This document shows positions 1-64,000 of a DNA stretch of 64,000 bases, piece by piece. The DNA comes from Tubulanus polymorphus. Taxonomy: Eukaryota; Animalia; Nemertea. Location: assembly GCF_964204645.1 (NCBI RefSeq), contig NC_134025.1, positions 20,187,101 through 20,251,100 on the forward strand, in the 5' to 3' direction. The notes beneath the pieces are model-generated. The model was not told the origin of the DNA. It was given only the letters and a program-made list of their open reading frames with translations, and ran no database searches. The position numbers and the translations under genes are program-made. Position 1 is the stretch's first letter. Each line of letters begins with the position of its first letter.

Positions 1-1430
1 ATTGATTGTAATAACAAAATATGGCTCGTTACACATTTGATATGGAAATACTAAGTTATTCTACTATTCAACGCCCCCTGGTGACCATATTGAAAACCCA
101 ATGACCTTAAAACTCATCACAATCGTAGAACATGTCATGAAATACAACTTTGCAATTAATCATGGTAACCAAATATGCCTAGGTACCAATCTAATAAAGA
201 AATACTAAGCTATTCTACTATTCAACACCCCCTGGTGACTATATGGAATAACAAATGTCCTTAAAAACTCACCACAATCATAGACGATGTCATGAACTAG
301 AACTTTGCAATTGATCATGGTAAAAAAATATGCCTAGGTACCAATCTAATAAGGAAATACTAAGCTATTCTACTATTCAATGCCCCTGGTGACTAAATGG
401 AATAACTAATGTCCTTAAAAACTCACCACAATCATAGACGATGTCATGAACTACAACTTTGCAATTGATCATGGTAGCAAAATATCCCTAGTTTCCAATC
501 TAATAAGGAAATATTAAGTTATTCTAATATTCAACGCCCCCTGGTGACCATATAGAATAACTAATGTCCTTAAAACTCAACAAAATCATGGAAGATGTCA
601 TGAGCTACAACTTTGCAATTGATTGTGGTAACAAAATATGCATAGGTTCAGATATAAAATAGAAATACTAAGTTATTGTATTATTCCACGCCCCCTGGTG
701 GCCACATACAAAAACCAATGACCTTGAAACTCACCAAAATCATAGAACACGTTATGAGCTACAACTTTCCAACTGAATATAGTAACACAATATGCTTAGG
801 TATCAATTTTATGTGGAAAAACATTTTCCCACCTACGAATGAGTACTGATGACACCAAGATGGCCGCCAATTGCGTCATAATTGGCTGATCAAAAATACC
901 GCCTCAGGTATAATACATCCCTTTCCAAAGAATACCCATCACAAATTGCAATGAGAAATGGCAAACCAGTAGGAAGCAACAGGACCTAGAATTCTGGCCA
1001 AAATTGACATTTTTGGGCACTAAAAAGGTCATAGGACGGCCATCTTGAGTCAGATCGACCCAATTTTTCTTATGCTGATGGGCCCTTGGTAGATTCAAAT
1101 ATAAGCGAAAGATCAAGGTAATTTATCAAAGCGTCTTCAAAATTTCCCTCAAAAACTTCAAAAATGTGTAAAAAGTGCTGATTTTGGCGAACAACAATGG
1201 CTGCCAGTCGGCCATCTTGAATCTGACAGGGCCAGTTTTTGGGCTGAAGATGTGTCTAAGGTAGATACATGTGTAATCCAAATATCAAGCCATTACCTTG
1301 AAGCGTCTTCTAAACTTCCCAAAATAACTGGATTCCGTCTATGGACGGACGGACGCTACGACGAACGGACGGACGACGGACGAAAGTGAATGCAATAGCC
1401 CGCTGGGACTAAAGTCCCAAGTGGGCTAAA
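1..1430 (-). mobile_element. Helentron-associated non-autonomous element (HINE/DINE-1-like), runs off window start
   Basis: Reverse-complement copy of 1521-2547: subterminal IR TCCCAAGTGGGC near 1415-1426, (GACG/GGAC)n microsatellite, internal ~120-bp tandem repeats (core caacgccccctggtgacca) over 1-800. Confidence 0.75.
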
Positions 1431-1523
1431 AACTCGAAATCTCGGTTTTATCCTAAAAACCATTCTCAAGAGTGGTTTTTCTTGAGAATGGTTTTTAGGA
1501 TAAAACTGAAAATTCGAGTTTTT
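1428..1523. repeat. ~95-bp imperfect palindrome separating two head-to-head HINEs
   Basis: aaaaactcgaaatctcggttttatcctaaaaaccattctcaaga mirrored by tcttgagaatggtttttaggataaaactgaaaattcgagttttt. Confidence 0.85.
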
Positions 1524-2547
1524 AGCCCACTTGGGACTTTAGTCCCAGCGGGCTATTGCGTTCACTTTTCGTCCGTCATCCGTCCGTCCGTCCGTAGTCC
1601 GGAATCCAGTTATTTTGGGAAGTTTTGAAGACGCTTCAAGGTTATGTCTTGATATTTGGGTTACACATGTATCTACCCTAGACACATCTTCAGCCCAAAA
1701 ACTGGCCCTGTCAGATTCAAGATGGCAGCCATTGTTGTTCGCCAAAATCAGCATTTTTTACACATTTTTGAACTTTTTGAGGTAAATTTTGAAGACGCTT
1801 TGATCAATTACCTTGATCTTTCGGATATATGTGAATTCCCCGAGGGCCCATCAGCATAACAAAAATTGGGTCGATCGGATTCAAGATGGCCGTCCTATGA
1901 CCTTTTTAGTGCCCAAAAACGTTAATTTTGGCCCAAATTCTGAGTCCTGTAGCTTCCTACTGGTTTATCATTTCTCATTGCAATTTGTGATGGGTATTCT
2001 TTGGAAAGGGATGTTTTATACCCGAGACAGTTATTTTTCATCAGCCAATTATGACGCAATTGGCGGCTATCTTGGTGTCAGCAGTACTCATTCGTAAGTG
2101 GGAAAAAGTTTTTCCACATTATATTGATACCTTAGTTATTCTATATGGTCACCAGGGGGCGTTGAATAGTAGAATAACTTAGTATTTCCTTATTATATTG
2201 GTGCCTAGGCATATTTTGTTACCATGATCAATTACAAAGTTATAGTTCATGACATGTTCTATGATTATGGTGAGTTTCAAGGTCATTGGGTTTTGAATAT
2301 GGTCACCAGGGGGCGTTGAATAGTAGAATAACTTAGTATTTCCATATTAAATTGGTAACGAGGCATATTTTGTTATCACAATCGATTACAAAATCGTAGC
2401 TGCTGACATGTTCTATGATTGTGGTGAGTTTCAAGGTCATTGGATTCTGTATATGGTCACCAGGGGGCGTTGAATATTGAAATTGTTAGATTGTTGAGCA
2501 TTTGGAACCACTTCCCAAGTGGGCATGGTGTCCCTGGACCCCTAGTT
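1521..2547 (+). mobile_element. Helentron-associated non-autonomous element (HINE)
   Basis: T-run, 5' subTIR GCCCACTTGGGA with a hairpin, (GTCC)n, central ~120-bp repeats, 3' subTIR TCCCAAGTGGGC, short hairpin, then CTAGTT; further copies at 22281, 36331 and fragments at 41440-41750 and 42310-42450. Confidence 0.75.
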
Positions 2548-2653
2548 AATGAATTCTTAATAGTTTTGATGTTTTAAAATCTCTTTCGAACTTGTGATTG
2601 TGGAACTCATATTTCATCCGGGATTCATAAATTATAGTGGAAACATGTGTTAC

Positions 2654-2804
2654 CTGTGATGACTGCAAGCTCTTGGCCCTATATTGCAAATGGTAAAAAT
2701 TGCAAATGCCAGGGCAGGTAAGTTCCAACATGCTATTGCGTACCCACACCATTCAATTATTTCTCCAAAAAAGTTTGCTCCAGATACATACTCAAACATT
2801 CCTC
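2654..2804 (-). CDS. SRD5A1: Steroid 5-alpha-reductase, coding exon 4 (151 bp)
   Basis: GGMFEYVSGANFFGEIIEWCGYAIACW...IGPRACSHHR; AG/GT boundaries, phases consistent; final exon not found in window. Confidence 0.9.
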
Positions 2805-3168
2805 CTGCAAGAATGAAAGTCTCTTTTTTTTCAAGTTTTACCATCGGTTTAATCTACAGTATACCCCACTGATAATCCAGATCGGTACCAATGAATCTCT
2901 CCAATTTTCGAGATGAAACTCTCAATTTTTCTCATATTGGTGAACCATAAATAAGATCAAGACAAGATTTGGATTAAGCAGGTTATATTATTGTATGTGT
3001 ACAGTATAACTTGCTTAATTCGGATCGGTTTTATTCGGATTTTCCACTTATTTCGGACTAATATTCCTGTCCCCTCTGGGTTATTTCTATTTCTGACGAG
3101 AGCACATAATTCGAACAAAATTTTCCAGTCCGAGGTGATCCGAATAATAAGCGAGTTCTACTGTTTAC

Positions 3169-3270
3169 CTTTAGGTATTCTATAAGCAGTGTCACCAGGT
3201 TTTCGAAGATTTCGTAGGATGTGATCGGAATGGATATTTATTGCCATTCCGATGAAAAAAAGACACGCAC
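3169..3270 (-). CDS. SRD5A1: Steroid 5-alpha-reductase, coding exon 3 (102 bp)
   Basis: Translated by hand (not in ORF track): ACLFFIGMAINIHSDHILRNLRKPGDTAYRIPK; tttttag acceptor, gtaaac donor. Confidence 0.9.
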
Positions 3271-3445
3271 CTAAAAAATCAAGTAAATCATTCATGTACT
3301 GATCTTCATTTAAGCCAGCAAACATTATACACGGTATCCCATAAGTAGTGGCATGGTGACAAGTTACATGCAGTAATGTTATATCATTTTATGAAAAATG
3401 TGACATTCAATTGATAACTATTGAGCAATAACTGTTGTAACATAC

Positions 3446-3612
3446 CAACAATAAATTTTGGCTGCAATACATATCCATCTGAATAATCAGCAAATTTTGT
3501 TAGGTTTCTTCCCTGAATATAGCCATTTCCAAGGCAAAATACAAGCGCCAGTAAAAAAGGTATCAACGGTGTTGGTTTGCCACCTTTTATTAACAAAGGG
3601 TATATGAATGTC
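3446..3612 (-). CDS. SRD5A1: Steroid 5-alpha-reductase, coding exon 2 (167 bp)
   Basis: RTFIYPLLIKGGKPTP...NGYIQGR; ttcag acceptor, gtatg donor. Confidence 0.9.
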
Positions 3613-3858
3613 CTGAAATTGAAGAAATATTGATTTTTTTTTTCATTGAATTTCATTGAAAATTAATCACAGAAGGGCCTAGTAAAATTGATTTGTCACA
3701 TGATAAACTACAAACAGTTCCAACTGCCATTATTATATAGTGACTAACCACCAAATGCATCCCTGATCATGAATGAATGAAGGGCTATGATATATGAAAA
3801 AATAAATTATATCCTATTTTATCCCCTTCATTCATTCATGATCAGGGGCACATTGAGT

Positions 3859-4702
3859 CAGGGGCGGATCCAGACCGTATTAGCCGTATTGCCCAATACG
3901 GTCTAGAATTTTTAAGTGCCCTTCGAAATTTCACCGGCAATATTTTTGACGGCATTATTTCAGCAACCGCTAATTCCGTGTCCGTAATCCGGGCATAATT
4001 ATAAAATTAATCGGTATATACTGCTGCCAAGAAAGTGAGGAGAGATAATCATATTTGTAAAGCCTTTAATCATGATAAATTAAAAAGGGCACTTTCCTTT
4101 TGCAAGGGGCACTCATGCTTTAGATGAGGGCACCTTGTCCTTCCTTGCCTTTTCAGGGAGGGCTAAAGGGGCACTCGTACTCTAGAATAGGGCACTATAC
4201 GCGGAAAATGTTGAAGAAAAGGGCACTTTTTTGCCTAATTTTTAAAATTTTAGGGGCAATTTTGGTTTGGAAGATGGCACACGACATAAGGATAAATGTG
4301 AAGACGAGGCAATTTTTGCCGATTGTTAACAATGAAGGGGCACTTAGCCGTATTCTGTATAATTGTTAAGGGGCACTTTTAAAGATTATAGGGGCACTAG
4401 GCAAAGTTGGCGACAACCATTCTTTCATGGGTTCGCCAGCTTCATTTTGTATCCGCATGTGTTGAAATCTCGTCTCGAATTCGTTTATTCTGGATTGCTC
4501 TGCTAGCCTCTAGAAGCCCTCTAAAAGCCTTTAAATGGTACCATATTTTCAAATTTTTTGGGGGGGCCCCCAAACCCCCCTCTAAGGACTTCGCGCCTTC
4601 GGCGCTCGCATTGACCTGGATACTGGGTGTGCCCTAAGATCAGAAAGGTGCCCTTAAATTTCCTTCCAATACTGTCTACCCATCCCCCTGGATCCGCCCC
4701 TG
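3859..4702. mobile_element. hAT-like MITE with 5-bp TSD
   Basis: 15-bp TIR CAGGGGCGGATCCAG...CTGGATCCGCCCCTG, TGAGT duplicated on both sides, internal aagggcac subrepeats. Confidence 0.75.
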
Positions 4703-4938
4703 TGAGTGGTTACTCGCTAGGGTCCGACCAAGACATAAAGAGTTTAAACTAATCAGTAACCTGTCTTTGGTTTAGTTTTACAATTGGATATTTTCCCAAA
4801 GCTTATTGAATGTCATTTGTGATATTGAATTCTGTTTTTATTGATTGTCATTTTTCAATGTTTTGTTTTTGTCAATTTATTGTTTTATATGGCGCAACGA
4901 ATTTAAGTTCAAGTTACCACCAACAACTAAATTAGAAC

Positions 4939-5242
4939 CAAGGGCGGATTTAGGGGGGTGGACCGGGTGGACTGATCCACCTCAAAAATTCGAAGGTGCC
5001 TGCCAAAGTCTGGAAAAAGTTTTTTGCAAAGAAAATTTCAAACTGACTAAAAATAAATCCAAATGGGTCCTGATAATTAGCCCGTTTGTCCTAAATGTTC
5101 TGTGGGAGGGCCACTCGAACCACTACCCATGTTTCGCTTGCAGCCCTCACATTGCCAAATCTGCCCTTTGAAATTAAGTGTCCCATTCGATCCAATTTCA
5201 AGAAGGTCCACCACTTCAAAGAATCAGCTAGATCCACTCTTG
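4939..5242. mobile_element. Degraded MITE related to 3859-4702
   Basis: CAAGGGCGGATTTA...TAGATCCACTCTTG, flanks agaac/aaaac. Confidence 0.5.
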
Positions 5243-5441
5243 AAAACCTGTAAATTTGACTCATATCTAGGAATTTGCATTTTTGGGATGTATTTTTTAA
5301 AATATCTTATCACCAAGGGTGGAACTGGATGTTTTATTTGACAACTGGTCTTGGTCAGACCCTGCAACCCACGGCCACGCCTTCCTTCCAATCCAATTTT
5401 CCTACATCCACCCCTAACAATTCAAATAATTAGCGCATTAC

Positions 5442-5776
5442 CTTTGTACATAATGGGTTAAGAATATGCCAAGAAGACAGCGATTTGCTATATTCGGTTT
5501 ACTTCCGAGATATATGCAGAATACTGGTGCGACAAATGATGGCAATTCCTGGACGAGCCAGGCAAATTTTGCGGGAATGAAAACACCCCATTTTGCACTA
5601 CTATATCTTCCGTATGGAGCGTTGACATACTGCAAGGTTACCAGGGTAAGTAGACCGGTTACAATCATGCAATATGAAATGGAGTGAATAAATTCTAATT
5701 CCTGCTCGGGTCGATATGGACTTTTTAATAGGGAAAATGGGTACAGATTTGATATAGCATCCATGGCGGTCGCCAT
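5442..5776 (-). CDS. SRD5A1: Steroid 5-alpha-reductase, coding exon 1
   Basis: Start in CAAGATGGCG (YY1-type) context; APYGRY..WG..PAKFAWLVQELPSF...HYVQR; gtaatg donor. SRD5A1 versus SRD5A2 orthology cannot be resolved in an invertebrate. Confidence 0.88.
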
Positions 5777-6412
5777 CTTGGATTGAACGCGAGTGAAACG
5801 CGCGATAGTATGGAAGCCCTGAGACGACATTACCAGTTGCGAGTTAAAAATGCCACTTGCTAGTTGACCATTTTCTAAACCGTCCGCTAGCCCCACCTCA
5901 ATTTATTTTTTAGAATTATTTACCACAATCAAACCGTAACTATTCCATAATAATGATCAAAGATAATTAATGATATCAATAACGCGTATTATTATTATCA
6001 CATTGTCAGGCAAAAAACGTGACATCTTAGCCAGTAAGGAATTTTTTTCTGATAATAGACACCGGACGCCGAAAAAGGGTCTTTAAAACCATCTTTAATA
6101 ATGTGCTAATTGAAAATTTTTAACATATCAAAGTTTCTAAATGTGTCTAGATTCGGAATGGTTTTGCGAAGTTCGGTATAAGGGTACAATCCCGAGAAAT
6201 GTAATTCATCCCCAAAAACATTGCAGATTGGCACATTCTTTCATTCCTAGGTAGATGGAGATAAGAAAATCTATGTAGGTACAGGCAATAGGTGAGACCC
6301 AATTCTAAACCAGTGAAAAAAAACTAAACACAAAATTATCATCTAGTTGATTAATATGATTCTCAAATTTAATATCTTATAATATATAAGTTTTTGTATT
6401 CCCTGAAATTAA

Positions 6413-6750
6413 TACGGAAGCGATAAGGGGCCTCGAGATGTCGCGTTCCAACTCGACAAGTCGTCATATTTATGTCGATATATCGCGTCAAGTCGACATG
6501 AATATGTCGACATATCGTGACGTTTTGACGACATATTTCGTTTTCACGACCATTTTCCTCGCGACAAGTCGACGCATGACGACTTGAAACTCAGTCGTCA
6601 TATCACTGGCGTCCTCATCATACATTTAGACATGTCTTCAAATGACAGCTTGCCCCGTGGAAAATGGGCGAAAAAGCGAAATTTGTTGTGAAAACGTCAC
6701 GATATGTCGACATATTCATGTCGACTTGACGCGATATATCGCGATATGTC
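6413..6750. mobile_element. Truncated IS3EU-type MITE
   Basis: Begins with family terminus TACGGAAGCGATAAGGGGCCTCGAG; right end missing. Confidence 0.75.
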
Positions 6751-6900
6751 AGTAATTGGGAAATAGTTGTTCTAGATCAAAGGTTGAGAGGTCGAGCTCA
6801 TAAAAAATGAAAATAAATTCTCGCACGTTCGAATTTATTTTCATTTTCTACTCACTCGCCCTCTCAACCTTTAATCTAGAACAACTATTCCCCAATTACT
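6751..6900. repeat. ~150-bp hairpin (foldback MITE-like)
   Basis: agtaattgggaaatagttgttctagatcaaaggttgagagg mirrored by ccctctcaacctttaatctagaacaactattccccaattact. Confidence 0.75.
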
Positions 6901-7388
6901 CTTAAAATATTCATGTTTTAAAAGTGAGAGTAAAATGTTAGCATAATAATCTAGAAAATAAGATCAAATATAGATTTCGAATGATAAAATATAAATTTTA
7001 GCATAAAAAGTGTGAGTGAAATAATTCATATTTAAAACATTGAATATTTATATTTGAATGAGTTTCAATAAAAATTTTGTTATAAAAATGAAGAAAGAAG
7101 AAGGAGGAGGGTTAATATTGGCCGCGCTTTTCTTTTACTATGAAAATATTAGTAAAGATTTGATGAATGAAAATATAAAATTGAGTAAAAAGTTAAAGAA
7201 ATTAAATGGAAACAACCACAGAAAAGATAACAAGATTCTTGCCAATAAAGTAAGAACGTAAGAATATATCTAAGTAAGACAGGTACGAGAGGTACGAGTA
7301 AGAATCCAAGAATTCTTACTTTCTTACTTTCTTGGCAAGAATCTTATTTTTTTTGAAACATACAGCTTAATCTTTTTTCAATATATAT

Positions 7389-7667
7389 TTATTTCTTTTC
7401 ATATTCGATATGTTTAACTGTTTGATAATGTTTTGATTTATGTGATCTTAAATGTTTACCTCCACAATCACAATACACTTTTTCATTAGGATTGAATTTT
7501 CTAAATTCATCATCTAAATTACATTGAACTGCAACATCTTTATATGAATTGTCATTATCTAATTCACATTGAATTGCAATATTTGATGAATTTTCATTAT
7601 AGATAATTTGTTTATTATCAAAATTGAAATAATATAATTGTCGTTTTTCAATTCTTAAGTTAATCAA
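7389..7667 (-). other. Short AT-rich ORF with C-terminal CxC...H..T.KH zinc-finger-like motif (possible Polinton/virus-like relic)
   Basis: YCDCGGKHLRSHKSKHYQTVKH and an internal AIQCELD/AVQCNLD repeat; intronless, very AT-rich block 6900-7700. Confidence 0.3.
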
Positions 7668-7704
7668 ATCATTATAATCTTTTGAAAGTATTATATCACT
7701 TTTT

Positions 7705-8120
7705 TACGGAAGCGATAAAGGGCCTCGAGATGTCGCGTTCCAACTCGACAAGTCGCCATATTTATGTCGACATATCGCGATATATCGCGTCAAGTCGACA
7801 CGAATATGTCGATATATCGTGACGTTTTGACGACATATTTCGTTTTCTCGACCACTTTCCTCGCGACAAGTCGACATATTCATGACGACTTGAAACTCAG
7901 TCGTCATATCACTGGCGTCCTCGTCTTACATTTAGACGTGTCTTCAAATGACGGCTTTTCCCGTGGAAAATGGGCAAAAAAGCGAAATTTGTCGTGAAAA
8001 CGTCACGATATGACAACATATTCATGTCGACTTGACGCGATATATCGCGATATATCGACATAAATATGGCGACTTGTCGAGTTGGAACGCGACATCTCGA
8101 GGCCCCTTATCGCTTCCGTA
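7705..8120. mobile_element. IS3EU-type MITE (416 bp)
   Basis: TACGGAAGCG...CGCTTCCGTA long TIRs; 6-bp TSD CTTTTT. Confidence 0.85.
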
Positions 8121-8444
8121 CTTTTTCTTCCTTTGAAAGGAATTTTAAGAACCTTTTAATTTAAACCTTGATTTTTAGAAAACCCACTGTCTATTTTGTA
8201 AAATTATCATGAAAAGTTACGAAATATTCTCATAACCTACACGTATTAGCGGAGGGTAAGAACGTTGTCTGAATACCAGACGTTGTTACGGTCCCCTACA
8301 ACCGTTTGGGGAACAATGGCTATCATCCTATGTATATTTACGGAAGAGCAATGCGGCCAACAACATTTTATTTTCCGTTTAAAAAGTCGTCTTTAAAGTT
8401 CCTTAGTTTGTGGCTGGTTTTCTGGTTGTATGTTACCCCTAGCG

Positions 8445-8860
8445 TACGGAAGCGATAAGGGGCCTCGAGATGTCGCGTTCCAACTCGACAAGTCGTCATA
8501 TTTATGTCGACATACCGCGATATATCGCGTCACGTCGACATGAATATGTCGATATATCGTGACGTTTTCACGACAAATTTCGCTTTTTCGCCCATTTTCA
8601 ACGGGACAAACCGTCATTTGAAGACATGTCTAAATGTAAGATGAGGACACCAGTAATATGACGACTGAGTTTCAAGTCGTCGTGAATATGTCGACTTGTC
8701 GCGAGGAAAGTGGTCGAGAAAGCGAAATTTGTCGTGAAAACGTCACGATATGACGACATATTCATGTCGACTTGACGCGATATATCGCGATATGTCGACA
8801 TAAATATGGCGACTTGACGAGTTGGAACGCGACATCTCGAGGCCCCTTATCGCTTCCGTA
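8445..8860. mobile_element. IS3EU-type MITE (416 bp), opposite orientation to 7705
   Basis: Same TIRs; 6-bp TSD CTAGCG. Confidence 0.85.
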
Positions 8861-9544
8861 CTAGCGTGTACTTATAACTTACATAATTAGATTTAATATT
8901 TCCATTGTCAATCTACAATCAGTTTGCTGTTATCAAGTTCAATGCAATTTCAACCTTAACCCAAATATACCCTGATATAAGTCACATACCGTATTTCCTT
9001 ATCATATATAAATCTACAATTTCATAACGAACGGTTCACAATATTTCATATCTACGGAAGCGATAAGGGGCCTCGAGATGTCGCGTTCCAACTCGACAAG
9101 TCGTCATATTTATGTCGATATATCGCGATATATCGCGTCAAGTCGACATGAGTATGTCGATATATCTTGACGATTTGACGACATATTCCGTTTTCTCGAC
9201 CATTTTCCTCGCGACAAGTCGATATATTTATGACGACTTGAAACTCAGTCGTCTTATTTCTGGTGTCTTCGTCTTCTATATAGGCGCGTCGTCAAATTTA
9301 TGGCGACTTGTCGTGACCTTATTGCGACTTGTCGACAAAAAATGTCGTCATGTCACGAAGTTTATTCGACAAATCAACTTTCCAATGTCGACTGTGAAGC
9401 CGTGTCACCGAAATCATGTCGTCAGATCGCGATAGCCTTCTGGATAACTCGACAAAATTTTGTCGACTAGCGAGGATACACCGACAAGTCGATGCAGATT
9501 CGTCGACTTGTTTTGACGTCGCGAAAAGTGATATTGTTTCTAAC

Positions 9545-9822
9545 ATTGATGGACGTTAAAATTTAAGCAAAGCCTTTTTTGCATGATCTAGAAGCCGTTA
9601 AAAAGCATTATTAAATTTACGAGGCAGAAAATAATATACCCAAGTAGCAATAGTTACGGACAATTTCAATCACCAAACCATCATAGTTAAAAGTGTGATT
9701 ATTAAGGAGATTTCCTCCTTTATTAAAAATTACAATCTTAGTTTTATTCAAGTTCACTGTAAAGCCCCATTTTCTACAGTAGGTGTCAAGATTGCCTAGA
9801 GCCTTCTGAAGACGCTGACTTA
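9545..9822 (-). pseudogene. LINE reverse transcriptase C-terminal fragment nested in IS3EU element
   Basis: LQKALGNLDTYCRKWGFTVNLNKTKIVIF...YCYLGILFSAS. Confidence 0.75.
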
Positions 9823-11368
9823 GAGATAAGGACGAGTTATTAAAAGCCAAAGGTTGCATGTAGAAATAGGTTAAAGAGGAGAGGGATGAGGACACAGCCC
9901 TGTTTAACTCTAATTTTGGATTAAATAAGCCTTATACAGCAAAATATCAAAAAGGGTTATTTTCAGCGGACAGCTTAAATATGTAAAACTACTTAAAATT
10001 TGAAATCCAGAAATCAGTCAGGTGTTATGCTGCGGCGATTGTTCTGAAAAATAATTTGATCGCAACTGGACCTTTGGGATGCGATGTGCTAAAAACAACT
10101 GGAAGTTATTCCTATTGTTTTCAACTTGTTCTGCCTTGTGTTTTCCTTCTCCATAGCAGGGGTAGTCTAGAGTACATAAGATCGATCTACGAGCAAGAAC
10201 ATCTTAATTGCTCGTAGATCGATCTTATGTACTCTGATAAGATGAACGTCTGGTTAAATTTTTTTAGTATGCAGGCGCGGATCCAATGGGGCTTCAGCCG
10301 ACCCGGACTCTATTTTTGATCAGGCTTACTTTCTCGCATGTGGGAAGCATATGGGAATGTTACTAAAATGACTGTGAGCATCATTTAACCTTGGATGATT
10401 ACTCCAAGATTTAACACAGCAGTTACAGTGTAACAGTGTACTTTATAGTAGTGACAAATTCCCTCTTAATTAAGTACCGGTAATACCTGCAACCTGGACC
10501 CGGTTCCACAGTTGTGAGTTAGAGTTAACTCTGAGTTAAAATTAGTTCATTCTCAATGTGTTAACTCAGGGTCAAATCTTAACTCCGAACTGTGGAACTG
10601 CAGCCTGGTTTTTATGATACTGCCACCAAACGTATATCATCTGAAAGCCACACGTCCTTTTCTGTTGAAAACCGTTTTAACTTTTGTTCTATCTTGATTA
10701 GTTTACAAGATATCGGCTGATAAACCTTAGCCTGTAACGGATGTCATTATGCCTCTGATACAAAAATGTATGAGAGTTGAAAAGTTTATAAACAGTTTGC
10801 AATTTTCAGAATCATTTTAAGTGTGGTATCCATCGTAAACCGAAAACTTCGGGAACATTAATCAATATTAAATTAGTAATTGATTAATGAATAATTAATC
10901 AATTTTCTCTATTCCAACATTTATCAGGATTGGGACCATCAATTATACTTTGTTCTTTTTGAATGTCCTTGATTTCTTTTTTTGATTCAGTTTTTATGTC
11001 CACCCGGATGTTATGAAATGGGGTATAGCTTTACGACCAGTCAGTCCACAGTACAAACCTCAAACCTCCATTCAGACTAATTTTCATCGTCATCTCAAAA
11101 GGCAAGGTCGAATCTTCATTAAGGTGGTGGGACCAGGTTTAGAATTTCAACTTTTCCAGTGGGTAAAAAGCTGCCCGTCGTGTAACAAAGGACAGTTTTT
11201 AGCTCGGTATACTATTTGATAATCGTCCTTGAATCCTCAAAATTGTTGTCTCGGAATTTCTAATAATTCATAGAATTGAAAAATTTATCGATTATCTTCA
11301 TCACATTTTATTGAATTACTAATTAAAGTATATGTTTTATATTTGACATGTGAACACATATTACAATT

Positions 11369-12464
11369 TCATCTCATAAAGTTACGATCTTGAATCGTTT
11401 CGATCACTGCAATAACTGCTCGGAAAAGTTGCAGTGCATCATCGGGTGACGTAGGAAGAGGAAGTTGATTATTCTGTGCTCGACAAGCACGGCGAATGAA
11501 GTCTAAGAATTCAGTGCTACACCCTCTTTCAGGATATTCGTCAACGTATTCTCCAAATATGTCATCTAGGTCATCAACACGACACGATAAAGGGAAAGAG
11601 TGATCGACGGCCCCAAATAACTCACACGATTCGTATGCAATATTGGGAATGAAACCCCCTTCCCCATTTCGTTGCTGCCTTATTCGGTGTGAATTCCACA
11701 TGGTCCTGTACGTGTCTAGGTGTCGTTGAATTACAGACAGGAAACAGAATCGGAGACATTGTACATGTATGGCATCGGCGTCATGAAATATGCCCGTGTC
11801 CCTCATGTCCAGGAAGATATTTCGCCAGAAGTCAGTGAAGTTTAATCTAAGTCGTGACCAGAAACTTTCAATTTGTTGGTTAGCAGTCGATCTACCATAC
11901 ATAAACCACATCATCCCACGCATAAGGTCGCCATGAGAGAATCTTAGTACAATTTGCATGTCCCTCAAAATAGCATTTTCTGTCCCTCGGTCACATCTTA
12001 GCAGTCTCGGTACTCGCCCTATTTCTTTCAAGAAATCCAGGTAAAATTGCGCTATGTATCGGTGGTTATTGTTAGACGGTCCACATTTGAGCCAAAGAAG
12101 CTTTCGAGAATAACCATCTATTGCAGCGTCGGTGTCGACGGAGAGAAACACCTTCGTGATCAATTGCTTCAAGGAATTGTCGGACGGTATCTTGGGAGAC
12201 TCGGACACCATGCACCACATTGAGGAGCCTCCAAATGCTCCTGTAACCGTAATTTTCATAACCAGATTGATGTAGTTCCAAAATAAGTCTGATTAACTGA
12301 ATATGATCTTCTTCCCGCCGAATCCTCAATCCTAGTCTCCTCTTAATGCGTTTTATTGTCCGTTCACTAATGAGTATACCGTGATTGTTTACCAAAGAGG
12401 CTCGAATTTCTGTCACGGTGTACATTCTTTCAAAATAATGACGGACTAAGACATCTATATCCAT
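11369..12464 (-). pseudogene. DDE integrase-core transposase with N-terminal HTH, internally deleted/frameshifted
   Basis: N-part ISERTIKR..GYRSIW..VSQDTVRQFLEAIDHEGVSLRRHRR joins out of frame near 12125 to AIDGYSRKLLWL..RCDRGTEN..STANQQIESFW..WNSHRIR. Confidence 0.8.
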
Positions 12465-13819
12465 CTCCTTAAATGAAAATTACATGAGATAATACAGGTG
12501 CAACGTGGACGCCCTGTAATTTTTTTTTTTATATTTCGGAAGGGGAGGGGTGAATTTTCTTAAAAGGGCCATATAGACTAATTTTGTAACATATCTATGT
12601 ACTGAAATGGCACAATGAGCCTTCGCCTGTGCACCATAGTGCTTGCTGATACGTCCATTTAGTTGGACTGAAAGATTCCAGCGTGCATATCAGTATGTAC
12701 TTACTGGGACACACAAACGATTCCTTGGACCTGTGTATGTCAGCGGCACTGGTAACGGTGGTAGGCCTGCATCGGTTGCATGTACAAATTAGGACACTTT
12801 TCGCGACGTCAAAACAAGTCGACGTATCTGCATCGACTTGTCGGTGTATCCTCGCTAGTCGACAAAATTTTGTCGAGTTATCGAGAAGGCTATCGCGATC
12901 TGACGACATGATTTCGGTGACACGGCTTCACAGTCGACATTGGAAAGTTGATTTGTCGAATAAACTTCGTGACATGACGACATTTTTTGTCGACAAGTCG
13001 CAATAAGGTCACGACAAGTCGCCATAAATTTGACGACGCGCCGATATAGAAGACGAAGACACCAGAAATAAGACGACTGAGTTTCAAGTCGTCATAAATA
13101 TATCGACTTGTCGCGAGGAAAATGGTCGAGAAAACGGAATATGTCGTCAAATCGTCAAGATATATCGACATACTCATGTCGACTTGACGCGATATATCGC
13201 GATATATCGACATAAATATGACGACTTGTCGAGTTGGAACGCGACATCTCGAGGCCCCTTATCGCTTCCGTACATATCTCTTACTACATGGAAATGCTTA
13301 ACAATAATGATAATATTAATAATGTAAATAACTTATGAATAAAGTCAATATCATATCAATATGTGCTTTAATAATCGTAATCAACATGTCAGACTATTCA
13401 CTAAAAAGAAATTCTAATCTACCGGTATGTAAAAATTAATCATATTTCATATTGTAAACACCACATTATCGTAAATAATTTTGATAATATTACAAAATAT
13501 ATTTACACATATTACAAAAGACATCAAATAAGTTACAGTAAACTCAGACAAGTACAATTTACACATCGCACGTTTCAAATTATGCGCAGTATGACATATA
13601 TGAGTAAATTATAAGAAGGCACAGTTGTAAAAAAAACATAGTAAAGAGCTCAGTAATTGAATAAAATAAACCACGGAACAATGAAATAATGATGTTTTAC
13701 CAAATCAATTGAGCAATATAGAATATCTATCAGATATCTAATGATATGGTTCATATAATTGATAAAAGTTCATGAAAATTTCTCAGTTATTTCACTCAGC
13801 ACCAATGGTAATTGTCAAC

Positions 13820-15634
13820 TTAACGATTTAACAAACGCATATTCCAACCAACACCACGCAGACATTCTGCCATGTCCTTCCGCCTAGTATTATAATCCAT
13901 GCACAAATTTCTCAAACGATTTTGTAAGTCCACATATTTTGTACGGATGCGCTTTGCCGGGCGTTGGCCAATTCTACGGAAGCGATAAGGGGCCTCGAGA
14001 TGTCGCGTTCCAACTCGACAAGTCGTCATATTTATGTCGACATACCGCGATATATCGCGTCACGTCGACATGAATATGTCGATATATCGTGACGTTTTCA
14101 CGACAAAATTCGCTTTTTCGCCCATTTTCCACCGGACAAACCGTTATTTGAAGACATGTCTAAATGTAAGATGAGGACACCAGTAATATGACGACTGAGT
14201 TTCAAGTCGTCGTGAATATGTCGACTTGTCGCGAGGAAAATGGTCGAGAAAGCGAAATTTGTCGTGAAAACGTCACGATATGACGACATATTCATGTCCA
14301 CTTGACGCGATATATCGCGATATGTCGACATAAATATGGTGACTTGACGAGTTGGAACGCGACAACTCGAGGCCCCTTATCGCTTCCGTACAATTCGATC
14401 TTGTTCAATGATAGCACTAACTGCAGCATTCTCGTGCTGAAATCCCTGAATAGTCCGCCAAATAGAGGGATGACGATGCCCAACAAGATTGAAGAATTTA
14501 TTATTCCAACCTTCACAGAAATTTTTTGTCCGAGCGCAATTATCTAAAGTAGCCTGATGTACATTCTATTTAACAGGAGGGAAACGTGGCGGAATCCGTC
14601 TAAATCTAATAACACCACCAGGGGCACGCACATTACGATAAGTCCCGGTTCCATAAGTTGAGTTAAAATAGTTCAGCAACTCAACAGCCTCGTCAGGAAA
14701 ATTATCCATTAGATATAATAATCCATCTGGAACATCATCTATTGGTAGTCCTTCGATCATACCACAAAACAACTGGAATTCTCCATGTCGCTTGCGTTAG
14801 ATGATAGAAACATCCACGTATTCTCTCCTGTTCATCGCCATCATCGACCGCTGCCTTCACACCTTGTTGTACTGCCATCACAAAATCTACCATAACCATC
14901 TCGGGATCTGGGAAGATGTTCTGTTGCTGACACTTCTCCAGTAACACGCTGATCAGTTCTTGATACGTCTCCTTGGCCTGCGCTGGAGAAATGCGTAGAC
15001 TACCACCCTTATAATATATATCTGTTCAAACAGCGTTGGTGCCATACTAAAGTTACCATCCATGTACCATTTAGTTGACTGGCCTAGTTTTCTGAGACAT
15101 TCATCACTTGCAAAGATAATGATTGGTGACGTGTTGTCGTTGTTATCGTGTAACAGGATACGTTCTCCTTCTCCTTCGTCATCTTCTCGCTGGGAACCAG
15201 TAGTAGCCCAGCGGCCTTCTATGCGTAGTTCATGTAAAGATTGCGGATTTTTTGGTAAGTTCTTCCGTCTGTGTCTTCGATGGTTTGCTTGCAGATGTCT
15301 TGGCAATGATGCCTTTGACTTGTTCAGGGACCTGACCTGAGTAGATCTGAACTGGCTTTGAGTGGGATATCTCAGCAGTTGAATTCATTTTCAACCTGGC
15401 TTTAGCTGTGGCTATTTCTGTATCACTACTACGTACCATGGTTGTGTAGCATACTGACAACTGGATCTGTGTCATTGTGGCTGTGGACATCACGCGTCCC
15501 TTACAACTATCGCTCTTCTTCTTTACACATTCCCATCTTATCTTGTTATTACGCTCGTACTGTTTGGTGTACAAGCAGCCATCCATACATAACTTGTGGC
15601 CTCCTCTTGACGTTTTAATAATTTCTTGTTACAT
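13820..15634 (-). pseudogene. MULE/Mutator transposase with N-terminal FLYWCH finger, multiply disrupted
   Basis: TSRGGHKLCMDGCLYTK..IRWECVKK..CKG; WYMDGNFSMAPTLFEQIY; MVDFVMAV..IRGCFYHLTQA; LLNYFNSTY; frameshifts and a MITE insertion. Confidence 0.85.
13975..14390. mobile_element. IS3EU-type MITE inserted into MULE ORF
   Basis: Same TIRs; 6-bp TSD CAATTC. Confidence 0.85.
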
Positions 15635-15723
15635 GTTTGCTGTAAATATTAACTATGATGATGTTTCCCCAAAAATTGGCCATTTTATACAGTTTCCTAT
15701 AGCTGATAAGTAATCAAAAGCAA

Positions 15724-15947
15724 TGTTAAATTGTTAGACTGTTAAAATATTAAATTGTTAGACTGTTAAAATGTTAAATTGTTAGACTGTAAAAATGATA
15801 AATTGTTAAACTGTAAAAATGTTAAATTGTTAGACTGTTAAAATATTAAATTGTTAGACTGTTAAAATGTTAAATTGTTAGACTGTTAAAATGTTAAATT
15901 GTTAGACTGTTAAAATGATAAATTGTAAAACTGTTAAAATGTTAAAT
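15724..15947. repeat. 24-bp minisatellite
   Basis: About 9 copies of ttaaattgttagactgttaaaatg. Confidence 0.9.
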
Positions 15948-16104
15948 CATCTAACCCCGCTCGTGCCTACGGCGCTCGGGCACCCACTACGTGGGTGCTT
16001 TGCCGTGAACCTGACTTCTTCAATTTTCTAGTATACTTCTTTTTGTAACATCAGAAATTTCTGCGGATTTGGTGAAGGCCCTCTGGAATACCTGGTGTTT
16101 GTAG

Positions 16105-16435
16105 AGTACAGGGTTAAGAGAGTAAGGGTTTAGAAAATTAAGTTTGTATAGAGTATAGGGTTTAGGGTTTAGAAGGTTAGGGTTTAGAGGGTTAAGGTTA
16201 AGAAAATTAAGTGTTTATAGAGTATAGGGTTTAGAGGGTTAGGGTTAAGAGAATTAAGTCTTTATAGAGTATAGGGTTTAGAGGGTTAGGGTTTAGACAT
16301 TTTAGTGTTAAAAGAGTATAGGGTATAGAGATTTAAGTGTTTAGAGAGTTAGGGTTTAGAGAATTAAGTGTTTATAGAGTATAGGGTTTAGAGGGTTAGG
16401 GTTTAGAGAATTAAGTGTTTATAGAGTATAGGGTT
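16105..16435. repeat. TAGGGTT-rich degenerate minisatellite
   Basis: Repeats of agagtatagggtttagagggttagggtt; likely subterminal repeats of a DNA element. Confidence 0.8.
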
Positions 16436-16656
16436 CAAACCTGATGGCATCGAGATTGCCACGGTACGTTCCGTGCTGAGTGTAGCGATGCCATCAGGTT
16501 CGAATCCATGCCGGGGAGGATGCGAAAAACCCTGTTGACGGTAGGCGTCGAGTCGCTCGTCGATATAAGCCAGATATAAGCGATTTTTTTGATTTGGCGA
16601 CTTAACAACTGGAGGTCCCTCGGTATGTTGATAAATAGTATCAGAAATTGAGTCGG

Positions 16657-17000
16657 CACTGACTACAAATTAGTAATATAGTTTTAGAAATGGCCATAAT
16701 TTAAACTTTTAAGTTATCTATCATTATTCTTTCAATTGTGATTGCTGTAATGTTTTTGTAAACGGCCAAGGCTTCATGTTATGTCTGTAATTCACTGCGA
16801 ATATGGAACTACGCAAATGTATGTTTTTGGCCGCTGTACATTCAATCGGGACAGTTCGTGACTAGCTTCACTGCAGCATTATCATTTATTAACATCGCCA
16901 TATCACATCATCTACTTATATTGTGCCTTGAAACCCTAACAGCTGATATAATTGAGATTCATATACAATTTCTAACATTGAAAATTCAAAAGGTGGCCAT
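16657..17000 (+). repeat. Dispersed repeat, second copy at 62608-62970
   Basis: Shared cactgacta..aattagtaat..ttttagaaatggcc..gactagcttcactgc..aacatcgccatatcacatcatc. Confidence 0.7.
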
Positions 17001-17984
17001 GAGTGGGGCTAATACGTCAAGTCGCAAATATTCAAATTCAGGTAGTTTCAGACGCAAACCAAAGTACCAAACGTTTAGCATAGCAGATGACTGGACAGAT
17101 TAGATCTAGAAACGAAATTGGTAGAATTATGAGGTGAGCGGCCCTCTCTATATGATGTTGCTAGCACATTCAAAACAGAATAAGGAGCGCGCTCTGGCTC
17201 GTCGCAATTATTTATTGCCGCAATTAATAATTATTGCGCGGAAAATTTTGAAAAATTGACTTATGATTACGCATTCTAGGAGCATTTCAGAATGCATTTT
17301 AATAGTCAATTATGTTGGGGAGGTAAGAAGGTTGCTACACTGGATTTAGAAATCTAGACACAAAACCGGCTATCTAATATCGTAATGAAACAATGTACAA
17401 GATTGGGATACGCAAAATATCGTAAACAGGATAATCTTGAGCTGCTATATTATGGAAATACTACATGTTTATAATATCAGAGCTATACCAATAAACTATG
17501 TGAAACTATGAAACACACTTTTACAATCAGATATATATAACGATGAGAGATAACTGTAAATTACTCAGACTACTGAATGATACTACCAATGACCAAAGTT
17601 TAAAGCTTAAGAACTTGGCGGACCAAAAACTTCGATACGATGGCTTTTTACTAGACTGGTACCTGGTATATTTGTTAGACCGTCCCGGTGTACAACATCG
17701 TGACGCAGCGGCGTCGATGATGTCTCAACGACGACGACGACGGCACTGGGCTCAGCCTGTTTACACAGAAAACAAAAACAACATAGATAGACCCGTGGTC
17801 GTCAGCGTGACAGGAATTTTATTACACACATTTTGAAATATCCTTGGCAAAATTATTGGTCCGACCATGGCCTTACTGGCCGTACCGGTTCCGCTGGCCC
17901 CGTGTTAAAATATCGATGTCAAATAGAAAATTCAAAGTTTAACATGATGCGCTGCTGCTATAGCCGGCTTGTGCGTTTGAACTG

Positions 17985-19010
17985 AGGGGTACTATGGCCA
18001 GCCTGTCAGCTTTTCATAAAATGGCAAATGATGCATTCTGTGGGTTAAATTTGTCCTACACTCCCAGCTCATAGACTTAGTCAATCCCAGGCTAATATCG
18101 TGTTTTCATAAGTAGCACATACAGCGACTCGATCTGGCAGGAACAAATACCTCAGATAAATCTTTTCCCTTGGTCTTATTGATTTGAATGCGGAATAGAA
18201 TTGAATTTTTTCTAACATTTGCTCAATAAAACAAAATTGAATTGGATTTGCTGTTTTAATTTGTTCAATAAAGTAAAATTGAACTGATTTGATATTTTTT
18301 TTGCAGAATAAAATTTGATTGAATTTGCAGTTTGAACACATGGTTAATTAGCATATCAAGGTCATCCATCCGATTTGAGAAGAGATTTATCCCGGACTTT
18401 GCACACTTGGCAATGATATTTTCTGTAGTGCAAATAAAAATATTCCTCCCAAAAACCAAATCAACTAAAGATTTCACAGAAATCGATATTGAAATACACT
18501 AAATTTTAGATCTTAAAATGAAACCCGGAAGTAAAACGGTAGACGATACCGCGGGTTCACGCGAACACCTGCCGATCTCTGCGGATAATCCAATCATAGA
18601 GGAGTTTTTGCTTTCTGATTGGCTTTTTAAAACAGATATTTTGCGATCAGATTTTCGCGAAAAAGCTCATATAAATTTTAACGAGGCCCTCTCAAAATTT
18701 TGCCTCATAGGGGTTGGAGAATGGATAATGCTCTAACGAATGATTTGTATGAATTATGCTCAGCAGTGAGCCTTTACTCTGGAAACCATGTCTATGGGCG
18801 GCCATCACCGCCAAACATACGTTTAAGTCACCACGTGAAGGATAAACCCATAACGTGAAGGTTAATGTCATGACGCGAAAGATCAACTCACATCATCAAG
18901 GATAAACCTATAATGTCACCAGATGGCAAAGAGCCTTTGCTCTGGAAACCATGTCATTTAAATTCGCTCCGTTTGTATAGTACTAGGCTCAGCCTACGGC
19001 TGCCCTAAAA
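17985..19010 (+). repeat. ~1-kb dispersed non-coding element, inverted copy at 26933-27922
   Basis: ggggtactatggccagcctgtcagc...ctaggctcagcctacggctg matches the reverse complement of the 27-kb copy throughout. Confidence 0.8.
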
Positions 19011-21100
19011 ATGTTCCTGGGAAGGAACTGGTGGATAGTTTCTCGCCCTTTTAAACAGGTGCTACCTGACCCCTCCGTGCAATGATCCGCCAAGGTGCTG
19101 TCGGTACAACCCCAACAAATTTCAAAAACCGTGCGACGGAGAGGTTTCTAAATTTCTCGGATCCTGGCACCCGATCGACCGAACCCCACCTACCCCAGGG
19201 GAGTTTGTGCACTCGTGAATCCTCACTTGCCAAGGTCCAGTTCGGCGCTCCGCGGACTCGTTTCCAACATCGTTCGGGAACTGCTTTACCGTTGTCGGTG
19301 CAAATCCCTTGACGGGTGAAGATGGCGCTCGTTAGGCCATCTTTTGACTGTACGATAGGTGAAATATGCCGCCAAAAATATTGTCGGCGATATTGCGAAG
19401 GGCAACTGAAAATCTACACCTTCAACCTGATTGGGCAATGCAGCTTGGATCTGGGCAATGCAGCTTGGATCTGAGCCTGGTGCTAGTGATATCGTTGCGT
19501 CTAGACGAGCCTGTTCGGTTTTGCCCTCGGACACCGGGGACTTTTTACATACATCTTTATATATAAATCCTGACTTAATATATTAAAGCTAAATCATTGG
19601 GAACAACAAGAAATATTGGAAAGAAAACGGTCAATATTGAATCTCATGATTTCACTTTATTTGCATAGCATACATAGTTCGAAGCATTTTACTGCCTTTT
19701 TAGGCATTCTATTAACAATAGAGGCGAGCGCGTAGTTCAGGGTCAAGACAAGATAAAGCAGCAGGAGAACGAATTCCCTGGTCTCAAATTACAACGTCTC
19801 GACTTCTGTTACGTGTTATCGCCCAAGAGAGATATACATATACATATATAGATACAGATATATTATATATATATTATGATATATTATATCAATTATAAAG
19901 TTTTCCCATTTCCAGAAATAAGTTGTTAAAAAATGTAATAGAATATGATGTAATAGAATATTTATATGATGACGATCTCAGTGCCGACATCACGTTTGAT
20001 CACATATTTACGAGAATGGAGACTTTGTAGTCCATGGCCACATACATATTTTTGAAATATTTTATTTCATCCAAAAGTTTTCAATAGGGTGGGTAGGTAA
20101 TTTTATTTTGTTTCGAAAATAATTATTTGAAATGTCAAAATATCGGGTCTGTCGGGCCCGAGAAACAGGGTTTTCTTTTGGTTTCGCCTTACAAACTTTT
20201 TTCCAGGATTTCCAGAACTACATATAGTACAAATTTTATTTAGATATTGCCTTAGTTAGCCGAGAGATATCCTCATGGCTTACCCCGTTTTGTTCTTTTT
20301 TTTTAAATTTGGGCCCGGAGAAGAACTCAACACGTTTGAAAGAAACTCCGACACGGCAATGAAACCCAGAACGATAAAACGAGTATCGCCTGAATTCCAA
20401 AAAACCGTGAAACTTGAAAAGACCACATTGACAAGGTTTTTTTCAGCCGGGTAATTCATAAAAATAGCTGGCAGTCTAGATCGAAAATGATGACTTCTGC
20501 TTAGTAATTTGAATAAAATATGTGTGGTCTTTGCAAATTTGCCCCTTTCTTAACCTTTAAAATTTATCTTCTTTTTTCGTCGAGTTCAATATCTACGTCA
20601 ACCTCTGAAAAAAAAGTTCATCATATAAACAATAAGTCTTAAAACATCCTCCCTCATTCCTACCTGGCAGGGATCTGGATCTAATGGCATCATGAGACTC
20701 TGTCGCAGCACAAACCCCTGTTGTAGTAGACACATCCTCCCAGGTAGGGATTTGAATCTAATGGCATTGTCACAGTACAAACCCCCTGCCCTAGTAGACA
20801 CATCCTCCCTCAGCAGGGATTTGAACCTGATGACATCATGAGACTCTTGTCACAGTACAAACCTACACTAGATGACATATCCTCCCTCTGCTCGGACTTA
20901 TGACCGGTTTGTTTGGTAAAATATTCAGTTACACTAATATTTGGGATAGAATGCTTCTTCCTATCATCAGAGATTTATCTATTGTCAAATAAATCTCTGA
21001 AAATGGGCAGACATTGAATGCGGAGTAAATAAGATTTCGATAAAGACGATGATGTTTATGAAAAAATGAACGATTGTTTACCCATCTCTTCGACCGTATC

Positions 21101-21288
21101 CTACATGACTGTTGAAATGGCCACCTGGATGGATCGCCCCAATGAATTCACTGTATCATCGGGCGATGCCTGGTGATATCCGTCAGTCGCACCCAACAAG
21201 ATTGAATCCGAAGACGACGATTGGTTCAATAGTGGGGGTGGCTCATAGTCATCTCCGAACTGGAACCGTTTGTCATTCGGATGAAAAC
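21101..21288 (-). CDS. Kinase gene, probable last coding exon
   Basis: ttgatag acceptor, phase 1 matching previous exon; FHPNDKRFQFGDDYEPPP...STVM then TAG. Confidence 0.5.
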
Positions 21289-21792
21289 CTATCAAATAAC
21301 CAAAGCTAGGATGAAGTTATAGGGGAAACACTCAGTTGCTCAAAAGTTGGTTAAAGTTTACCAGTGGATAGTTGACTAAGTGCGACAATTAAAAGTTCAT
21401 TGTAATTACTATGGTATTTTATACGAAATTAGCCAAAACGGTTTTTTGAGTTATCGTGTACACTGGAAGTTCACGTGTTGAAAATAGGTCATAAGTTGGC
21501 CATCTTGAATTGGAGAATTCCCCTGAACAACAGGGCTTATCATCATACTACCATACAATTTTCATGAAATTGGCTCAAAGGTTTTTTGAGTTATCGTGTA
21601 CACGGAAAGTTCATGTGGACGCGGACGCGCCGCTTCAAAAACCAAATCCCCTGTGATTTCTTCTTTTTAAATAATAATAATCTTATAATGAAATAATTTG
21701 GGATAACAAGCAAGCACTTTGCAAAAACTTTGAAGGAACCTAGATTTCATTACTGCACGAAACATTTTGTAAGTTTCAGTGTCGTCCTGTAA

Positions 21793-22062
21793 GGGAGCGT
21801 TCACAAATTACGTACCTCAAAATCTCCCGTTTTTCTGACCCCCTCCCCCTTGTACCACCTTTGTATCAAATTAACTGACCCCCCTCTTAGTTAGGTACCA
21901 TGGCAGCCATGACCACCCCCTCTCCCCATTTATATTGATGCATGGAACACAAATCATAACCAAATATAAATACCTGAATTAAGCAAGTATTGTTGTTTAT
22001 TGATTTTTATGCCCCGGCTCAAATTTAGTTGAGAGGGGGCATATAGATTTAACGTCTGAATA

Positions 22063-22096
<34 letters not shown>

Positions 22097-23686
22097 ACGT
22101 TAACAGCCTAGAGTCGCAATTACTGACCGATTGAACCCTTTTTGAAATTGGGTCGATTCGATTCAAATTATGGCCACCAAGGGGCCGACATGAAAATTGG
22201 TGACCGATTCATTTCAAACTTGGTACACAAGTAGGATATCACTTGGGCCAGAACCCTATTGCTGCAACTGTTGATCAATTTTTAGCCCACTTGGGACTTT
22301 AGTTCCAGCGGGCTATTGCGTTTACGTTTCGTCCGTCCGTCCGTTCGGACCTCCATCCTAGACGGAATCCAGTTATTTTGGGAAGTTTTGAAGACGCTTC
22401 GAGGTAATGTCTTGATATTTGGTTCATACATGTATCTATCCAAGACACATCTTCGGCCAAAAAATGGCCCTGTCAGATTCAAGATGGCCGACTGGCAGCC
22501 ATTGTTGTTCGCCAAAATCAGCACTTTATACACATTTTTGAACTTTTTGAGAGAAATTTTGAATACGCTTAAATCAATTACCTTGATCTTTCGTAAATAT
22601 TTGAATCCCTAAAAGGGCCAATCACCATAAGAAAAATTGGGTCGATCGGACTTAAGATGGCCATCCTATGACCTTTTTAGTGCCCAAAAATGTAAATTTT
22701 GGCCCGAATTCTGAGTCCTGTAGCTTCCTACTGGTTTGCCATTTCTCATTGCAATTTGTGATGGGTATTCTTTAAAAAAGAATCTTTCATACCCGAGACA
22801 GGTACTTTTGATATCATTAGCAGCCATCTTTGTGTCATCAGTACTCATTCGTAGGTGGAAAAATGTGACCACATTATATTGATACTTAAGCATATTTTGT
22901 TATCACAATCGATTGCAAAGTTGCTCATGACATGTTCTATGATTGTGATGAGTTTCAAACCCATTGGTTTTTGTATGTGGCTACCAGGGGGCGTTGAACA
23001 ATACAATAACTTAGTATTTCTTTTGCTACCACAATCAATTGGAAAGTTATAGCACTTGACATGGTCTATAATCGTGGTAAGTTTCAAGGTCATTGGTTTT
23101 TGCATGTGGCCACCAGGCGGCGTTGAACAATGCATTAACTTAGCATTTCCATATTATATTCGTACCTATGCATATTTTGTTACCACAATCAATTGGAAAG
23201 TTGTAGCTCATGACGTGGTCTATGATTGTGGTAAGTTTCAAGGACATAAATCATTATATATGGCCACTAGGGGGCGTTGAATTGTAGAATAACTTAGTTT
23301 TTCCTTATTATTAGAAATTGTTAGATTGTTGAGCATCTGAAACCACTTCCCAAGTGGGCATGGTGTCCCTGGAGCCCTAGTTTACACTTAGTACACATGT
23401 TCTCTAATATTCTTGTAGAAATAATTGTGGCCTCGATATTTCTAACGCATTTACCACAAACCCTGAATTTCAGGCCGGCGGCATTCGTGGCTTACCAGGT
23501 ACTAAAAGCTGTTAAACATCAGTATCGGCTATTCAATTCAGTTTGGTGCATAAAGTACCAATATTGATTAATACCTCCCTCAAAGTACATACCTTTTTTC
23601 TGACACCCCTCCCCCATGTACTACTTTGTACCAAAATTCAGTAACCCCCTTCCCCCAATAGAGGTACGTAATTTGTGCACGCTCCC
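21793..23686. mobile_element. PIF/Harbinger-like MITE carrying nested HINE insertions
   Basis: TIR GGGAGCGTTCACAAATTACGTACCTC...GAGGTACGTAATTTGTGCACGCTCCC with TAA TSD. Confidence 0.75.
22281..23382 (+). mobile_element. HINE copy
   Basis: Same termini and central repeats as 1521-2547. Confidence 0.75.
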
Positions 23687-23771
23687 TAACGCAGTAGTAG
23701 CAATGGAAAGTTATTGCATTATCGGGGAATCCCGGCTTATCGGGGAATCACGCCATGAAATTTTTACTCAC

Positions 23772-23892
23772 CGAGAAGTCGAAAAACAGGATGCTCCTGA
23801 AGCTGGGATGCAAATTTCCGCTTGTAAACCGGACTTATACATTGTGTGAAGAAATCGACCAAATCTGGGACTAATAACTGATCCATGATATC
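23772..23892 (-). CDS. Kinase gene exon (subdomain XI)
   Basis: Translated by hand: DIMDQLLVPDLVDFFTQCISPVYKRKFASQLQEHPVFRLL; ttcag/gtgagt boundaries, phase 0 in, phase 1 out. Confidence 0.75.
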
Positions 23893-24449
23893 CTGAATTT
23901 AAATTCGGTTAATATAAAATGTCTAAGAAACCACGGGCAAAAATTCTACACCAGTGTCAATGAAACTGCAGTCTGGAACCTCCTGCATTTACTATTGCGG
24001 TGTGGAAGTGTGGACAATCGGTTTTTGACAGTCTGCTGATAAAATGTCCAATATCTGGTGGTTGAAGTTCATTTTCTCAGATAAAGTTCTGGACACATGT
24101 GAAGGATCAGTTTTTGAAAAGTCTGCTGATACAATGTCTAATGTCTAGTGTTTTTAGTTCATTTTTCATTTAAAAATGTCTCAGTTGAAGTCCTTAACAC
24201 ATGTGAAGTGTGGGTGATAAGTTTCTGTAAGTGTGCTGATGAAATGTCCAATGTCTGGTGTTCGTAGCTCATTTTCAATTGAAAATGTCTCAAGAAGTAC
24301 TGAATACATACCGGTATGTGAAATGTGGAAGAAAGAATTGACTGTCTTCAAGGGGTGTGCAGGGTGCAAGATGCAGATTGATACATCTATTACATTGTGA
24401 AGTTTCGTAAAACACATCCTAAATTCAACAACATGAGGAATACACTTAC

Positions 24450-24623
24450 CGACAGATTCATACCAGACTCGCAATGATTTCGGATTGTACACGCGTTCAT
24501 CTGTGCGTCAGGATGATTGCGATAAAAATAATAGTACGGCCTTGGGTAACCAAAGACCGCCTTAATCAGGGTTAATCCGAGACTGAACACATCGACCTTC
24601 GTGTTGTAAGGAGCGATGGTAAA
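24450..24623 (-). CDS. Kinase gene exon (subdomain IX-X)
   Basis: FTIAPYNTKVDVFSLGLTLI...; ttccag/gtaagt boundaries. Confidence 0.8.
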
Positions 24624-25153
24624 CTGGAAGAGTAAACGCAAAAAAAATTATGAAACTGGTTACGAATAAATGTAATTATTTCGGTTGCACGCATTTGAGT
24701 CATGGCAAATGACGGAACAGACATATGGATATCCCTAGATGTAGAAGTTTTCACAAAAAACCAGGTAATTTAACATTTTAAAAAAAGAAGACTAATCGAA
24801 AATGAAATTCTTCTAATTTTGCGAGTATTTTGATATTTTTCGAGTAGAAAGCATTGTCAAACAGTAATCATAGTCAGGTCTGCAAAAGAGGATTCCACTG
24901 GCAAGGAAGGATCAACCAGGTGTCACTAATGTGCAGTATAGGACATCAACCACCTGTAAGAATAGAGGATTCCACTTTTGGCTAGTGAGAATTCTTTCCG
25001 AGTCACTAGTGTGTAGTAGGATATCAACCACTGTAGCAAGTGAGGTGTCACCCTGATATAAGTCACATATTTCATAATCATATATATCTACAATTTCATA
25101 TCGAATGGTTCATAATATTTCATATCTCTTACTATATGAAATGCTTAATAATG

Positions 25154-25194
<41 letters not shown>

Positions 25195-25302
25195 CTCTAG
25201 TCAGTGCTCCTCATTAATTAATTTACGTCTCTCAAACATGTCACTAGGTGTTAGTTTGTGAGTCCTGATGTCTACAACTTGTCTGACACCTAGTTCTCAC
25301 AT

Positions 25303-25670
25303 TATGTATGTATGTATGTATGTATGTATGTATGTATGTATGTATGTATGTATGTATGTATGTATGTATGTATGTATGTATGTATGTATGTATGTATGTA
25401 TGTATGTATGTATGTATGTATGTATGTATGTATGTATGTATGTATGTATGTATGTATGTATGTATGTATGTATGTATGTATGTATGTATGTATGTATGTA
25501 TGTATGTATGTATGTATGTATGTATGTATGTATGTATGTATGTATGTATGTATGTATGTATGTATGTATGTATGTATGTATGTATGTATGTATGTATGTA
25601 TGTATGTATGTATGTATGTATGTATGTATGTATGTATGTATGTATGTATGTATGTATGTATGTATGTATG

Positions 25671-25736
<66 letters not shown>
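25303..25736. repeat. Compound microsatellite (TATG)n followed by (TA)n
   Basis: Directly visible; source of spurious MYVC/YIHT ORFs. Confidence 0.98.
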
Positions 25737-25738
<2 letters not shown>

Positions 25739-25758
25739 CCCTGTTGTGTCCACTTTAC

Positions 25759-25880
25759 CTTTTCCGGGGCCAAATAATCATAGGGTACACGAAGCTTGGG
25801 TTCAGCCGGAGAGGTCTCAGCCAAACGAAAGTCAGCAAGTTTGACTTGCTCTCGATTGGGAGATATCAGAATATTCGAAC
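25759..25880 (-). CDS. Kinase gene exon (subdomain VIb-VIII)
   Basis: GSNILISPNREQVKLADFRLAE...YLAPEK; tttcag/gtaaag boundaries. Confidence 0.85.
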
Positions 25881-26381
25881 CTGAAAAACAGCTGATGATG
25901 AAAATGTGATAGTCACCATACATATCAGAATGTTTAAACCTGGGAAACAGCGATGATGACAACCAGCTCATTCTCAATAACAGAGGTCAAAATGATGAAC
26001 TCCAAAATTCTCACATCAATGAAATACCAGAAATATTCACATCTTTTCTCATGATTTTTCCAGATTTTTCATGTCAAGGAAGAATAACTTAAGCGGTTAC
26101 TGATCATAATTTGAACTGATGAAAATGGAATTTCTAAAACTTGATCACAGCTTATGTATAAATTCTGAGCTCCGCAGTTTATGGCATAAAAAGAGGAAGA
26201 TGAATCAAAATATTTTTAGAGACAATTTTCTCGAATCACATTTTACCGATTTTTCATAGGTTTTTTGGGCTGACATATAACTCTCAACATTTTGCTCAAT
26301 CAATTTGTGCCCCCAATAGCTTCAAGGATTCAGTAAAATCGTGATTAACTACTAACAATGATCTTTTAGCAATTGTTTTAC

Positions 26382-26667
26382 CTTCGATATCGTTGTGTAT
26401 GATTTGATTGTGTTCTAGGTAGGCAAGCACAGATACCAATTGCTTGGCGAACAGGATTACGTAATATTGCCCTAGTCCTGAATATCGACTGCACGGGCGT
26501 TTGGGCAACATTTTCATGTGATTGATTAAGTTTGTACCCTGTACGCACTCCATCAACACGTGAACCGTACTGCAATCCAAAACTACGCCGCAAATTTGCA
26601 CTAGATTCTTGTGCGCTAAACCGAAGAAGAGACGAACTTCATCCGGGTAGAAATTCTGCAATGGAAC
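26382..26667 (-). CDS. Kinase gene exon (subdomain III-VIb), MAP3K8/MAP3K14-like
   Basis: VPLQNFYPDEVRLFFGLAHKNLVQICGVV..VHVLMECVQG..LAYLEHNQIIHNDIE; resembles NIK/Tpl2 layout. Confidence 0.85.
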
Positions 26668-26932
26668 CTAAAAGGTAAGCAAGAAAAAAGAATGAGATGT
26701 GGAACTATTTTAACAATATACAAGAGAAGTCCGCAGTTGAGATTCCACTTGTGGCAAGTGAGGATCCACAAGCGGCAAGAGTGTGCATTAGGACATATAA
26801 GGCTTTTTTAAATTAGTTGGAGCACGGATATCCGCCGCCGTTATTTGGGTCATTTTGGTAATTAGGAAATTTCTTTTTTTAATTTTTATTTCCGTCGCCC
26901 TTCCACATAAATTCTCACGTTGTAAAAAATTT

Positions 26933-27922
26933 ATTTTTAGGCCAGCCGTAGGCTGAGCCTATTACTATACAAATGAAGCGAATTTAAATGACATGGTTTC
27001 CAGAGGAAAGGCTCTTTGAATGGGCAACTGGGCATATATTCATACAGATCATTCATTAAAGCATTATCCATTCTCCAAACTTTACGCATCTGAATTTTGA
27101 AAGAGGGCCTCGTTAAAATTTATATGAGCTTTTTCGCGAATATATCTGATCGCAAAAATATTGGTTTTGAATAGCCAATCAGAAAGCAAAGACTCCTCTA
27201 TGATTGGCTTAGCCGCAGAAATCAGCAGGTGTTCAATTCAATTCAATATTTATTTCACGGAAAAGCAGAACAAAAAAATCATAAGAAAACTAAACAAATT
27301 TAAGAGAGAACGAGAAAATAAAACAAATTTACAAATATTATGTTCATGTGAACCAGCGGTATCGTCTACCGTTTTACTACCGGGTTTTATTTTCGGATCT
27401 TAAATTGTATTTCAAGATCGATTTCTGTGAAAGCTTTTAGTTGATTTGGTTTTTGGGAGGAATATTTTTATTAGCACTACAGAAAATATCATTGACAATT
27501 GTGCAAAGTCCGGAAGAATTCCTTTTACTCAAATCGGATAGATGACCTTGATATGCTAATTATCCATGTGCTCAAACTACAAATTCAATCAAATTTTAAA
27601 AATTTCTGCATAAAAATATCCAATTCAATTTTACTTTATTGAACAAATAAAAACACCAAATCCAATTCAATTTTGTTTTATTGGCCAAATTTCAGAAAAT
27701 TCTATTCTATTCTGCATTAAAATCAATGAGACCCAGGGAAAAGATTTATCTGAGGTATTTGTTCCTGCCAGATCCTGGCAGTCTACTTTTGTATTCTATG
27801 ATTGTTTTGTGTAAATTATTAGGTATTGTCTTCTGGGAGTGTATTTTGATAAATTTAACCCACAGAATGCATCATCATTTGCCATTTTATGAAAAGCTGA
27901 CAGGCTGGCCATAGTGCCCCTT
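26933..27922 (-). repeat. Inverted copy of the 17985-19010 element
   Basis: Reverse-complement similarity along ~1 kb. Confidence 0.8.
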
Positions 27923-29540
27923 GGGGCTCTTGTTTATATTTATTTTGACCGCCTTCCATCCTAAAATTGAATTTCTGTATGAAAAAATAAAAAATTTGTT
28001 TGTTCTGTCTCTCATAGGACATCAAATTCATGAAAATGAATTTGATTTGAATTTGAATTGAATAATTTGATGGTTACATGTGATTTGAATAGGCATCTGT
28101 GCTGGTTTTTCAAAAAGTCGAATCTTAATTGACTCCTATTACATAGGCCTAAGCCAGGACCTCTGTAATTGAATTGAATTCGACACAGTAATTCGCCTGT
28201 AATTTGCGAAAAATCTTTTTGAAAAGTAGCATGAAGATTGGGTCTGGCAAGATGTCCACCCCTATTGTTAAAAAATGTCATTGGTGATCAAATATGGCTG
28301 CCATTATTGGGGTGGCCATCTTGAATTTCTTGTTTGCACGATACAGCCCGTAATTCTTGATGGATTTCCACACAATTTGGTGTGAGGATCAGGGTCAAGC
28401 TGTCCATGCATTTTGTATATGGAGGTCATCGGTCTTCAAATATGGCCGCCAGTTCAGCCATGTTGAATTTCTAGCACGAAACGGCCTGCAATTCTTGATG
28501 CATTTTCAAGATAGGCCTACTAGGTGTAAGAATTTTGGTAGGTGAAATGTCAACCCCTTATTGAAAATTGAGTTCAAGTATGGCCACATGGGTTGCCACC
28601 CATCTTGGATTTCTTTTTCAGCACGATGCCTACACCAATTCTTGATGCATTTTTTCATGTAGTGCGATCTTTGGGACAGCTAAAATGGGCTTCTCTCTTC
28701 ATGTAAGGATATATTAACAGAAAATGAACATTATCGCCACATACGTAGCCTATACCTCTTAACTATTTCAAAACTTGTTACATCGTTACAATGTAAATCA
28801 TTCTGTAAAACTTTGAATACTGAATCATTCTTCTTCTACTGCGTCATGAAGGTACAAGGCCCGTGGGCCTCTTGTATTGTTTCTTCTTCACCCTTCCACA
28901 TTAGTATATAAAATAGCAATAAAAAATGATTTTTAGGGTTTTCTGTTTCTTCACAGAAAACCCTATTGAAATTCGCGTGATTATTATTTTTTTTTTCCCT
29001 TTTCCACATAGTTTTTGTTAAAAGTGTAAAGGCTTCCTTACCTTACCGCTGTCGCCGATACAATCTGTATGATGTCCTTCAGCTCACTTCAATCTCCAGA
29101 TACTGCATGGGAATTTTGATAAATCCACGTTATAAAGGCACTGTCGAGCCGTAAACATCAGAAATTTGGCTCCATTCAATTAGTAGCCATGTTGTGTTTT
29201 CTTACCGATATTTCTCTCTTCTTTTCGAGGAAGAGCTATCGAATAATTCCCTCTCTTCTCCACAATCAATTTCAAAGTCAATTTTATGAATTTATTGCTC
29301 AGCGGGTCCGAGTCCAAGAGTTTACGAGTCCGGCGTTCGCGTGTCTGACAGGTTTACGGGCATTTGTTTGTTACCTCTTTAATATTTTTGATTTCTTGTT
29401 ATTCCGGTTATTTTATTTAAGTATATTGCTGATCAGTTCATGTAACCAAAAGCGTCAATAAACAGACTTTGAATTGATCAAGTTTAAATCAAGGTCGTTG
29501 AGTCGCGGAAGGCTACTAGAATTACGTTCGTCTTCGTCTC

Positions 29541-32500
29541 CTCTTTCTAAAACTGTACAAAAACTAATGCTATTCTCAAGTTTGGGTACTAGTCAGGCAT
29601 CAGACCACAATTAGGTTAGTAGCTCGAAGATGCGTAGGGCCGGACCCCAAAAATAGTACCTAGAGTGAAGAAGAGGTCCCCCATAAATGTTGCCATAATT
29701 TCTGCAAATGGGATAGGTAACGAATTTCGGTTATATGTATGAAATCCATTGATCCTGAGAGACAGATTGATGATGAAATAAGGGATTCCCTGGACTTTTT
29801 TTGCTTGGAGTAAGGGTACCAAACACGGTGGGGGATTCCCTTAGATATTTGGCTCGGATGTACTGGCATACCTGTACTGGGATACCCCTCCTTTCTAACG
29901 GTTTGATTATTTCAAAAGTTAGGTTGGGTATGTGGGGCGAAAACCACTTCAATGCGTAGCTAAGATGCTGGCCTATGAGCCATAAGCAGGATTTCCCCTG
30001 AATTTACGCGCTTATATATGAACTAAACTCTCGAATTTCTTGTTTTTACTATAGGATATAGAAGATTTTGGAATAGTGGTCTGAGCTCTGACAGCCAATA
30101 CAGCCAAAATAACAAATTTTGAAGTTTTGATGAAATTTCACAAATAATTTTTATCTTATACATCTTTTGCACATATAAGTCGTCTTGAGGCATTCATTGA
30201 GACCTAATTCGCTGATTTTAATCAGTTCCATGGTAGGATTTGGTAATATTTTTGCTTGTAGAAGGCTAGAATCGCAGATTTCGGTCAATTTTTAGGCATG
30301 AACCGTAAGATATTTTCTCGTAGGAGGCTCGGTCTAGGCTCATAAATTTATTTCATAAAGGCCATCCTTGCCCATGCAGAATAATCACATTAATTCAGCT
30401 TTCTTTGATTAAGTTATCTAGTTTGGTTGACTTTTTGGTGCCAGATACTGTCAGGAATTTAAGGGGTAGGGGAAATGCATATTTTCGTTGAAACCATGGC
30501 AACCGAAAGGACATTGTCAGAGGCCAGTTGTGATATTTTTCCTAACTAGTACTGGTGACAACTAGGCTTGGTATATAAAATTCGTCCCGGCCGAAGGCCT
30601 GTGGACGCAGTAGGGTGCATTCGAATTAGGCCTTCAGCGCAAGAAAACGCCAAATCTAAAGGTTTCAGCCAATTCGATGATGAAAATGGCATTTTTTTAA
30701 AAAAATGCTTAAAGATTGTGTTTCTGATTTTTATCCATAGCCATATATTTATATCCATCAGTGAAAAAAATCTATCAAGTATTCAGAAAATGTTGTATAA
30801 TTGTTTTATTCATATTTTGAAATGAATGTTTGACTTAGATGATATTGATAGAAAACTTGGATTTTGTCGCATACGCGCGATTTGTGCATTAGCATGTATT
30901 TCCATGTGTAATTGGCCGAGAGCTATTGTATTGCGTTGTATAACTAGGGTGTCTCCACTCTTTCTAAAACTGTACAAAAACTAATGCTATTCTCAAGTTT
31001 GGGTACTAGTCAGGCATCAGACCACAATTAGGTTAGTAGCTCGAAGATGCGTAGGGCCGGACCCCAAAAATAGTACCTAGAGTGAAGAAGAGGTCCCCCA
31101 TAAATGTTGCCATAATTTCTGCAAATGGGATAGGTAACGAATTTCGGTTATATGTATGAAATCCATTGATCCTGAGAGACAGATTGATGATGAAATAAGG
31201 GATTCCCTGGACTTTTTTTGCTTGAAGTAAGGGTACCAAACACGGTGGGGGATTCCCTTAGATATTTGGCTCGGATGTACTGGCATACCTGTACTGGGAT
31301 ACCCCTCCTTTCTAAAGGTTTGATTATTTCAAAAGTTAGGTTGGGTATGTGGGGCAAAAACCACTTCAATGCGTAGCTAAGATGCTGGCCTATGAGCCAT
31401 AAGCAGGATTTCCCCTGAATTTACGCGCTTATATATGAACTAAACTCTCGAATTTCTTGTTTTTACTATAGGATATAGAAGATTTTGGAATAGTGGTCTG
31501 AGCTCTGACAGCCAATACAGCCAAAATAACAAATTTTGAAGTTTTGATGAAATTTCACAAATAATTTTTATCTTATACATCTTTTGCACATATAAGTCGT
31601 CTTGAGGCATTCATTGAGACCTAATTCGCTGATTTTAATCAGTTCCATGGTAGGATTTGGTAATATTTTTGCTTGTAGAAGGCTAGAATCGCAGATTTCG
31701 GTCAATTTTTAGGCATGAACCGTAAGATATTTTCTCGTAGGAGGCTCGGTCTAGGCTCATAAATTTATTTCATAAAGGCCATCCTTGCCCATGCAGAATA
31801 ATCACATTAATTCAGCTTTCTTTGATTAAGTTATCTAGTTTGGTTGACTTTTTGGTGCCAGATACTGTCAGGAATTTAAGGGGTAGGGGAAATGCATATT
31901 TTCGTTGAAACCATGGCAACCGAAAGGACATTGTCAGAGGCCAGTTGTGATATTTTTCCTAACTAGTACTGGTGACAACTAGGCTTGGTATATAAAATTC
32001 GTCCCGGCCGAAGGCCTGTGGACGCAGTAGGGTGCATTCGAATTAGGCCTTCAGCGCAAGAAAACGCCAAATCTAAAGGTTTCAGCCAATTCGATGATGA
32101 AAATGGCATTTTTTTAAAAAAATGCTTAAAGATTGTGTTTCTGATTTTTATCCATAGCCATATATTTATATCCATCAGTGAAAAAAATCTATCAAGTATT
32201 CAGAAAATGTTGTATAATTGTTTTATTCATATTTTGAAATGAATGTTTGACTTAGATGATATTGATAGAAAACTTGGATTTTGTCGCATACGCGCGATTT
32301 GTGCATTAGCATGTATTTCCATGTGTAATTGGCCGAGAGCTATTGTATTGCGTTGTATAACTAGGGTGTCTCCACTCTTTCTAAAACTGTACAAAAACTA
32401 ATGCTATTCTCAAGTTTGGGTACTAGTCAGGCATCAGACCACAATTAGGTTAGTAGCTCGAAGATGCGTAGGGCCGGACCCCAAAAATAGTACCTAGAGT

Positions 32501-32922
32501 GAAGAAGAGGTCCCCCATAAATGTTGCCATAATTTCTGCAAATGGGATAGGTAACGAATTTCGGTTATATGTATGAAATCCATTGATCCTGAGAGACAGA
32601 TTGATGATGAAATAAGGGATTCCCTGGACTTTTTTTGCTTGAAGTAAGGGTACCAAACACGGTGGGGGATTCCCTTAGATATTTGGCTCGGATGTACTGG
32701 CATACCTGTACTGGGATACCCCTCCTTTCTAAAGGTTTGATTATTTCAAAAGTTAGGTTGGGTATGTGGGGCAAAAACCACTTCAATGCGTAGCTAAGAT
32801 GCTGGCCTATGAGCCATAAGCAGGATTTCCCCTGAATTTACGCGCTTATATATGAACTAAACTCTCGAATTTCTTGTTTTTACTATAGGATATAGAAGAT
32901 TTTGGAATAGTGGTCTGAGCTC
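29541..32922. repeat. Tandem array of a 1417-bp unit, ~2.4 copies
   Basis: Units start at 29541, 30958 and 32375 (ctctttctaaaactgtac); near-identical. Confidence 0.95.
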
Positions 32923-34659
32923 AGAGAGAAAACAAACGACAGAAAAGTATCAGGTGATTATCGATAGCCTACAACGGTACACACAGTTGACAAACAGTGT
33001 TAGGCCTGTGCCGGTTGGTGCGTACTGGGACTAAATATACTGGTTGGTCAGTTGGTTCGGTTGTGAAGTGTGGAAGCTAAGATTATAAGAAAGCCTACCG
33101 GTATTTATTTGTCTATAGGCCTAATATGTAAAAGATGAAATCTAAGTGACGGACGCTTCGTCACTGCAGCTTGATTTAATTTTCACGACTAAGATTAAGA
33201 AATCATAACGATTCGAAAACAACCTCGTTCACGTATGGAGTGTAACAAAAACACTCAAAATAGTGTCAGTGACTAAAGGAACACCGAGAAAATTAATTGT
33301 TGTCAATGAAACTGGAAAGAAACTCTTACTAACTCTTAAAGTCTATCAATTTTATTTCGATGTTGAAATTGTTCTGTAGATTTGGGCCCCGAGCATTAAA
33401 TTATTGAAGAAATTAAATCAATTCTTATTGTTAAGCTTGGAAAAATGAAAACTGATGCCATGTAGTTAAGTGGTGGGGGAAAGAAAGATGAAACTTCAAC
33501 TTTAAGGTTCGATTAATTTCTGGTTATTAAAAATTTTGGCTTATATTTTGATTAGGAAAATTATGACGAACCTGTTCATTTGATCTGTAGATCAAATGAA
33601 ATTCAATTTTCTATGAAAATAACTTGACCCATTTCTTAACTAAATATAAACTGGTGTTTGGCTACCCGGGACAGGTCGGTTTACCACTGCTAAAAAGATT
33701 ACTATTTCGATTTGTATCAGGAATTTTTCAATGGTTTATAAACCACTTTGTAAAACCCGAAATGTAAAAACCGACATTATGGTGAAACTGAGACGGTTTG
33801 CAAGATTGAAGAATTTGACCTGGTGTTAATTTAGAAATGAGCTCCATTTGAAAAGTAAAGGAAGACGAGAAAAAATGAAAGACACGTTGAAACGCTTCGA
33901 TCGCATAAAAAAATCGAATAAATTATCAGCAGTAAAATTTAAATGTCAATACAAAAATTGATTTCTCTCGCAAAAAATATTTATTTGTTTCTAATTCTCG
34001 GGGGTATGTCGAGTACCGGGAATCTACGGCTCAAAATTAATAGAGCACGTGGCCAGCGGTACCGAATTCCTTATTTGGTGAAAGAAGGGGCGGAGACTAA
34101 TGTTTTTGCCGACCGCGATGTCGCTGCTCCGCGGAGCGAGACCGTGCCGCCTTGAAATTTTAAGCAAATCGTACGACAACGTGACTCATCGCAGTTTTAG
34201 GGTAATTAAACTTGATAAATGATCACATATCTCAGCGCTGCGGCTGGGGTTGACTGTCGCACGCGCGTGCGAGAGCGTAATTCTCCGGGATTCGAACCTG
34301 CGATGGCTGAACCGGGCCCCGGCGCGTGGTTTGTTTATTATGAATTCGCTCCCCATTGCTAAGGGAATTTCAGCTATTTTCGAACTCGTTCGATCAACGC
34401 GGTTCATTGTTAAACTATTCATCGACCCAATCTTGTTCGAAATTTCATGAAATAAATAAATTCTGAAATAACCCGATCCATAAATTGCCTTATTTTAGTT
34501 ATTTCGCTGCCGGATTTTAGCGTGACGTAATTCTACTTCCGATTTCCCCATGAACTTCAAACCGGACGTCAAGTGACATCATTTTTTTCTGACTTTGTCA
34601 GCTAGTCAGAATCGGTTAAGAAGACACTTCGTAGTATCCACATATACGCGTTTACCAAA

Positions 34660-35040
34660 GGGACGTCCTCCGGGCGCCTTCGGCGCCCGTCTATTATATA
34701 GAAGCCAATACCATTTTAAGTACGTAGTTGTTAACCGCACGTGACTGTACGGTGATCTCCACAGGTTAACCGCGTACGTGAGGTCCCTACTAAGTATATA
34801 ATGCCATACGTGAGTTCCTAGTAGCCAATACCATTTTAAGTAGGAAATTGTAACGCGTACGTGACTGTACGGTGATATCCACAGGTTAACCGTACGTGAG
34901 TTCCCTACTAACGCTGTACGTGAGTTCCTAGTAGCCAATACCATTTTAAGTACGAAATTATAACGCGTACGTGAATGTACGGTGATATCCACAGGTTAAC
35001 CGTACGTGAGTTCCCTAAAAACGCTGTACGTGAGTTCCTA
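34660..35040. repeat. Hairpin followed by degenerate tandem repeats
   Basis: gggcgccttcggcgccc hairpin, then ~120-bp repeats containing gtacgtgagttcc and ccacaggttaaccg. Confidence 0.7.
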
Positions 35041-35131
35041 TAATCTGGAAACGCGCATGCGTAAAAGAATAGAGTTTGGGTTAGGTGAGGCTAGGCTATT
35101 TGTAAATCAAATTTCATCCACCAACCAGTTA

Positions 35132-35205
35132 CGTTCTGTGGCACAGTGGGTAAATCACTGGACTACTACTGGATTTTTTTTTCGTTTGGTTTCGAATCCC
35201 AATAT
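35132..35205 (+). repeat. Degenerate tRNA-derived (SINE-like) head
   Basis: A-box-like TGGCACAGTGG and B-box-like GGTTTCGAATCC; no intact cloverleaf. Confidence 0.4.
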
Positions 35206-36330
35206 TGCAAGTCTGAGCGTCAACGTACTCACATATGGCTAACCTGTAGAAATCACCGTACAGTCACGTACAGGTAACAACAGCGTTTTAAGTATTAAGT
35301 GAGTACGACAAGCCTACCATGCATATGTACTACAAACACAACTTTTTCCCTCTCGTCGGCCCTACAGTGATGTTACTATAACTGGTGCCATTATAATATG
35401 GATAGGATTTGGTCAGGACTAGCCTAAAGTCTAATTCAGTCTATGTACTAATTCACTCCATAGGCCTATTTTTAAAACAATACAGTGAAATATTCACATG
35501 CAGAAAGGCTAATTGATTTGAGCCATGTGATTAAGTTTGGCCAGGCCTTCTCTGACCTGCTGACATTAATAGTCAAACCAAAACGTTCATGTGGTCACGG
35601 CTTGTATTACCAGAAATCATTGTAGGCCTGTACATTTTGCTGTTCGTAGGTTTGGTATACCGATTTCTCCATTCTTGACTGATAAGTGTACGGTACAGCT
35701 GTACGCATTATATAATTGTTCCAATGGGAATAGGGCCTATTGATTGGGCTTATTATTTCCTGCTTTAGAGTACTGAAATAAACCTAATGTTCATTCAAAT
35801 ATCCAACATCGGTGAAAGTTTGATTAATACTGTATACATGTACTGTAGGTTTTCATGTTGTATGAATATTTTGCAGTTCAAATGGGTATGATGCTGATTC
35901 CAATGTCAAACGCATGAAGTTAGATGGTCAAGGACAGTCAACACCAAGATATCTCTCTTCGACCGATGTTGTACCATAGAAGATCTGATTCTTTCAACTC
36001 AAGGAAAGTGATTCAACACAATCGACATAACACTGGAATAGGTTTGCAGTAACTAACCGTTCATTTCATTTAGTCCTATGTACTTTTTAGCCAATTTGGA
36101 TTTGATTGTAATTGAAACTCTGGAACTGTTAACAAAAGACAAGTAAGACAAGTTGAAAAAACACAAGTTATGCTTGATTCTCATGTTCAAATTTAATTCA
36201 AATTTATTTTATTACATCATATTTACAAAGCATATCATTGGTTCATACAGTAATAAAAATTAGGGCAGAACAAATATTATTACAGAAACTCCAAAAAGGC
36301 AATGAATTTCTATGACTAAATGAACATTAT

Positions 36331-36886
36331 TTTTAGCCCACTTGGGACTTTAGTCCCAGCGGGCTATTGCGTTCACTTTTCGTCCGTCGTCCGTCCGTAG
36401 ACGGAAATCAGTTATTTTAGGAAGTTTTGAAGACGCTTCAATGTAATGTCTTGATATTTGGGTTTCACATGTATCTACCCTAGACACATCTTCAGCTCAA
36501 AAACTGGCCCTGTCAGAATCAAGATGGCCGACTGGCAGCCATTGTTGTTCGCCAAAATCAACACTTTACACATTTTTGAACTTTTTGAGGGAAATTTTGA
36601 AATGCTTTGATCAATTACCTTGATCTTTCGGATATATGTGAATGCCCCTGGGCCCATCAGCATAACAAAAATTGGGATACGGACTCAAGATGGCCGTCCT
36701 ATGACCTTTTTTAGTGCCCAAAAATGTCAATTTTGGCCCGAATTCTGAGTTTGCAATTTCTCATTGCAATTTGTGATGGGTATTCTTTGAAAAGGGATGT
36801 TTTATACCTTTGATACCTGAATTGTTAGATTGTTGAGCATTTGGAACCACTTCCCAAGTGGGCATGGTGTCCCTGGACCCCTAGTT
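36331..36886 (+). mobile_element. HINE copy lacking the central tandem array
   Basis: Both termini present, 120-bp repeats absent. Confidence 0.75.
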
Positions 36887-37221
36887 CTAATAACTCAGAT
36901 CAAGAGTGACTCTCCCGTTTATTAGGAAACACACGCAACTAGTGGAATAGGTTTGATTTACACACATGTTGCAGGTATCAATTGTTTATCAATGTAGAAT
37001 TTGTAATCCATAAAAGCCAAAATCAACATCAGCCGGAAACCCAGACCAAATCAATTCATAATTTATTGATTGAATCTACACTACGATATATGTATTTATT
37101 CAAATATTTCAATAAAAACATTAACTTCTTAAATCTAATCTATTCTAAATCATAATACGTTCTTATCTGTGAATTCACTCAATCTATCGGCTCAGCAGGT
37201 GCTTAAGATGAGTTCTTAATA

Positions 37222-37943
37222 CAGAGATGAGAATTCCCCGCGGATCCGCGGTTTCCCGCGGATTTCAGTATTGAAAAATATCAATTTTCCAAATAGTCCA
37301 AAAATGATGTAAAAGTATGGGGGGGGGGGGGTGATGATCTCACTCAATTGGTCCGGCGCGATCGGTAATCAGGTGAACCGTAAAAGCGTTCAGTGCCTGT
37401 TTTACTTATCGTCACGTAAAAGTATCGCATTTCAATGCATATTCATTGCAACACAGTGATTTTGTATGTACATTTGTACTACGATGAGTTTGTATGTATT
37501 TTATCGATCGGTTGCAGACACGCACGCACAGCAACAGTAGTAACGTATATAGGTCTACTTACTGTTGCTGCGTGTGTGTGGCGAACGCTTTCGGATATTA
37601 TACACTACTTGGTGATGATTTTTAGTGAGCATTCATCGGCGCATTTTTACTGCAATAATTCAAGGCTCGACCCGTAATGCATGAGATGCTGAATGTCATC
37701 AAATGAGGATGTACCACATTGGAACTAGCCATTACCTTCCAAAATATAATAGTCGTTCATGGGTTCGAGATCGCTCTAAGTGCTCGGAAAACGTATTTAA
37801 TTTCTAAAATTTTCTTGGGGGTGGGCCCCCGAACCCCCCCGAAATAGCTTCGCGCCTTCGGCGCTCGCTAGTGTTGACTGGTTCGCGTATGTCACTCAAG
37901 AAAAATAACCCGCGGATTTTACAGGTCGGCGTTCTCATCCCTG
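37222..37943. mobile_element. hAT-like MITE with 6-bp TSD
   Basis: CAGAGATGAGAA...TTCTCATCCCTG, TTAATA duplicated. Confidence 0.7.
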
Positions 37944-38458
37944 TTAATAGGACAGATCCATTTTTAAGGATGGTGATAATACAGTATCATGATGTTTGAA
38001 TGCCAAAATAAGTGCCTGGTCAAATATATTAATATTTGTGATTGTACGTCCACGTATGTTCGGTTTCAAAGCTGAATCATATTTGATGTTTACACAGTGG
38101 TTGCATATTAGGTTCGAATCTGTCAATGCATTTTATTCTATGTATCGATATTTCAATTTACTACAATTCCCATCATTCTGAATGGCTTTACAGAAAACCC
38201 GTCATCGCTGCTTTGCAGCTATATTTTTATTTTATTTTTTCCCATTCACCCTTCCATATTTTGTTATATGAAATACCAAAAGATTTTTATTTTTTATTTT
38301 TTTTCTTCACCCTTCCAAAATTTTCCATTAAAAATCTGTGCTCCAACAACTAATTTAAAAAAGGCCTAATGCTGGATGTACGTATTTTAAAACCTATCAA
38401 TAATTTTCTCAATAATAAATACAATTAGATCGTAAATGATTTTTATAGATTTACATAC

Positions 38459-38611
38459 GTCTTTTTGACAGTAAGGCAGACGGCTGCATCGTTGTTCGTC
38501 GCTGTTGTAATCCTGTAGTTCACGAACCTGACCGTACGACCCGGAATCCAGGACTCGCGTCGTCGCAAACTGAACACCTTCCAAGTGGTTTCCATCTTGG
38601 ATCAGTATTTG
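38459..38611 (-). CDS. Kinase gene exon (subdomain I-II)
   Basis: QILIQDG..RVLDSGSYGQV..YCQKD; ttgcag/gtatgt boundaries, phase 0. Confidence 0.75.
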
Positions 38612-39002
38612 CTGCAAGAATCAATAATCACAACCACTTTATGTCATGATCAACCAAGCAGTCTGTAGAATTTCATTAATCACCATTTCTACGGCAAAAT
38701 TCATTGTAAGTTTTCTAATTGTTGATATTTTTCTGTGTTTTTACAAATCTTTTTGAAACAATCATTACTTCCATGGCTTAACAATTGAAGAACTTCCTCA
38801 CTCAATAAACTTAGTAGTTCTTCCAACAAAGAATCTTAGATAGCCACCAGTGTGAATGGGATCAAATGCACTTAATGATCTTGAATGAGATTGAATACTA
38901 CAGAACTGCCATATCCACAGCAAATCAAAGTGCGACAAGAAACCTAGGAGCACTATCCCTTAACTACATTGTGGGGTATGATCGGAATTTCAGATTATTC
39001 AC

Positions 39003-39290
39003 CGTTTTCCATTCACTGGAAATGACACCCATTTGACGAGTAGCATCGTTGATATCGTGGCATGAAATCTGTCGCTTCTTGATTTCCATGAGCAACTCTA
39101 AGAAGTCGTCGGCAGGTTGGTCGCTATAAAAAACCAGGCCCGGCAGATATGGCACCGGCTGTTGGATAGTCGTCTGCCGATTAACGGTCATCGCCGGAAA
39201 CAATGCTACGCCGCTGTCACCGCCATCTTCGATGTACCGCAAATAAGCTGGAATATTTCTGTGATGGTCGACATTTTGCACGCAAAATTT
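39003..39290 (-). CDS. Kinase gene, N-terminal region exon
   Basis: 288 bp open, tttttcag/gtgaat boundaries, phase 0-0. Confidence 0.55.
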
Positions 39291-40473
39291 CTGAAAAAAA
39301 TGAATCAACTAAAATGTGGAAATTTTTATGTCTCCCCGGGTTGAGCGAACAGTGGCTAGAAATTTAAGTTAGGTGACAAACATTTTCCATACTTCACAAA
39401 CAGCTGAGTTTACTTAATTGTTCATTGAGTCTGAAGAATTATTGGTTTAATCTTGTGCTGTGTCGTGCTAACAAGAAATTCAAGATGGCAAGGCCATATT
39501 TGATGGCTGATGAACTCCATTTTCGATAGGAGTGGATGGACAGCTTACCATCCCTCAATCCTCACACTGAGTTTCATGAAAATCCTTTAAGAATTAGGCA
39601 TTATATCGTGCTTACAAGAAATTCATATGGCTGCCCTGGTGGCCATATCTGATGGCCTATATCCTCCAATAATGGTGGACATCTCACCTGCCCCAATCCT
39701 CACAACTAGGTTCTAGAAAAATCCATCAAGAATTGTAGCCTGTGTCTCACTACTGAGGTGTCAGGGGACGGCACACAGCGCACTCAGAGTGAAATATAAT
39801 ATCTCCCCGGATTTTCAAGAGTCTAAAAACATTTTTATAGCTTTTTTGGGGTAAAAATGTAGGCTAAAAAATCGGCTTATTGGCCGGAAAATACGGAACC
39901 CGGCCGTACTTTTCAGCAATTGCATGATTTCACTTAAGTAGCATTAAAAAGGCTTTATCCTAAAGTAAGCACTTTTCAGATTTGGATAAGACTTGCTACC
40001 AGCCATGATCAGGTTGAAAACAAATTTTTCAGTGTCCCAAATCCGAAAATTCAAAATCAAACAAGTCATCAAATAAGATTCACTTTCACACTCAGTGTAT
40101 GGTATAGATTTCACACTGAAAATTGATTTCACACTTAAAATTGAAACGCAGAAGATGCCCACCTCCACAAATCTCCTTATGATGATATTATAGGGGTGAT
40201 GTCATAATAAGGGCATTTGCTACAATCTGGAGACACTTCTGAAATCCAAGGCAGCTTCCGCAAATTCCCCATAGGACATCATTATCAACTTCCGCAGTGC
40301 TCTTATAGGCCCTTACAGAAGAGATGGCCGCCGAAAAGTTGGATTCATGTAGGCAGCATTCCGCAAACTATTTTTTCTTTGATGAATGAAGTGAAAGCAG
40401 CCATCTTGTTTCACTCGTAGGTATTTTGATGATGTCATAGGGTGATTTATATAATCATGTAATTGTTTCTCAC

Positions 40474-40548
40474 CTCTGGTAATTGATCTAGCGGAAGGTT
40501 TTCATCTTCCTCATCATCTCTTCCATGTGCTTCTAATGCGCTTATATC
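40474..40548 (-). CDS. Kinase gene, small acidic exon
   Basis: DISALEAHGRDDEEDENLPLDQLPE; tgtag/gtgaga boundaries, phase 0-0. Confidence 0.55.
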
Positions 40549-40956
40549 CTACACAGAATACGATCTGATCATTTACAAAGCTACAGCAGCAATGGAGAAT
40601 TCAATTTGTGGCAAGTGAGGGTCCACTAGATGTGGCTAGAGTGTAGTAGGACACCAACTACTGCTGCGTTAAAGGATTCCACTAGTGGCAAGTAGGGTCT
40701 ACCAGGTGTCGCTAGTGTGTAGTACAACATCAACTACTGATCAACAGTCTGTAGAATTTAATCATCCCCCTTAAACGCCATTTTTACATTATATCGCATT
40801 TACTAAAGGAATTAAAGACCAATGAGGCTGAATTGACATCAGTGAAATCAATCATACTACTTTTCGAAATCTATTCGCCATTATTCAATGAAGTTTTCAA
40901 TTGTTGTGATTTTTCCGTGGTTTTACAAAAAAAAGGTGCAGCGCTGGTTGTCGTAC

Positions 40957-41088
40957 CGTAGTCTGATGATAAAGGGACAAAGTAGTAGGACGCAACGTAG
41001 GGCTGTTGTCACTGTTGCCATCTTCAACAGGTCGCACATGAATGCAGCTATTTCCGAGAGGACAATCGACATCCAGCAAATGACTAGT
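40957..41088 (-). CDS. Kinase gene, putative upstream exon (paralogous to 39003-39290)
   Basis: tttttcag acceptor; VEDGNSD..HQTT resembles IEDGGDS..RQTT; donor uncertain; start exon not found. Confidence 0.4.
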
Positions 41089-42559
41089 CTGAAAAAAAAA
41101 TTTCAATATAGCTGCAAAGCACAATTACTGGTTTTCTGCATTATATTATGTTAGTCAGAAAATAACCAATTAATCATATATGCCATAAAAATACTTAGAT
41201 TTTCAGAATGTTAAAACATTTCTGTAACTATCCCGTAACTACTTAGTCTGAATACCAGTCGTTGTTACGGTTCCCTACAACTGTTTCAGGAACAACGGCT
41301 AGGTACTAGACTAGTAACTACTCAGAGTTGTTTTTTTTTTCAAATAATAAAAAGAACAAGACATTTCTAAAACCACGGGTCTAGGGATACCGTTTCCACT
41401 TGGCAGCAGTTTGAAATACTCAACAATGTTATAATAGCAGTATTCAATGCCCCTGGTGACCATATACAAATATACATTAGCGACACAAGTATACATGATC
41501 GGGATCAAGATAATTGAAGCATCTTCAAAATTTCCCTTGAAAACTTCAAAAATGTTAAAAAAGCCATTTCGACAAACAAAATGGCCACAAGTCAGCCATC
41601 TTGATTCTGACATGGGCCAGTTTTTGAGTTGTCTATTGTAGGGTACATTATAAACAGAATATCAAGATAATTCCTTGAAGCGTCAGAAAAAAACTTCCCA
41701 AATTGACTGGACGTCCACCGGACAAAAGCCGTGGTGTGGGCTAAGAAAGATTTGAAAGTTCTAAATAATTAGAAAGAGACATAGGCAAAGACAAAGTCCT
41801 ATGACCTACAGACTGCATATTGATGTTTTTGATAGAAGCGAATTTCGTGTTCCTGTTCATCTATTCTGTAAACTACGTCCGATTAACGTAAACCTTCTTT
41901 CTCAAACGCAATGACAACTTTATTGAAACAGTTCCAGACTGACACTGACAGCAGTACGACACTTCGAACTTAGTGAGGTTTCTAAAAAGATACAGGAAAC
42001 TGCAACTGGTCAACATGTACAAAATACCACCTGGATATTTAGCAGGAGTAGAAAGCCAAGTACTTACTACTATTTTCTGAATGCTTTACCTTTACTTCGA
42101 AAACGAACTGATATTCATCATTGGGAAAACCCAAAAGCTACTTTCGTTTTAACAGCTGAAAGTGGCAGCACTTACCTACGTACGGAAGTGTCCTGAGGAC
42201 ATTAAAATAATGCAAAATAAAAAAAACAAAAAATCCTATTTTTGAATCAAAGCATCCTATTTGTGAATAAAGAAATTCTATTTTTGAATAAAATAAATCT
42301 TATTTTTTAACTAGGGGTCCAGGGAAACCATATATATGCCACTTAAGAAGTGGTTTCAGATGCTGAACATGCGATCTAACGATTTTAATATTCAACGCCC
42401 CCTGGTGATACTACTTAAACCAATGACCTTGATAATCACCACAATCGTCAAGTCACAACAGTCATAGAACGGGTTTGGCTATTCTGATGACAGGATCATG
42501 TTTCGTCAATCAGTAATAGACTAGTTTTCGTTTTCGACGTTTATATATGATTGGTATTG

Positions 42560-43500
42560 ATCAACTCTGAACCAGCTGTCGTATAGGAAGATCGTGTCAG
42601 TGAATATGGAGTGTTCTAGCACAGGAACGACATAAAGTAAGGAACAATTTGGAGAACGTACTCGTGAGTTGTACACTTTGTTTGGTTTAAGGTCGAGAGG
42701 AGGGCAAAACTGCCAACACAGCGTATTTGTGATTGTGATAATCAAAGAACTTGTGGTGAGAGAATAAATAGCCTTGGAGGCCTGTTGAAATTGGTTACGG
42801 TCAATGGTCGGCCCGGTAGCGTATTGTACTAATAATATCAGAACTGCACACCGATTGCGCACCGTTTGCAATGATGGTGGAGAGTTTCTAGGGTCTGCAA
42901 CGAAGACTTCAAAGCAGACCCTCAATCCTTGATTCAGAAGTGTAAATTATTATTTTGAATTCGATGTATTCCTCCTAAGATGTCTTGTTTTACGATTTTA
43001 TCTGAAAAAGACGAATAAATTAATTGACATGGATATTGAATATTAAATGTGTTTATTGTGGAAAAGATCCTCTGTGAATTATTTGAAAGGAATTTTTCAC
43101 AAAATTTCACAGGAGGAAATCGCAGAGGGTAGATATTGAAATACAAGTGGATGAGACTAGGAACATTTAAAGCGCTTGATGACACGGTCGAGACGGGCAA
43201 GGTCTGGCGATATATGAAAGTATAAAATAGGAAATTCTTAGTAGCAGCTGAAATGATGATTTGGTACATGATCCTGAGACATAGAAATGGTCAAACCCGT
43301 TTTGGCGTGATAAATGGTTGGACAACGATCAGTGAAACTTCCCAACAAATCTGAGAAGTTAACTAGATTTTTTTGGACTTCATTGAAAAGATCGAATGAG
43401 GAAATCGCCTCCAATATCAACATAAGTAAAAATTCAGGATGCGATATAAACAATTTCCCGTCGAGATTTCCTCCCAGAAATTATGTATATTTACAAGTTA
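42560..43500 (-). pseudogene. Possible highly degenerate LINE RT fragment
   Basis: Weak RT-thumb-like peptides across broken frames. Confidence 0.25.
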
Positions 43501-43650
43501 AAGCTTTAGACTAATTTTAAATATAATTTTAAATAAATCACACGAGCTTAATCATTTTGGGTTCTAAAAAATAAAATAAACTTTCTTTAAATATCTCAAA
43601 CCGTTTTTCTAAAAACGACCCCTATCGGCCCGGGACATTTACTTAATAAT

Positions 43651-46600
43651 ATTTATTTATTTATTTCGCCATGTACATATGCAGTATAAATGATATATAG
43701 ATTATAAACAATTTACATACATACGAGGCTGGATGCTTGGAAAGCCAATGGAGGCTGTGTCCTGTAGGGATCCAAGCACCCAGAAAAAAAATTCAAAATT
43801 TAATGAAATTAGGTAGAATGAGGGTGAAATGGAAACGCGAAATGGGAGTAATCTGTCCGCTGTAGAAGTTTTAGATACATCAGTTTGATTCATTAACTTC
43901 AAAGAATTGTGCTTTAAATGACTTAAGACCAGAATTGGATTTGGGTTCAATAGCCATTAATTTCCTTAAATCTGTTTATTAGAGTGTGGACTGTTGGAGC
44001 ATTTTTGATTGAGGAATTTTGAGTTTGCCAGATAATTGGTATTTTTCCAAGAACAGATCTATTATATAAACTTGATGAATAGGCAGCAACTCTCGGATAG
44101 TCTCTTTGTCTAGTATTATAGTTGTGGTTGAATGAGTTTTTTTGAAAGATAGCAAGAATGGGCCGAGGAAGGCTAGTTTTAGTATATCTATAGCCAGTTT
44201 TAACCAATTCCAGTTTATTCAAGTCGTCAAGCTTCAAGATTTTCATAGATTTGAATAATGGATTAGATGGTGCTCGGGAAGTAGAGTTGAAAATCGTTCG
44301 TACTGCTCGCTTCTGTAATTTGAATAAGTGGTCTAAATTTTTCTTTGTTATGAGTGGAGCCCACAAATTCAGACAATACATTAAGTGACTATGCACATAA
44401 CTGAAATAGAAAATCTTCTTTATCCATTGTGGAACAAAATTTTTTTATACATCTAATCAAATACAGGTTTTGTTGATTTTTGAAATTATACTTCGGACAT
44501 GCTCTTCAAAAGTTAAGTTCTCGTCAATATTAAGTCCTAGTAAAGTAAAGCTAGTCACCCTCTTTATTGTGTCATTTCCAAATTTTAGTTCTATATCGTC
44601 GAAATTTACTTTAAACGAACGTGGTTTAAATAGCATATATGCTGTTTTGCTGATATTCAGGGTTAATTTATTAGCTTTAAACCAGTCAATAATAGAAATT
44701 AAGTCAGATTTGACATTTTGCACAAGTAATCTCAAGTTTTTTTCACTTGCTACTAGTGTACTGTCATCTGCAAAAAGAATAGATTTACAATACTTTAGGG
44801 ACCCCGACAAATCATTTGTATAAATAATAAAAAGCAGTGGCCCTAAAATTGAGCCCTGTGGTATTCCATAGTCGAAATTTTTAATACGAGACTTAGAATT
44901 TCTAAATTCAACAAACATTTTTCGATTTTTCAGGTAACTTGTGAACCATTTTAGGGCTGTTCCCCGAATTCCAAGATATGATAGTTTAGATAAAAGAATG
45001 TCAATGTCTAGTGAATCGAATGCTTTCGAAAGATCTAAATATATACTTAACATAAATTGTTTAGAATCAATAGTGTCTATGGCATGACTCAAGAATTCTT
45101 ATAGGGCATCGCAGGTCGAGTGATTTTCTCTAAATCCGTATTGACTTGGATAAAGTAAACTAAATCTTTTAATGAAAGTATATAGCCGTTTGTGTACTAT
45201 TCTTTCAAGAACTTTTGATAAAACTGGCAAAAGAGAAATAGGTCTGTAATTATTCATATCGTCCTTACTTTTATTTTTGTATATAGGAATAACTTTGGCA
45301 ATTTTCATGCTGGTAGGGAAGTGACCTTCAGCCATTGACTTATTGACAGTAAGTGGTTCAGCTATTTCATGGCCAATGGACCTGATCAAAATATTGTTCA
45401 AATCATCGTGTCCACAGCTGGATTTACTTGGGAGATTGTGAATAACTTTTAATACCTCGTTAGGATCTGTGGGGAAGAGAAAAATAGAAGATTCATTACG
45501 GTTTCGAAGATATTTGTCAAAAGATTTATTTGAAATGGGAATTTTTGAGGCGTACGATTTACCCAATGTACTAAAAAAATCATTGAATGAATTACTTATT
45601 TCAAGTGGTTCATTGATAACCCTCCCACTCACAGTAAATGAATCGGAAGTAATACTGGTTTTATCATTTTGTTTCCCAATGATTATTTTTAAGAAGCTCC
45701 AAAGTTGTTTGGCATTATCTTTATATGTTAGAATTCTTTTGCCGTAATATGCCTTTTTAGCTCGACGTTTGATGTAGTTCAGATTATTACGATAATTTAA
45801 ATACGCGATGTAACGAGGATCGGTTTTATTTAAGCCAATGACTTTTCTATAGATTCTATCTTTCTTTTTGGTAGCTTTACATAAGCCTGTTGTCATCCAT
45901 GGCTCAATGATAACAGTTTTTTTTTATAGGTGTTTGATATACAGGGGGAAATGTCATCTAATACAGTTTTAATGTTTTCAATGATATGATTGTATCCCTC
46001 TTCGCTACTTAGATTATTAATTTGGTTCCAGTCCTTTCTCAAAAGGGAATTTCTGATATGAAAAATTTTTTTTTCAGATAGATCTCTATAAGTATATTGA
46101 TGAGTAATTGTTTTAGAGGTATGATTTTTAAGTTTAATAGATACAAGGCACGGTAGGTGATCAGATAAGTGTGATGTCAAGATGAAACTCTCATAATCCA
46201 ATAACTCATGAGATAGATAAATATTGTCAATTAGAGTAGCTGTTGAATGAGTGATGCGAGTTGGCTTAGTTATTGTTGGCAGAAGATTATGATCAAAATT
46301 ATGTATCATCAAAATTATTATCAAACTTATCAAAATTGGAGAAATTCCGCTGTATTTCTGTGACAGTTGGTTTTTATTAGGTCTAGATTTTGATCCATTC
46401 CTAAAATCTTCAATTTATTTTCTAATTCAATTTTATCCAATAATGAATTATAGTCATCTATGAATTCAAGCCCACTTGTACCTGGAACTCTATAAATTTC
46501 ACCAATTATGAAGTTTTTGTTATTCGGTCTAGAAATTTCAATGATACAGGATTCAAAATGGCCTTCTTTGAAAATTGTTAAGTCGTCTCTGATTTTGGAG

Positions 46601-46882
46601 TTATATTTATTACTAACAAAAATTGCAACACCACCTCTCTTTCCTGACTTTCTATGTTTCTCGTAGAGTTTATAACCGGGAATGGTAAATAGATCTGAAT
46701 TTTGGTCATCCATGAAGGTTTCACACAGGAGTAATATGTCGATTTCGCAATTTGATTTTTTACAGGTTTCTAATAAGAGTTTAAGGTCGTTTATTTTTGC
46801 TGGAATACTGTGTATATTTAAATGAATTATGTTAAGATTTCCATGGGTTTCATAGTGAAATATATCATGCGCTTCAATGTAT
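43651..46882 (-). mobile_element. CR1/L2-group LINE ORF2 (APE + RT), frameshifted, with 3' UTR and (TAAA)n tail
   Basis: HLNIHS, LCETF, GGVAIF, PTRIT..TLIDNIY, SDHLP; YRPISLL, DLSKAFD, GIPQGSILGP, FADDS; split across 5 ORFs. Confidence 0.9.
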
Positions 46883-48151
46883 TGATACACCGGTCACAAT
46901 CCTCTCCTTAATCGTTGAATATAAAAACGTAAAGATCGGTCCCTGGCGAGAGAACGTGTCCGTGCACAAACCCAAATAATCAAACTAAAATGCCGAAATT
47001 CTGATTGAATATAATAATAATAATATAGATTTTATTTACCTTGATGATAGTAATAACTCCAGATAGTACACAGTCCAATTCCTAACTCCAAATTCCTATT
47101 GTACACTACTGTTGGTAACCCGTCTTAACTCTGGTATTTCCACCCAAACCTCAAGTATCTCTAACGAGCGTCCCTGGTAAGTCTGCTTTCTCAAGACTGC
47201 GGGCCTTTTTTATAGAAAAGATCGACATTCCTAGAATGCCGACTCTCCCGTTCGACTTTTGGCAAGGAGCAGCAACCTAGCTGTCATGACGGTTTTGGAC
47301 ATGTAGAATTAGCCTTAATGATTCGCTAATCTAAAATTATTTGAGAAACTGATTTGCCAAAGTAACTTTTCTTTCCAACCCTCCTGTCATAACGCGCTTT
47401 GATTTACTCACTCCCTACTCATCATCGTTGAGAGAGCAGCTATTCTCTACGAGTTACCAACAGACATGTACACCAACAGAAACCTTAGAGAGCTAGTATT
47501 GATATTTGCCACAATTAAACTTCCATAAAACTTAAGCGATTATAAAGGTCTTGTCCTTAATTAACATCCAGGATACTTAATTTAGATATATTTTCAAAAC
47601 TTAGTTTTCACCTAGATTATGGAACAAACTCATCGTTTCTTTTTCCAATCAACAATAGTAAACTTTTGATTCAGAAATACAATGTAATTAATTATCAAAT
47701 CTAAAATCATTCTATACTTATTATACCAATTTTCATTTATAATTTAACTAACTCTATAATACTACAGGATAAAGCAAAACAACCATGTCTCCCTATACTT
47801 CCGGTTCTTCCTTTTATAGAAAGTAGTCGGGAGTATCAAGAAGTAACAGCGAGATCCCTGCACAAACCACACTATCAAAGCACCTCATCGTTCCGACCCA
47901 ACCAATTACGTCTATCCTTAAGTTTTTTAAAAATAATTCTGAATGTTTGCCAGATATCGACGCACAAGAACCGAGGAAGAATTATTTTTACCCCTGGCTG
48001 ATTTATTGTCAGCGCTGGTAGATCAAAGCATCAAACAACAACTTGCACACATCGTTTGCTGTCTGATACCCATAAAGAAACCACCAACGTAAACAAAAAC
48101 CATCATTACAGACATTCTTTAGTTACTACGGAATCTTGCTGCGGATCATCA
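46883..48151 (-). repeat. 3' LTR (1269 bp)
   Basis: TG...CA termini; line-by-line identical to 60623-61891. Confidence 0.97.
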
Positions 48152-48161
48152 CTCCCTATCC
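48152..48161 (-). other. Polypurine tract
   Basis: GGATAGGGAG immediately before the 3' LTR on the minus strand. Confidence 0.6.
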
Positions 48162-49633
48162 AGTTTAAATTTCGTCCCGAAATTTTGAATTTAAACCAAC
48201 TCGTGAATATCCCGCTGATACCTCTAGAACAAATCCTGAAAAAGAACATTAGTAAACAATTCATTATAACGAGTAACGAGTTTGACACTACAACGCATAT
48301 TAAAGTTCATGATATAGTATATCATAAAACCGCATTTAAAGTTCCGGATACCCAATCGGAAAAAAGTTCATTCGAGACCGCTGTCCCCGCACACTAAACA
48401 CTCGAAAGTTAAGCACAAAACAGTTCACAGTTTGAGTTTAGAATTTACCGCGAAGTGACGCAACAGCTACCAGACACAACAAGGTACGTCATGGACGGAC
48501 GAATGACGTCATCCACCGCAGTTCCTCGAAGCGCGTACTGCTACGTTGATAGTACGGCAAAACGCATTCATGTTCAGCTGATACTTGCTCGCTATTCATA
48601 GACGCTATAGTACTACGGTTACTATATCGGAGTCTTTTCTCCACAGTTACTATAGAAACGGAACAGTAATGTATTCGCATCTTACGGCTTGAGCGAACAA
48701 CATTCCATCGAATGTTAATGGAACTACAAGGGAGCCATCTTGAACACACTCGGCTTTACTCCGCTAAAATGTCTACGGAAATTATCACTTTTCTTCATAT
48801 TTCGTATCGCATTGGCCAGGTGTCTTTGTCCACCCTTCATCACTTAAGTTTGTGAGTATATAACAGGTCTTCGAGAGTGACAAACACCACTAACAATGGC
48901 CAGAATCGCATGACTAATCATCGAGCATGATTCCATCCGGTTAAAACCAACGCCCAAAGTTCGCTGTTGTACGTCGTATATTCGCTCCGTTTCTTTGTTA
49001 TTTGACGAATCGGCAAATTAATATCACTCATCTCGACCAGAGCATACCAGTTGTTGGTTTATCATACTATCAGTTGCGTCGAATAGAGTCTCAGGATACC
49101 TCCCAACAAGTCCCCATCTCCATATGGTCACTATCAGGGGGGTACCCGTCGACATCTATTGCGGTTGACAGAAGAAGGCATTCTTCCATCAAGGTGCTGT
49201 CATATCTCGACGGTCCCATCTTCACACATCCGATAAGGGTACCTTACAATCAAATAAAAACACAGAGATTATATAAAAATTTCATAACTCTTCCTTTTCT
49301 ATCTGACAATTAACAACTTCTACTCAGACTACGGATAATAAACACTGGAGATTATTGATATTACGGCGATAGGCCAATAACACGACAGTTAAACCTATAA
49401 TCTATGTTTATTTTATGGTTGTCTTTATCTCACATAACTTAAAGGCTTAATAGTACTTATTCCTAATATATCTGTGTTTCATCATCATATAATAACAACT
49501 TTCCGACAATTTTGCAGGACATATGCATCCTGACCTTATTACTGATTAAATTATACTTACGTCAAATCCAATGAGGGCATTCGAACACCCTTATTCAGAA
49601 TAGCTATTCTTAAATAGCTTTCAAATACTGCCC

Positions 49634-52267
49634 TCAGTACAGATATGGGTACAGCCTACTGGCATCAGCCAATAGCGAATTCCTGGGAATCCCCACCGAA
49701 TAGTCTGGTGGCGACAGATCGCCGCCAGGGGAAGCTGTGAGTGCCAGTATACCGGGCCCATGCTCAGTCCGAGCCTCATCATGTATAACCACGATCTCGG
49801 GTTCCACAGACGAAACTGTCAGCTGGGTCGCTTCTCGTAGTTCGGTAGTAAACGACCGATAAACCGCAACAACCACAACCTTACTCGGAACTGACACGAG
49901 CTGTCTCATTGTGAAGAGACTTACTCGTAGGGGAACCGAGCAGGAAGTCGGCAGATTATACATCGTCCCTTGCGAACAAGTCAGTTGCTTAGCCTGCCAG
50001 GTTAAGTTCAAGCGGGCGACTCCACAAATGACTCGCAACGCAACCTTAGTAAGAGCTGGAGGCTCGAAACAACATCTCGTTTCACAACCGGACAATGTTA
50101 GTAGAGGCAAGTCCAATGTCTGAATTCCATTCTTAAGCCTTATGGCTAGCCTAACCGGATATTTTCCCGGTGAACAAGGTGCAGGCAAACAGTGTCGGCA
50201 CCTATAGCACATAGCACGCAATAAAGGTCTGAACACAATTATAACTATACCTACTACAATAACTAAGAACAGGACGACATCGACGCGCACATTCTTGGCT
50301 GTGACAACCTCCCGAATGACCGTATTATTCCAGCCACCTCGTTGTAGGTCATGGATAGCGGGGTGAACAGTCACCATAGCTTCAGCGGTCGGAAGAAGTC
50401 CTGCTCCCAGAATTGATAAGGACCCTTGCGACTTTAGCAAAACGAATATTGAGAGCAGCATGCTGCCCGCAGAGAGACCAATAGCGAGCCAAGTGAGCCA
50501 CCCTGTACCGGTTCCAGACGAAATAACAGGTTCAGAATGATCAAATAAAGCGTCTGCTTGCGATCGGTACAGTTTAGCGTCAGTTTGAACGGTTCTTGCT
50601 AACTTTTTGAAATCCATGCTAAATTTAGTGTCCACCGCAGCCACTTTTGACCAGTTATTAGCCTTGAAATCCAAACTAGGCAGCGGTGCGTATGGCGTGC
50701 CCTGGAACATTGTCGCTCCAGTAACGTTGGACACTACATTCTTTGAAAAGAAACTATGTAGGACTGGTAAATTAACAGCGTGCGCAATGGTCACCGTGTC
50801 TTGGTTAATACATTTGTTAATTCTACCGGGCACAAAAAATTTTGATCCACGCAATGCACATGCACACCCAATTTTTACCAAACAAAAACGACATGCTTTT
50901 ATTGCTTTTGGTGACTTGCCAGGGCAGGCGAGAGTCCAAAAATCGTCAGTGCCTGAAACAACAAAGTAGCCATCCCCTACGTCGACTGCCAGTTCGGCCA
51001 GGCCCTGGACCTCATACCGTATGTGGCATAATGCTAGCACCTGTGAGGGTTTATCGAAGAAAAGGCTACTCAGGCATGATTCTACGGTTGCTTCGCGCAT
51101 GGACACGCGCTGCCGGCAAGTCATCACATCGGTTCCATAACAAGTAGCAAATATATCGTGACCCATTTCAGTGTAGTAACTACCGTCCCTAGTAGCGCCA
51201 AAATAAGGGGCTGTACCAACAATCATTGAAGTGTTATAGGACGTTGCGTTTATTGGCACTGGCATTAAGACAACCGAGTATAAATCAAAATATGTCTGAC
51301 CAGATTGCAAGGGGATTTTGATTGATATGTAAACAAATTTATCGGTCTTAGTAAAGCACACATCCTTAACTATGTAATAATAGCCTACATCCCTATTAGC
51401 TATTGAAAACCCAGAATGCATCCTATTCAATTTTTCGGACACATCGTCAAGAACCTTCGAAACCATTTTTGGATTAACCAGGGCTCTAGGCAAATATCCC
51501 TCCAATAACTTTTCAACCCCCTGCAACCACTCACTGGAAACTGCCGTCAGTCGTTCCACTAGGATGATATTTCTTATTGTCATGTCAGACGCCAATGCTA
51601 GCATACTCGCATCGACACTTTGCTTTAGCAGTGTCGTTCGAATTGATTTAAGTTCTTTTGAATTGGCCACGTATGCAGAGGTCAGGCTACTGATTCGTTT
51701 GTCAGTCGCGTTAATAAATGAAGAGAGTGTCCCCTGTATGTGGGTGATTTGATCCGAATTCAACTTGACTATTTTTTCTACTTTTTCGACGTGATTTTCT
51801 ACTTGCTGAACTTCATCTTCGGTAGCAGTACCGAACAAGGAAGACGAAATCGATCCGATAAATGAAAGTGGTGCACGTTTGACCCTGCGCCCACTGGCGT
51901 GTCGTTTCTTTCGTGAGTCGGTATCTGCAGCATCAGGTATCATTTGTCTCATATCAGCCAATTGTCCCCTGATATGGGTCAACGTGTCTAACTGTAGGCG
52001 ATGCGCCTCACGAAACATTTCCAAATAGCCGGAGCAGTGAGAACGAAGTTCTGGCTGGACAAGAGAACAGCGTAGCCGCAAGCCTTTACTCGGGGGGTCA
52101 TTAACAACTAGCCATGGTATCGCGAACGTGTGAAACCAGGCACTGTCGCCATTATGGACTCCTCCAATCCGATGAAAGGCGACACCATAGTTTGGCCTCA
52201 AGACCGTCGAGGGCATCAGACAATAGGCCGACGACCATATGGCCACCAAGATTACGACAATTTGCAT
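49634..52267 (-). CDS. env: Envelope (class I fusion, F-like) polyprotein, 877 aa
   Basis: Signal peptide MQIVVILVAIWSSAYC, furin site RRVKR, fusion peptide APLSFIGSISSSLFGTAT, heptad region, Cys-rich ectodomain, TM segments; tttttcag acceptor 1 nt before ATG. Confidence 0.88.
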   Translation of the reverse strand: MQIVVILVAIWSSAYCLMPSTVLRPNYGVAFHRIGGVHNGDSAWFHTFAIPWLVVNDPPSKGLRLRCSLVQPELRSHCSGYLEMFREAHRLQLDTLTHIRGQLADMRQMIPDAADTDSRKKRHASGRRVKRAPLSFIGSISSSLFGTATEDEVQQVENHVEKVEKIVKLNSDQITHIQGTLSSFINATDKRISSLTSAYVANSKELKSIRTTLLKQSVDASMLALASDMTIRNIILVERLTAVSSEWLQGVEKLLEGYLPRALVNPKMVSKVLDDVSEKLNRMHSGFSIANRDVGYYYIVKDVCFTKTDKFVYISIKIPLQSGQTYFDLYSVVLMPVPINATSYNTSMIVGTAPYFGATRDGSYYTEMGHDIFATCYGTDVMTCRQRVSMREATVESCLSSLFFDKPSQVLALCHIRYEVQGLAELAVDVGDGYFVVSGTDDFWTLACPGKSPKAIKACRFCLVKIGCACALRGSKFFVPGRINKCINQDTVTIAHAVNLPVLHSFFSKNVVSNVTGATMFQGTPYAPLPSLDFKANNWSKVAAVDTKFSMDFKKLARTVQTDAKLYRSQADALFDHSEPVISSGTGTGWLTWLAIGLSAGSMLLSIFVLLKSQGSLSILGAGLLPTAEAMVTVHPAIHDLQRGGWNNTVIREVVTAKNVRVDVVLFLVIVVGIVIIVFRPLLRAMCYRCRHCLPAPCSPGKYPVRLAIRLKNGIQTLDLPLLTLSGCETRCCFEPPALTKVALRVICGVARLNLTWQAKQLTCSQGTMYNLPTSCSVPLRVSLFTMRQLVSVPSKVVVVAVYRSFTTELREATQLTVSSVEPEIVVIHDEARTEHGPGILALTASPGGDLSPPDYSVGIPRNSLLADASRLYPYLY

Positions 52268-52313
52268 CCTGAAAAATAGGGATAGCAAGAATCAGTAATC
52301 TCGAAACCACGTA

Positions 52314-55300
52314 CTAGTCGTCTCTTTCTCGACGTCTCTTCTTATTTTTACGAGTTTTTCGCTTCACTTTAGCGGCATGGTCATCCCAATAGGCTCGAAT
52401 GATTTCAGGAGGCAGGTTTTCGGCTGGCTCAAACGTGTTCTCATTATCGTCATAGCCAACCCATTTTATAAGATATTTCAGAATGCCTTTCTCTTTTTTG
52501 TGACGAATCACTCGTTCTACGTAATAGATTGGCTCAACCGGATTCGCAGGCTGATTTCGATCGCCCGGATCATCCGGTGCGAGGACAGGCCCCTCCTCAG
52601 GTTGATCCCCGTCCTCCCTGTCAATAGGTGGATTCTCAGGTATGTCGTCCTCGAGCGGCCTAATGTCCGTTGAAAAGAAATGCTTCAATCTATTACAATG
52701 TACTGGGACGGCCAACTCTTGATTCCTCTCATTCTCCAAAATGAAAGATACAGGAGAAATCTGTCGGACAATTCGATAAGGGCCCGTCCATTGATGAAGC
52801 AATTTCTTACTAAGCCTCTTTATTTTCTTTGGAGTGAATAGCAACACTTGATCACCTACTGCGAAATTTGGGGGAACGGCAGTCCTGTCGAAACGTTCCT
52901 TCATCTTCTCCTGCGCCTTTTTGATATTAGCCTTGGCCAACTTCCTGGCCTCTTTTAACTTTGGCAACATTGCTTGGACAAAGCCTCCTGCATCAAAGTA
53001 AACGTCCCTCGGATTAAGTAAAGCAACGTCCATCGGCAACCTCGGTTCTCGGCCATACATGAGGTAGAATGGCGAGTATTGCGACGTATCCGAAGCTGGA
53101 CTTACCCGATATGCAAATAGAATGGGGTAAAGGTATTCGTCCCAATCGGTTTGGCGTTCATTGCAGTACATGCTCAGAGCCTTGACAATCACAAGATTCA
53201 TGTGCTCGACTTGTCCTTGAGTTTGTGGTCTATACGCACTGGACCGTGCCCGTGGCGTATTACATAGCCGCGAAACCTCGCTGACTAATTTACTCAGGAA
53301 ATTTGTTCCGCGATCGCTCTGCAAAACAGAGGGCGCCCCATGGCGACAAATGATTTGTTCATAAAAGATCGTAGCGACCGTCGTGGCTTCTTGGTTAGTC
53401 ATAGCAAAAGCTTCAACCCACTTTGTAAGATAGTCGACAAAGACCAATATGTATTTATTTCCCGAGTCCGTTGTTGGAAAAGGACCACAGACATCCATTG
53501 AGACTCTATCCCACGGCCCTGTGACAGCTATGGGGTTAACCGGGGCCCTAATGGGCTTCCCTGGCTGATTCTTAGTCGCACAGTCCTTACAGGATTTAAT
53601 CCAATTTTCAACGTCTCGATACATACCATGCCAGTAATACCTTGCTCGCAAGGTTTCGTAGGTCCGTTTGTGACCCAAGTGACCGCCAGTCATTGAATCA
53701 TGACCAGCCTCTAACATTTCCGCATACATACTTTTAGGTATGACCAACTGACGAGGCCCATCAGCCTCAATTTTCTTTTTAGAGTCCACATGGTAAAGAA
53801 CTCCATCATCGTCAACAAAGAAGTAGTCTGACTGCAAGATAATTCTCCGGGCTTCCTTGTCATCATCTGGCAAGGTACCATCAAGTAAATAGTCTATAAG
53901 ACACACTAATTGTAAATCAGACCGCTGGAGCTCGCCCATGTTGACGGGTACAGGCCGCTCATTGTCAGCCTCGAGAGCACACGTGTCGATAGTGTCTTCC
54001 ATACTATCAGAGATGGGATACGGGCGACGAGAGAGCCCATCGGCGTTCCCGTTTGCCTTGCCTGGACGATGCGATATGGAGTAGTCAAATTGCTCTAAGT
54101 AGAGTGCAATACGGCCAACACGACCCGAAAGTGTTTTCATGGTCTGAAGATACCGTAAGCAACTGTGGTCTGTGATAATCTCGAAATGATATCCCCGTAA
54201 GTAGGGTTCAAACTTTTTGACTCCTGCTGCAACAGCTAAGAGTTCACGGTCCGTTGTAGAATAATTTTTCTCCGCTTTATTCAATCCTCGCCCCGCATAT
54301 GCAATTGCTCTTTCTTGCCCATCCTGGACCTGCGCCAGGACCATGCCGATACCTTCATCGGAGGCATCAGTATATAATAAAAATGGCGATGCCCCATAAA
54401 TGGGGAAGGCCAATACTGGGGCTTCGAGCATCGCTTGCTTAAGGGTGTCGAAAGCCTGTTGACAAGAAGCGTCCCATCTATACGGCACGCCTTTCTTAGT
54501 CAACTGGTGTAAGGGGGCCGCCATAGTGCTGTAACCTTTACAAAAACGCCGATAATAATTGGTGAACCCCAGAAAACTTCGTAGTTCTTTTAAAGTCGTG
54601 GGGACAGGCCATTCCTGTACGGCTGCTACCTTTTCCGGGTCAGTAGCGATCCCGTCCTTAGATATTCGATGCCCAAGGAAGTCAATGGTTTTGACAGCAA
54701 ACCGACATTTCTTGGGATTTAGGCGAAGGCCTGACTCACGAAATCGATCGAAAATTTGAGCCAGGTGAATTAAATGACCATCAAAAGAATTCGAGTAACA
54801 GATAATATCGTCCAAATATACTAGACAAAATTTCCCAACCAAGTCTCTCAGCAGACCACCAGTCAACCGCTGAAAGGTAGATGGCGCCGATTTCAGACCA
54901 AATGGGAGTACCTTAAATTCCAAAAGAGACGACTGTGTTATAAAAGCAGTCTTATCCCTACTGGCCTCGTCAACTTCAACTTGCCAGTAGCCACTCAGAA
55001 AATCAAGTGAGCTAAAGAATGTAGGTGCCGCTTGACCAACCTGAGCCAAGAGATCATCGATTCTAGGCAGGGGAAAAGAGTCTGAACGGGTGACAGCATT
55101 CAATCCCCGGTAGTCAACACAGAATCTCCACTTGACATCTCCGTCCGGGCTCTTCTTCCGAACGAGAACGACCGGGGCAGCCCATGGGCTAGTACTATGC
55201 TGTACTATCCCCATGTCTAACATCTGTTTGACATGCGTGTCAATAACTTCTTGCATGGCCGGAGAGGCTCTATAAGGCCTTTTCCGAATTGGGGCCGCGT

Positions 55301-57080
55301 CCCCTGTGTCAATGACGTGTTTGACTAAGTCAGTTTTACCAAGTTCGTCCGGTGTTCGTGCAAAAATGTCCCGATACGATCGTATTAGTTCAAGAAGTTC
55401 CGCTTTCTGTGATACAGAAAGGTCCGAGTCTGACATATCTATTTCCGGTATCCCAATGTCAGCAGATGTCTGAGGGTAGTCCACATGTGTGACAGACACC
55501 TCTGGAGGTCGGGTCAGCTGTCCCGAATTCCCTTCATTCTTCAGGGATTGGTCAAGTGACCACCCATCTGTCCATAAGTGGCCAAGACACATATCCTCAT
55601 AGAGGGTGACATGTCGTGATGTGGGATTCATGACCCGAACCGGAATGCCTGATTGCGTAACGTCGACAACTGACCTTGCACTCATAAGATCATGTGCCCT
55701 TAATTGATTTGCCGGCTCAAAGACTGCCACCGATGCTTGTGTCCTGTCAATCGAGTACTTTCCGTCTATGATGACCTCACATGAGGGGGGAATGACAGTC
55801 ATTTGCGTAACCTTGACGGACGAAGACTTGCCCAAATTGACAGTATTGTTGAAGTAAATTGCATCGGCCCCTGGTAACAAAAGGGCCTTTCTTGCATAAT
55901 CAATAACTGCCTGGTTTTGTTCTAAGAAATCAGCTCCAAGAATTACATCGGACGTGATACCGTCTACCACGTACATAGAGTGCGTAATTTCCAAATTGCC
56001 TAACACAAAATCCACAGAAATAACTCCTCTCAGGTCAAATTTAGTTCCATCTACCCCACGGGCAGATTGGAATTGACCGACCTGCAAAGGGCCATTTGAT
56101 ATCTGAGGATGAGTCGTAAAATAATCGTTCGATAATACAGATATTTCGGCGCCCGTGTCGATCAAAATACTTAATGGTGTCCCCGAATGGCTACCTGTCA
56201 CTCGGTTAGCGACAGTTGCCATGATCGACGGGGAATAAACCTCTTGTTCAACAGGATTATTCTGACTAGAAAGAGACCATATGTCGTTGGTTGGCGTGTC
56301 ACCTAACGTCGTCGTAATAGGCGGAAGTTGTTCCTGACAGTGAATAGTAGGTTGAAACTCGGAGTTCGAATCTCCTATTCCAACATTGTCATTGGTTGGC
56401 ATAATTGGTTCAGACGTGGGGACAACCTGACCTCCGTCCCGTACGATGGACATTTCATTACCGAATAACCGACAACAATTTTCCGATGTTGACACCTGAT
56501 TCGATACATTCGATACGACAGTCTCCGTATCATGATGATCATTACGACATTCCGACCGTGAACTGTTATTACTTAAATCAACTGACACTAGGTCACATTG
56601 TACCGCTGATTCGGAAGTTACCGGGTACTTATACTGATCAAGAGTGCGTTCGTGACAATTCAATTGAGACTTCTTATCTCTAAAAAGGTCATCTTCTGCC
56701 GAATCCGTCGGACCATTAACCCCTCTAGGGTGTGACCTATCAACACTAATATTGTCACCCGAGCACGCCATATCCGCACGTACCTCCTGCAATTCAACCG
56801 GATCGCTAAATGTGACCCTCCTGTGTCTTTTTATAGGCTCTCTAGTAACCGACAACTGGGAATTATTCATCCAGCTGTCCTCAAAATTGGATCCCCGATC
56901 CATATAAAAATTTCCATCAAACGACAACTGGGTATTGTCCCTCCAGCTGTCCCCAAAGTTACGATCTTGAATGTCATAAACGTCATCGGCACCCCATGAA
57001 GGAGTGTGATAATCAATAAACTTATTTAAATGTATAGGTTCATTTTCATCTAAGTAATCTACATTACAGTTCCCCTCAGG
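52314..57080 (-). CDS. pol: Pol: aspartic protease, RT, RNase H, integrase, chromodomain
   Basis: LIDTGA; YLDD; YTDAS; H-H-C-C, SMDVCGP/QSDRG/GQVE, WTGPY; YYVERV..YLIKWVGY..NTFEPAENL; frame is open up to a TAA at 57081-57083. Confidence 0.95.
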   Translation of the reverse strand, partial: PEGNCNVDYLDENEPIHLNKFIDYHTPSWGADDVYDIQDRNFGDSWRDNTQLSFDGNFYMDRGSNFEDSWMNNSQLSVTREPIKRHRRVTFSDPVELQEVRADMACSGDNISVDRSHPRGVNGPTDSAEDDLFRDKKSQLNCHERTLDQYKYPVTSESAVQCDLVSVDLSNNSSRSECRNDHHDTETVVSNVSNQVSTSENCCRLFGNEMSIVRDGGQVVPTSEPIMPTNDNVGIGDSNSEFQPTIHCQEQLPPITTTLGDTPTNDIWSLSSQNNPVEQEVYSPSIMATVANRVTGSHSGTPLSILIDTGAEISVLSNDYFTTHPQISNGPLQVGQFQSARGVDGTKFDLRGVISVDFVLGNLEITHSMYVVDGITSDVILGADFLEQNQAVIDYARKALLLPGADAIYFNNTVNLGKSSSVKVTQMTVIPPSCEVIIDGKYSIDRTQASVAVFEPANQLRAHDLMSARSVVDVTQSGIPVRVMNPTSRHVTLYEDMCLGHLWTDGWSLDQSLKNEGNSGQLTRPPEVSVTHVDYPQTSADIGIPEIDMSDSDLSVSQKAELLELIRSYRDIFARTPDELGKTDLVKHVIDTGDAAPIRKRPYRASPAMQEVIDTHVKQMLDMGIVQHSTSPWAAPVVLVRKKSPDGDVKWRFCVDYRGLNAVTRSDSFPLPRIDDLLAQVGQAAPTFFSSLDFLSGYWQVEVDEASRDKTAFITQSSLLEFKVLPFGLKSAPSTFQRLTGGLLRDLVGKFCLVYLDDIICYSNSFDGHLIHLAQIFDRFRESGLRLNPKKCRFAVKTIDFLGHRISKDGIATDPEKVAAVQEWPVPTTLKELRSFLGFTNYYRRFCKGYSTMAAPLHQLTKKGVPYRWDASCQQAFDTLKQAMLEAPVLAFPIYGASPFLLYTDASDEGIGMVLAQVQDGQERAIAYAGRGLNKAEKNYSTTDRELLAVAAGVKKFEPYLRGYHFEIITDHSCLRYLQTMKTLSGRVGRIALYLEQFDYSISHRPGKANGNADGLSRRPYPISDSMEDTIDTCALEADNERPVPVNMGELQRSDLQLVCLIDYLLDGTLPDDDKEARRIILQSDYFFVDDDGVLYHVDSKKKIEADGPRQLVIPKSMYAEMLEAGHDSMTGGHLGHKRTYETLRARYYWHGMYRDVENWIKSCKDCATKNQPGKPIRAPVNPIAVTGPWDRVSMDVCGPFPTTDSGNKYILVFVDYLTKWVEAFAMTNQEATTVATIFYEQIICRHGAPSVLQSDRGTNFLSKLVSEVSRLCNTPRARSSAYRPQTQGQVEHMNLVIVKALSMYCNERQTDWDEYLYPILFAYRVSPASDTSQYSPFYLMYGREPRLPMDVALLNPRDVYFDAGGFVQAMLPKLKEARKLAKANIKKAQEKMKERFDRTAVPPNFAVGDQVLLFTPKKIKRLSKKLLHQWTGPYRIVRQISPVSFILENERNQELAVPVHCNRLKHFFSTDIRPLEDDIPENPPIDREDGDQPEEGPVLAPDDPGDRNQPANPVEPIYYVERVIRHKKEKGILKYLIKWVGYDDNENTFEPAENLPPEIIRAYWDDHAAKVKRKTRKNKKRRRERDD

Positions 57081-57262
57081 TTAAAAATAAAGAGAAAATG
57101 AGTCAGCTAGCATGTTGCCCTGATCAAATGACATGTCGAATATATCATCCCTATCGTCCTCAAAATAATCATCAACATCATTAAAAATATAATCGTCGAT
57201 TACAGGACTGTCATCGTCATATCTATGATATGAATATGAGTCGTCCCACCAAAAATCACTCC

Positions 57263-58423
57263 TTATCGTCGAATCGGGCGAGGGCTCTGTTGACCATTCA
57301 TTGCGCGACCCCACCCTTGTCGGTCCATAGGATGAGGTCCCCGGTCGTTTCCCTGACTAAATGTTCGATTAGCCCCTTGGGAACCACGTCCAATATTCTG
57401 TGACCGAAACTGGCCCCTACCAAAGTTTTGGGGACGGTGATTATCACGCTGAAATGCGTCCCGGTTTGGCGAGACCCGCGACCTTTGTTGGTCGTAACGC
57501 CAAGTTGGACAATTCCTGGCGTAATGACCGGGGGCGTGACATTGGTAGCACACCACCTGCCCATCTTGCGACCGTTGTGATGGACGGTTCTCGCTATAAT
57601 AAGTACCCCTATCATCCCGCTGAGTTCGGGTAGACTTTTGTGTGTCCATGATTTGGCGGAACATGTCCCGTAGCTCCGTCATGACATCCCCTATCGCCTT
57701 ATTTGGTTCGGTCCCAATTTGCGATATCTTGGGAGACGACAGGGCCTTTCGTTGTTCGATATGTTCAGCCATTCTGGCTGCCTCCCATGCATCCCTAAAA
57801 GTCGTTGGACGTTGCGACAACAGATAGACTGAAATGTCAGGCCGAGAGTTATTGATCAATAACATCTTTTTCTGGTGGTCCGAGAACTTCAAACTTGAGG
57901 CCACCCGATCAATCTCCTCCGCAAACCTATCGACCGGTTGCGTTTCCCCCTGTCGCATTGTCGTCAAGGCCGACTCCTTGACCAAGGCCCACGAGGTAGG
58001 GCTAAATTGCGTGCAAAATGCATGCACAATATGCTCCCAGGGAGTGGTAATTTTTGTGCCGGTCGAATCGGTCGCCTGATCAATGCGGAGGTCATTGAAT
58101 AGAACTAGGGCTGGGCCAGCCAAAAACCAATACAACTGTTTCTTTTTGGCATTTTCGTCCCAGCCTCTCAGATCGGCCAAACGATTGAACCCTCTGAACC
58201 AATCAGAGACGCACTGACTGTCTCGTCCTGTAAATTTCGGGAGCATGGAGAAGTTCATAAACGCGGTGGCCGTGTCCACCTGTTCGCGTAAGCCCGAGAG
58301 GGCCTCTAAAACCGTGTCATTGCTAATTGGGGGGTGACCCTGTGGGTTCCCTCCTGTAGAGGTTTGCCCCTGCAAGCCACCCGCATCGTCCGACCCGTAT
58401 GTTGTCCCGCTTCTAGTTGCCAT
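57263..58423 (-). CDS. gag: Gag (capsid + one CCHC knuckle), 386 aa
   Basis: LPKFTG..W, MRQGETQPVDRFAEE major-homology-like region, CYQCHAPGHYARNC. Confidence 0.92.
   Translation of the reverse strand: MATRSGTTYGSDDAGGLQGQTSTGGNPQGHPPISNDTVLEALSGLREQVDTATAFMNFSMLPKFTGRDSQCVSDWFRGFNRLADLRGWDENAKKKQLYWFLAGPALVLFNDLRIDQATDSTGTKITTPWEHIVHAFCTQFSPTSWALVKESALTTMRQGETQPVDRFAEEIDRVASSLKFSDHQKKMLLINNSRPDISVYLLSQRPTTFRDAWEAARMAEHIEQRKALSSPKISQIGTEPNKAIGDVMTELRDMFRQIMDTQKSTRTQRDDRGTYYSENRPSQRSQDGQVVCYQCHAPGHYARNCPTWRYDQQRSRVSPNRDAFQRDNHRPQNFGRGQFRSQNIGRGSQGANRTFSQGNDRGPHPMDRQGWGRAMNGQQSPRPIRR
57305..57353 (-). promoter_or_regulatory. Programmed -1 frameshift signal
   Basis: G GGA AAC in gag frame at 57353-57347, then a 10-bp stem GACCTCATCC/GGGTGGGGTC; -1 frame equals pol frame. 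Confidence 0.75.
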
Positions 58424-58481
58424 TTTCTAAACCAGAGTAATCAAATTATTATTATTCCTACGATGATGCTACTTTTAAATT

Positions 58482-59279
58482 CTAAACCTGATCCTGGCGA
58501 TCAGCCCAACAAAGTAGGTTATCCCAAGTACGGGCAACCTCCTCCACCGTAATCTCTTCCCTTAAAAATGACGAAAGAATGTCATCAATCTCCTCAAAAA
58601 TCCACGAAGTGCTAGGGCCAAGGGCAGACCGACTTTCCGAAAATCGGCCTATACCCCCGCTGGGTGACAGATCCAACGATTGGTCACCCGCAGACGCACC
58701 TAAGGACAGGTCTACTGGAAAACTTTGGACAGGTGCGCCCAAATGTCCGCCCAACAGTTGGCCCGCTACAGGCGTAACAATTGCTAATGGTCTGTTTAAA
58801 GATCGAGTTGCAGACAGGTCTGCCGGTTGCTCTGAATCGAACTGATCAATCCCTATAGGTGAACCAGGCGGCACCGAACAACAGCATGAAAAGCTTGAGT
58901 CGCTGGAACCGGTTGATCCAGCTGATGACGGCGGCCGTGTGAAAGGTTCACCAGTCCGTATCGAGCTATTTCGGTTCGAATCCGTACCCGAAGGACTTAG
59001 GGGCGGAGAAGGGGTCACTGAAGACGAGCAAGTACAATTTACCTGGTCCTGAAAAACCGCTAACGTTGGGCACTCACAATACAAACAACTATCCAAAAAG
59101 TCAAAGTCTGAAGACTGAGAAGTTGGAGTCCCAGCACTGGTCCCAGGGGAAGTAGTTATGATGGTAGGTGTCGCGGGTGCTATACTCACAGTAGTGAGCC
59201 ACCTTTTTCGGGGTAGTGTACTCCAATAACCAGTGCTACGACGTTTGTTTGTGCACCTTACCGTAATCGACCCCGACAT
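58482..59279 (-). CDS. Accessory ORF C, Ser/Pro-rich with PxDLS motifs, 265 aa
   Basis: ATG-started, GC-richer ORF bounded by T-rich spacers. Confidence 0.6.
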   Translation of the reverse strand: MSGSITVRCTNKRRSTGYWSTLPRKRWLTTVSIAPATPTIITTSPGTSAGTPTSQSSDFDFLDSCLYCECPTLAVFQDQVNCTCSSSVTPSPPLSPSGTDSNRNSSIRTGEPFTRPPSSAGSTGSSDSSFSCCCSVPPGSPIGIDQFDSEQPADLSATRSLNRPLAIVTPVAGQLLGGHLGAPVQSFPVDLSLGASAGDQSLDLSPSGGIGRFSESRSALGPSTSWIFEEIDDILSSFLREEITVEEVARTWDNLLCWADRQDQV

Positions 59280-59371
59280 TAACGTACTAACTTACAAATA
59301 ATAATCACCAAAAAGAAAATTATACAATTCGAGTTTAATTGCTTATTATAATTTCAATAACTAACCCCAAT

Positions 59372-59812
59372 TTAATCAAAGTAGCTGTATACTCGCGACT
59401 TATCAGCCAACAATACGTTATGGTCAGGGATAGCACATAAACTGAAATCCCCCTGATCCCAGGTAGACGTATAAGTATTAAGCCCGCTGGGTGGAGGGTT
59501 CGAATCCCTCAGAGTCTGTCCGACCGCTCCGTCGTTATTGGTACCCTTTGTGCTGAGTGGGTTTGAATCCAACAGTGGCTGTTTAACAGCTCTGTCGTTG
59601 GTAATACCCTTGATGCTAAGTGGGTTCGAATCCCACAGTGGCTGTTCAGCAGCTCTGTTGTTAGTGGTCCCCTTGGTGCTAAGTGGGTTCGAATCCCACA
59701 GTGGCTCCCTTAAATGAGCTGGTACCTCCCAACTAGACTTGGGGACTGGGGCAAGCGTGTGCGTCTTGGACACCGTCGCCCCACAGTAACCACGCCTCAA
59801 CCCAGCTGACAT
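59372..59812 (-). CDS. Accessory ORF B with 4 (W/L/R)DSNP repeats, 146 aa
   Basis: ATG-started; 63-bp repeat period keeps frame. Confidence 0.5.
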   Translation of the reverse strand: MSAGLRRGYCGATVSKTHTLAPVPKSSWEVPAHLREPLWDSNPLSTKGTTNNRAAEQPLWDSNPLSIKGITNDRAVKQPLLDSNPLSTKGTNNDGAVGQTLRDSNPPPSGLNTYTSTWDQGDFSLCAIPDHNVLLADKSRVYSYFD

Positions 59813-60450
59813 GTATCAATCACAAACAACACCAAATATTTTTCACAAATAACAATCAGGCAATCATAAAGTTAACAATTGACTGGTACTATAAGACCCC
59901 CTTAGTCTATGCTGGACAAAGGAAATAGCCGTCAGCGTCTTTATCACCAAAGAACAACTCGGCCGGGTTTGCAAAATCACGAAAAAAATGTGCCCAAAAT
60001 GGGTCGAATTTCTCGGGCACTTTCACTGGCTTTACCCTTTGCCGGCGTTCGAGAGGGTTTGAATCCCTCGAGGTGATCGAAGCTTCGCGCTGAGTGTCGG
60101 TCGGGTTAGAATCCCGTAAAGGCTCAGCAGATACGGCCAAAGTCAGCAGTGGGTTCGAATCCCACAACGGCTCCCGATACTCTTCCGGGATTTCAAATGG
60201 CTGTGCACCTCTGGGGTTCGAATCCCGCAGTGTCTCAACAGGGTCGACCGGAGTTGGCAGTGGGTTCGAATCCCACAATGGTTCCCGAAACTCGACCGGA
60301 ATTTCAAATGGCTGTGCACCTCTGGGGTTCGAATCCCGCAGTGTCTCAACAGGGTCGACCGGAGTTGGCAGTGGGTTCAAATCCCACAATGGTTCCCGAA
60401 ACTCGACCGGAATTTCAAACGGTTTGGTATTAGGTGGGTTCGACCCCCAC
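59494..60450 (+). repeat. Array of 12 tRNA T-arm / Pol III B-box hairpins
   Basis: Consensus GTGGG-TTCGAAT-CCCAC starting at 59494, 59557, 59620, 59683, 60053, 60101, 60149, 60212, 60260, 60323, 60371 and 60434. Confidence 0.9.
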
Positions 60451-60545
60451 AATTTCTTTTTGTATGTTGAGTTGGTTGTAGTGCGGCGCTTCTTAGAGAA
60501 TGCGTTCCTCGCACCACAGTGGGAGCATACGAAGATATGTACCAT
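59907..60545 (-). CDS. Accessory ORF A with CxxC, basic NLS-like patch and 8 WDSNP-like repeats, 212 aa
   Basis: First ATG ~60 nt after the PBS; 48/63-bp repeat spacing keeps frame. Confidence 0.55.
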   Translation of the reverse strand: MVHIFVCSHCGARNAFSKKRRTTTNSTYKKKLWGSNPPNTKPFEIPVEFREPLWDLNPLPTPVDPVETLRDSNPRGAQPFEIPVEFREPLWDSNPLPTPVDPVETLRDSNPRGAQPFEIPEEYREPLWDSNPLLTLAVSAEPLRDSNPTDTQREASITSRDSNPLERRQRVKPVKVPEKFDPFWAHFFRDFANPAELFFGDKDADGYFLCPA

Positions 60546-60602
60546 TTGAACAAAACTAAACAATTAATGTAAAAAGTTTATCGTAAACCGAAGATTATTG
60601 AT

Positions 60603-60621
60603 ATCCCGGGTTTCGGCACCA
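60603..60621 (-). promoter_or_regulatory. Primer binding site, tRNA-Phe
   Basis: TGGTGCCGAAACCCGGGAT, complementary to the 3' end of metazoan tRNA-Phe(GAA) ...ATCCCGGGTTTCGGCACCA, 1 nt from the LTR. Confidence 0.9.
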
Positions 60622-60622
60622 A

Positions 60623-61891
60623 TGATACACCGGTCACAATCCTCTCCTTAATCGTTGAATATAAAAACGTAAAGATCGGTCCCTGGCGAGAGAACGTGTC
60701 CGTGCACAAACCCAAATAATCAAACTAAAATGCCGAAATTCTGATTGAATATAATAATAATAATATAGATTTTATTTACCTTGATGATAGTAATAACTCC
60801 AGATAGTACACAGTCCAATTCCTAACTCCAAATTCCTATTGTACACTACTGTTGGTAACCCGTCTTAACTCTGGTATTTCCACCCAAACCTCAAGTATCT
60901 CTAACGAGCGTCCCTGGTAAGTCTGCTTTCTCAAGACTGCGGGCCTTTTTTATAGAAAAGATCGACATTCCTAGAATGCCGACTCTCCCGTTCGACTTTT
61001 GGCAAGGAGCAGCAACCTAGCTGTCATGACGGTTTTGGACATGTAGAATTAGCCTTAATGATTCGCTAATCTAAAATTATTTGAGAAACTGATTTGCCAA
61101 AGTAACTTTTCTTTCCAACCCTCCTGTCATAACGCGCTTTGATTTACTCACTCCCTACTCATCATCGTTGAGAGAGCAGCTATTCTCTACGAGTTACCAA
61201 CAGACATGTACACCAACAGAAACCTTAGAGAGCTAGTATTGATATTTGCCACAATTAAACTTCCATAAAACTTAAGCGATTATAAAGGTCTTGTCCTTAA
61301 TTAACATCCAGGATACTTAATTTAGATATATTTTCAAAACTTAGTTTTCACCTAGATTATGGAACAAACTCATCGTTTCTTTTTCCAATCAACAATAGTA
61401 AACTTTTGATTCAGAAATACAATGTAATTAATTATCAAATCTAAAATCATTCTATACTTATTATACCAATTTTCATTTATAATTTAACTAACTCTATAAT
61501 ACTACAGGATAAAGCAAAACAACCATGTCTCCCTATACTTCCGGTTCTTCCTTTTATAGAAAGTAGTCGGGAGTATCAAGAAGTAACAGCGAGATCCCTG
61601 CACAAACCACACTATCAAAGCACCTCATCGTTCCGACCCAACCAATTACGTCTATCCTTAAGTTTTTTAAAAATAATTCTGAATGTTTGCCAGATATCGA
61701 CGCACAAGAACCGAGGAAGAATTATTTTTACCCCTGGCTGATTTATTGTCAGCGCTGGTAGATCAAAGCATCAAACAACAACTTGCACACATCGTTTGCT
61801 GTCTGATACCCATAAAGAAACCACCAACGTAAACAAAAACCATCATTACAGACATTCTTTAGTTACTACGGAATCTTGCTGCGGATCATCA
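60623..61891 (-). repeat. 5' LTR (1269 bp)
   Basis: Identical to 3' LTR; minus-strand TATAAAA near 60948-60954 and AAG/GTAAATAAA near 60780. Confidence 0.97.
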
Positions 61892-61984
61892 TGGACAGCT
61901 ATTGGTGAAAATATTTAAGTCTTTGTCAATTACGTGGGAAAGATCGAAATTTTCATCTGCTGAAATGATTTCCAGTCTTGTCAT
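61892..61984 (-). pseudogene. N-terminus of the interrupted CR1-group LINE ORF2
   Basis: MTRLEIISADENFDLSHVIDKDLNIFTNSCP continues as YIEAHDIF at 46881. Confidence 0.6.
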
Positions 61985-62607
61985 GAAATTTGTATTGCCT
62001 AAACACATAATCGGACAGATGAGGTTCGGCGGACAGATAAACGATGGTAGTGTTATGACGAAGTATGACTACGTGAAATGACAGGAGTAAATGCACACAC
62101 ATAATAAACTATATACTTATGGGTAATCGCCAACTTGTATATGGCTGTTATTGTGAGTGTGTTTTCAAAATGCGGGAAAATATATAATGATTTACTAGTT
62201 AATACTACAATGATGTCCAATGGAGTGAAACCTTTTCATGCCACCAGAGTGAAATACTCAATACCTTAATACGAGATAGGCTCAATGAGGAATACTCACT
62301 ACTCAGAGTAAATAAATAATCTTGCATGGCATGTGTCCAACCAAAGATTTGTTTACAAGTCATCCAGGAAGAAAGACACTAAATATTTGGATGGATATAT
62401 GAAAGCTGTGGGTACTGGAGTGTGTAATGGGTAGTGTAGTGTGATCTGTGTGCATTTGTGGCCAGCACACAGATCACATTGTTCAATGGGGTTTGGTCCA
62501 GGACTCGCGAGATTTTCAACAACACGGAAGTAACGTGTAATAAATGATGACTTGAATTGCATGACTACCTACCACCCCTCATTATTGTTGTAAAAGTAAA
62601 CGTTCCG

Positions 62608-62970
62608 CACTGACTAAAAATTAGTAATAATGATTAATAATATTTTAGAAATGGCCAGAAATTTTAACTTAGGTTCTATCTCATTTTTATTTTACAATTG
62701 CTATTGGTATAAATTTTTTTTAAACGGCCGTTAAGGCTTCATGTTTCGTCTGCAATTCACTGCAAATAGTTACGCAACTACGCACGTTTCAGTGTTTTTG
62801 GCAGCTGTACACTCAATCGGCACCGTTCGTGACTAGCTTCACTGCGGAATTATCATTAATTAACATCGCCATATCACATCATCAACTTATATTGTGCCAT
62901 AAAACCCTAACAGCCGAAATAATTGAAATGCACACACGATTTCTATCATTGAAAATTGAGAGAGTGGCCG
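62608..62970 (+). repeat. Dispersed repeat, copy of 16657-17000
   Basis: Direct sequence similarity. Confidence 0.7.
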
Positions 62971-62989
62971 TGTTTGTGTTCTGCTGCTT

Positions 62990-64000
62990 CGCGTAAATCC
63001 CGCGCGGTGGCGCAACCGCGCGGAGTGGGGGCAGAAAAAACCGCGCCCAATTGTTGCAAAATTCGAGTTCTTCAAAGATCGTGAACTGGTACGTTCAGTT
63101 GCGAAAAATCTCGCGGGCTCGTCTTTAGGTGCCTGAGGAATGGGCGGCGAGACGACGCGAAAAGCTACCCGAGCTGAGAGCCGCGAAAGCGAACGGAAAA
63201 CAAGCTTTCTTTGTACGGGACAAACTCGTTATCCGCGAAAACCGTGACCGCGTACCGATGGACAGCCACTAGGAACCAGCGGAGGGACTTTGCGTACAAT
63301 TCGTAGACCGGACTGTCCTTGTATCTCGAAGTTGTTGTTATGTTATAGAATTTGTAAATAGTGTAAATTTATGTGACAGTTATCCAAATGTAAATAGAGA
63401 TATCGTTGGCTCGCATGTATTTTCTCATACGGTAGATACATACCCTGATATAAATAGTAACAATCATGTACCTAATGTAACTCCTAACAATTTCATTTCT
63501 GATGTAAATAAGCGAAATGTTAACACTTCTGATTTAAATAAGCAAAATGTAACTAGTACAGCAAACGCAGCAAACATAAGTGAAATTCCTTGTATCAAAT
63601 CATCATTAAAGTTTTCTACGCTGAATGTATGTGGCCTTATAGCTAAACTCGATATCCCAGAATTCTGTGAATTTATTAGCAATAATGACATCACATGTCT
63701 AACTGAAACTCACTTAGATGATTTAGACGGTAATTTAGGTTGTAGCTTGCCCGCCTCCCATATGGCGCACTTTTAAAATAGGAAAAAGTTTTCAAAAAAA
63801 GGATCAGGTGGCGTCGGTATCATATATAGGAAGTTCATGAAAAATAAAATAAAACCAATTTCGACTGACTCTCAGTTTGTATCTTGGTATTTATTAGATA
63901 AAGATTTATTTAATCGCGACAAACATGTACTTTTAGGTGTAATTTATATTCCTTCAGAAAATAGTCATTATTATTCAGAAATAGCTATCAGAGAAATTGA
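62990..64000 (+). mobile_element. Second LINE: ORF1 remnant and start of ORF2 endonuclease, runs off window
   Basis: PRPIVAKFEFFKDRELVR (ORF1-like); TLNVCGL..DITCLTETH..GSGGVGI..LLGVIYIPSENS with an in-frame TAA near 63774. Confidence 0.75.

What the first reader, a model, noticed from the sequence alone, without database searches (positions are those of the whole stretch)
46883..61891. Complex-retrovirus-like architecture: chromodomain integrase + env + three accessory ORFs upstream of gag, recently inserted
Seen: identical 1269-bp LTRs, intact gag, pol and env frames, and 2.1 kb of extra ORFs between PBS and gag. Established: classical insect errantiviruses have env but no chromodomain, classical chromoviruses have a chromodomain but usually no env, and gag normally follows the PBS leader directly. 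Inference: a potentially infectious, currently active invertebrate endogenous retrovirus lineage with regulatory genes.
Basis: partly seen in the sequence, partly recalled or inferred. Interest (0 to 1): 0.82.

Follow-up and report, generated by a model that had tools for sequence, protein, structure and literature searches.

The report
Envelope retrotransposon with three orphan genes
A recently inserted retrovirus-like jumping gene of a likely invertebrate host belongs to an already described envelope-plus-chromodomain kind, but ahead of its capsid gene it carries three extra, likely protein-coding frames with no relatives found, two of them built from repeats that also spell tRNA-arm-like hairpins.

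Summary
The element is real: 15,009 bp, minus strand, identical 1,269-bp LTRs, tRNA-Phe-type primer site, gag, chromodomain-tipped pol, F-type env, and three ORFs (212, 146, 265 aa) between primer site and gag. The empty site is present in three read sets, so the insertion is young. The headline combination, chromodomain plus env, is already in print (Chary and Hayashi, eLife 2026; 28 of 139 listed elements). Accessory ORFs upstream of gag are also known, in Drosophila MDG1 elements. What I did not find described is this cassette. No homologue turned up. Repeats within and between ORF-A and ORF-B show purifying selection in the ORF frame (pN/pS 0.35), so they are likely translated; ORF-C rests on weaker evidence. 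Thirteen repeat cores read, antisense, as a tRNA T-arm/B-box with a covarying 5-bp stem. Infectivity and expression are untested. Verdict: new variant of a known kind, interest 0.5.

The parts
60623..61891 (-). 5' LTR, 1269 bp, TG...CA; TATA-like TATAAAA at 60954; splice-donor-like AAG/GTAAAT overlapping AATAAA near 60781-60771
   Evidence: signals are consensus matches only
60604..60621 (-). Primer-binding site, one base after the LTR; its first 12 nt are the exact complement of the tRNA end listed as Phe_GAA_His_GUG
   Evidence: PMC13524379 supplementary file 1 rows
59907..60545 (-). ORF-A, 212 aa: N-terminal CxxC and basic patch, eight L[WR]DSNP-type repeat cores at 48/63-nt spacing; no transmembrane segment; no homologue found
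59372..59812 (-). ORF-B, 146 aa, partial paralogue of ORF-A, four cores at 63-nt spacing; ATTAAA signals at 59376 and 59339 follow it
58482..59279 (-). ORF-C, 265 aa, Ser/Thr-rich, 10 Cys, basic N-terminus, acidic C-terminal segment, one core; no homologue found
58968..60456 (+). Array of 13 tRNA T-arm-like cores (5-bp stem, 7-nt loop), antisense to the element; 10 match the B-box pattern
57263..58423 (-). gag, 386 aa, one CCHC knuckle
57295..57353 (-). Predicted -1 frameshift signal: G GGA AAC at 57353-57347 plus a 3' stem-loop
   Evidence: only in-phase slippery heptamer in gag; -22 kcal/mol, z -2.5, 2 of 200 shuffles as stable
57081..57356 (-). Pol-frame transframe stretch, acidic and aromatic, ending at a single TAA (57083-57081)
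52314..56903 (-). pol ORF, 1529 aa: protease (DTG), RT (YLDD), RNase H, integrase (HHCC, D-D-E), chromodomain
49634..52267 (-). env, 877 aa, F-type: signal peptide, two furin-type sites (119, 128), fusion-peptide-like segment, two hydrophobic segments (590-613, 653-688), long tail; acceptor-like TTTTTCAG/G just before the ATG
48152..49633 (-). 1482-nt region without an ORF of 70 aa or more, ending in a purine-rich tract before the 3' LTR
46883..48151 (-). 3' LTR, identical to the 5' LTR
43947..46882 (-). Target: endonuclease-RT ORF of a LINE, split by the insertion; its N-terminal codons continue beyond 61892
   Evidence: LINE identity from recalled motifs, no family scan run

Best explanation
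This is a young copy of a Ty3/gypsy retrotransposon with gag, chromodomain-tipped pol and an F-type env, whose family likely also expresses three orphan accessory proteins from a gene cassette between the primer site and gag. Shown: the anatomy, the domains, the empty site, purifying selection on the ORF-A/B repeats. Inferred: one transcript from the 5' LTR; ORF-A read by scanning, B and C by leaky scanning or reinitiation across 58-94-nt AT-rich spacers, with a possible short RNA ending at the ATTAAA signals after ORF-B; Gag-Pol by -1 frameshift at G GGA AAC; Env from a spliced RNA; tRNA-Phe priming; chromodomain-guided integration. The accessory proteins are soluble, so they would act inside the producing cell (most likely nuclear control of the element's own transcription or RNA export, by analogy with MDG1 sORF1 and Cer1 CERV), not as fusogens. 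The repeat cores probably carry a second, nucleic-acid constraint (about 55%): I favour hairpins in the genomic RNA leader whose self-complementary loop hexamer would aid dimerisation or packaging (about 30%) over a TFIIIC-bound B-box barrier (about 25%). Because this copy's Gag-Pol frame stops before the protease, it was probably copied with Pol from a sister element.
For: Identical LTRs and an empty site in X4, X1 and X2, 3 of 4 runs laid. Domains. Env matches solved 'fusion protein' chains 9w4d/9w4c at E 4e-18 and 2e-16; the best fold hits are RSV F and chu-like and baculovirus F glycoproteins. Five DNA-defined repeat comparisons in A and B: pS 0.265, pN 0.092, Fisher p 1.7e-4 in the ORF frame; other sense frames pN/pS 1.31 and 0.76. 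ORFs are 51-52% GC like gag (53%), spacers 23-32%. Two rearrangements seen in other copies of ORF-A change its length by 48 and 177 nt, both in frame (tables 5 and 5c). Stem: 90.9% of cells paired against 79.8% shuffled (0 of 500), 3 of 5 pairs with two-sided changes. Relatives with fused Gag-Pol (P0052, P0063, P0029; 3 of 8 with both landmarks) have a similar acidic-aromatic linker.
Against: No homologue of A or C in any search, so conservation beyond this family is not shown. The repeat comparisons share units and are not independent; ORF-C has no paralogue to test. At 90% likeness the cassette has only about 40% of pol's depth in X4 (41-43 against 95-131), so many copies lack it or have diverged. 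Most invariant core bases are also explained by the peptide; the stem test uses related sequences and a structure read off them; single hairpins fold no better than shuffles (z -0.2 to 0.3). The Env model is weak (pLDDT 52, TM-scores at most 0.24). A 1-bp target duplication does not fit ordinary integrase action.
Confidence: 0.6

Rival explanations
1. The upstream region is a non-coding regulatory repeat array (B-box insulator bound by TFIIIC, or captured tRNA-derived pieces), and the ORFs are by-products of GC-rich repeats whose periods happen to be multiples of three.
For: 10 B-box-pattern matches in 2.2 kb, all on one strand, against 3 in the other 61.8 kb; Rfam aligns one core to a T-arm (E 0.073, below gathering score); W and R interchange while the GG of the stem is kept; no protein homologues.
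Against: Synonymous excess in the ORF frame, 9 of 16 differences at third positions between A and B; ORF-C is non-repetitive and an ORF of 200 aa or more arose in 2 of 2000 resamplings; no A-box by my patterns within 80 nt upstream of any of 13 cores.
Confidence: 0.15
2. The stop before pol is not damage: this subfamily makes Pol separately from its own ATG at 56903 (reinitiation or a spliced RNA), like every other ORF of the element, and the copy is autonomous.
For: The 1529-aa ORF keeps all catalytic motifs; an AT-rich stretch (36% GC) precedes its ATG as for the other ORFs; a branch-point-like CTGAC and pyrimidine tract lie beside the stop; the copy is very young.
Against: A canonical slippery site and stem-loop open the pol frame 88 codons before the stop; relatives carry the same kind of linker inside a continuous Gag-Pol; the AG after the pyrimidine tract is GAG, a poor acceptor; other copies diverge across 57010-57099.
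Confidence: 0.2
3. The cassette is hitch-hiking cargo of one sub-lineage: once coding, captured from an unknown source, dispensable and now decaying.
For: Lower read depth than pol in all three runs with coverage; an internal region of 12,471 bp against 8.0-11.1 kb for the 8 chromodomain elements whose LTR coordinates I saw in the paper's table.
Against: All three frames are open in a fresh copy; recent duplications in ORF-A kept the frame; diverged copies still align to ORF-A cores.
Confidence: 0.15

Closest known systems
Chromodomain-bearing F-type 'ancient errantiviruses' of Cnidaria, Mollusca and Annelida (Chary and Hayashi, eLife 2026, PMC13524379)
   Same: gag-pol-env order, F-type Env with furin site and fusion peptide, chromodomain after integrase, low copy number, long LTRs.
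   Different: No ORFs upstream of gag are mentioned in the main text ('upstream of gag', 'accessory', 'extra ORF': 0 hits); this element's internal region is longer than the 8 I could size; placement in their clade was not testable.
Drosophila MDG1/412 group with sORF1 and sORF2 (bioRxiv 10.1101/2025.03.14.642691, passages)
   Same: Translated accessory ORFs between 5' LTR and gag, in gag orientation, with an internal poly(A) site.
   Different: MDG1 elements lack env; their ORFs are about 110 and 70 aa and sORF2 is a membrane protein. Here there are three soluble ORFs of 146-265 aa plus env and a chromodomain.
Cer1 and its CERV protein, C. elegans (PMC10309623, abstract)
   Same: An animal LTR retrotransposon with a regulatory accessory protein, a precedent for 'complex' organisation.
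   Different: CERV comes from a spliced mRNA; no sequence relationship was tested.
Helenus, tRNA-derived sequence in LTR elements (PMC10886601, passages)
   Same: tRNA-like B-box sequence inside an LTR retroelement.
   Different: Helenus is non-autonomous with one A-plus-B-box unit in each LTR; here 13 T-arm-only cores lie antisense inside internal ORFs.
Troyka (PMC12440569, abstract)
   Same: Target duplication shorter than the usual 4-6 bp.
   Different: Troyka has CG...CG ends and 3-bp duplications; this has TG...CA and 1 bp at the single site seen.

Membership tests
Ty3/gypsy (Metaviridae) | pol order protease-RT-RNase H-integrase | tested here: met
Ty3/gypsy (Metaviridae) | LTRs with TG...CA ends, primer site and purine tract | tested here: met
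Ty3/gypsy (Metaviridae) | RT groups with Ty3/gypsy references | tested here: inconclusive
   Best hits are mostly unnamed gypsy-type Pol proteins with the same domain set, none named retroviral among 120 listed; no GyDB references were available for the tree
Ty3/gypsy (Metaviridae) | 4-6-bp target duplication (typical trait, not used here as the family definition) | tested here: not met
   1 bp at this one site, 2 if the terminal LTR base is counted
F-type errantivirus sensu Chary and Hayashi | env after pol with signal peptide, furin site, fusion peptide, transmembrane segment, F-like fold | tested here: met
   fold model low confidence
F-type errantivirus sensu Chary and Hayashi | Full-length RT and integrase in one continuous ORF, multicopy | tested here: met
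   pol depth several times flank depth
Chromodomain clade of ancient errantiviruses | Chromodomain C-terminal to integrase | tested here: met
   PF00385 E 7e-13 at residues 1460-1507
Chromodomain clade of ancient errantiviruses | RT falls in the Cnidaria/Mollusca/Annelida clade | not testable with these tools
   Named sequences not on hand; in my tree 6 of 8 nearest neighbours carry a chromodomain, support 0.8
Chromodomain clade of ancient errantiviruses | RNase H plus 'mini' domain in the bridge region | not tested
   Both folding jobs went to Env
MDG1/412 group | No env; two sORFs of 60-130 aa, one membrane-spanning | tested here: not met
   env present; ORFs 146-265 aa; highest 19-residue hydropathy 1.14
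Troyka | CG...CG termini, 3-bp duplication | tested here: not met
Helenus (TRIMp3) | Non-coding; A and B boxes inside the LTR | tested here: not met

The most novel reading that the evidence does not exclude
A complex invertebrate errantivirus lineage with three translated regulatory genes ahead of gag, two of which are dual-coded: the same repeats encode a selected peptide motif and an array of tRNA T-arm mimics that works as an RNA dimerisation/packaging signal or as a TFIIIC barrier protecting a heterochromatin-targeting element; and its integrase may leave a 1-bp target duplication.
Probability: 0.25. Interest if true: 0.8.

Novelty: new variant of a known kind. Interest (0 to 1): 0.5.

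Why it matters
Env-carrying gypsy elements outside insects were catalogued only recently and only by gag, pol and env. A selected accessory cassette in one of them shows that they can reach the gene complexity of lenti- and spumaviruses independently, and it gives concrete proteins and motifs to test for how such elements control expression and evade silencing. A T-arm/B-box array inside coding sequence would be a new use of tRNA mimicry or of Pol III factors by an LTR element. The env-plus-chromodomain pairing itself adds only one more member.

Tried and rejected
No whole genome is held, so copy number and other insertion sites could not be read directly. Homologue searches: ORF-A, none among 661 candidates; one hit in 1.84 billion representatives, a HEAT-repeat-like protein judged spurious; Atlas blank for A and C; ORF-B was scanned only against Pfam. 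No RNA holder listed; the one guessed-RNA run laid nothing, which says nothing on expression. Viral contigs: no relative by pol or env profile; the tandem-core pattern gave 10 loci, 9 with tRNA genes nearby, taken as phage tRNA regions and not scanned for RT. Metagenome relatives (39 loci, 33-48% identity, mostly short) were too distant; 0 of the 10 longer ones inspected had the core. Single-sequence Env fold was unusable (pLDDT 36). No tRNA gene in the window. Rejected: FAST-like fusogen role for A-C (no hydrophobic segment); Troyka and Helenus membership; antisense ORF at 60197-60433 as a gene (mirror of the repeats). Literature searches for B-box/TFIIIC arrays, T-loop mimics, upstream ORFs, short target duplications and errantivirus leader repeats (listings, with passages read only where cited) showed nothing matching this cassette; the library lacks most subscription papers and Repbase.

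Full report
Observation. The element spans 46883-61891 on the minus strand. Its LTRs are identical over 1269 of 1269 bases and end TG...CA. A primer site follows the 5' LTR after one base; its first 12 nt complement the tRNA end that Chary and Hayashi list as Phe_GAA_His_GUG. Six sense ORFs follow: A (212 aa), B (146), C (265), gag (386), pol (1529), env (877). Pfam finds protease, RT, RNase H, integrase and a chromodomain (E 7e-13) in pol, Baculo_F in env (E 4e-10), and nothing credible in A, B or C. The catalytic motifs of pol are present. The element splits a LINE-type ORF whose frame continues across the site.

Age and copies. No genome is held. Three of nine listed runs hold 63-66% of the element's words, all from one study. 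Of four runs laid at 90% likeness, three show the empty site as a joint 46880 to 61891 (15 reads in X4, one contig each in X1 and X2); the fourth laid nothing. The empty sequence could be the allele or a near-identical LINE copy; the X2 contig matches with 0 and 2 differences over 189 and 474 bases. With identical LTRs this makes the insertion young. In X4, depth is 9-22 on the LINE flank, 95-131 on pol and 41-43 on the upstream cassette, so the family has a handful of copies and fewer than half match this cassette closely. The empty site shows that only 1 bp is duplicated, against the usual 4-6 bp (PMC12440569, abstract). I cannot explain this; one site is not a family trait.

Gag-pol junction. 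The only in-phase slippery heptamer in gag is G GGA AAC at 57353-57347, the pol frame opens just before it, and a stem-loop follows (-22 kcal/mol, 2 of 200 shuffles as stable). The -1 frame then runs 88 codons, acidic and aromatic towards its end, and stops at TAA 57083-57081, 59 codons before the pol ATG. Three of eight relatives with both a zinc knuckle and a protease in one frame have a similar acidic-aromatic linker, so the stretch looks like true Gag-Pol. Other copies diverge from the window across 57010-57099. The simplest reading is that this copy is defective in cis; separate Pol expression is the rival.

Env. It has a signal peptide, furin-type sites at 119 and 128, a hydrophobic segment after them, seven N-glycosylation sequons and two C-terminal hydrophobic segments. 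Nine homologues were found among 7995 candidates, 23-41% identical, one named from a scallop. A profile of these matches two solved 'fusion protein' chains at E 4e-18 and 2e-16. The alignment-based model is weak (pLDDT 52); its best hits are RSV F in the PDB (E 1e-5) and chu-like, abalone herpesvirus and baculovirus F proteins in BFVD, all with low TM-scores. Env is F-type; function is untested.

Is chromodomain plus env new? No. PMC13524379 (abstract, sections 6 part 1, 7, 8 and 14, passages, supplementary file 4 whole, supplementary file 1 in part) reports a clade of env elements from Cnidaria, Mollusca and Annelida that all carry a chromodomain; I count 28 of 139 rows so marked. In my own search 56 of the 120 best Pol hits carry PF00385 (the query included the domain), and 6 of the 8 nearest neighbours in an RT-RNase H tree of 112 of those 120 do (support 0.8). 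The named sequences were not on hand, so clade membership is not shown. I saw table rows for 14 of the 28; the 8 with LTR coordinates have internal regions of 8.0-11.1 kb, against 12,471 bp here.

Are the upstream ORFs genes? Probably A and B, less surely C. They are 51-52% GC, like gag, and are separated by 58-94-nt spacers of 23-32% GC; three such ORFs arose in 0 of 2000 resamplings, and an ORF of 200 aa or more in 2 of 2000 for C's composition. A and B are built on repeats of 111 and 63 nt and share a 17-residue segment. Over five comparisons of repeat units, pS is 0.265 and pN 0.092 in the ORF frame (Fisher p 1.7e-4); the two other sense frames give pN/pS 1.31 and 0.76, and only the antisense frame that shares third positions mirrors the signal. 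The comparisons share units, so the p-value is optimistic. Two rearrangements of ORF-A in other copies remove a net 48 and 177 nt, both in frame. Against: no homologue, no expression data, and no between-copy dN/dS, which stays open. None has a membrane segment. Precedents exist for the idea: MDG1 sORF1 and sORF2 lie upstream of gag, are translated, and have a poly(A) site between them (bioRxiv 10.1101/2025.03.14.642691, passages; its supplements were not seen); Cer1 has a Rev-like export protein (PMC10309623, abstract). Two earlier scan notes describe other orphan ORFs in gypsy elements; I did not check them.

The repeat cores. Thirteen cores (8 in A, 4 in B, 1 in C) read on the antisense strand as a 5-bp stem with a 7-nt loop like the tRNA T-arm. 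Rfam aligns one to the T-arm of tmRNA, below the family threshold. Ten match the B-box pattern (recalled consensus), none on the sense strand, against 3 in the rest of the window. The stem is paired in 90.9% of cells (shuffles 79.8%, 0 of 500 as high), with two-sided changes at 3 of 5 pairs (11 of 500); the first base of the W/R codon tends to pair with the free third base of the Pro codon. Asn is AAC in 13 of 13 and Asp GAT in 12 of 12, while codons outside the core vary. Caveats: the units are related, the structure was read off them, most invariant bases are also fixed by the peptide, and single hairpins are no more stable than shuffles. I put a nucleic-acid constraint at about 55%. The same stem forms on the genomic strand with a loop holding a self-complementary hexamer, in the region where retroelements keep dimerisation and packaging signals (own knowledge); a TFIIIC barrier needs no stem, which is why I rank it second. 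Helenus carries tRNA-like A and B boxes, but in the LTRs of non-coding elements (PMC10886601, passages). Searches listed nothing on such an array.

Verdict. A young member of a described kind, with an undescribed and probably coding upstream cassette and two oddities (T-arm cores, 1-bp duplication). New variant of a known kind; interest 0.5; best explanation 0.6.

Noticed in passing
window 46881-46883 and 61891-61893: Only one target base is duplicated (two if the terminal LTR base is counted), judged from the empty allele in three runs; most LTR elements give 4-6 bp.
   Followed up: partly
window 56218-58170 and 47755-49056: Read depth over gag, the gag-pol junction and the 3' untranslated region is up to about twice that over pol in X4, and higher still in X1, suggesting internally deleted derivatives of the family.
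   Followed up: no
window 60771-60781 (and 47031-47041): A splice-donor-like AAG/GTAAAT overlaps the AATAAA signal in the LTR, an arrangement that could suppress polyadenylation in the 5' LTR (inference).
   Followed up: no
window 49634-50200: Env has a second hydrophobic segment and a predicted beta-rich C-terminal domain of about 115 residues that aligns with several homologues.
   Followed up: no
window 62362-63030: Very high-copy repeat (depth about 1600-2000 in X4 against about 16 in the LINE flank) inserted next to the LINE's 5' part.
   Followed up: no
window 29541-32674: Three copies of a unit at 1417-bp spacing, identical over the 300 nt shown.
   Followed up: no
window 16430-16510, 34260-34310, 35130-35200: Isolated B-box-like sites, probably tRNA-derived short repeats of the host; no similarity to the element's repeats beyond the core.
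   Followed up: partly
protein P0018: A Pol relative with gag, pol, chromodomain and a rhabdovirus-G-type fusion domain in one 2524-aa frame; P0034 also runs on past its chromodomain into a long glycoprotein-like tail.
   Followed up: partly

Follow-up and report, generated by a model that had tools for sequence, protein, structure and literature searches.

The window, by which we mean the whole 64,000-nucleotide stretch of Tubulanus polymorphus DNA that was analyzed, contains a complete retrovirus-like Ty3/gypsy element of 15,009 bp (about 15 kb) on its minus strand, and an array of short hairpins lies in the 5' leader of this element. The order is LTR-gag-pol-env-LTR, with protease, reverse transcriptase, RNase H, then integrase sequences present in that sequence according to Pfam and the list of open reading frames (ORFs). 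Coordinates are window positions, and the genes and LTRs of the element all lie on the minus strand. The 5' LTR (60623..61891) is 1,269 bp long and identical to the 3' LTR (46883..48151) at 1269/1269 positions, suggesting that this is a young copy. A purine-rich tract precedes the 3' LTR on the sense strand. The primer binding site (PBS; 60604..60621, minus strand) adjoins the 5' LTR and is of the Phe-GAA/His-GUG type, its 12-mer being entered as such in the available part of the supplement of PMC13524379. The gag gene (57263..58423) has a CCHC zinc knuckle (PF03732, PF00098), pol (52314..56927) encodes protease, reverse transcriptase, RNase H, integrase and a chromodomain (Pfam; chromodomain PF00385), and env (49634..52288) is of the F type (PF12259, E 3.9e-10). 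The available passages of PMC13524379 describe a chromodomain-carrying errantivirus clade from Cnidaria, Mollusca and Annelida whose members are likewise gag-pol-env Ty3/gypsy elements with LTRs, an F-type env and a chromodomain after the integrase, a likeness of domain layout. The passages searched mention no leader ORFs or hairpin arrays such as those of the element studied here.

The gag and pol genes occupy separate frames about 330 nt apart (56927-57263), and a stretch of about 240 amino acids before the protease is unannotated. The LTR contains a 24-nt inverted repeat (60840-60863 and 61189-61212) that is 83% complementary. A splice-donor-like site lies at 61151 (minus strand) within the 5' LTR, and acceptor-like AGs precede the env ATG by 1 nt (52267, minus strand; 17/20 pyrimidines) and the gag ATG by 3 nt (58423, minus strand; 13/20 pyrimidines); if these sites are used, the spliced RNAs would be without the leader array. 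We did not observe a target-site duplication, given that there was no 4-6 bp match between the element flanks (46877-46882 and 61892-61897) despite the identical LTRs. This copy is possibly recombinant or an assembly join, which concerns its own history and not that of the family. On the left, the element is flanked by a LINE ORF2 truncated close to its start, which has no visible continuation in the right flank, and, in a by-eye reading, LINE-like endonuclease and reverse transcriptase frames flank the element at 43947-46893 (minus strand) and from about 63600 (plus strand).

Accessory ORFs in an ATG-poor leader

Three ORFs sit between the PBS and gag, all on the minus strand. ORF A (59907..60545) encodes 212 amino acids from its first ATG, in a frame open from 60563, and carries eight hairpin copies within a peptide repeat that centers on D-S-N-P. 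ORF B (59372..59812; 146 amino acids) carries four. ORF C (58482..59279; 265 amino acids), which was absent from the original prediction, lies between ORF B and gag, is rich in Ser, Pro, Thr and Gly, and has clusters of Cys. ORF A had no Pfam family above cut-off and no true homologue; its sole match among cluster representatives, P0001, was rejected as a long helical-repeat protein in which only periodic W-D was matched. ORF C had neither a Pfam match nor an atlas match, and homologue searches returned none for ORF A, ORF C or gag, and none for pol in viral contigs. The structure model of ORF A is mostly coil and of low confidence (pLDDT 49.5). In a hydropathy scan, the top 19-residue values of the three ORFs were 0.25, 0.42 and 1.14, with no membrane segment, and the central transmembrane helix that is a hallmark of MDG1 sORF2 and FAST-like fusogens is absent from all three. 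The sORF1 and sORF2 of the MDG1 group are, in the passages available of PMC11952523, also accessory ORFs upstream of gag on unspliced RNA; the present element differs in its three longer ORFs, the lack of a transmembrane segment and the presence of env.

The leader (58424-60603, minus strand; 2,180 nt) contains 8 ATGs, compared with 30.5 +/- 5.3 in simulated sequences, and 0/2000 simulations were as low. Its opposite strand contains 25 ATGs, and three of the eight on the sense strand start ORFs A, B and C. Such depletion is expected if ribosomes scan the leader. The start context is weak for ORFs B and C and strong for gag, and the leader looks like the leaky-scanning polycistronic type. Reads covering 58300-60700 came from four runs with the same species label, representing at most 3 samples and 2 studies. 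Among the 40 variants listed of 511, 35 fell in ORFs A to C (the 5 outside the ORFs were dropped), and 16 of these 35 were silent compared with about 29% expected (p 0.028). When other copies differed in length, the frame was kept at 7/7 listed joints within the ORFs for which the insert length was known, several being whole repeat units and perhaps four independent. Frameshifting indels do occur in some copies, namely -4 at 58651, -1 at 59482 (16/52 reads) and +1 at 59964 (3/76). As read from the sequence, ORFs A to C look likely to be translated. Over the same interval, runs X1, X2, X3 and X5 indicate that the host species carries several diverged subfamilies, which differ from this copy in their spacers and in the number of repeat units.

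Hairpin copies and their likeness to a tRNA T-arm

In all, a 17-nt hairpin unit with a 5-bp stem and a 7-nt loop is present 14 times in the element: 12 copies in the array within ORFs A and B, one in ORF C and one in pol. The four copies in ORF B (59494..59699) start at 59494, 59557, 59620 and 59683 with spacings of 63, 63 and 63, and the eight in ORF A (60053..60450) start at 60053, 60101, 60149, 60212, 60260, 60323, 60371 and 60434 with spacings of 48, 48, 63, 48, 63, 48 and 63. The original prediction had described 12 hairpins in two clusters at 48/63 spacing, and every start was recovered where it had been placed, together with the stem variants and the W-to-R change matched by a silent change in the Pro codon. 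The motif recurs in all 12 array copies, but the exact 17-mer is found in only 4/12, the exact loop in 7/12 and five Watson-Crick pairs in 8/12; the copy at 59557 carries a broken pair that the original prediction had left out. A position just downstream of the PBS describes the nearest copy, at 153 nt, and not the farthest array copy, at about 1,110 nt. The single extra copies that had been noticed were located at 58970 and 56360. The lone copy in ORF C (58970..58986) pairs at 4/5 stem positions, two of them via changes on both sides, and has 10/16 flanking bases in common with the copy of ORF B that starts at 59683. The other (56360..56376), which lies upstream of the protease within the pol frame, has a 4-bp stem of different sequence. 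When searched at one mismatch or fewer, GGTTCGAATCC occurred 17 times in the window versus 0.92 expected, a number reached in 0/100 shuffles.

The commonest copy is identical at 17/17 positions to a metazoan tRNA-Leu/Ser T-arm. The sequences printed in PMC4536317 and PMC10359600, as far as those sources were available, show the same 17-mer as the T-arm of tRNA-Leu (CAA, AAG, CAG) from Drosophila, worm and mammals, confirming the proposed likeness to a typical tRNA-Leu T-arm, and equally as the T-arm of tRNA-Ser-GCT. The arm reads on the plus strand, that is, antisense to the element, and the genomic RNA bears its complement; this orientation holds for 14/14 copies, and 14/14 also conform to the T-loop pattern when read on the antisense strand. 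The likeness to tRNA ends at the arm. ARAGORN found 0 tRNAs, all tRNA-clan matches of Rfam in 58000-62000 were under cut-off, and A-boxes were not enriched upstream of the copies, where the best matches had 1-2 mismatches and were background-like. A tRNA gene, a pseudogene or a tRNA-derived SINE was therefore rejected, there being no cloverleaf and no A-box excess. We also rejected an origin from a host tRNA-SINE, given that the five other matches in the window are single, short-stemmed and unrelated, and Pol III transcription units, given that there is no A-box excess and a T-run lies directly behind the last copy only.

Scans for close-spaced T-arm motifs returned 10 viral and 118 metagenome loci. 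These were rejected as relatives, since 0/128 encode a relative of the six ORFs and 8/10 viral loci lie among tRNA or tmRNA genes; a comparison of ORF B with Pfam and with the 128 fetched loci likewise gave no relative. They show that unrelated DNA, too, develops clusters of this kind. Four unrelated metagenome contigs (L019, L048, L074 and L122) carry 12 to 23 close-spaced T-arm/B-box-like motifs.

In computed folds, the isolated modal 17-mer formed a hairpin at -6.0 kcal/mol and a two-molecule self-duplex at -23.5 kcal/mol, the latter value being expected of any hairpin with a palindromic loop and not specific. In context, under global folding, 8/12 array copies mainly pair with other copies. 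The closing pair has a probability of 0.2 or less in 11/14 copies (140-nt context, genomic strand); in local folding, 7/14 copies reach 0.5 and both lone copies are at 0.04 or less. The low hairpin probability of the array copies arises because the copies pair with one another. Folding favored neither strand (antisense z -3.27, genomic z -2.69). The self-complementary 6-nt loop is intact in 9/14 copies, and in 4 copies the loop changes strike the central pairs of the palindrome.

Conservation of the hairpin as nucleic acid

We considered whether the hairpin is retained beyond what the peptide would account for, as had been proposed from the pairing of its stems. Where both clusters encode the same residue, their third bases agree at 104/120 positions within the 17-mer versus 17/54 outside it, a count made over 4 x 8 copies whose comparisons are non-independent. 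The D-S-N tripeptides in the six ORFs are written GAT-TCN-AAC in 12/12 cases, and the Asn codon is AAC in every hairpin copy, compared with 28% of the Asn codons in gag-pol-env. Across the 14 aligned copies, 89% of the stem cells pair, changes on both sides occur in 4/5 stem pairs (0/500 shuffles reach this), and one stem pair occurs as U-A, A-U, C-G and G-C. This covariation is counted on related paralogues, which can covary without structure, and the shuffle does not provide a probability; it rests on related copies because no relative was found outside the host species. All 11 B-box cores on the plus strand within the element close stems of 3-5 bp, compared with 1-2 bp for the 9 other cores in the window.

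The lone copies outside the array are the best independent test of hairpin retention. Those at 58970 and 56360 retain the core and a stem, with other stem sequences, even though the W and P of the peptide are lost. In simulations, two stemmed lone copies in the 11-kb stretch occurred in 0/2000 and one copy in 10/2000. The reads of other copies restore pairing at 60212 and 60213 (91/118 and 85/118, both silent) and at 59571 (22/34), although these may derive from sister repeat units. We also noted a higher read depth in hairpin bins (67.7 vs 49.3; 7 vs 16 bins; p 0.03), which was set aside because repeat stacking and T-arm reads of unrelated origin may account for it. Silent-site agreement, stem covariation, the lone copies and the reads support the original claim of selection on pairing as well as on frame. 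The overlapping of two constraints, protein coding and a nucleic-acid hairpin, is supported, and in our judgment selection probably acts at the nucleic-acid level.

Possible functions of the array

Three functions had been suggested for the array at the outset: TFIIIC binding, capture of tRNA by an anti-T-arm, and dimerization or packaging. The last fits best, the other two are weakened by our analysis, and none of the three is demonstrated. With somewhat less than even confidence, we propose that the 14 near-palindromic hairpins, lying in ORFs that are likely translated, act on the unspliced genomic RNA as a repeated signal for dimerization and packaging. Each copy is predicted to be able to give up its hairpin and form instead, with the matching copy of a second genome, a duplex of 16 bp; the self-complementary UUCGAA loop would mediate this flip, and the CCHC Gag would likely serve as its chaperone. 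Such a flip would explain the stem covariation and also why position 59, which is under no constraint from TFIIIC or from the protein, is fixed in 13/14 copies. The loss of the loop palindrome in 5/14 copies, and the loop change at 60221 (A58) in 33/130 reads, are left unexplained by it. In the available passages of PMC6844567, it is at the 5' end that the palindromes PAL1 and PAL2 of Ty1 and the dimer signals of retroviruses act, and by analogy the hairpins, which span the PBS to the protease, would lie where such signals act. The likeness extends to a 5' palindromic hairpin that is partly in coding sequence and that, in Ty1 and retroviruses, converts with Gag to an intermolecular extended duplex (PMC6844567, same passages), a conversion that is predicted from sequence here. 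Those systems have 1-3 sites, compared with 14 in the present element, where the unit is an antisense tRNA T-arm.

As to origin, an antisense T-arm may have been captured once, for example through plus-strand read-through of an ancestral Leu or Ser primer tRNA, and later multiplied, with the frame kept, within the accessory ORFs, such that the protein constraint on W/R-D-S-N-P would now help to hold the hairpin sequence. According to the passages seen of PMC13191261, the antisense orientation is what results when plus-strand synthesis reads through a primer tRNA beyond m1A58, and Leu and Ser primers are frequent among errantiviruses in the portion available of PMC13524379.

An alternative at the DNA level, which we regard as rather unlikely, is that a B-box cluster lacking A-boxes serves as a binding site for TFIIIC and so protects the integrated element against heterochromatin. 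The B-box cores called for by that model are present, with 11/14 copies matching GTTCRANYC in clusters that lack A-box enrichment, and the integrase bears a chromodomain; chromodomain integrases favor heterochromatin. All six contact-equivalent positions are kept in 9/14 copies (mapping inferred from PMC11811891). There are also precedents in the available text of two papers. The IR-L boundary of fission yeast has five B-boxes, and IR-L and IR-R are, like the array, clusters of B-boxes without A-boxes (PMC4502379), but they form a host boundary rather than part of a mobile element and have no overlapping ORF. The Drosophila gypsy insulator (PMC7168160), whose 12 su(Hw) sites lie within the 5' UTR, is also a degenerate 12-copy leader array in an env-carrying Ty3/gypsy element; it differs in being non-coding and in its sequence, and the passages searched mention no stem covariation for it. 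What weakens TFIIIC as an explanation is the pattern of constraint. Position 56 is worth 370-fold in TFIIIC binding (PMC11811891), but it is altered in 3/14 copies and is the most variable silent site, though on few events in all; A58 is altered at one copy in the reads described above, while the uncontacted position 59 is nearly fixed; and the covariation at 49-51/63-65 falls beyond the B-box, a feature that the binding of duplex DNA does not require. TFIIIC may bind the array and yet not be the cause of its retention.

A second possibility, which we consider improbable, is that the loops of the genomic-sense RNA pair with the T-loops of tRNAs or tRNA fragments, thereby concentrating or opening tRNAs in the particle. 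The exact 5+7 geometry, the identity to Leu/Ser T-arms and the uniform antisense orientation are all consistent with this, as are the 14 nt that the ORF C copy has in common with the tRNA-His arm printed in PMC10359600 (source available in part) and the finding that both non-silent loop changes in the window are within natural T-loop variation. The array would amount to an amplified version of the HIV primer activation signal or the Ty1 boxes. In the parts available of PMC13191261 and PMC6844567, the HIV primer activation signal, the primer over-extension sequence and Ty1 boxes 0/1/2.1 complement or mimic a T-arm, as here, but they are single and matched to their cognate primer, whereas here the sites are arrayed and the PBS is of another type; the T-loop mimic of brome mosaic virus described there is on sense RNA, whereas here the T-loop reads antisense. 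The original anti-T-arm model keeps its geometry and identity, but the PBS is of the Phe/His type and the arm, judged from the printed tRNAs, of the Leu/Ser type, the compensated stems would each mismatch a single tRNA arm twice, and complementarity ends at the arm, with no tRNA found by ARAGORN and none above cut-off in Rfam. Mature T-loops, moreover, bear m1A58 in a reverse Hoogsteen pair (PMC13191261, passages seen). A contact with tRNA through the loop only is possible. The broader claim that a captured T-arm array engages the host tRNA machinery, its DNA recruiting a TFIIIC boundary and its RNA binding T-loops or tRNA fragments, we judge unlikely.

It is similarly doubtful that the array is a peptide repeat only, that is, a short linear motif in ORFs A and B whose codons descend from a T-arm and whose stems are kept by gene conversion and template-switch repair. 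Template-switch repair acts on near-palindromes. All 14 copies share the D-S-N frame, which is predicted by a peptide function and not required by a nucleic-acid function, and each of the three position-56 changes is silent. The residues E, P/T and L beyond the hairpin are likewise conserved while their codons change silently, and in the ORFs the frame is kept and silent variants are in excess. However, the lone copies hold on to core and stem after the loss of W and P, the same frame in both of them has a 1 in 9 probability by chance, and conversion should homogenize the spacers, whereas third positions outside the hairpin agree at 105/288 between the clusters. Lastly, it is very improbable that the hairpins control translation by slowing scanning or elongating ribosomes and so setting the output of A, B, C and gag from one ATG-poor leader, given that, for all the scarcity of ATGs and the weak starts of B and C beside the strong start of gag, hairpins of -6 kcal/mol are weak and the fixed loop sequence and the pol copy are left unexplained.

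We found no prior description of an LTR element with an array of hairpins complementary to a T-arm in the full-text literature searched, which was mostly abstracts and included few subscription journals. Leader repeat arrays, leader ORFs (PMC11952523) and palindromic clusters (PMC2829016) are each known in LTR elements from the passages available. The repeated motifs of sireviruses (PMC2829016, same passages) are, like the array, high-copy palindromic motifs in env-carrying LTR elements, but sireviruses are plant Ty1/copia elements whose motifs lie in the LTRs and before env and are not T-arm-like. The union of these features with a tRNA arm and dual coding was not encountered in the literature searched.

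Collectively, these findings bear on a step of the LTR-retrotransposon cycle, RNA dimerization and packaging, that is little understood according to the available part of PMC6844567; for errantiviruses of the marine-invertebrate type, the literature searched contained nothing on it. The 14-copy, covarying and sharply bounded signal is a ready object for tests of dimerization and packaging. If TFIIIC or tRNA is the partner, then a tRNA fragment would have served a mobile element as raw material for an insulator or a tRNA trap, and such engagement of the tRNA machinery, if true, would be a new use of tRNA sequence by an LTR element beyond the primer site. The array itself clearly exemplifies the overlap of a protein code with a nucleic-acid code, here in three accessory ORFs of an ATG-poor leader.
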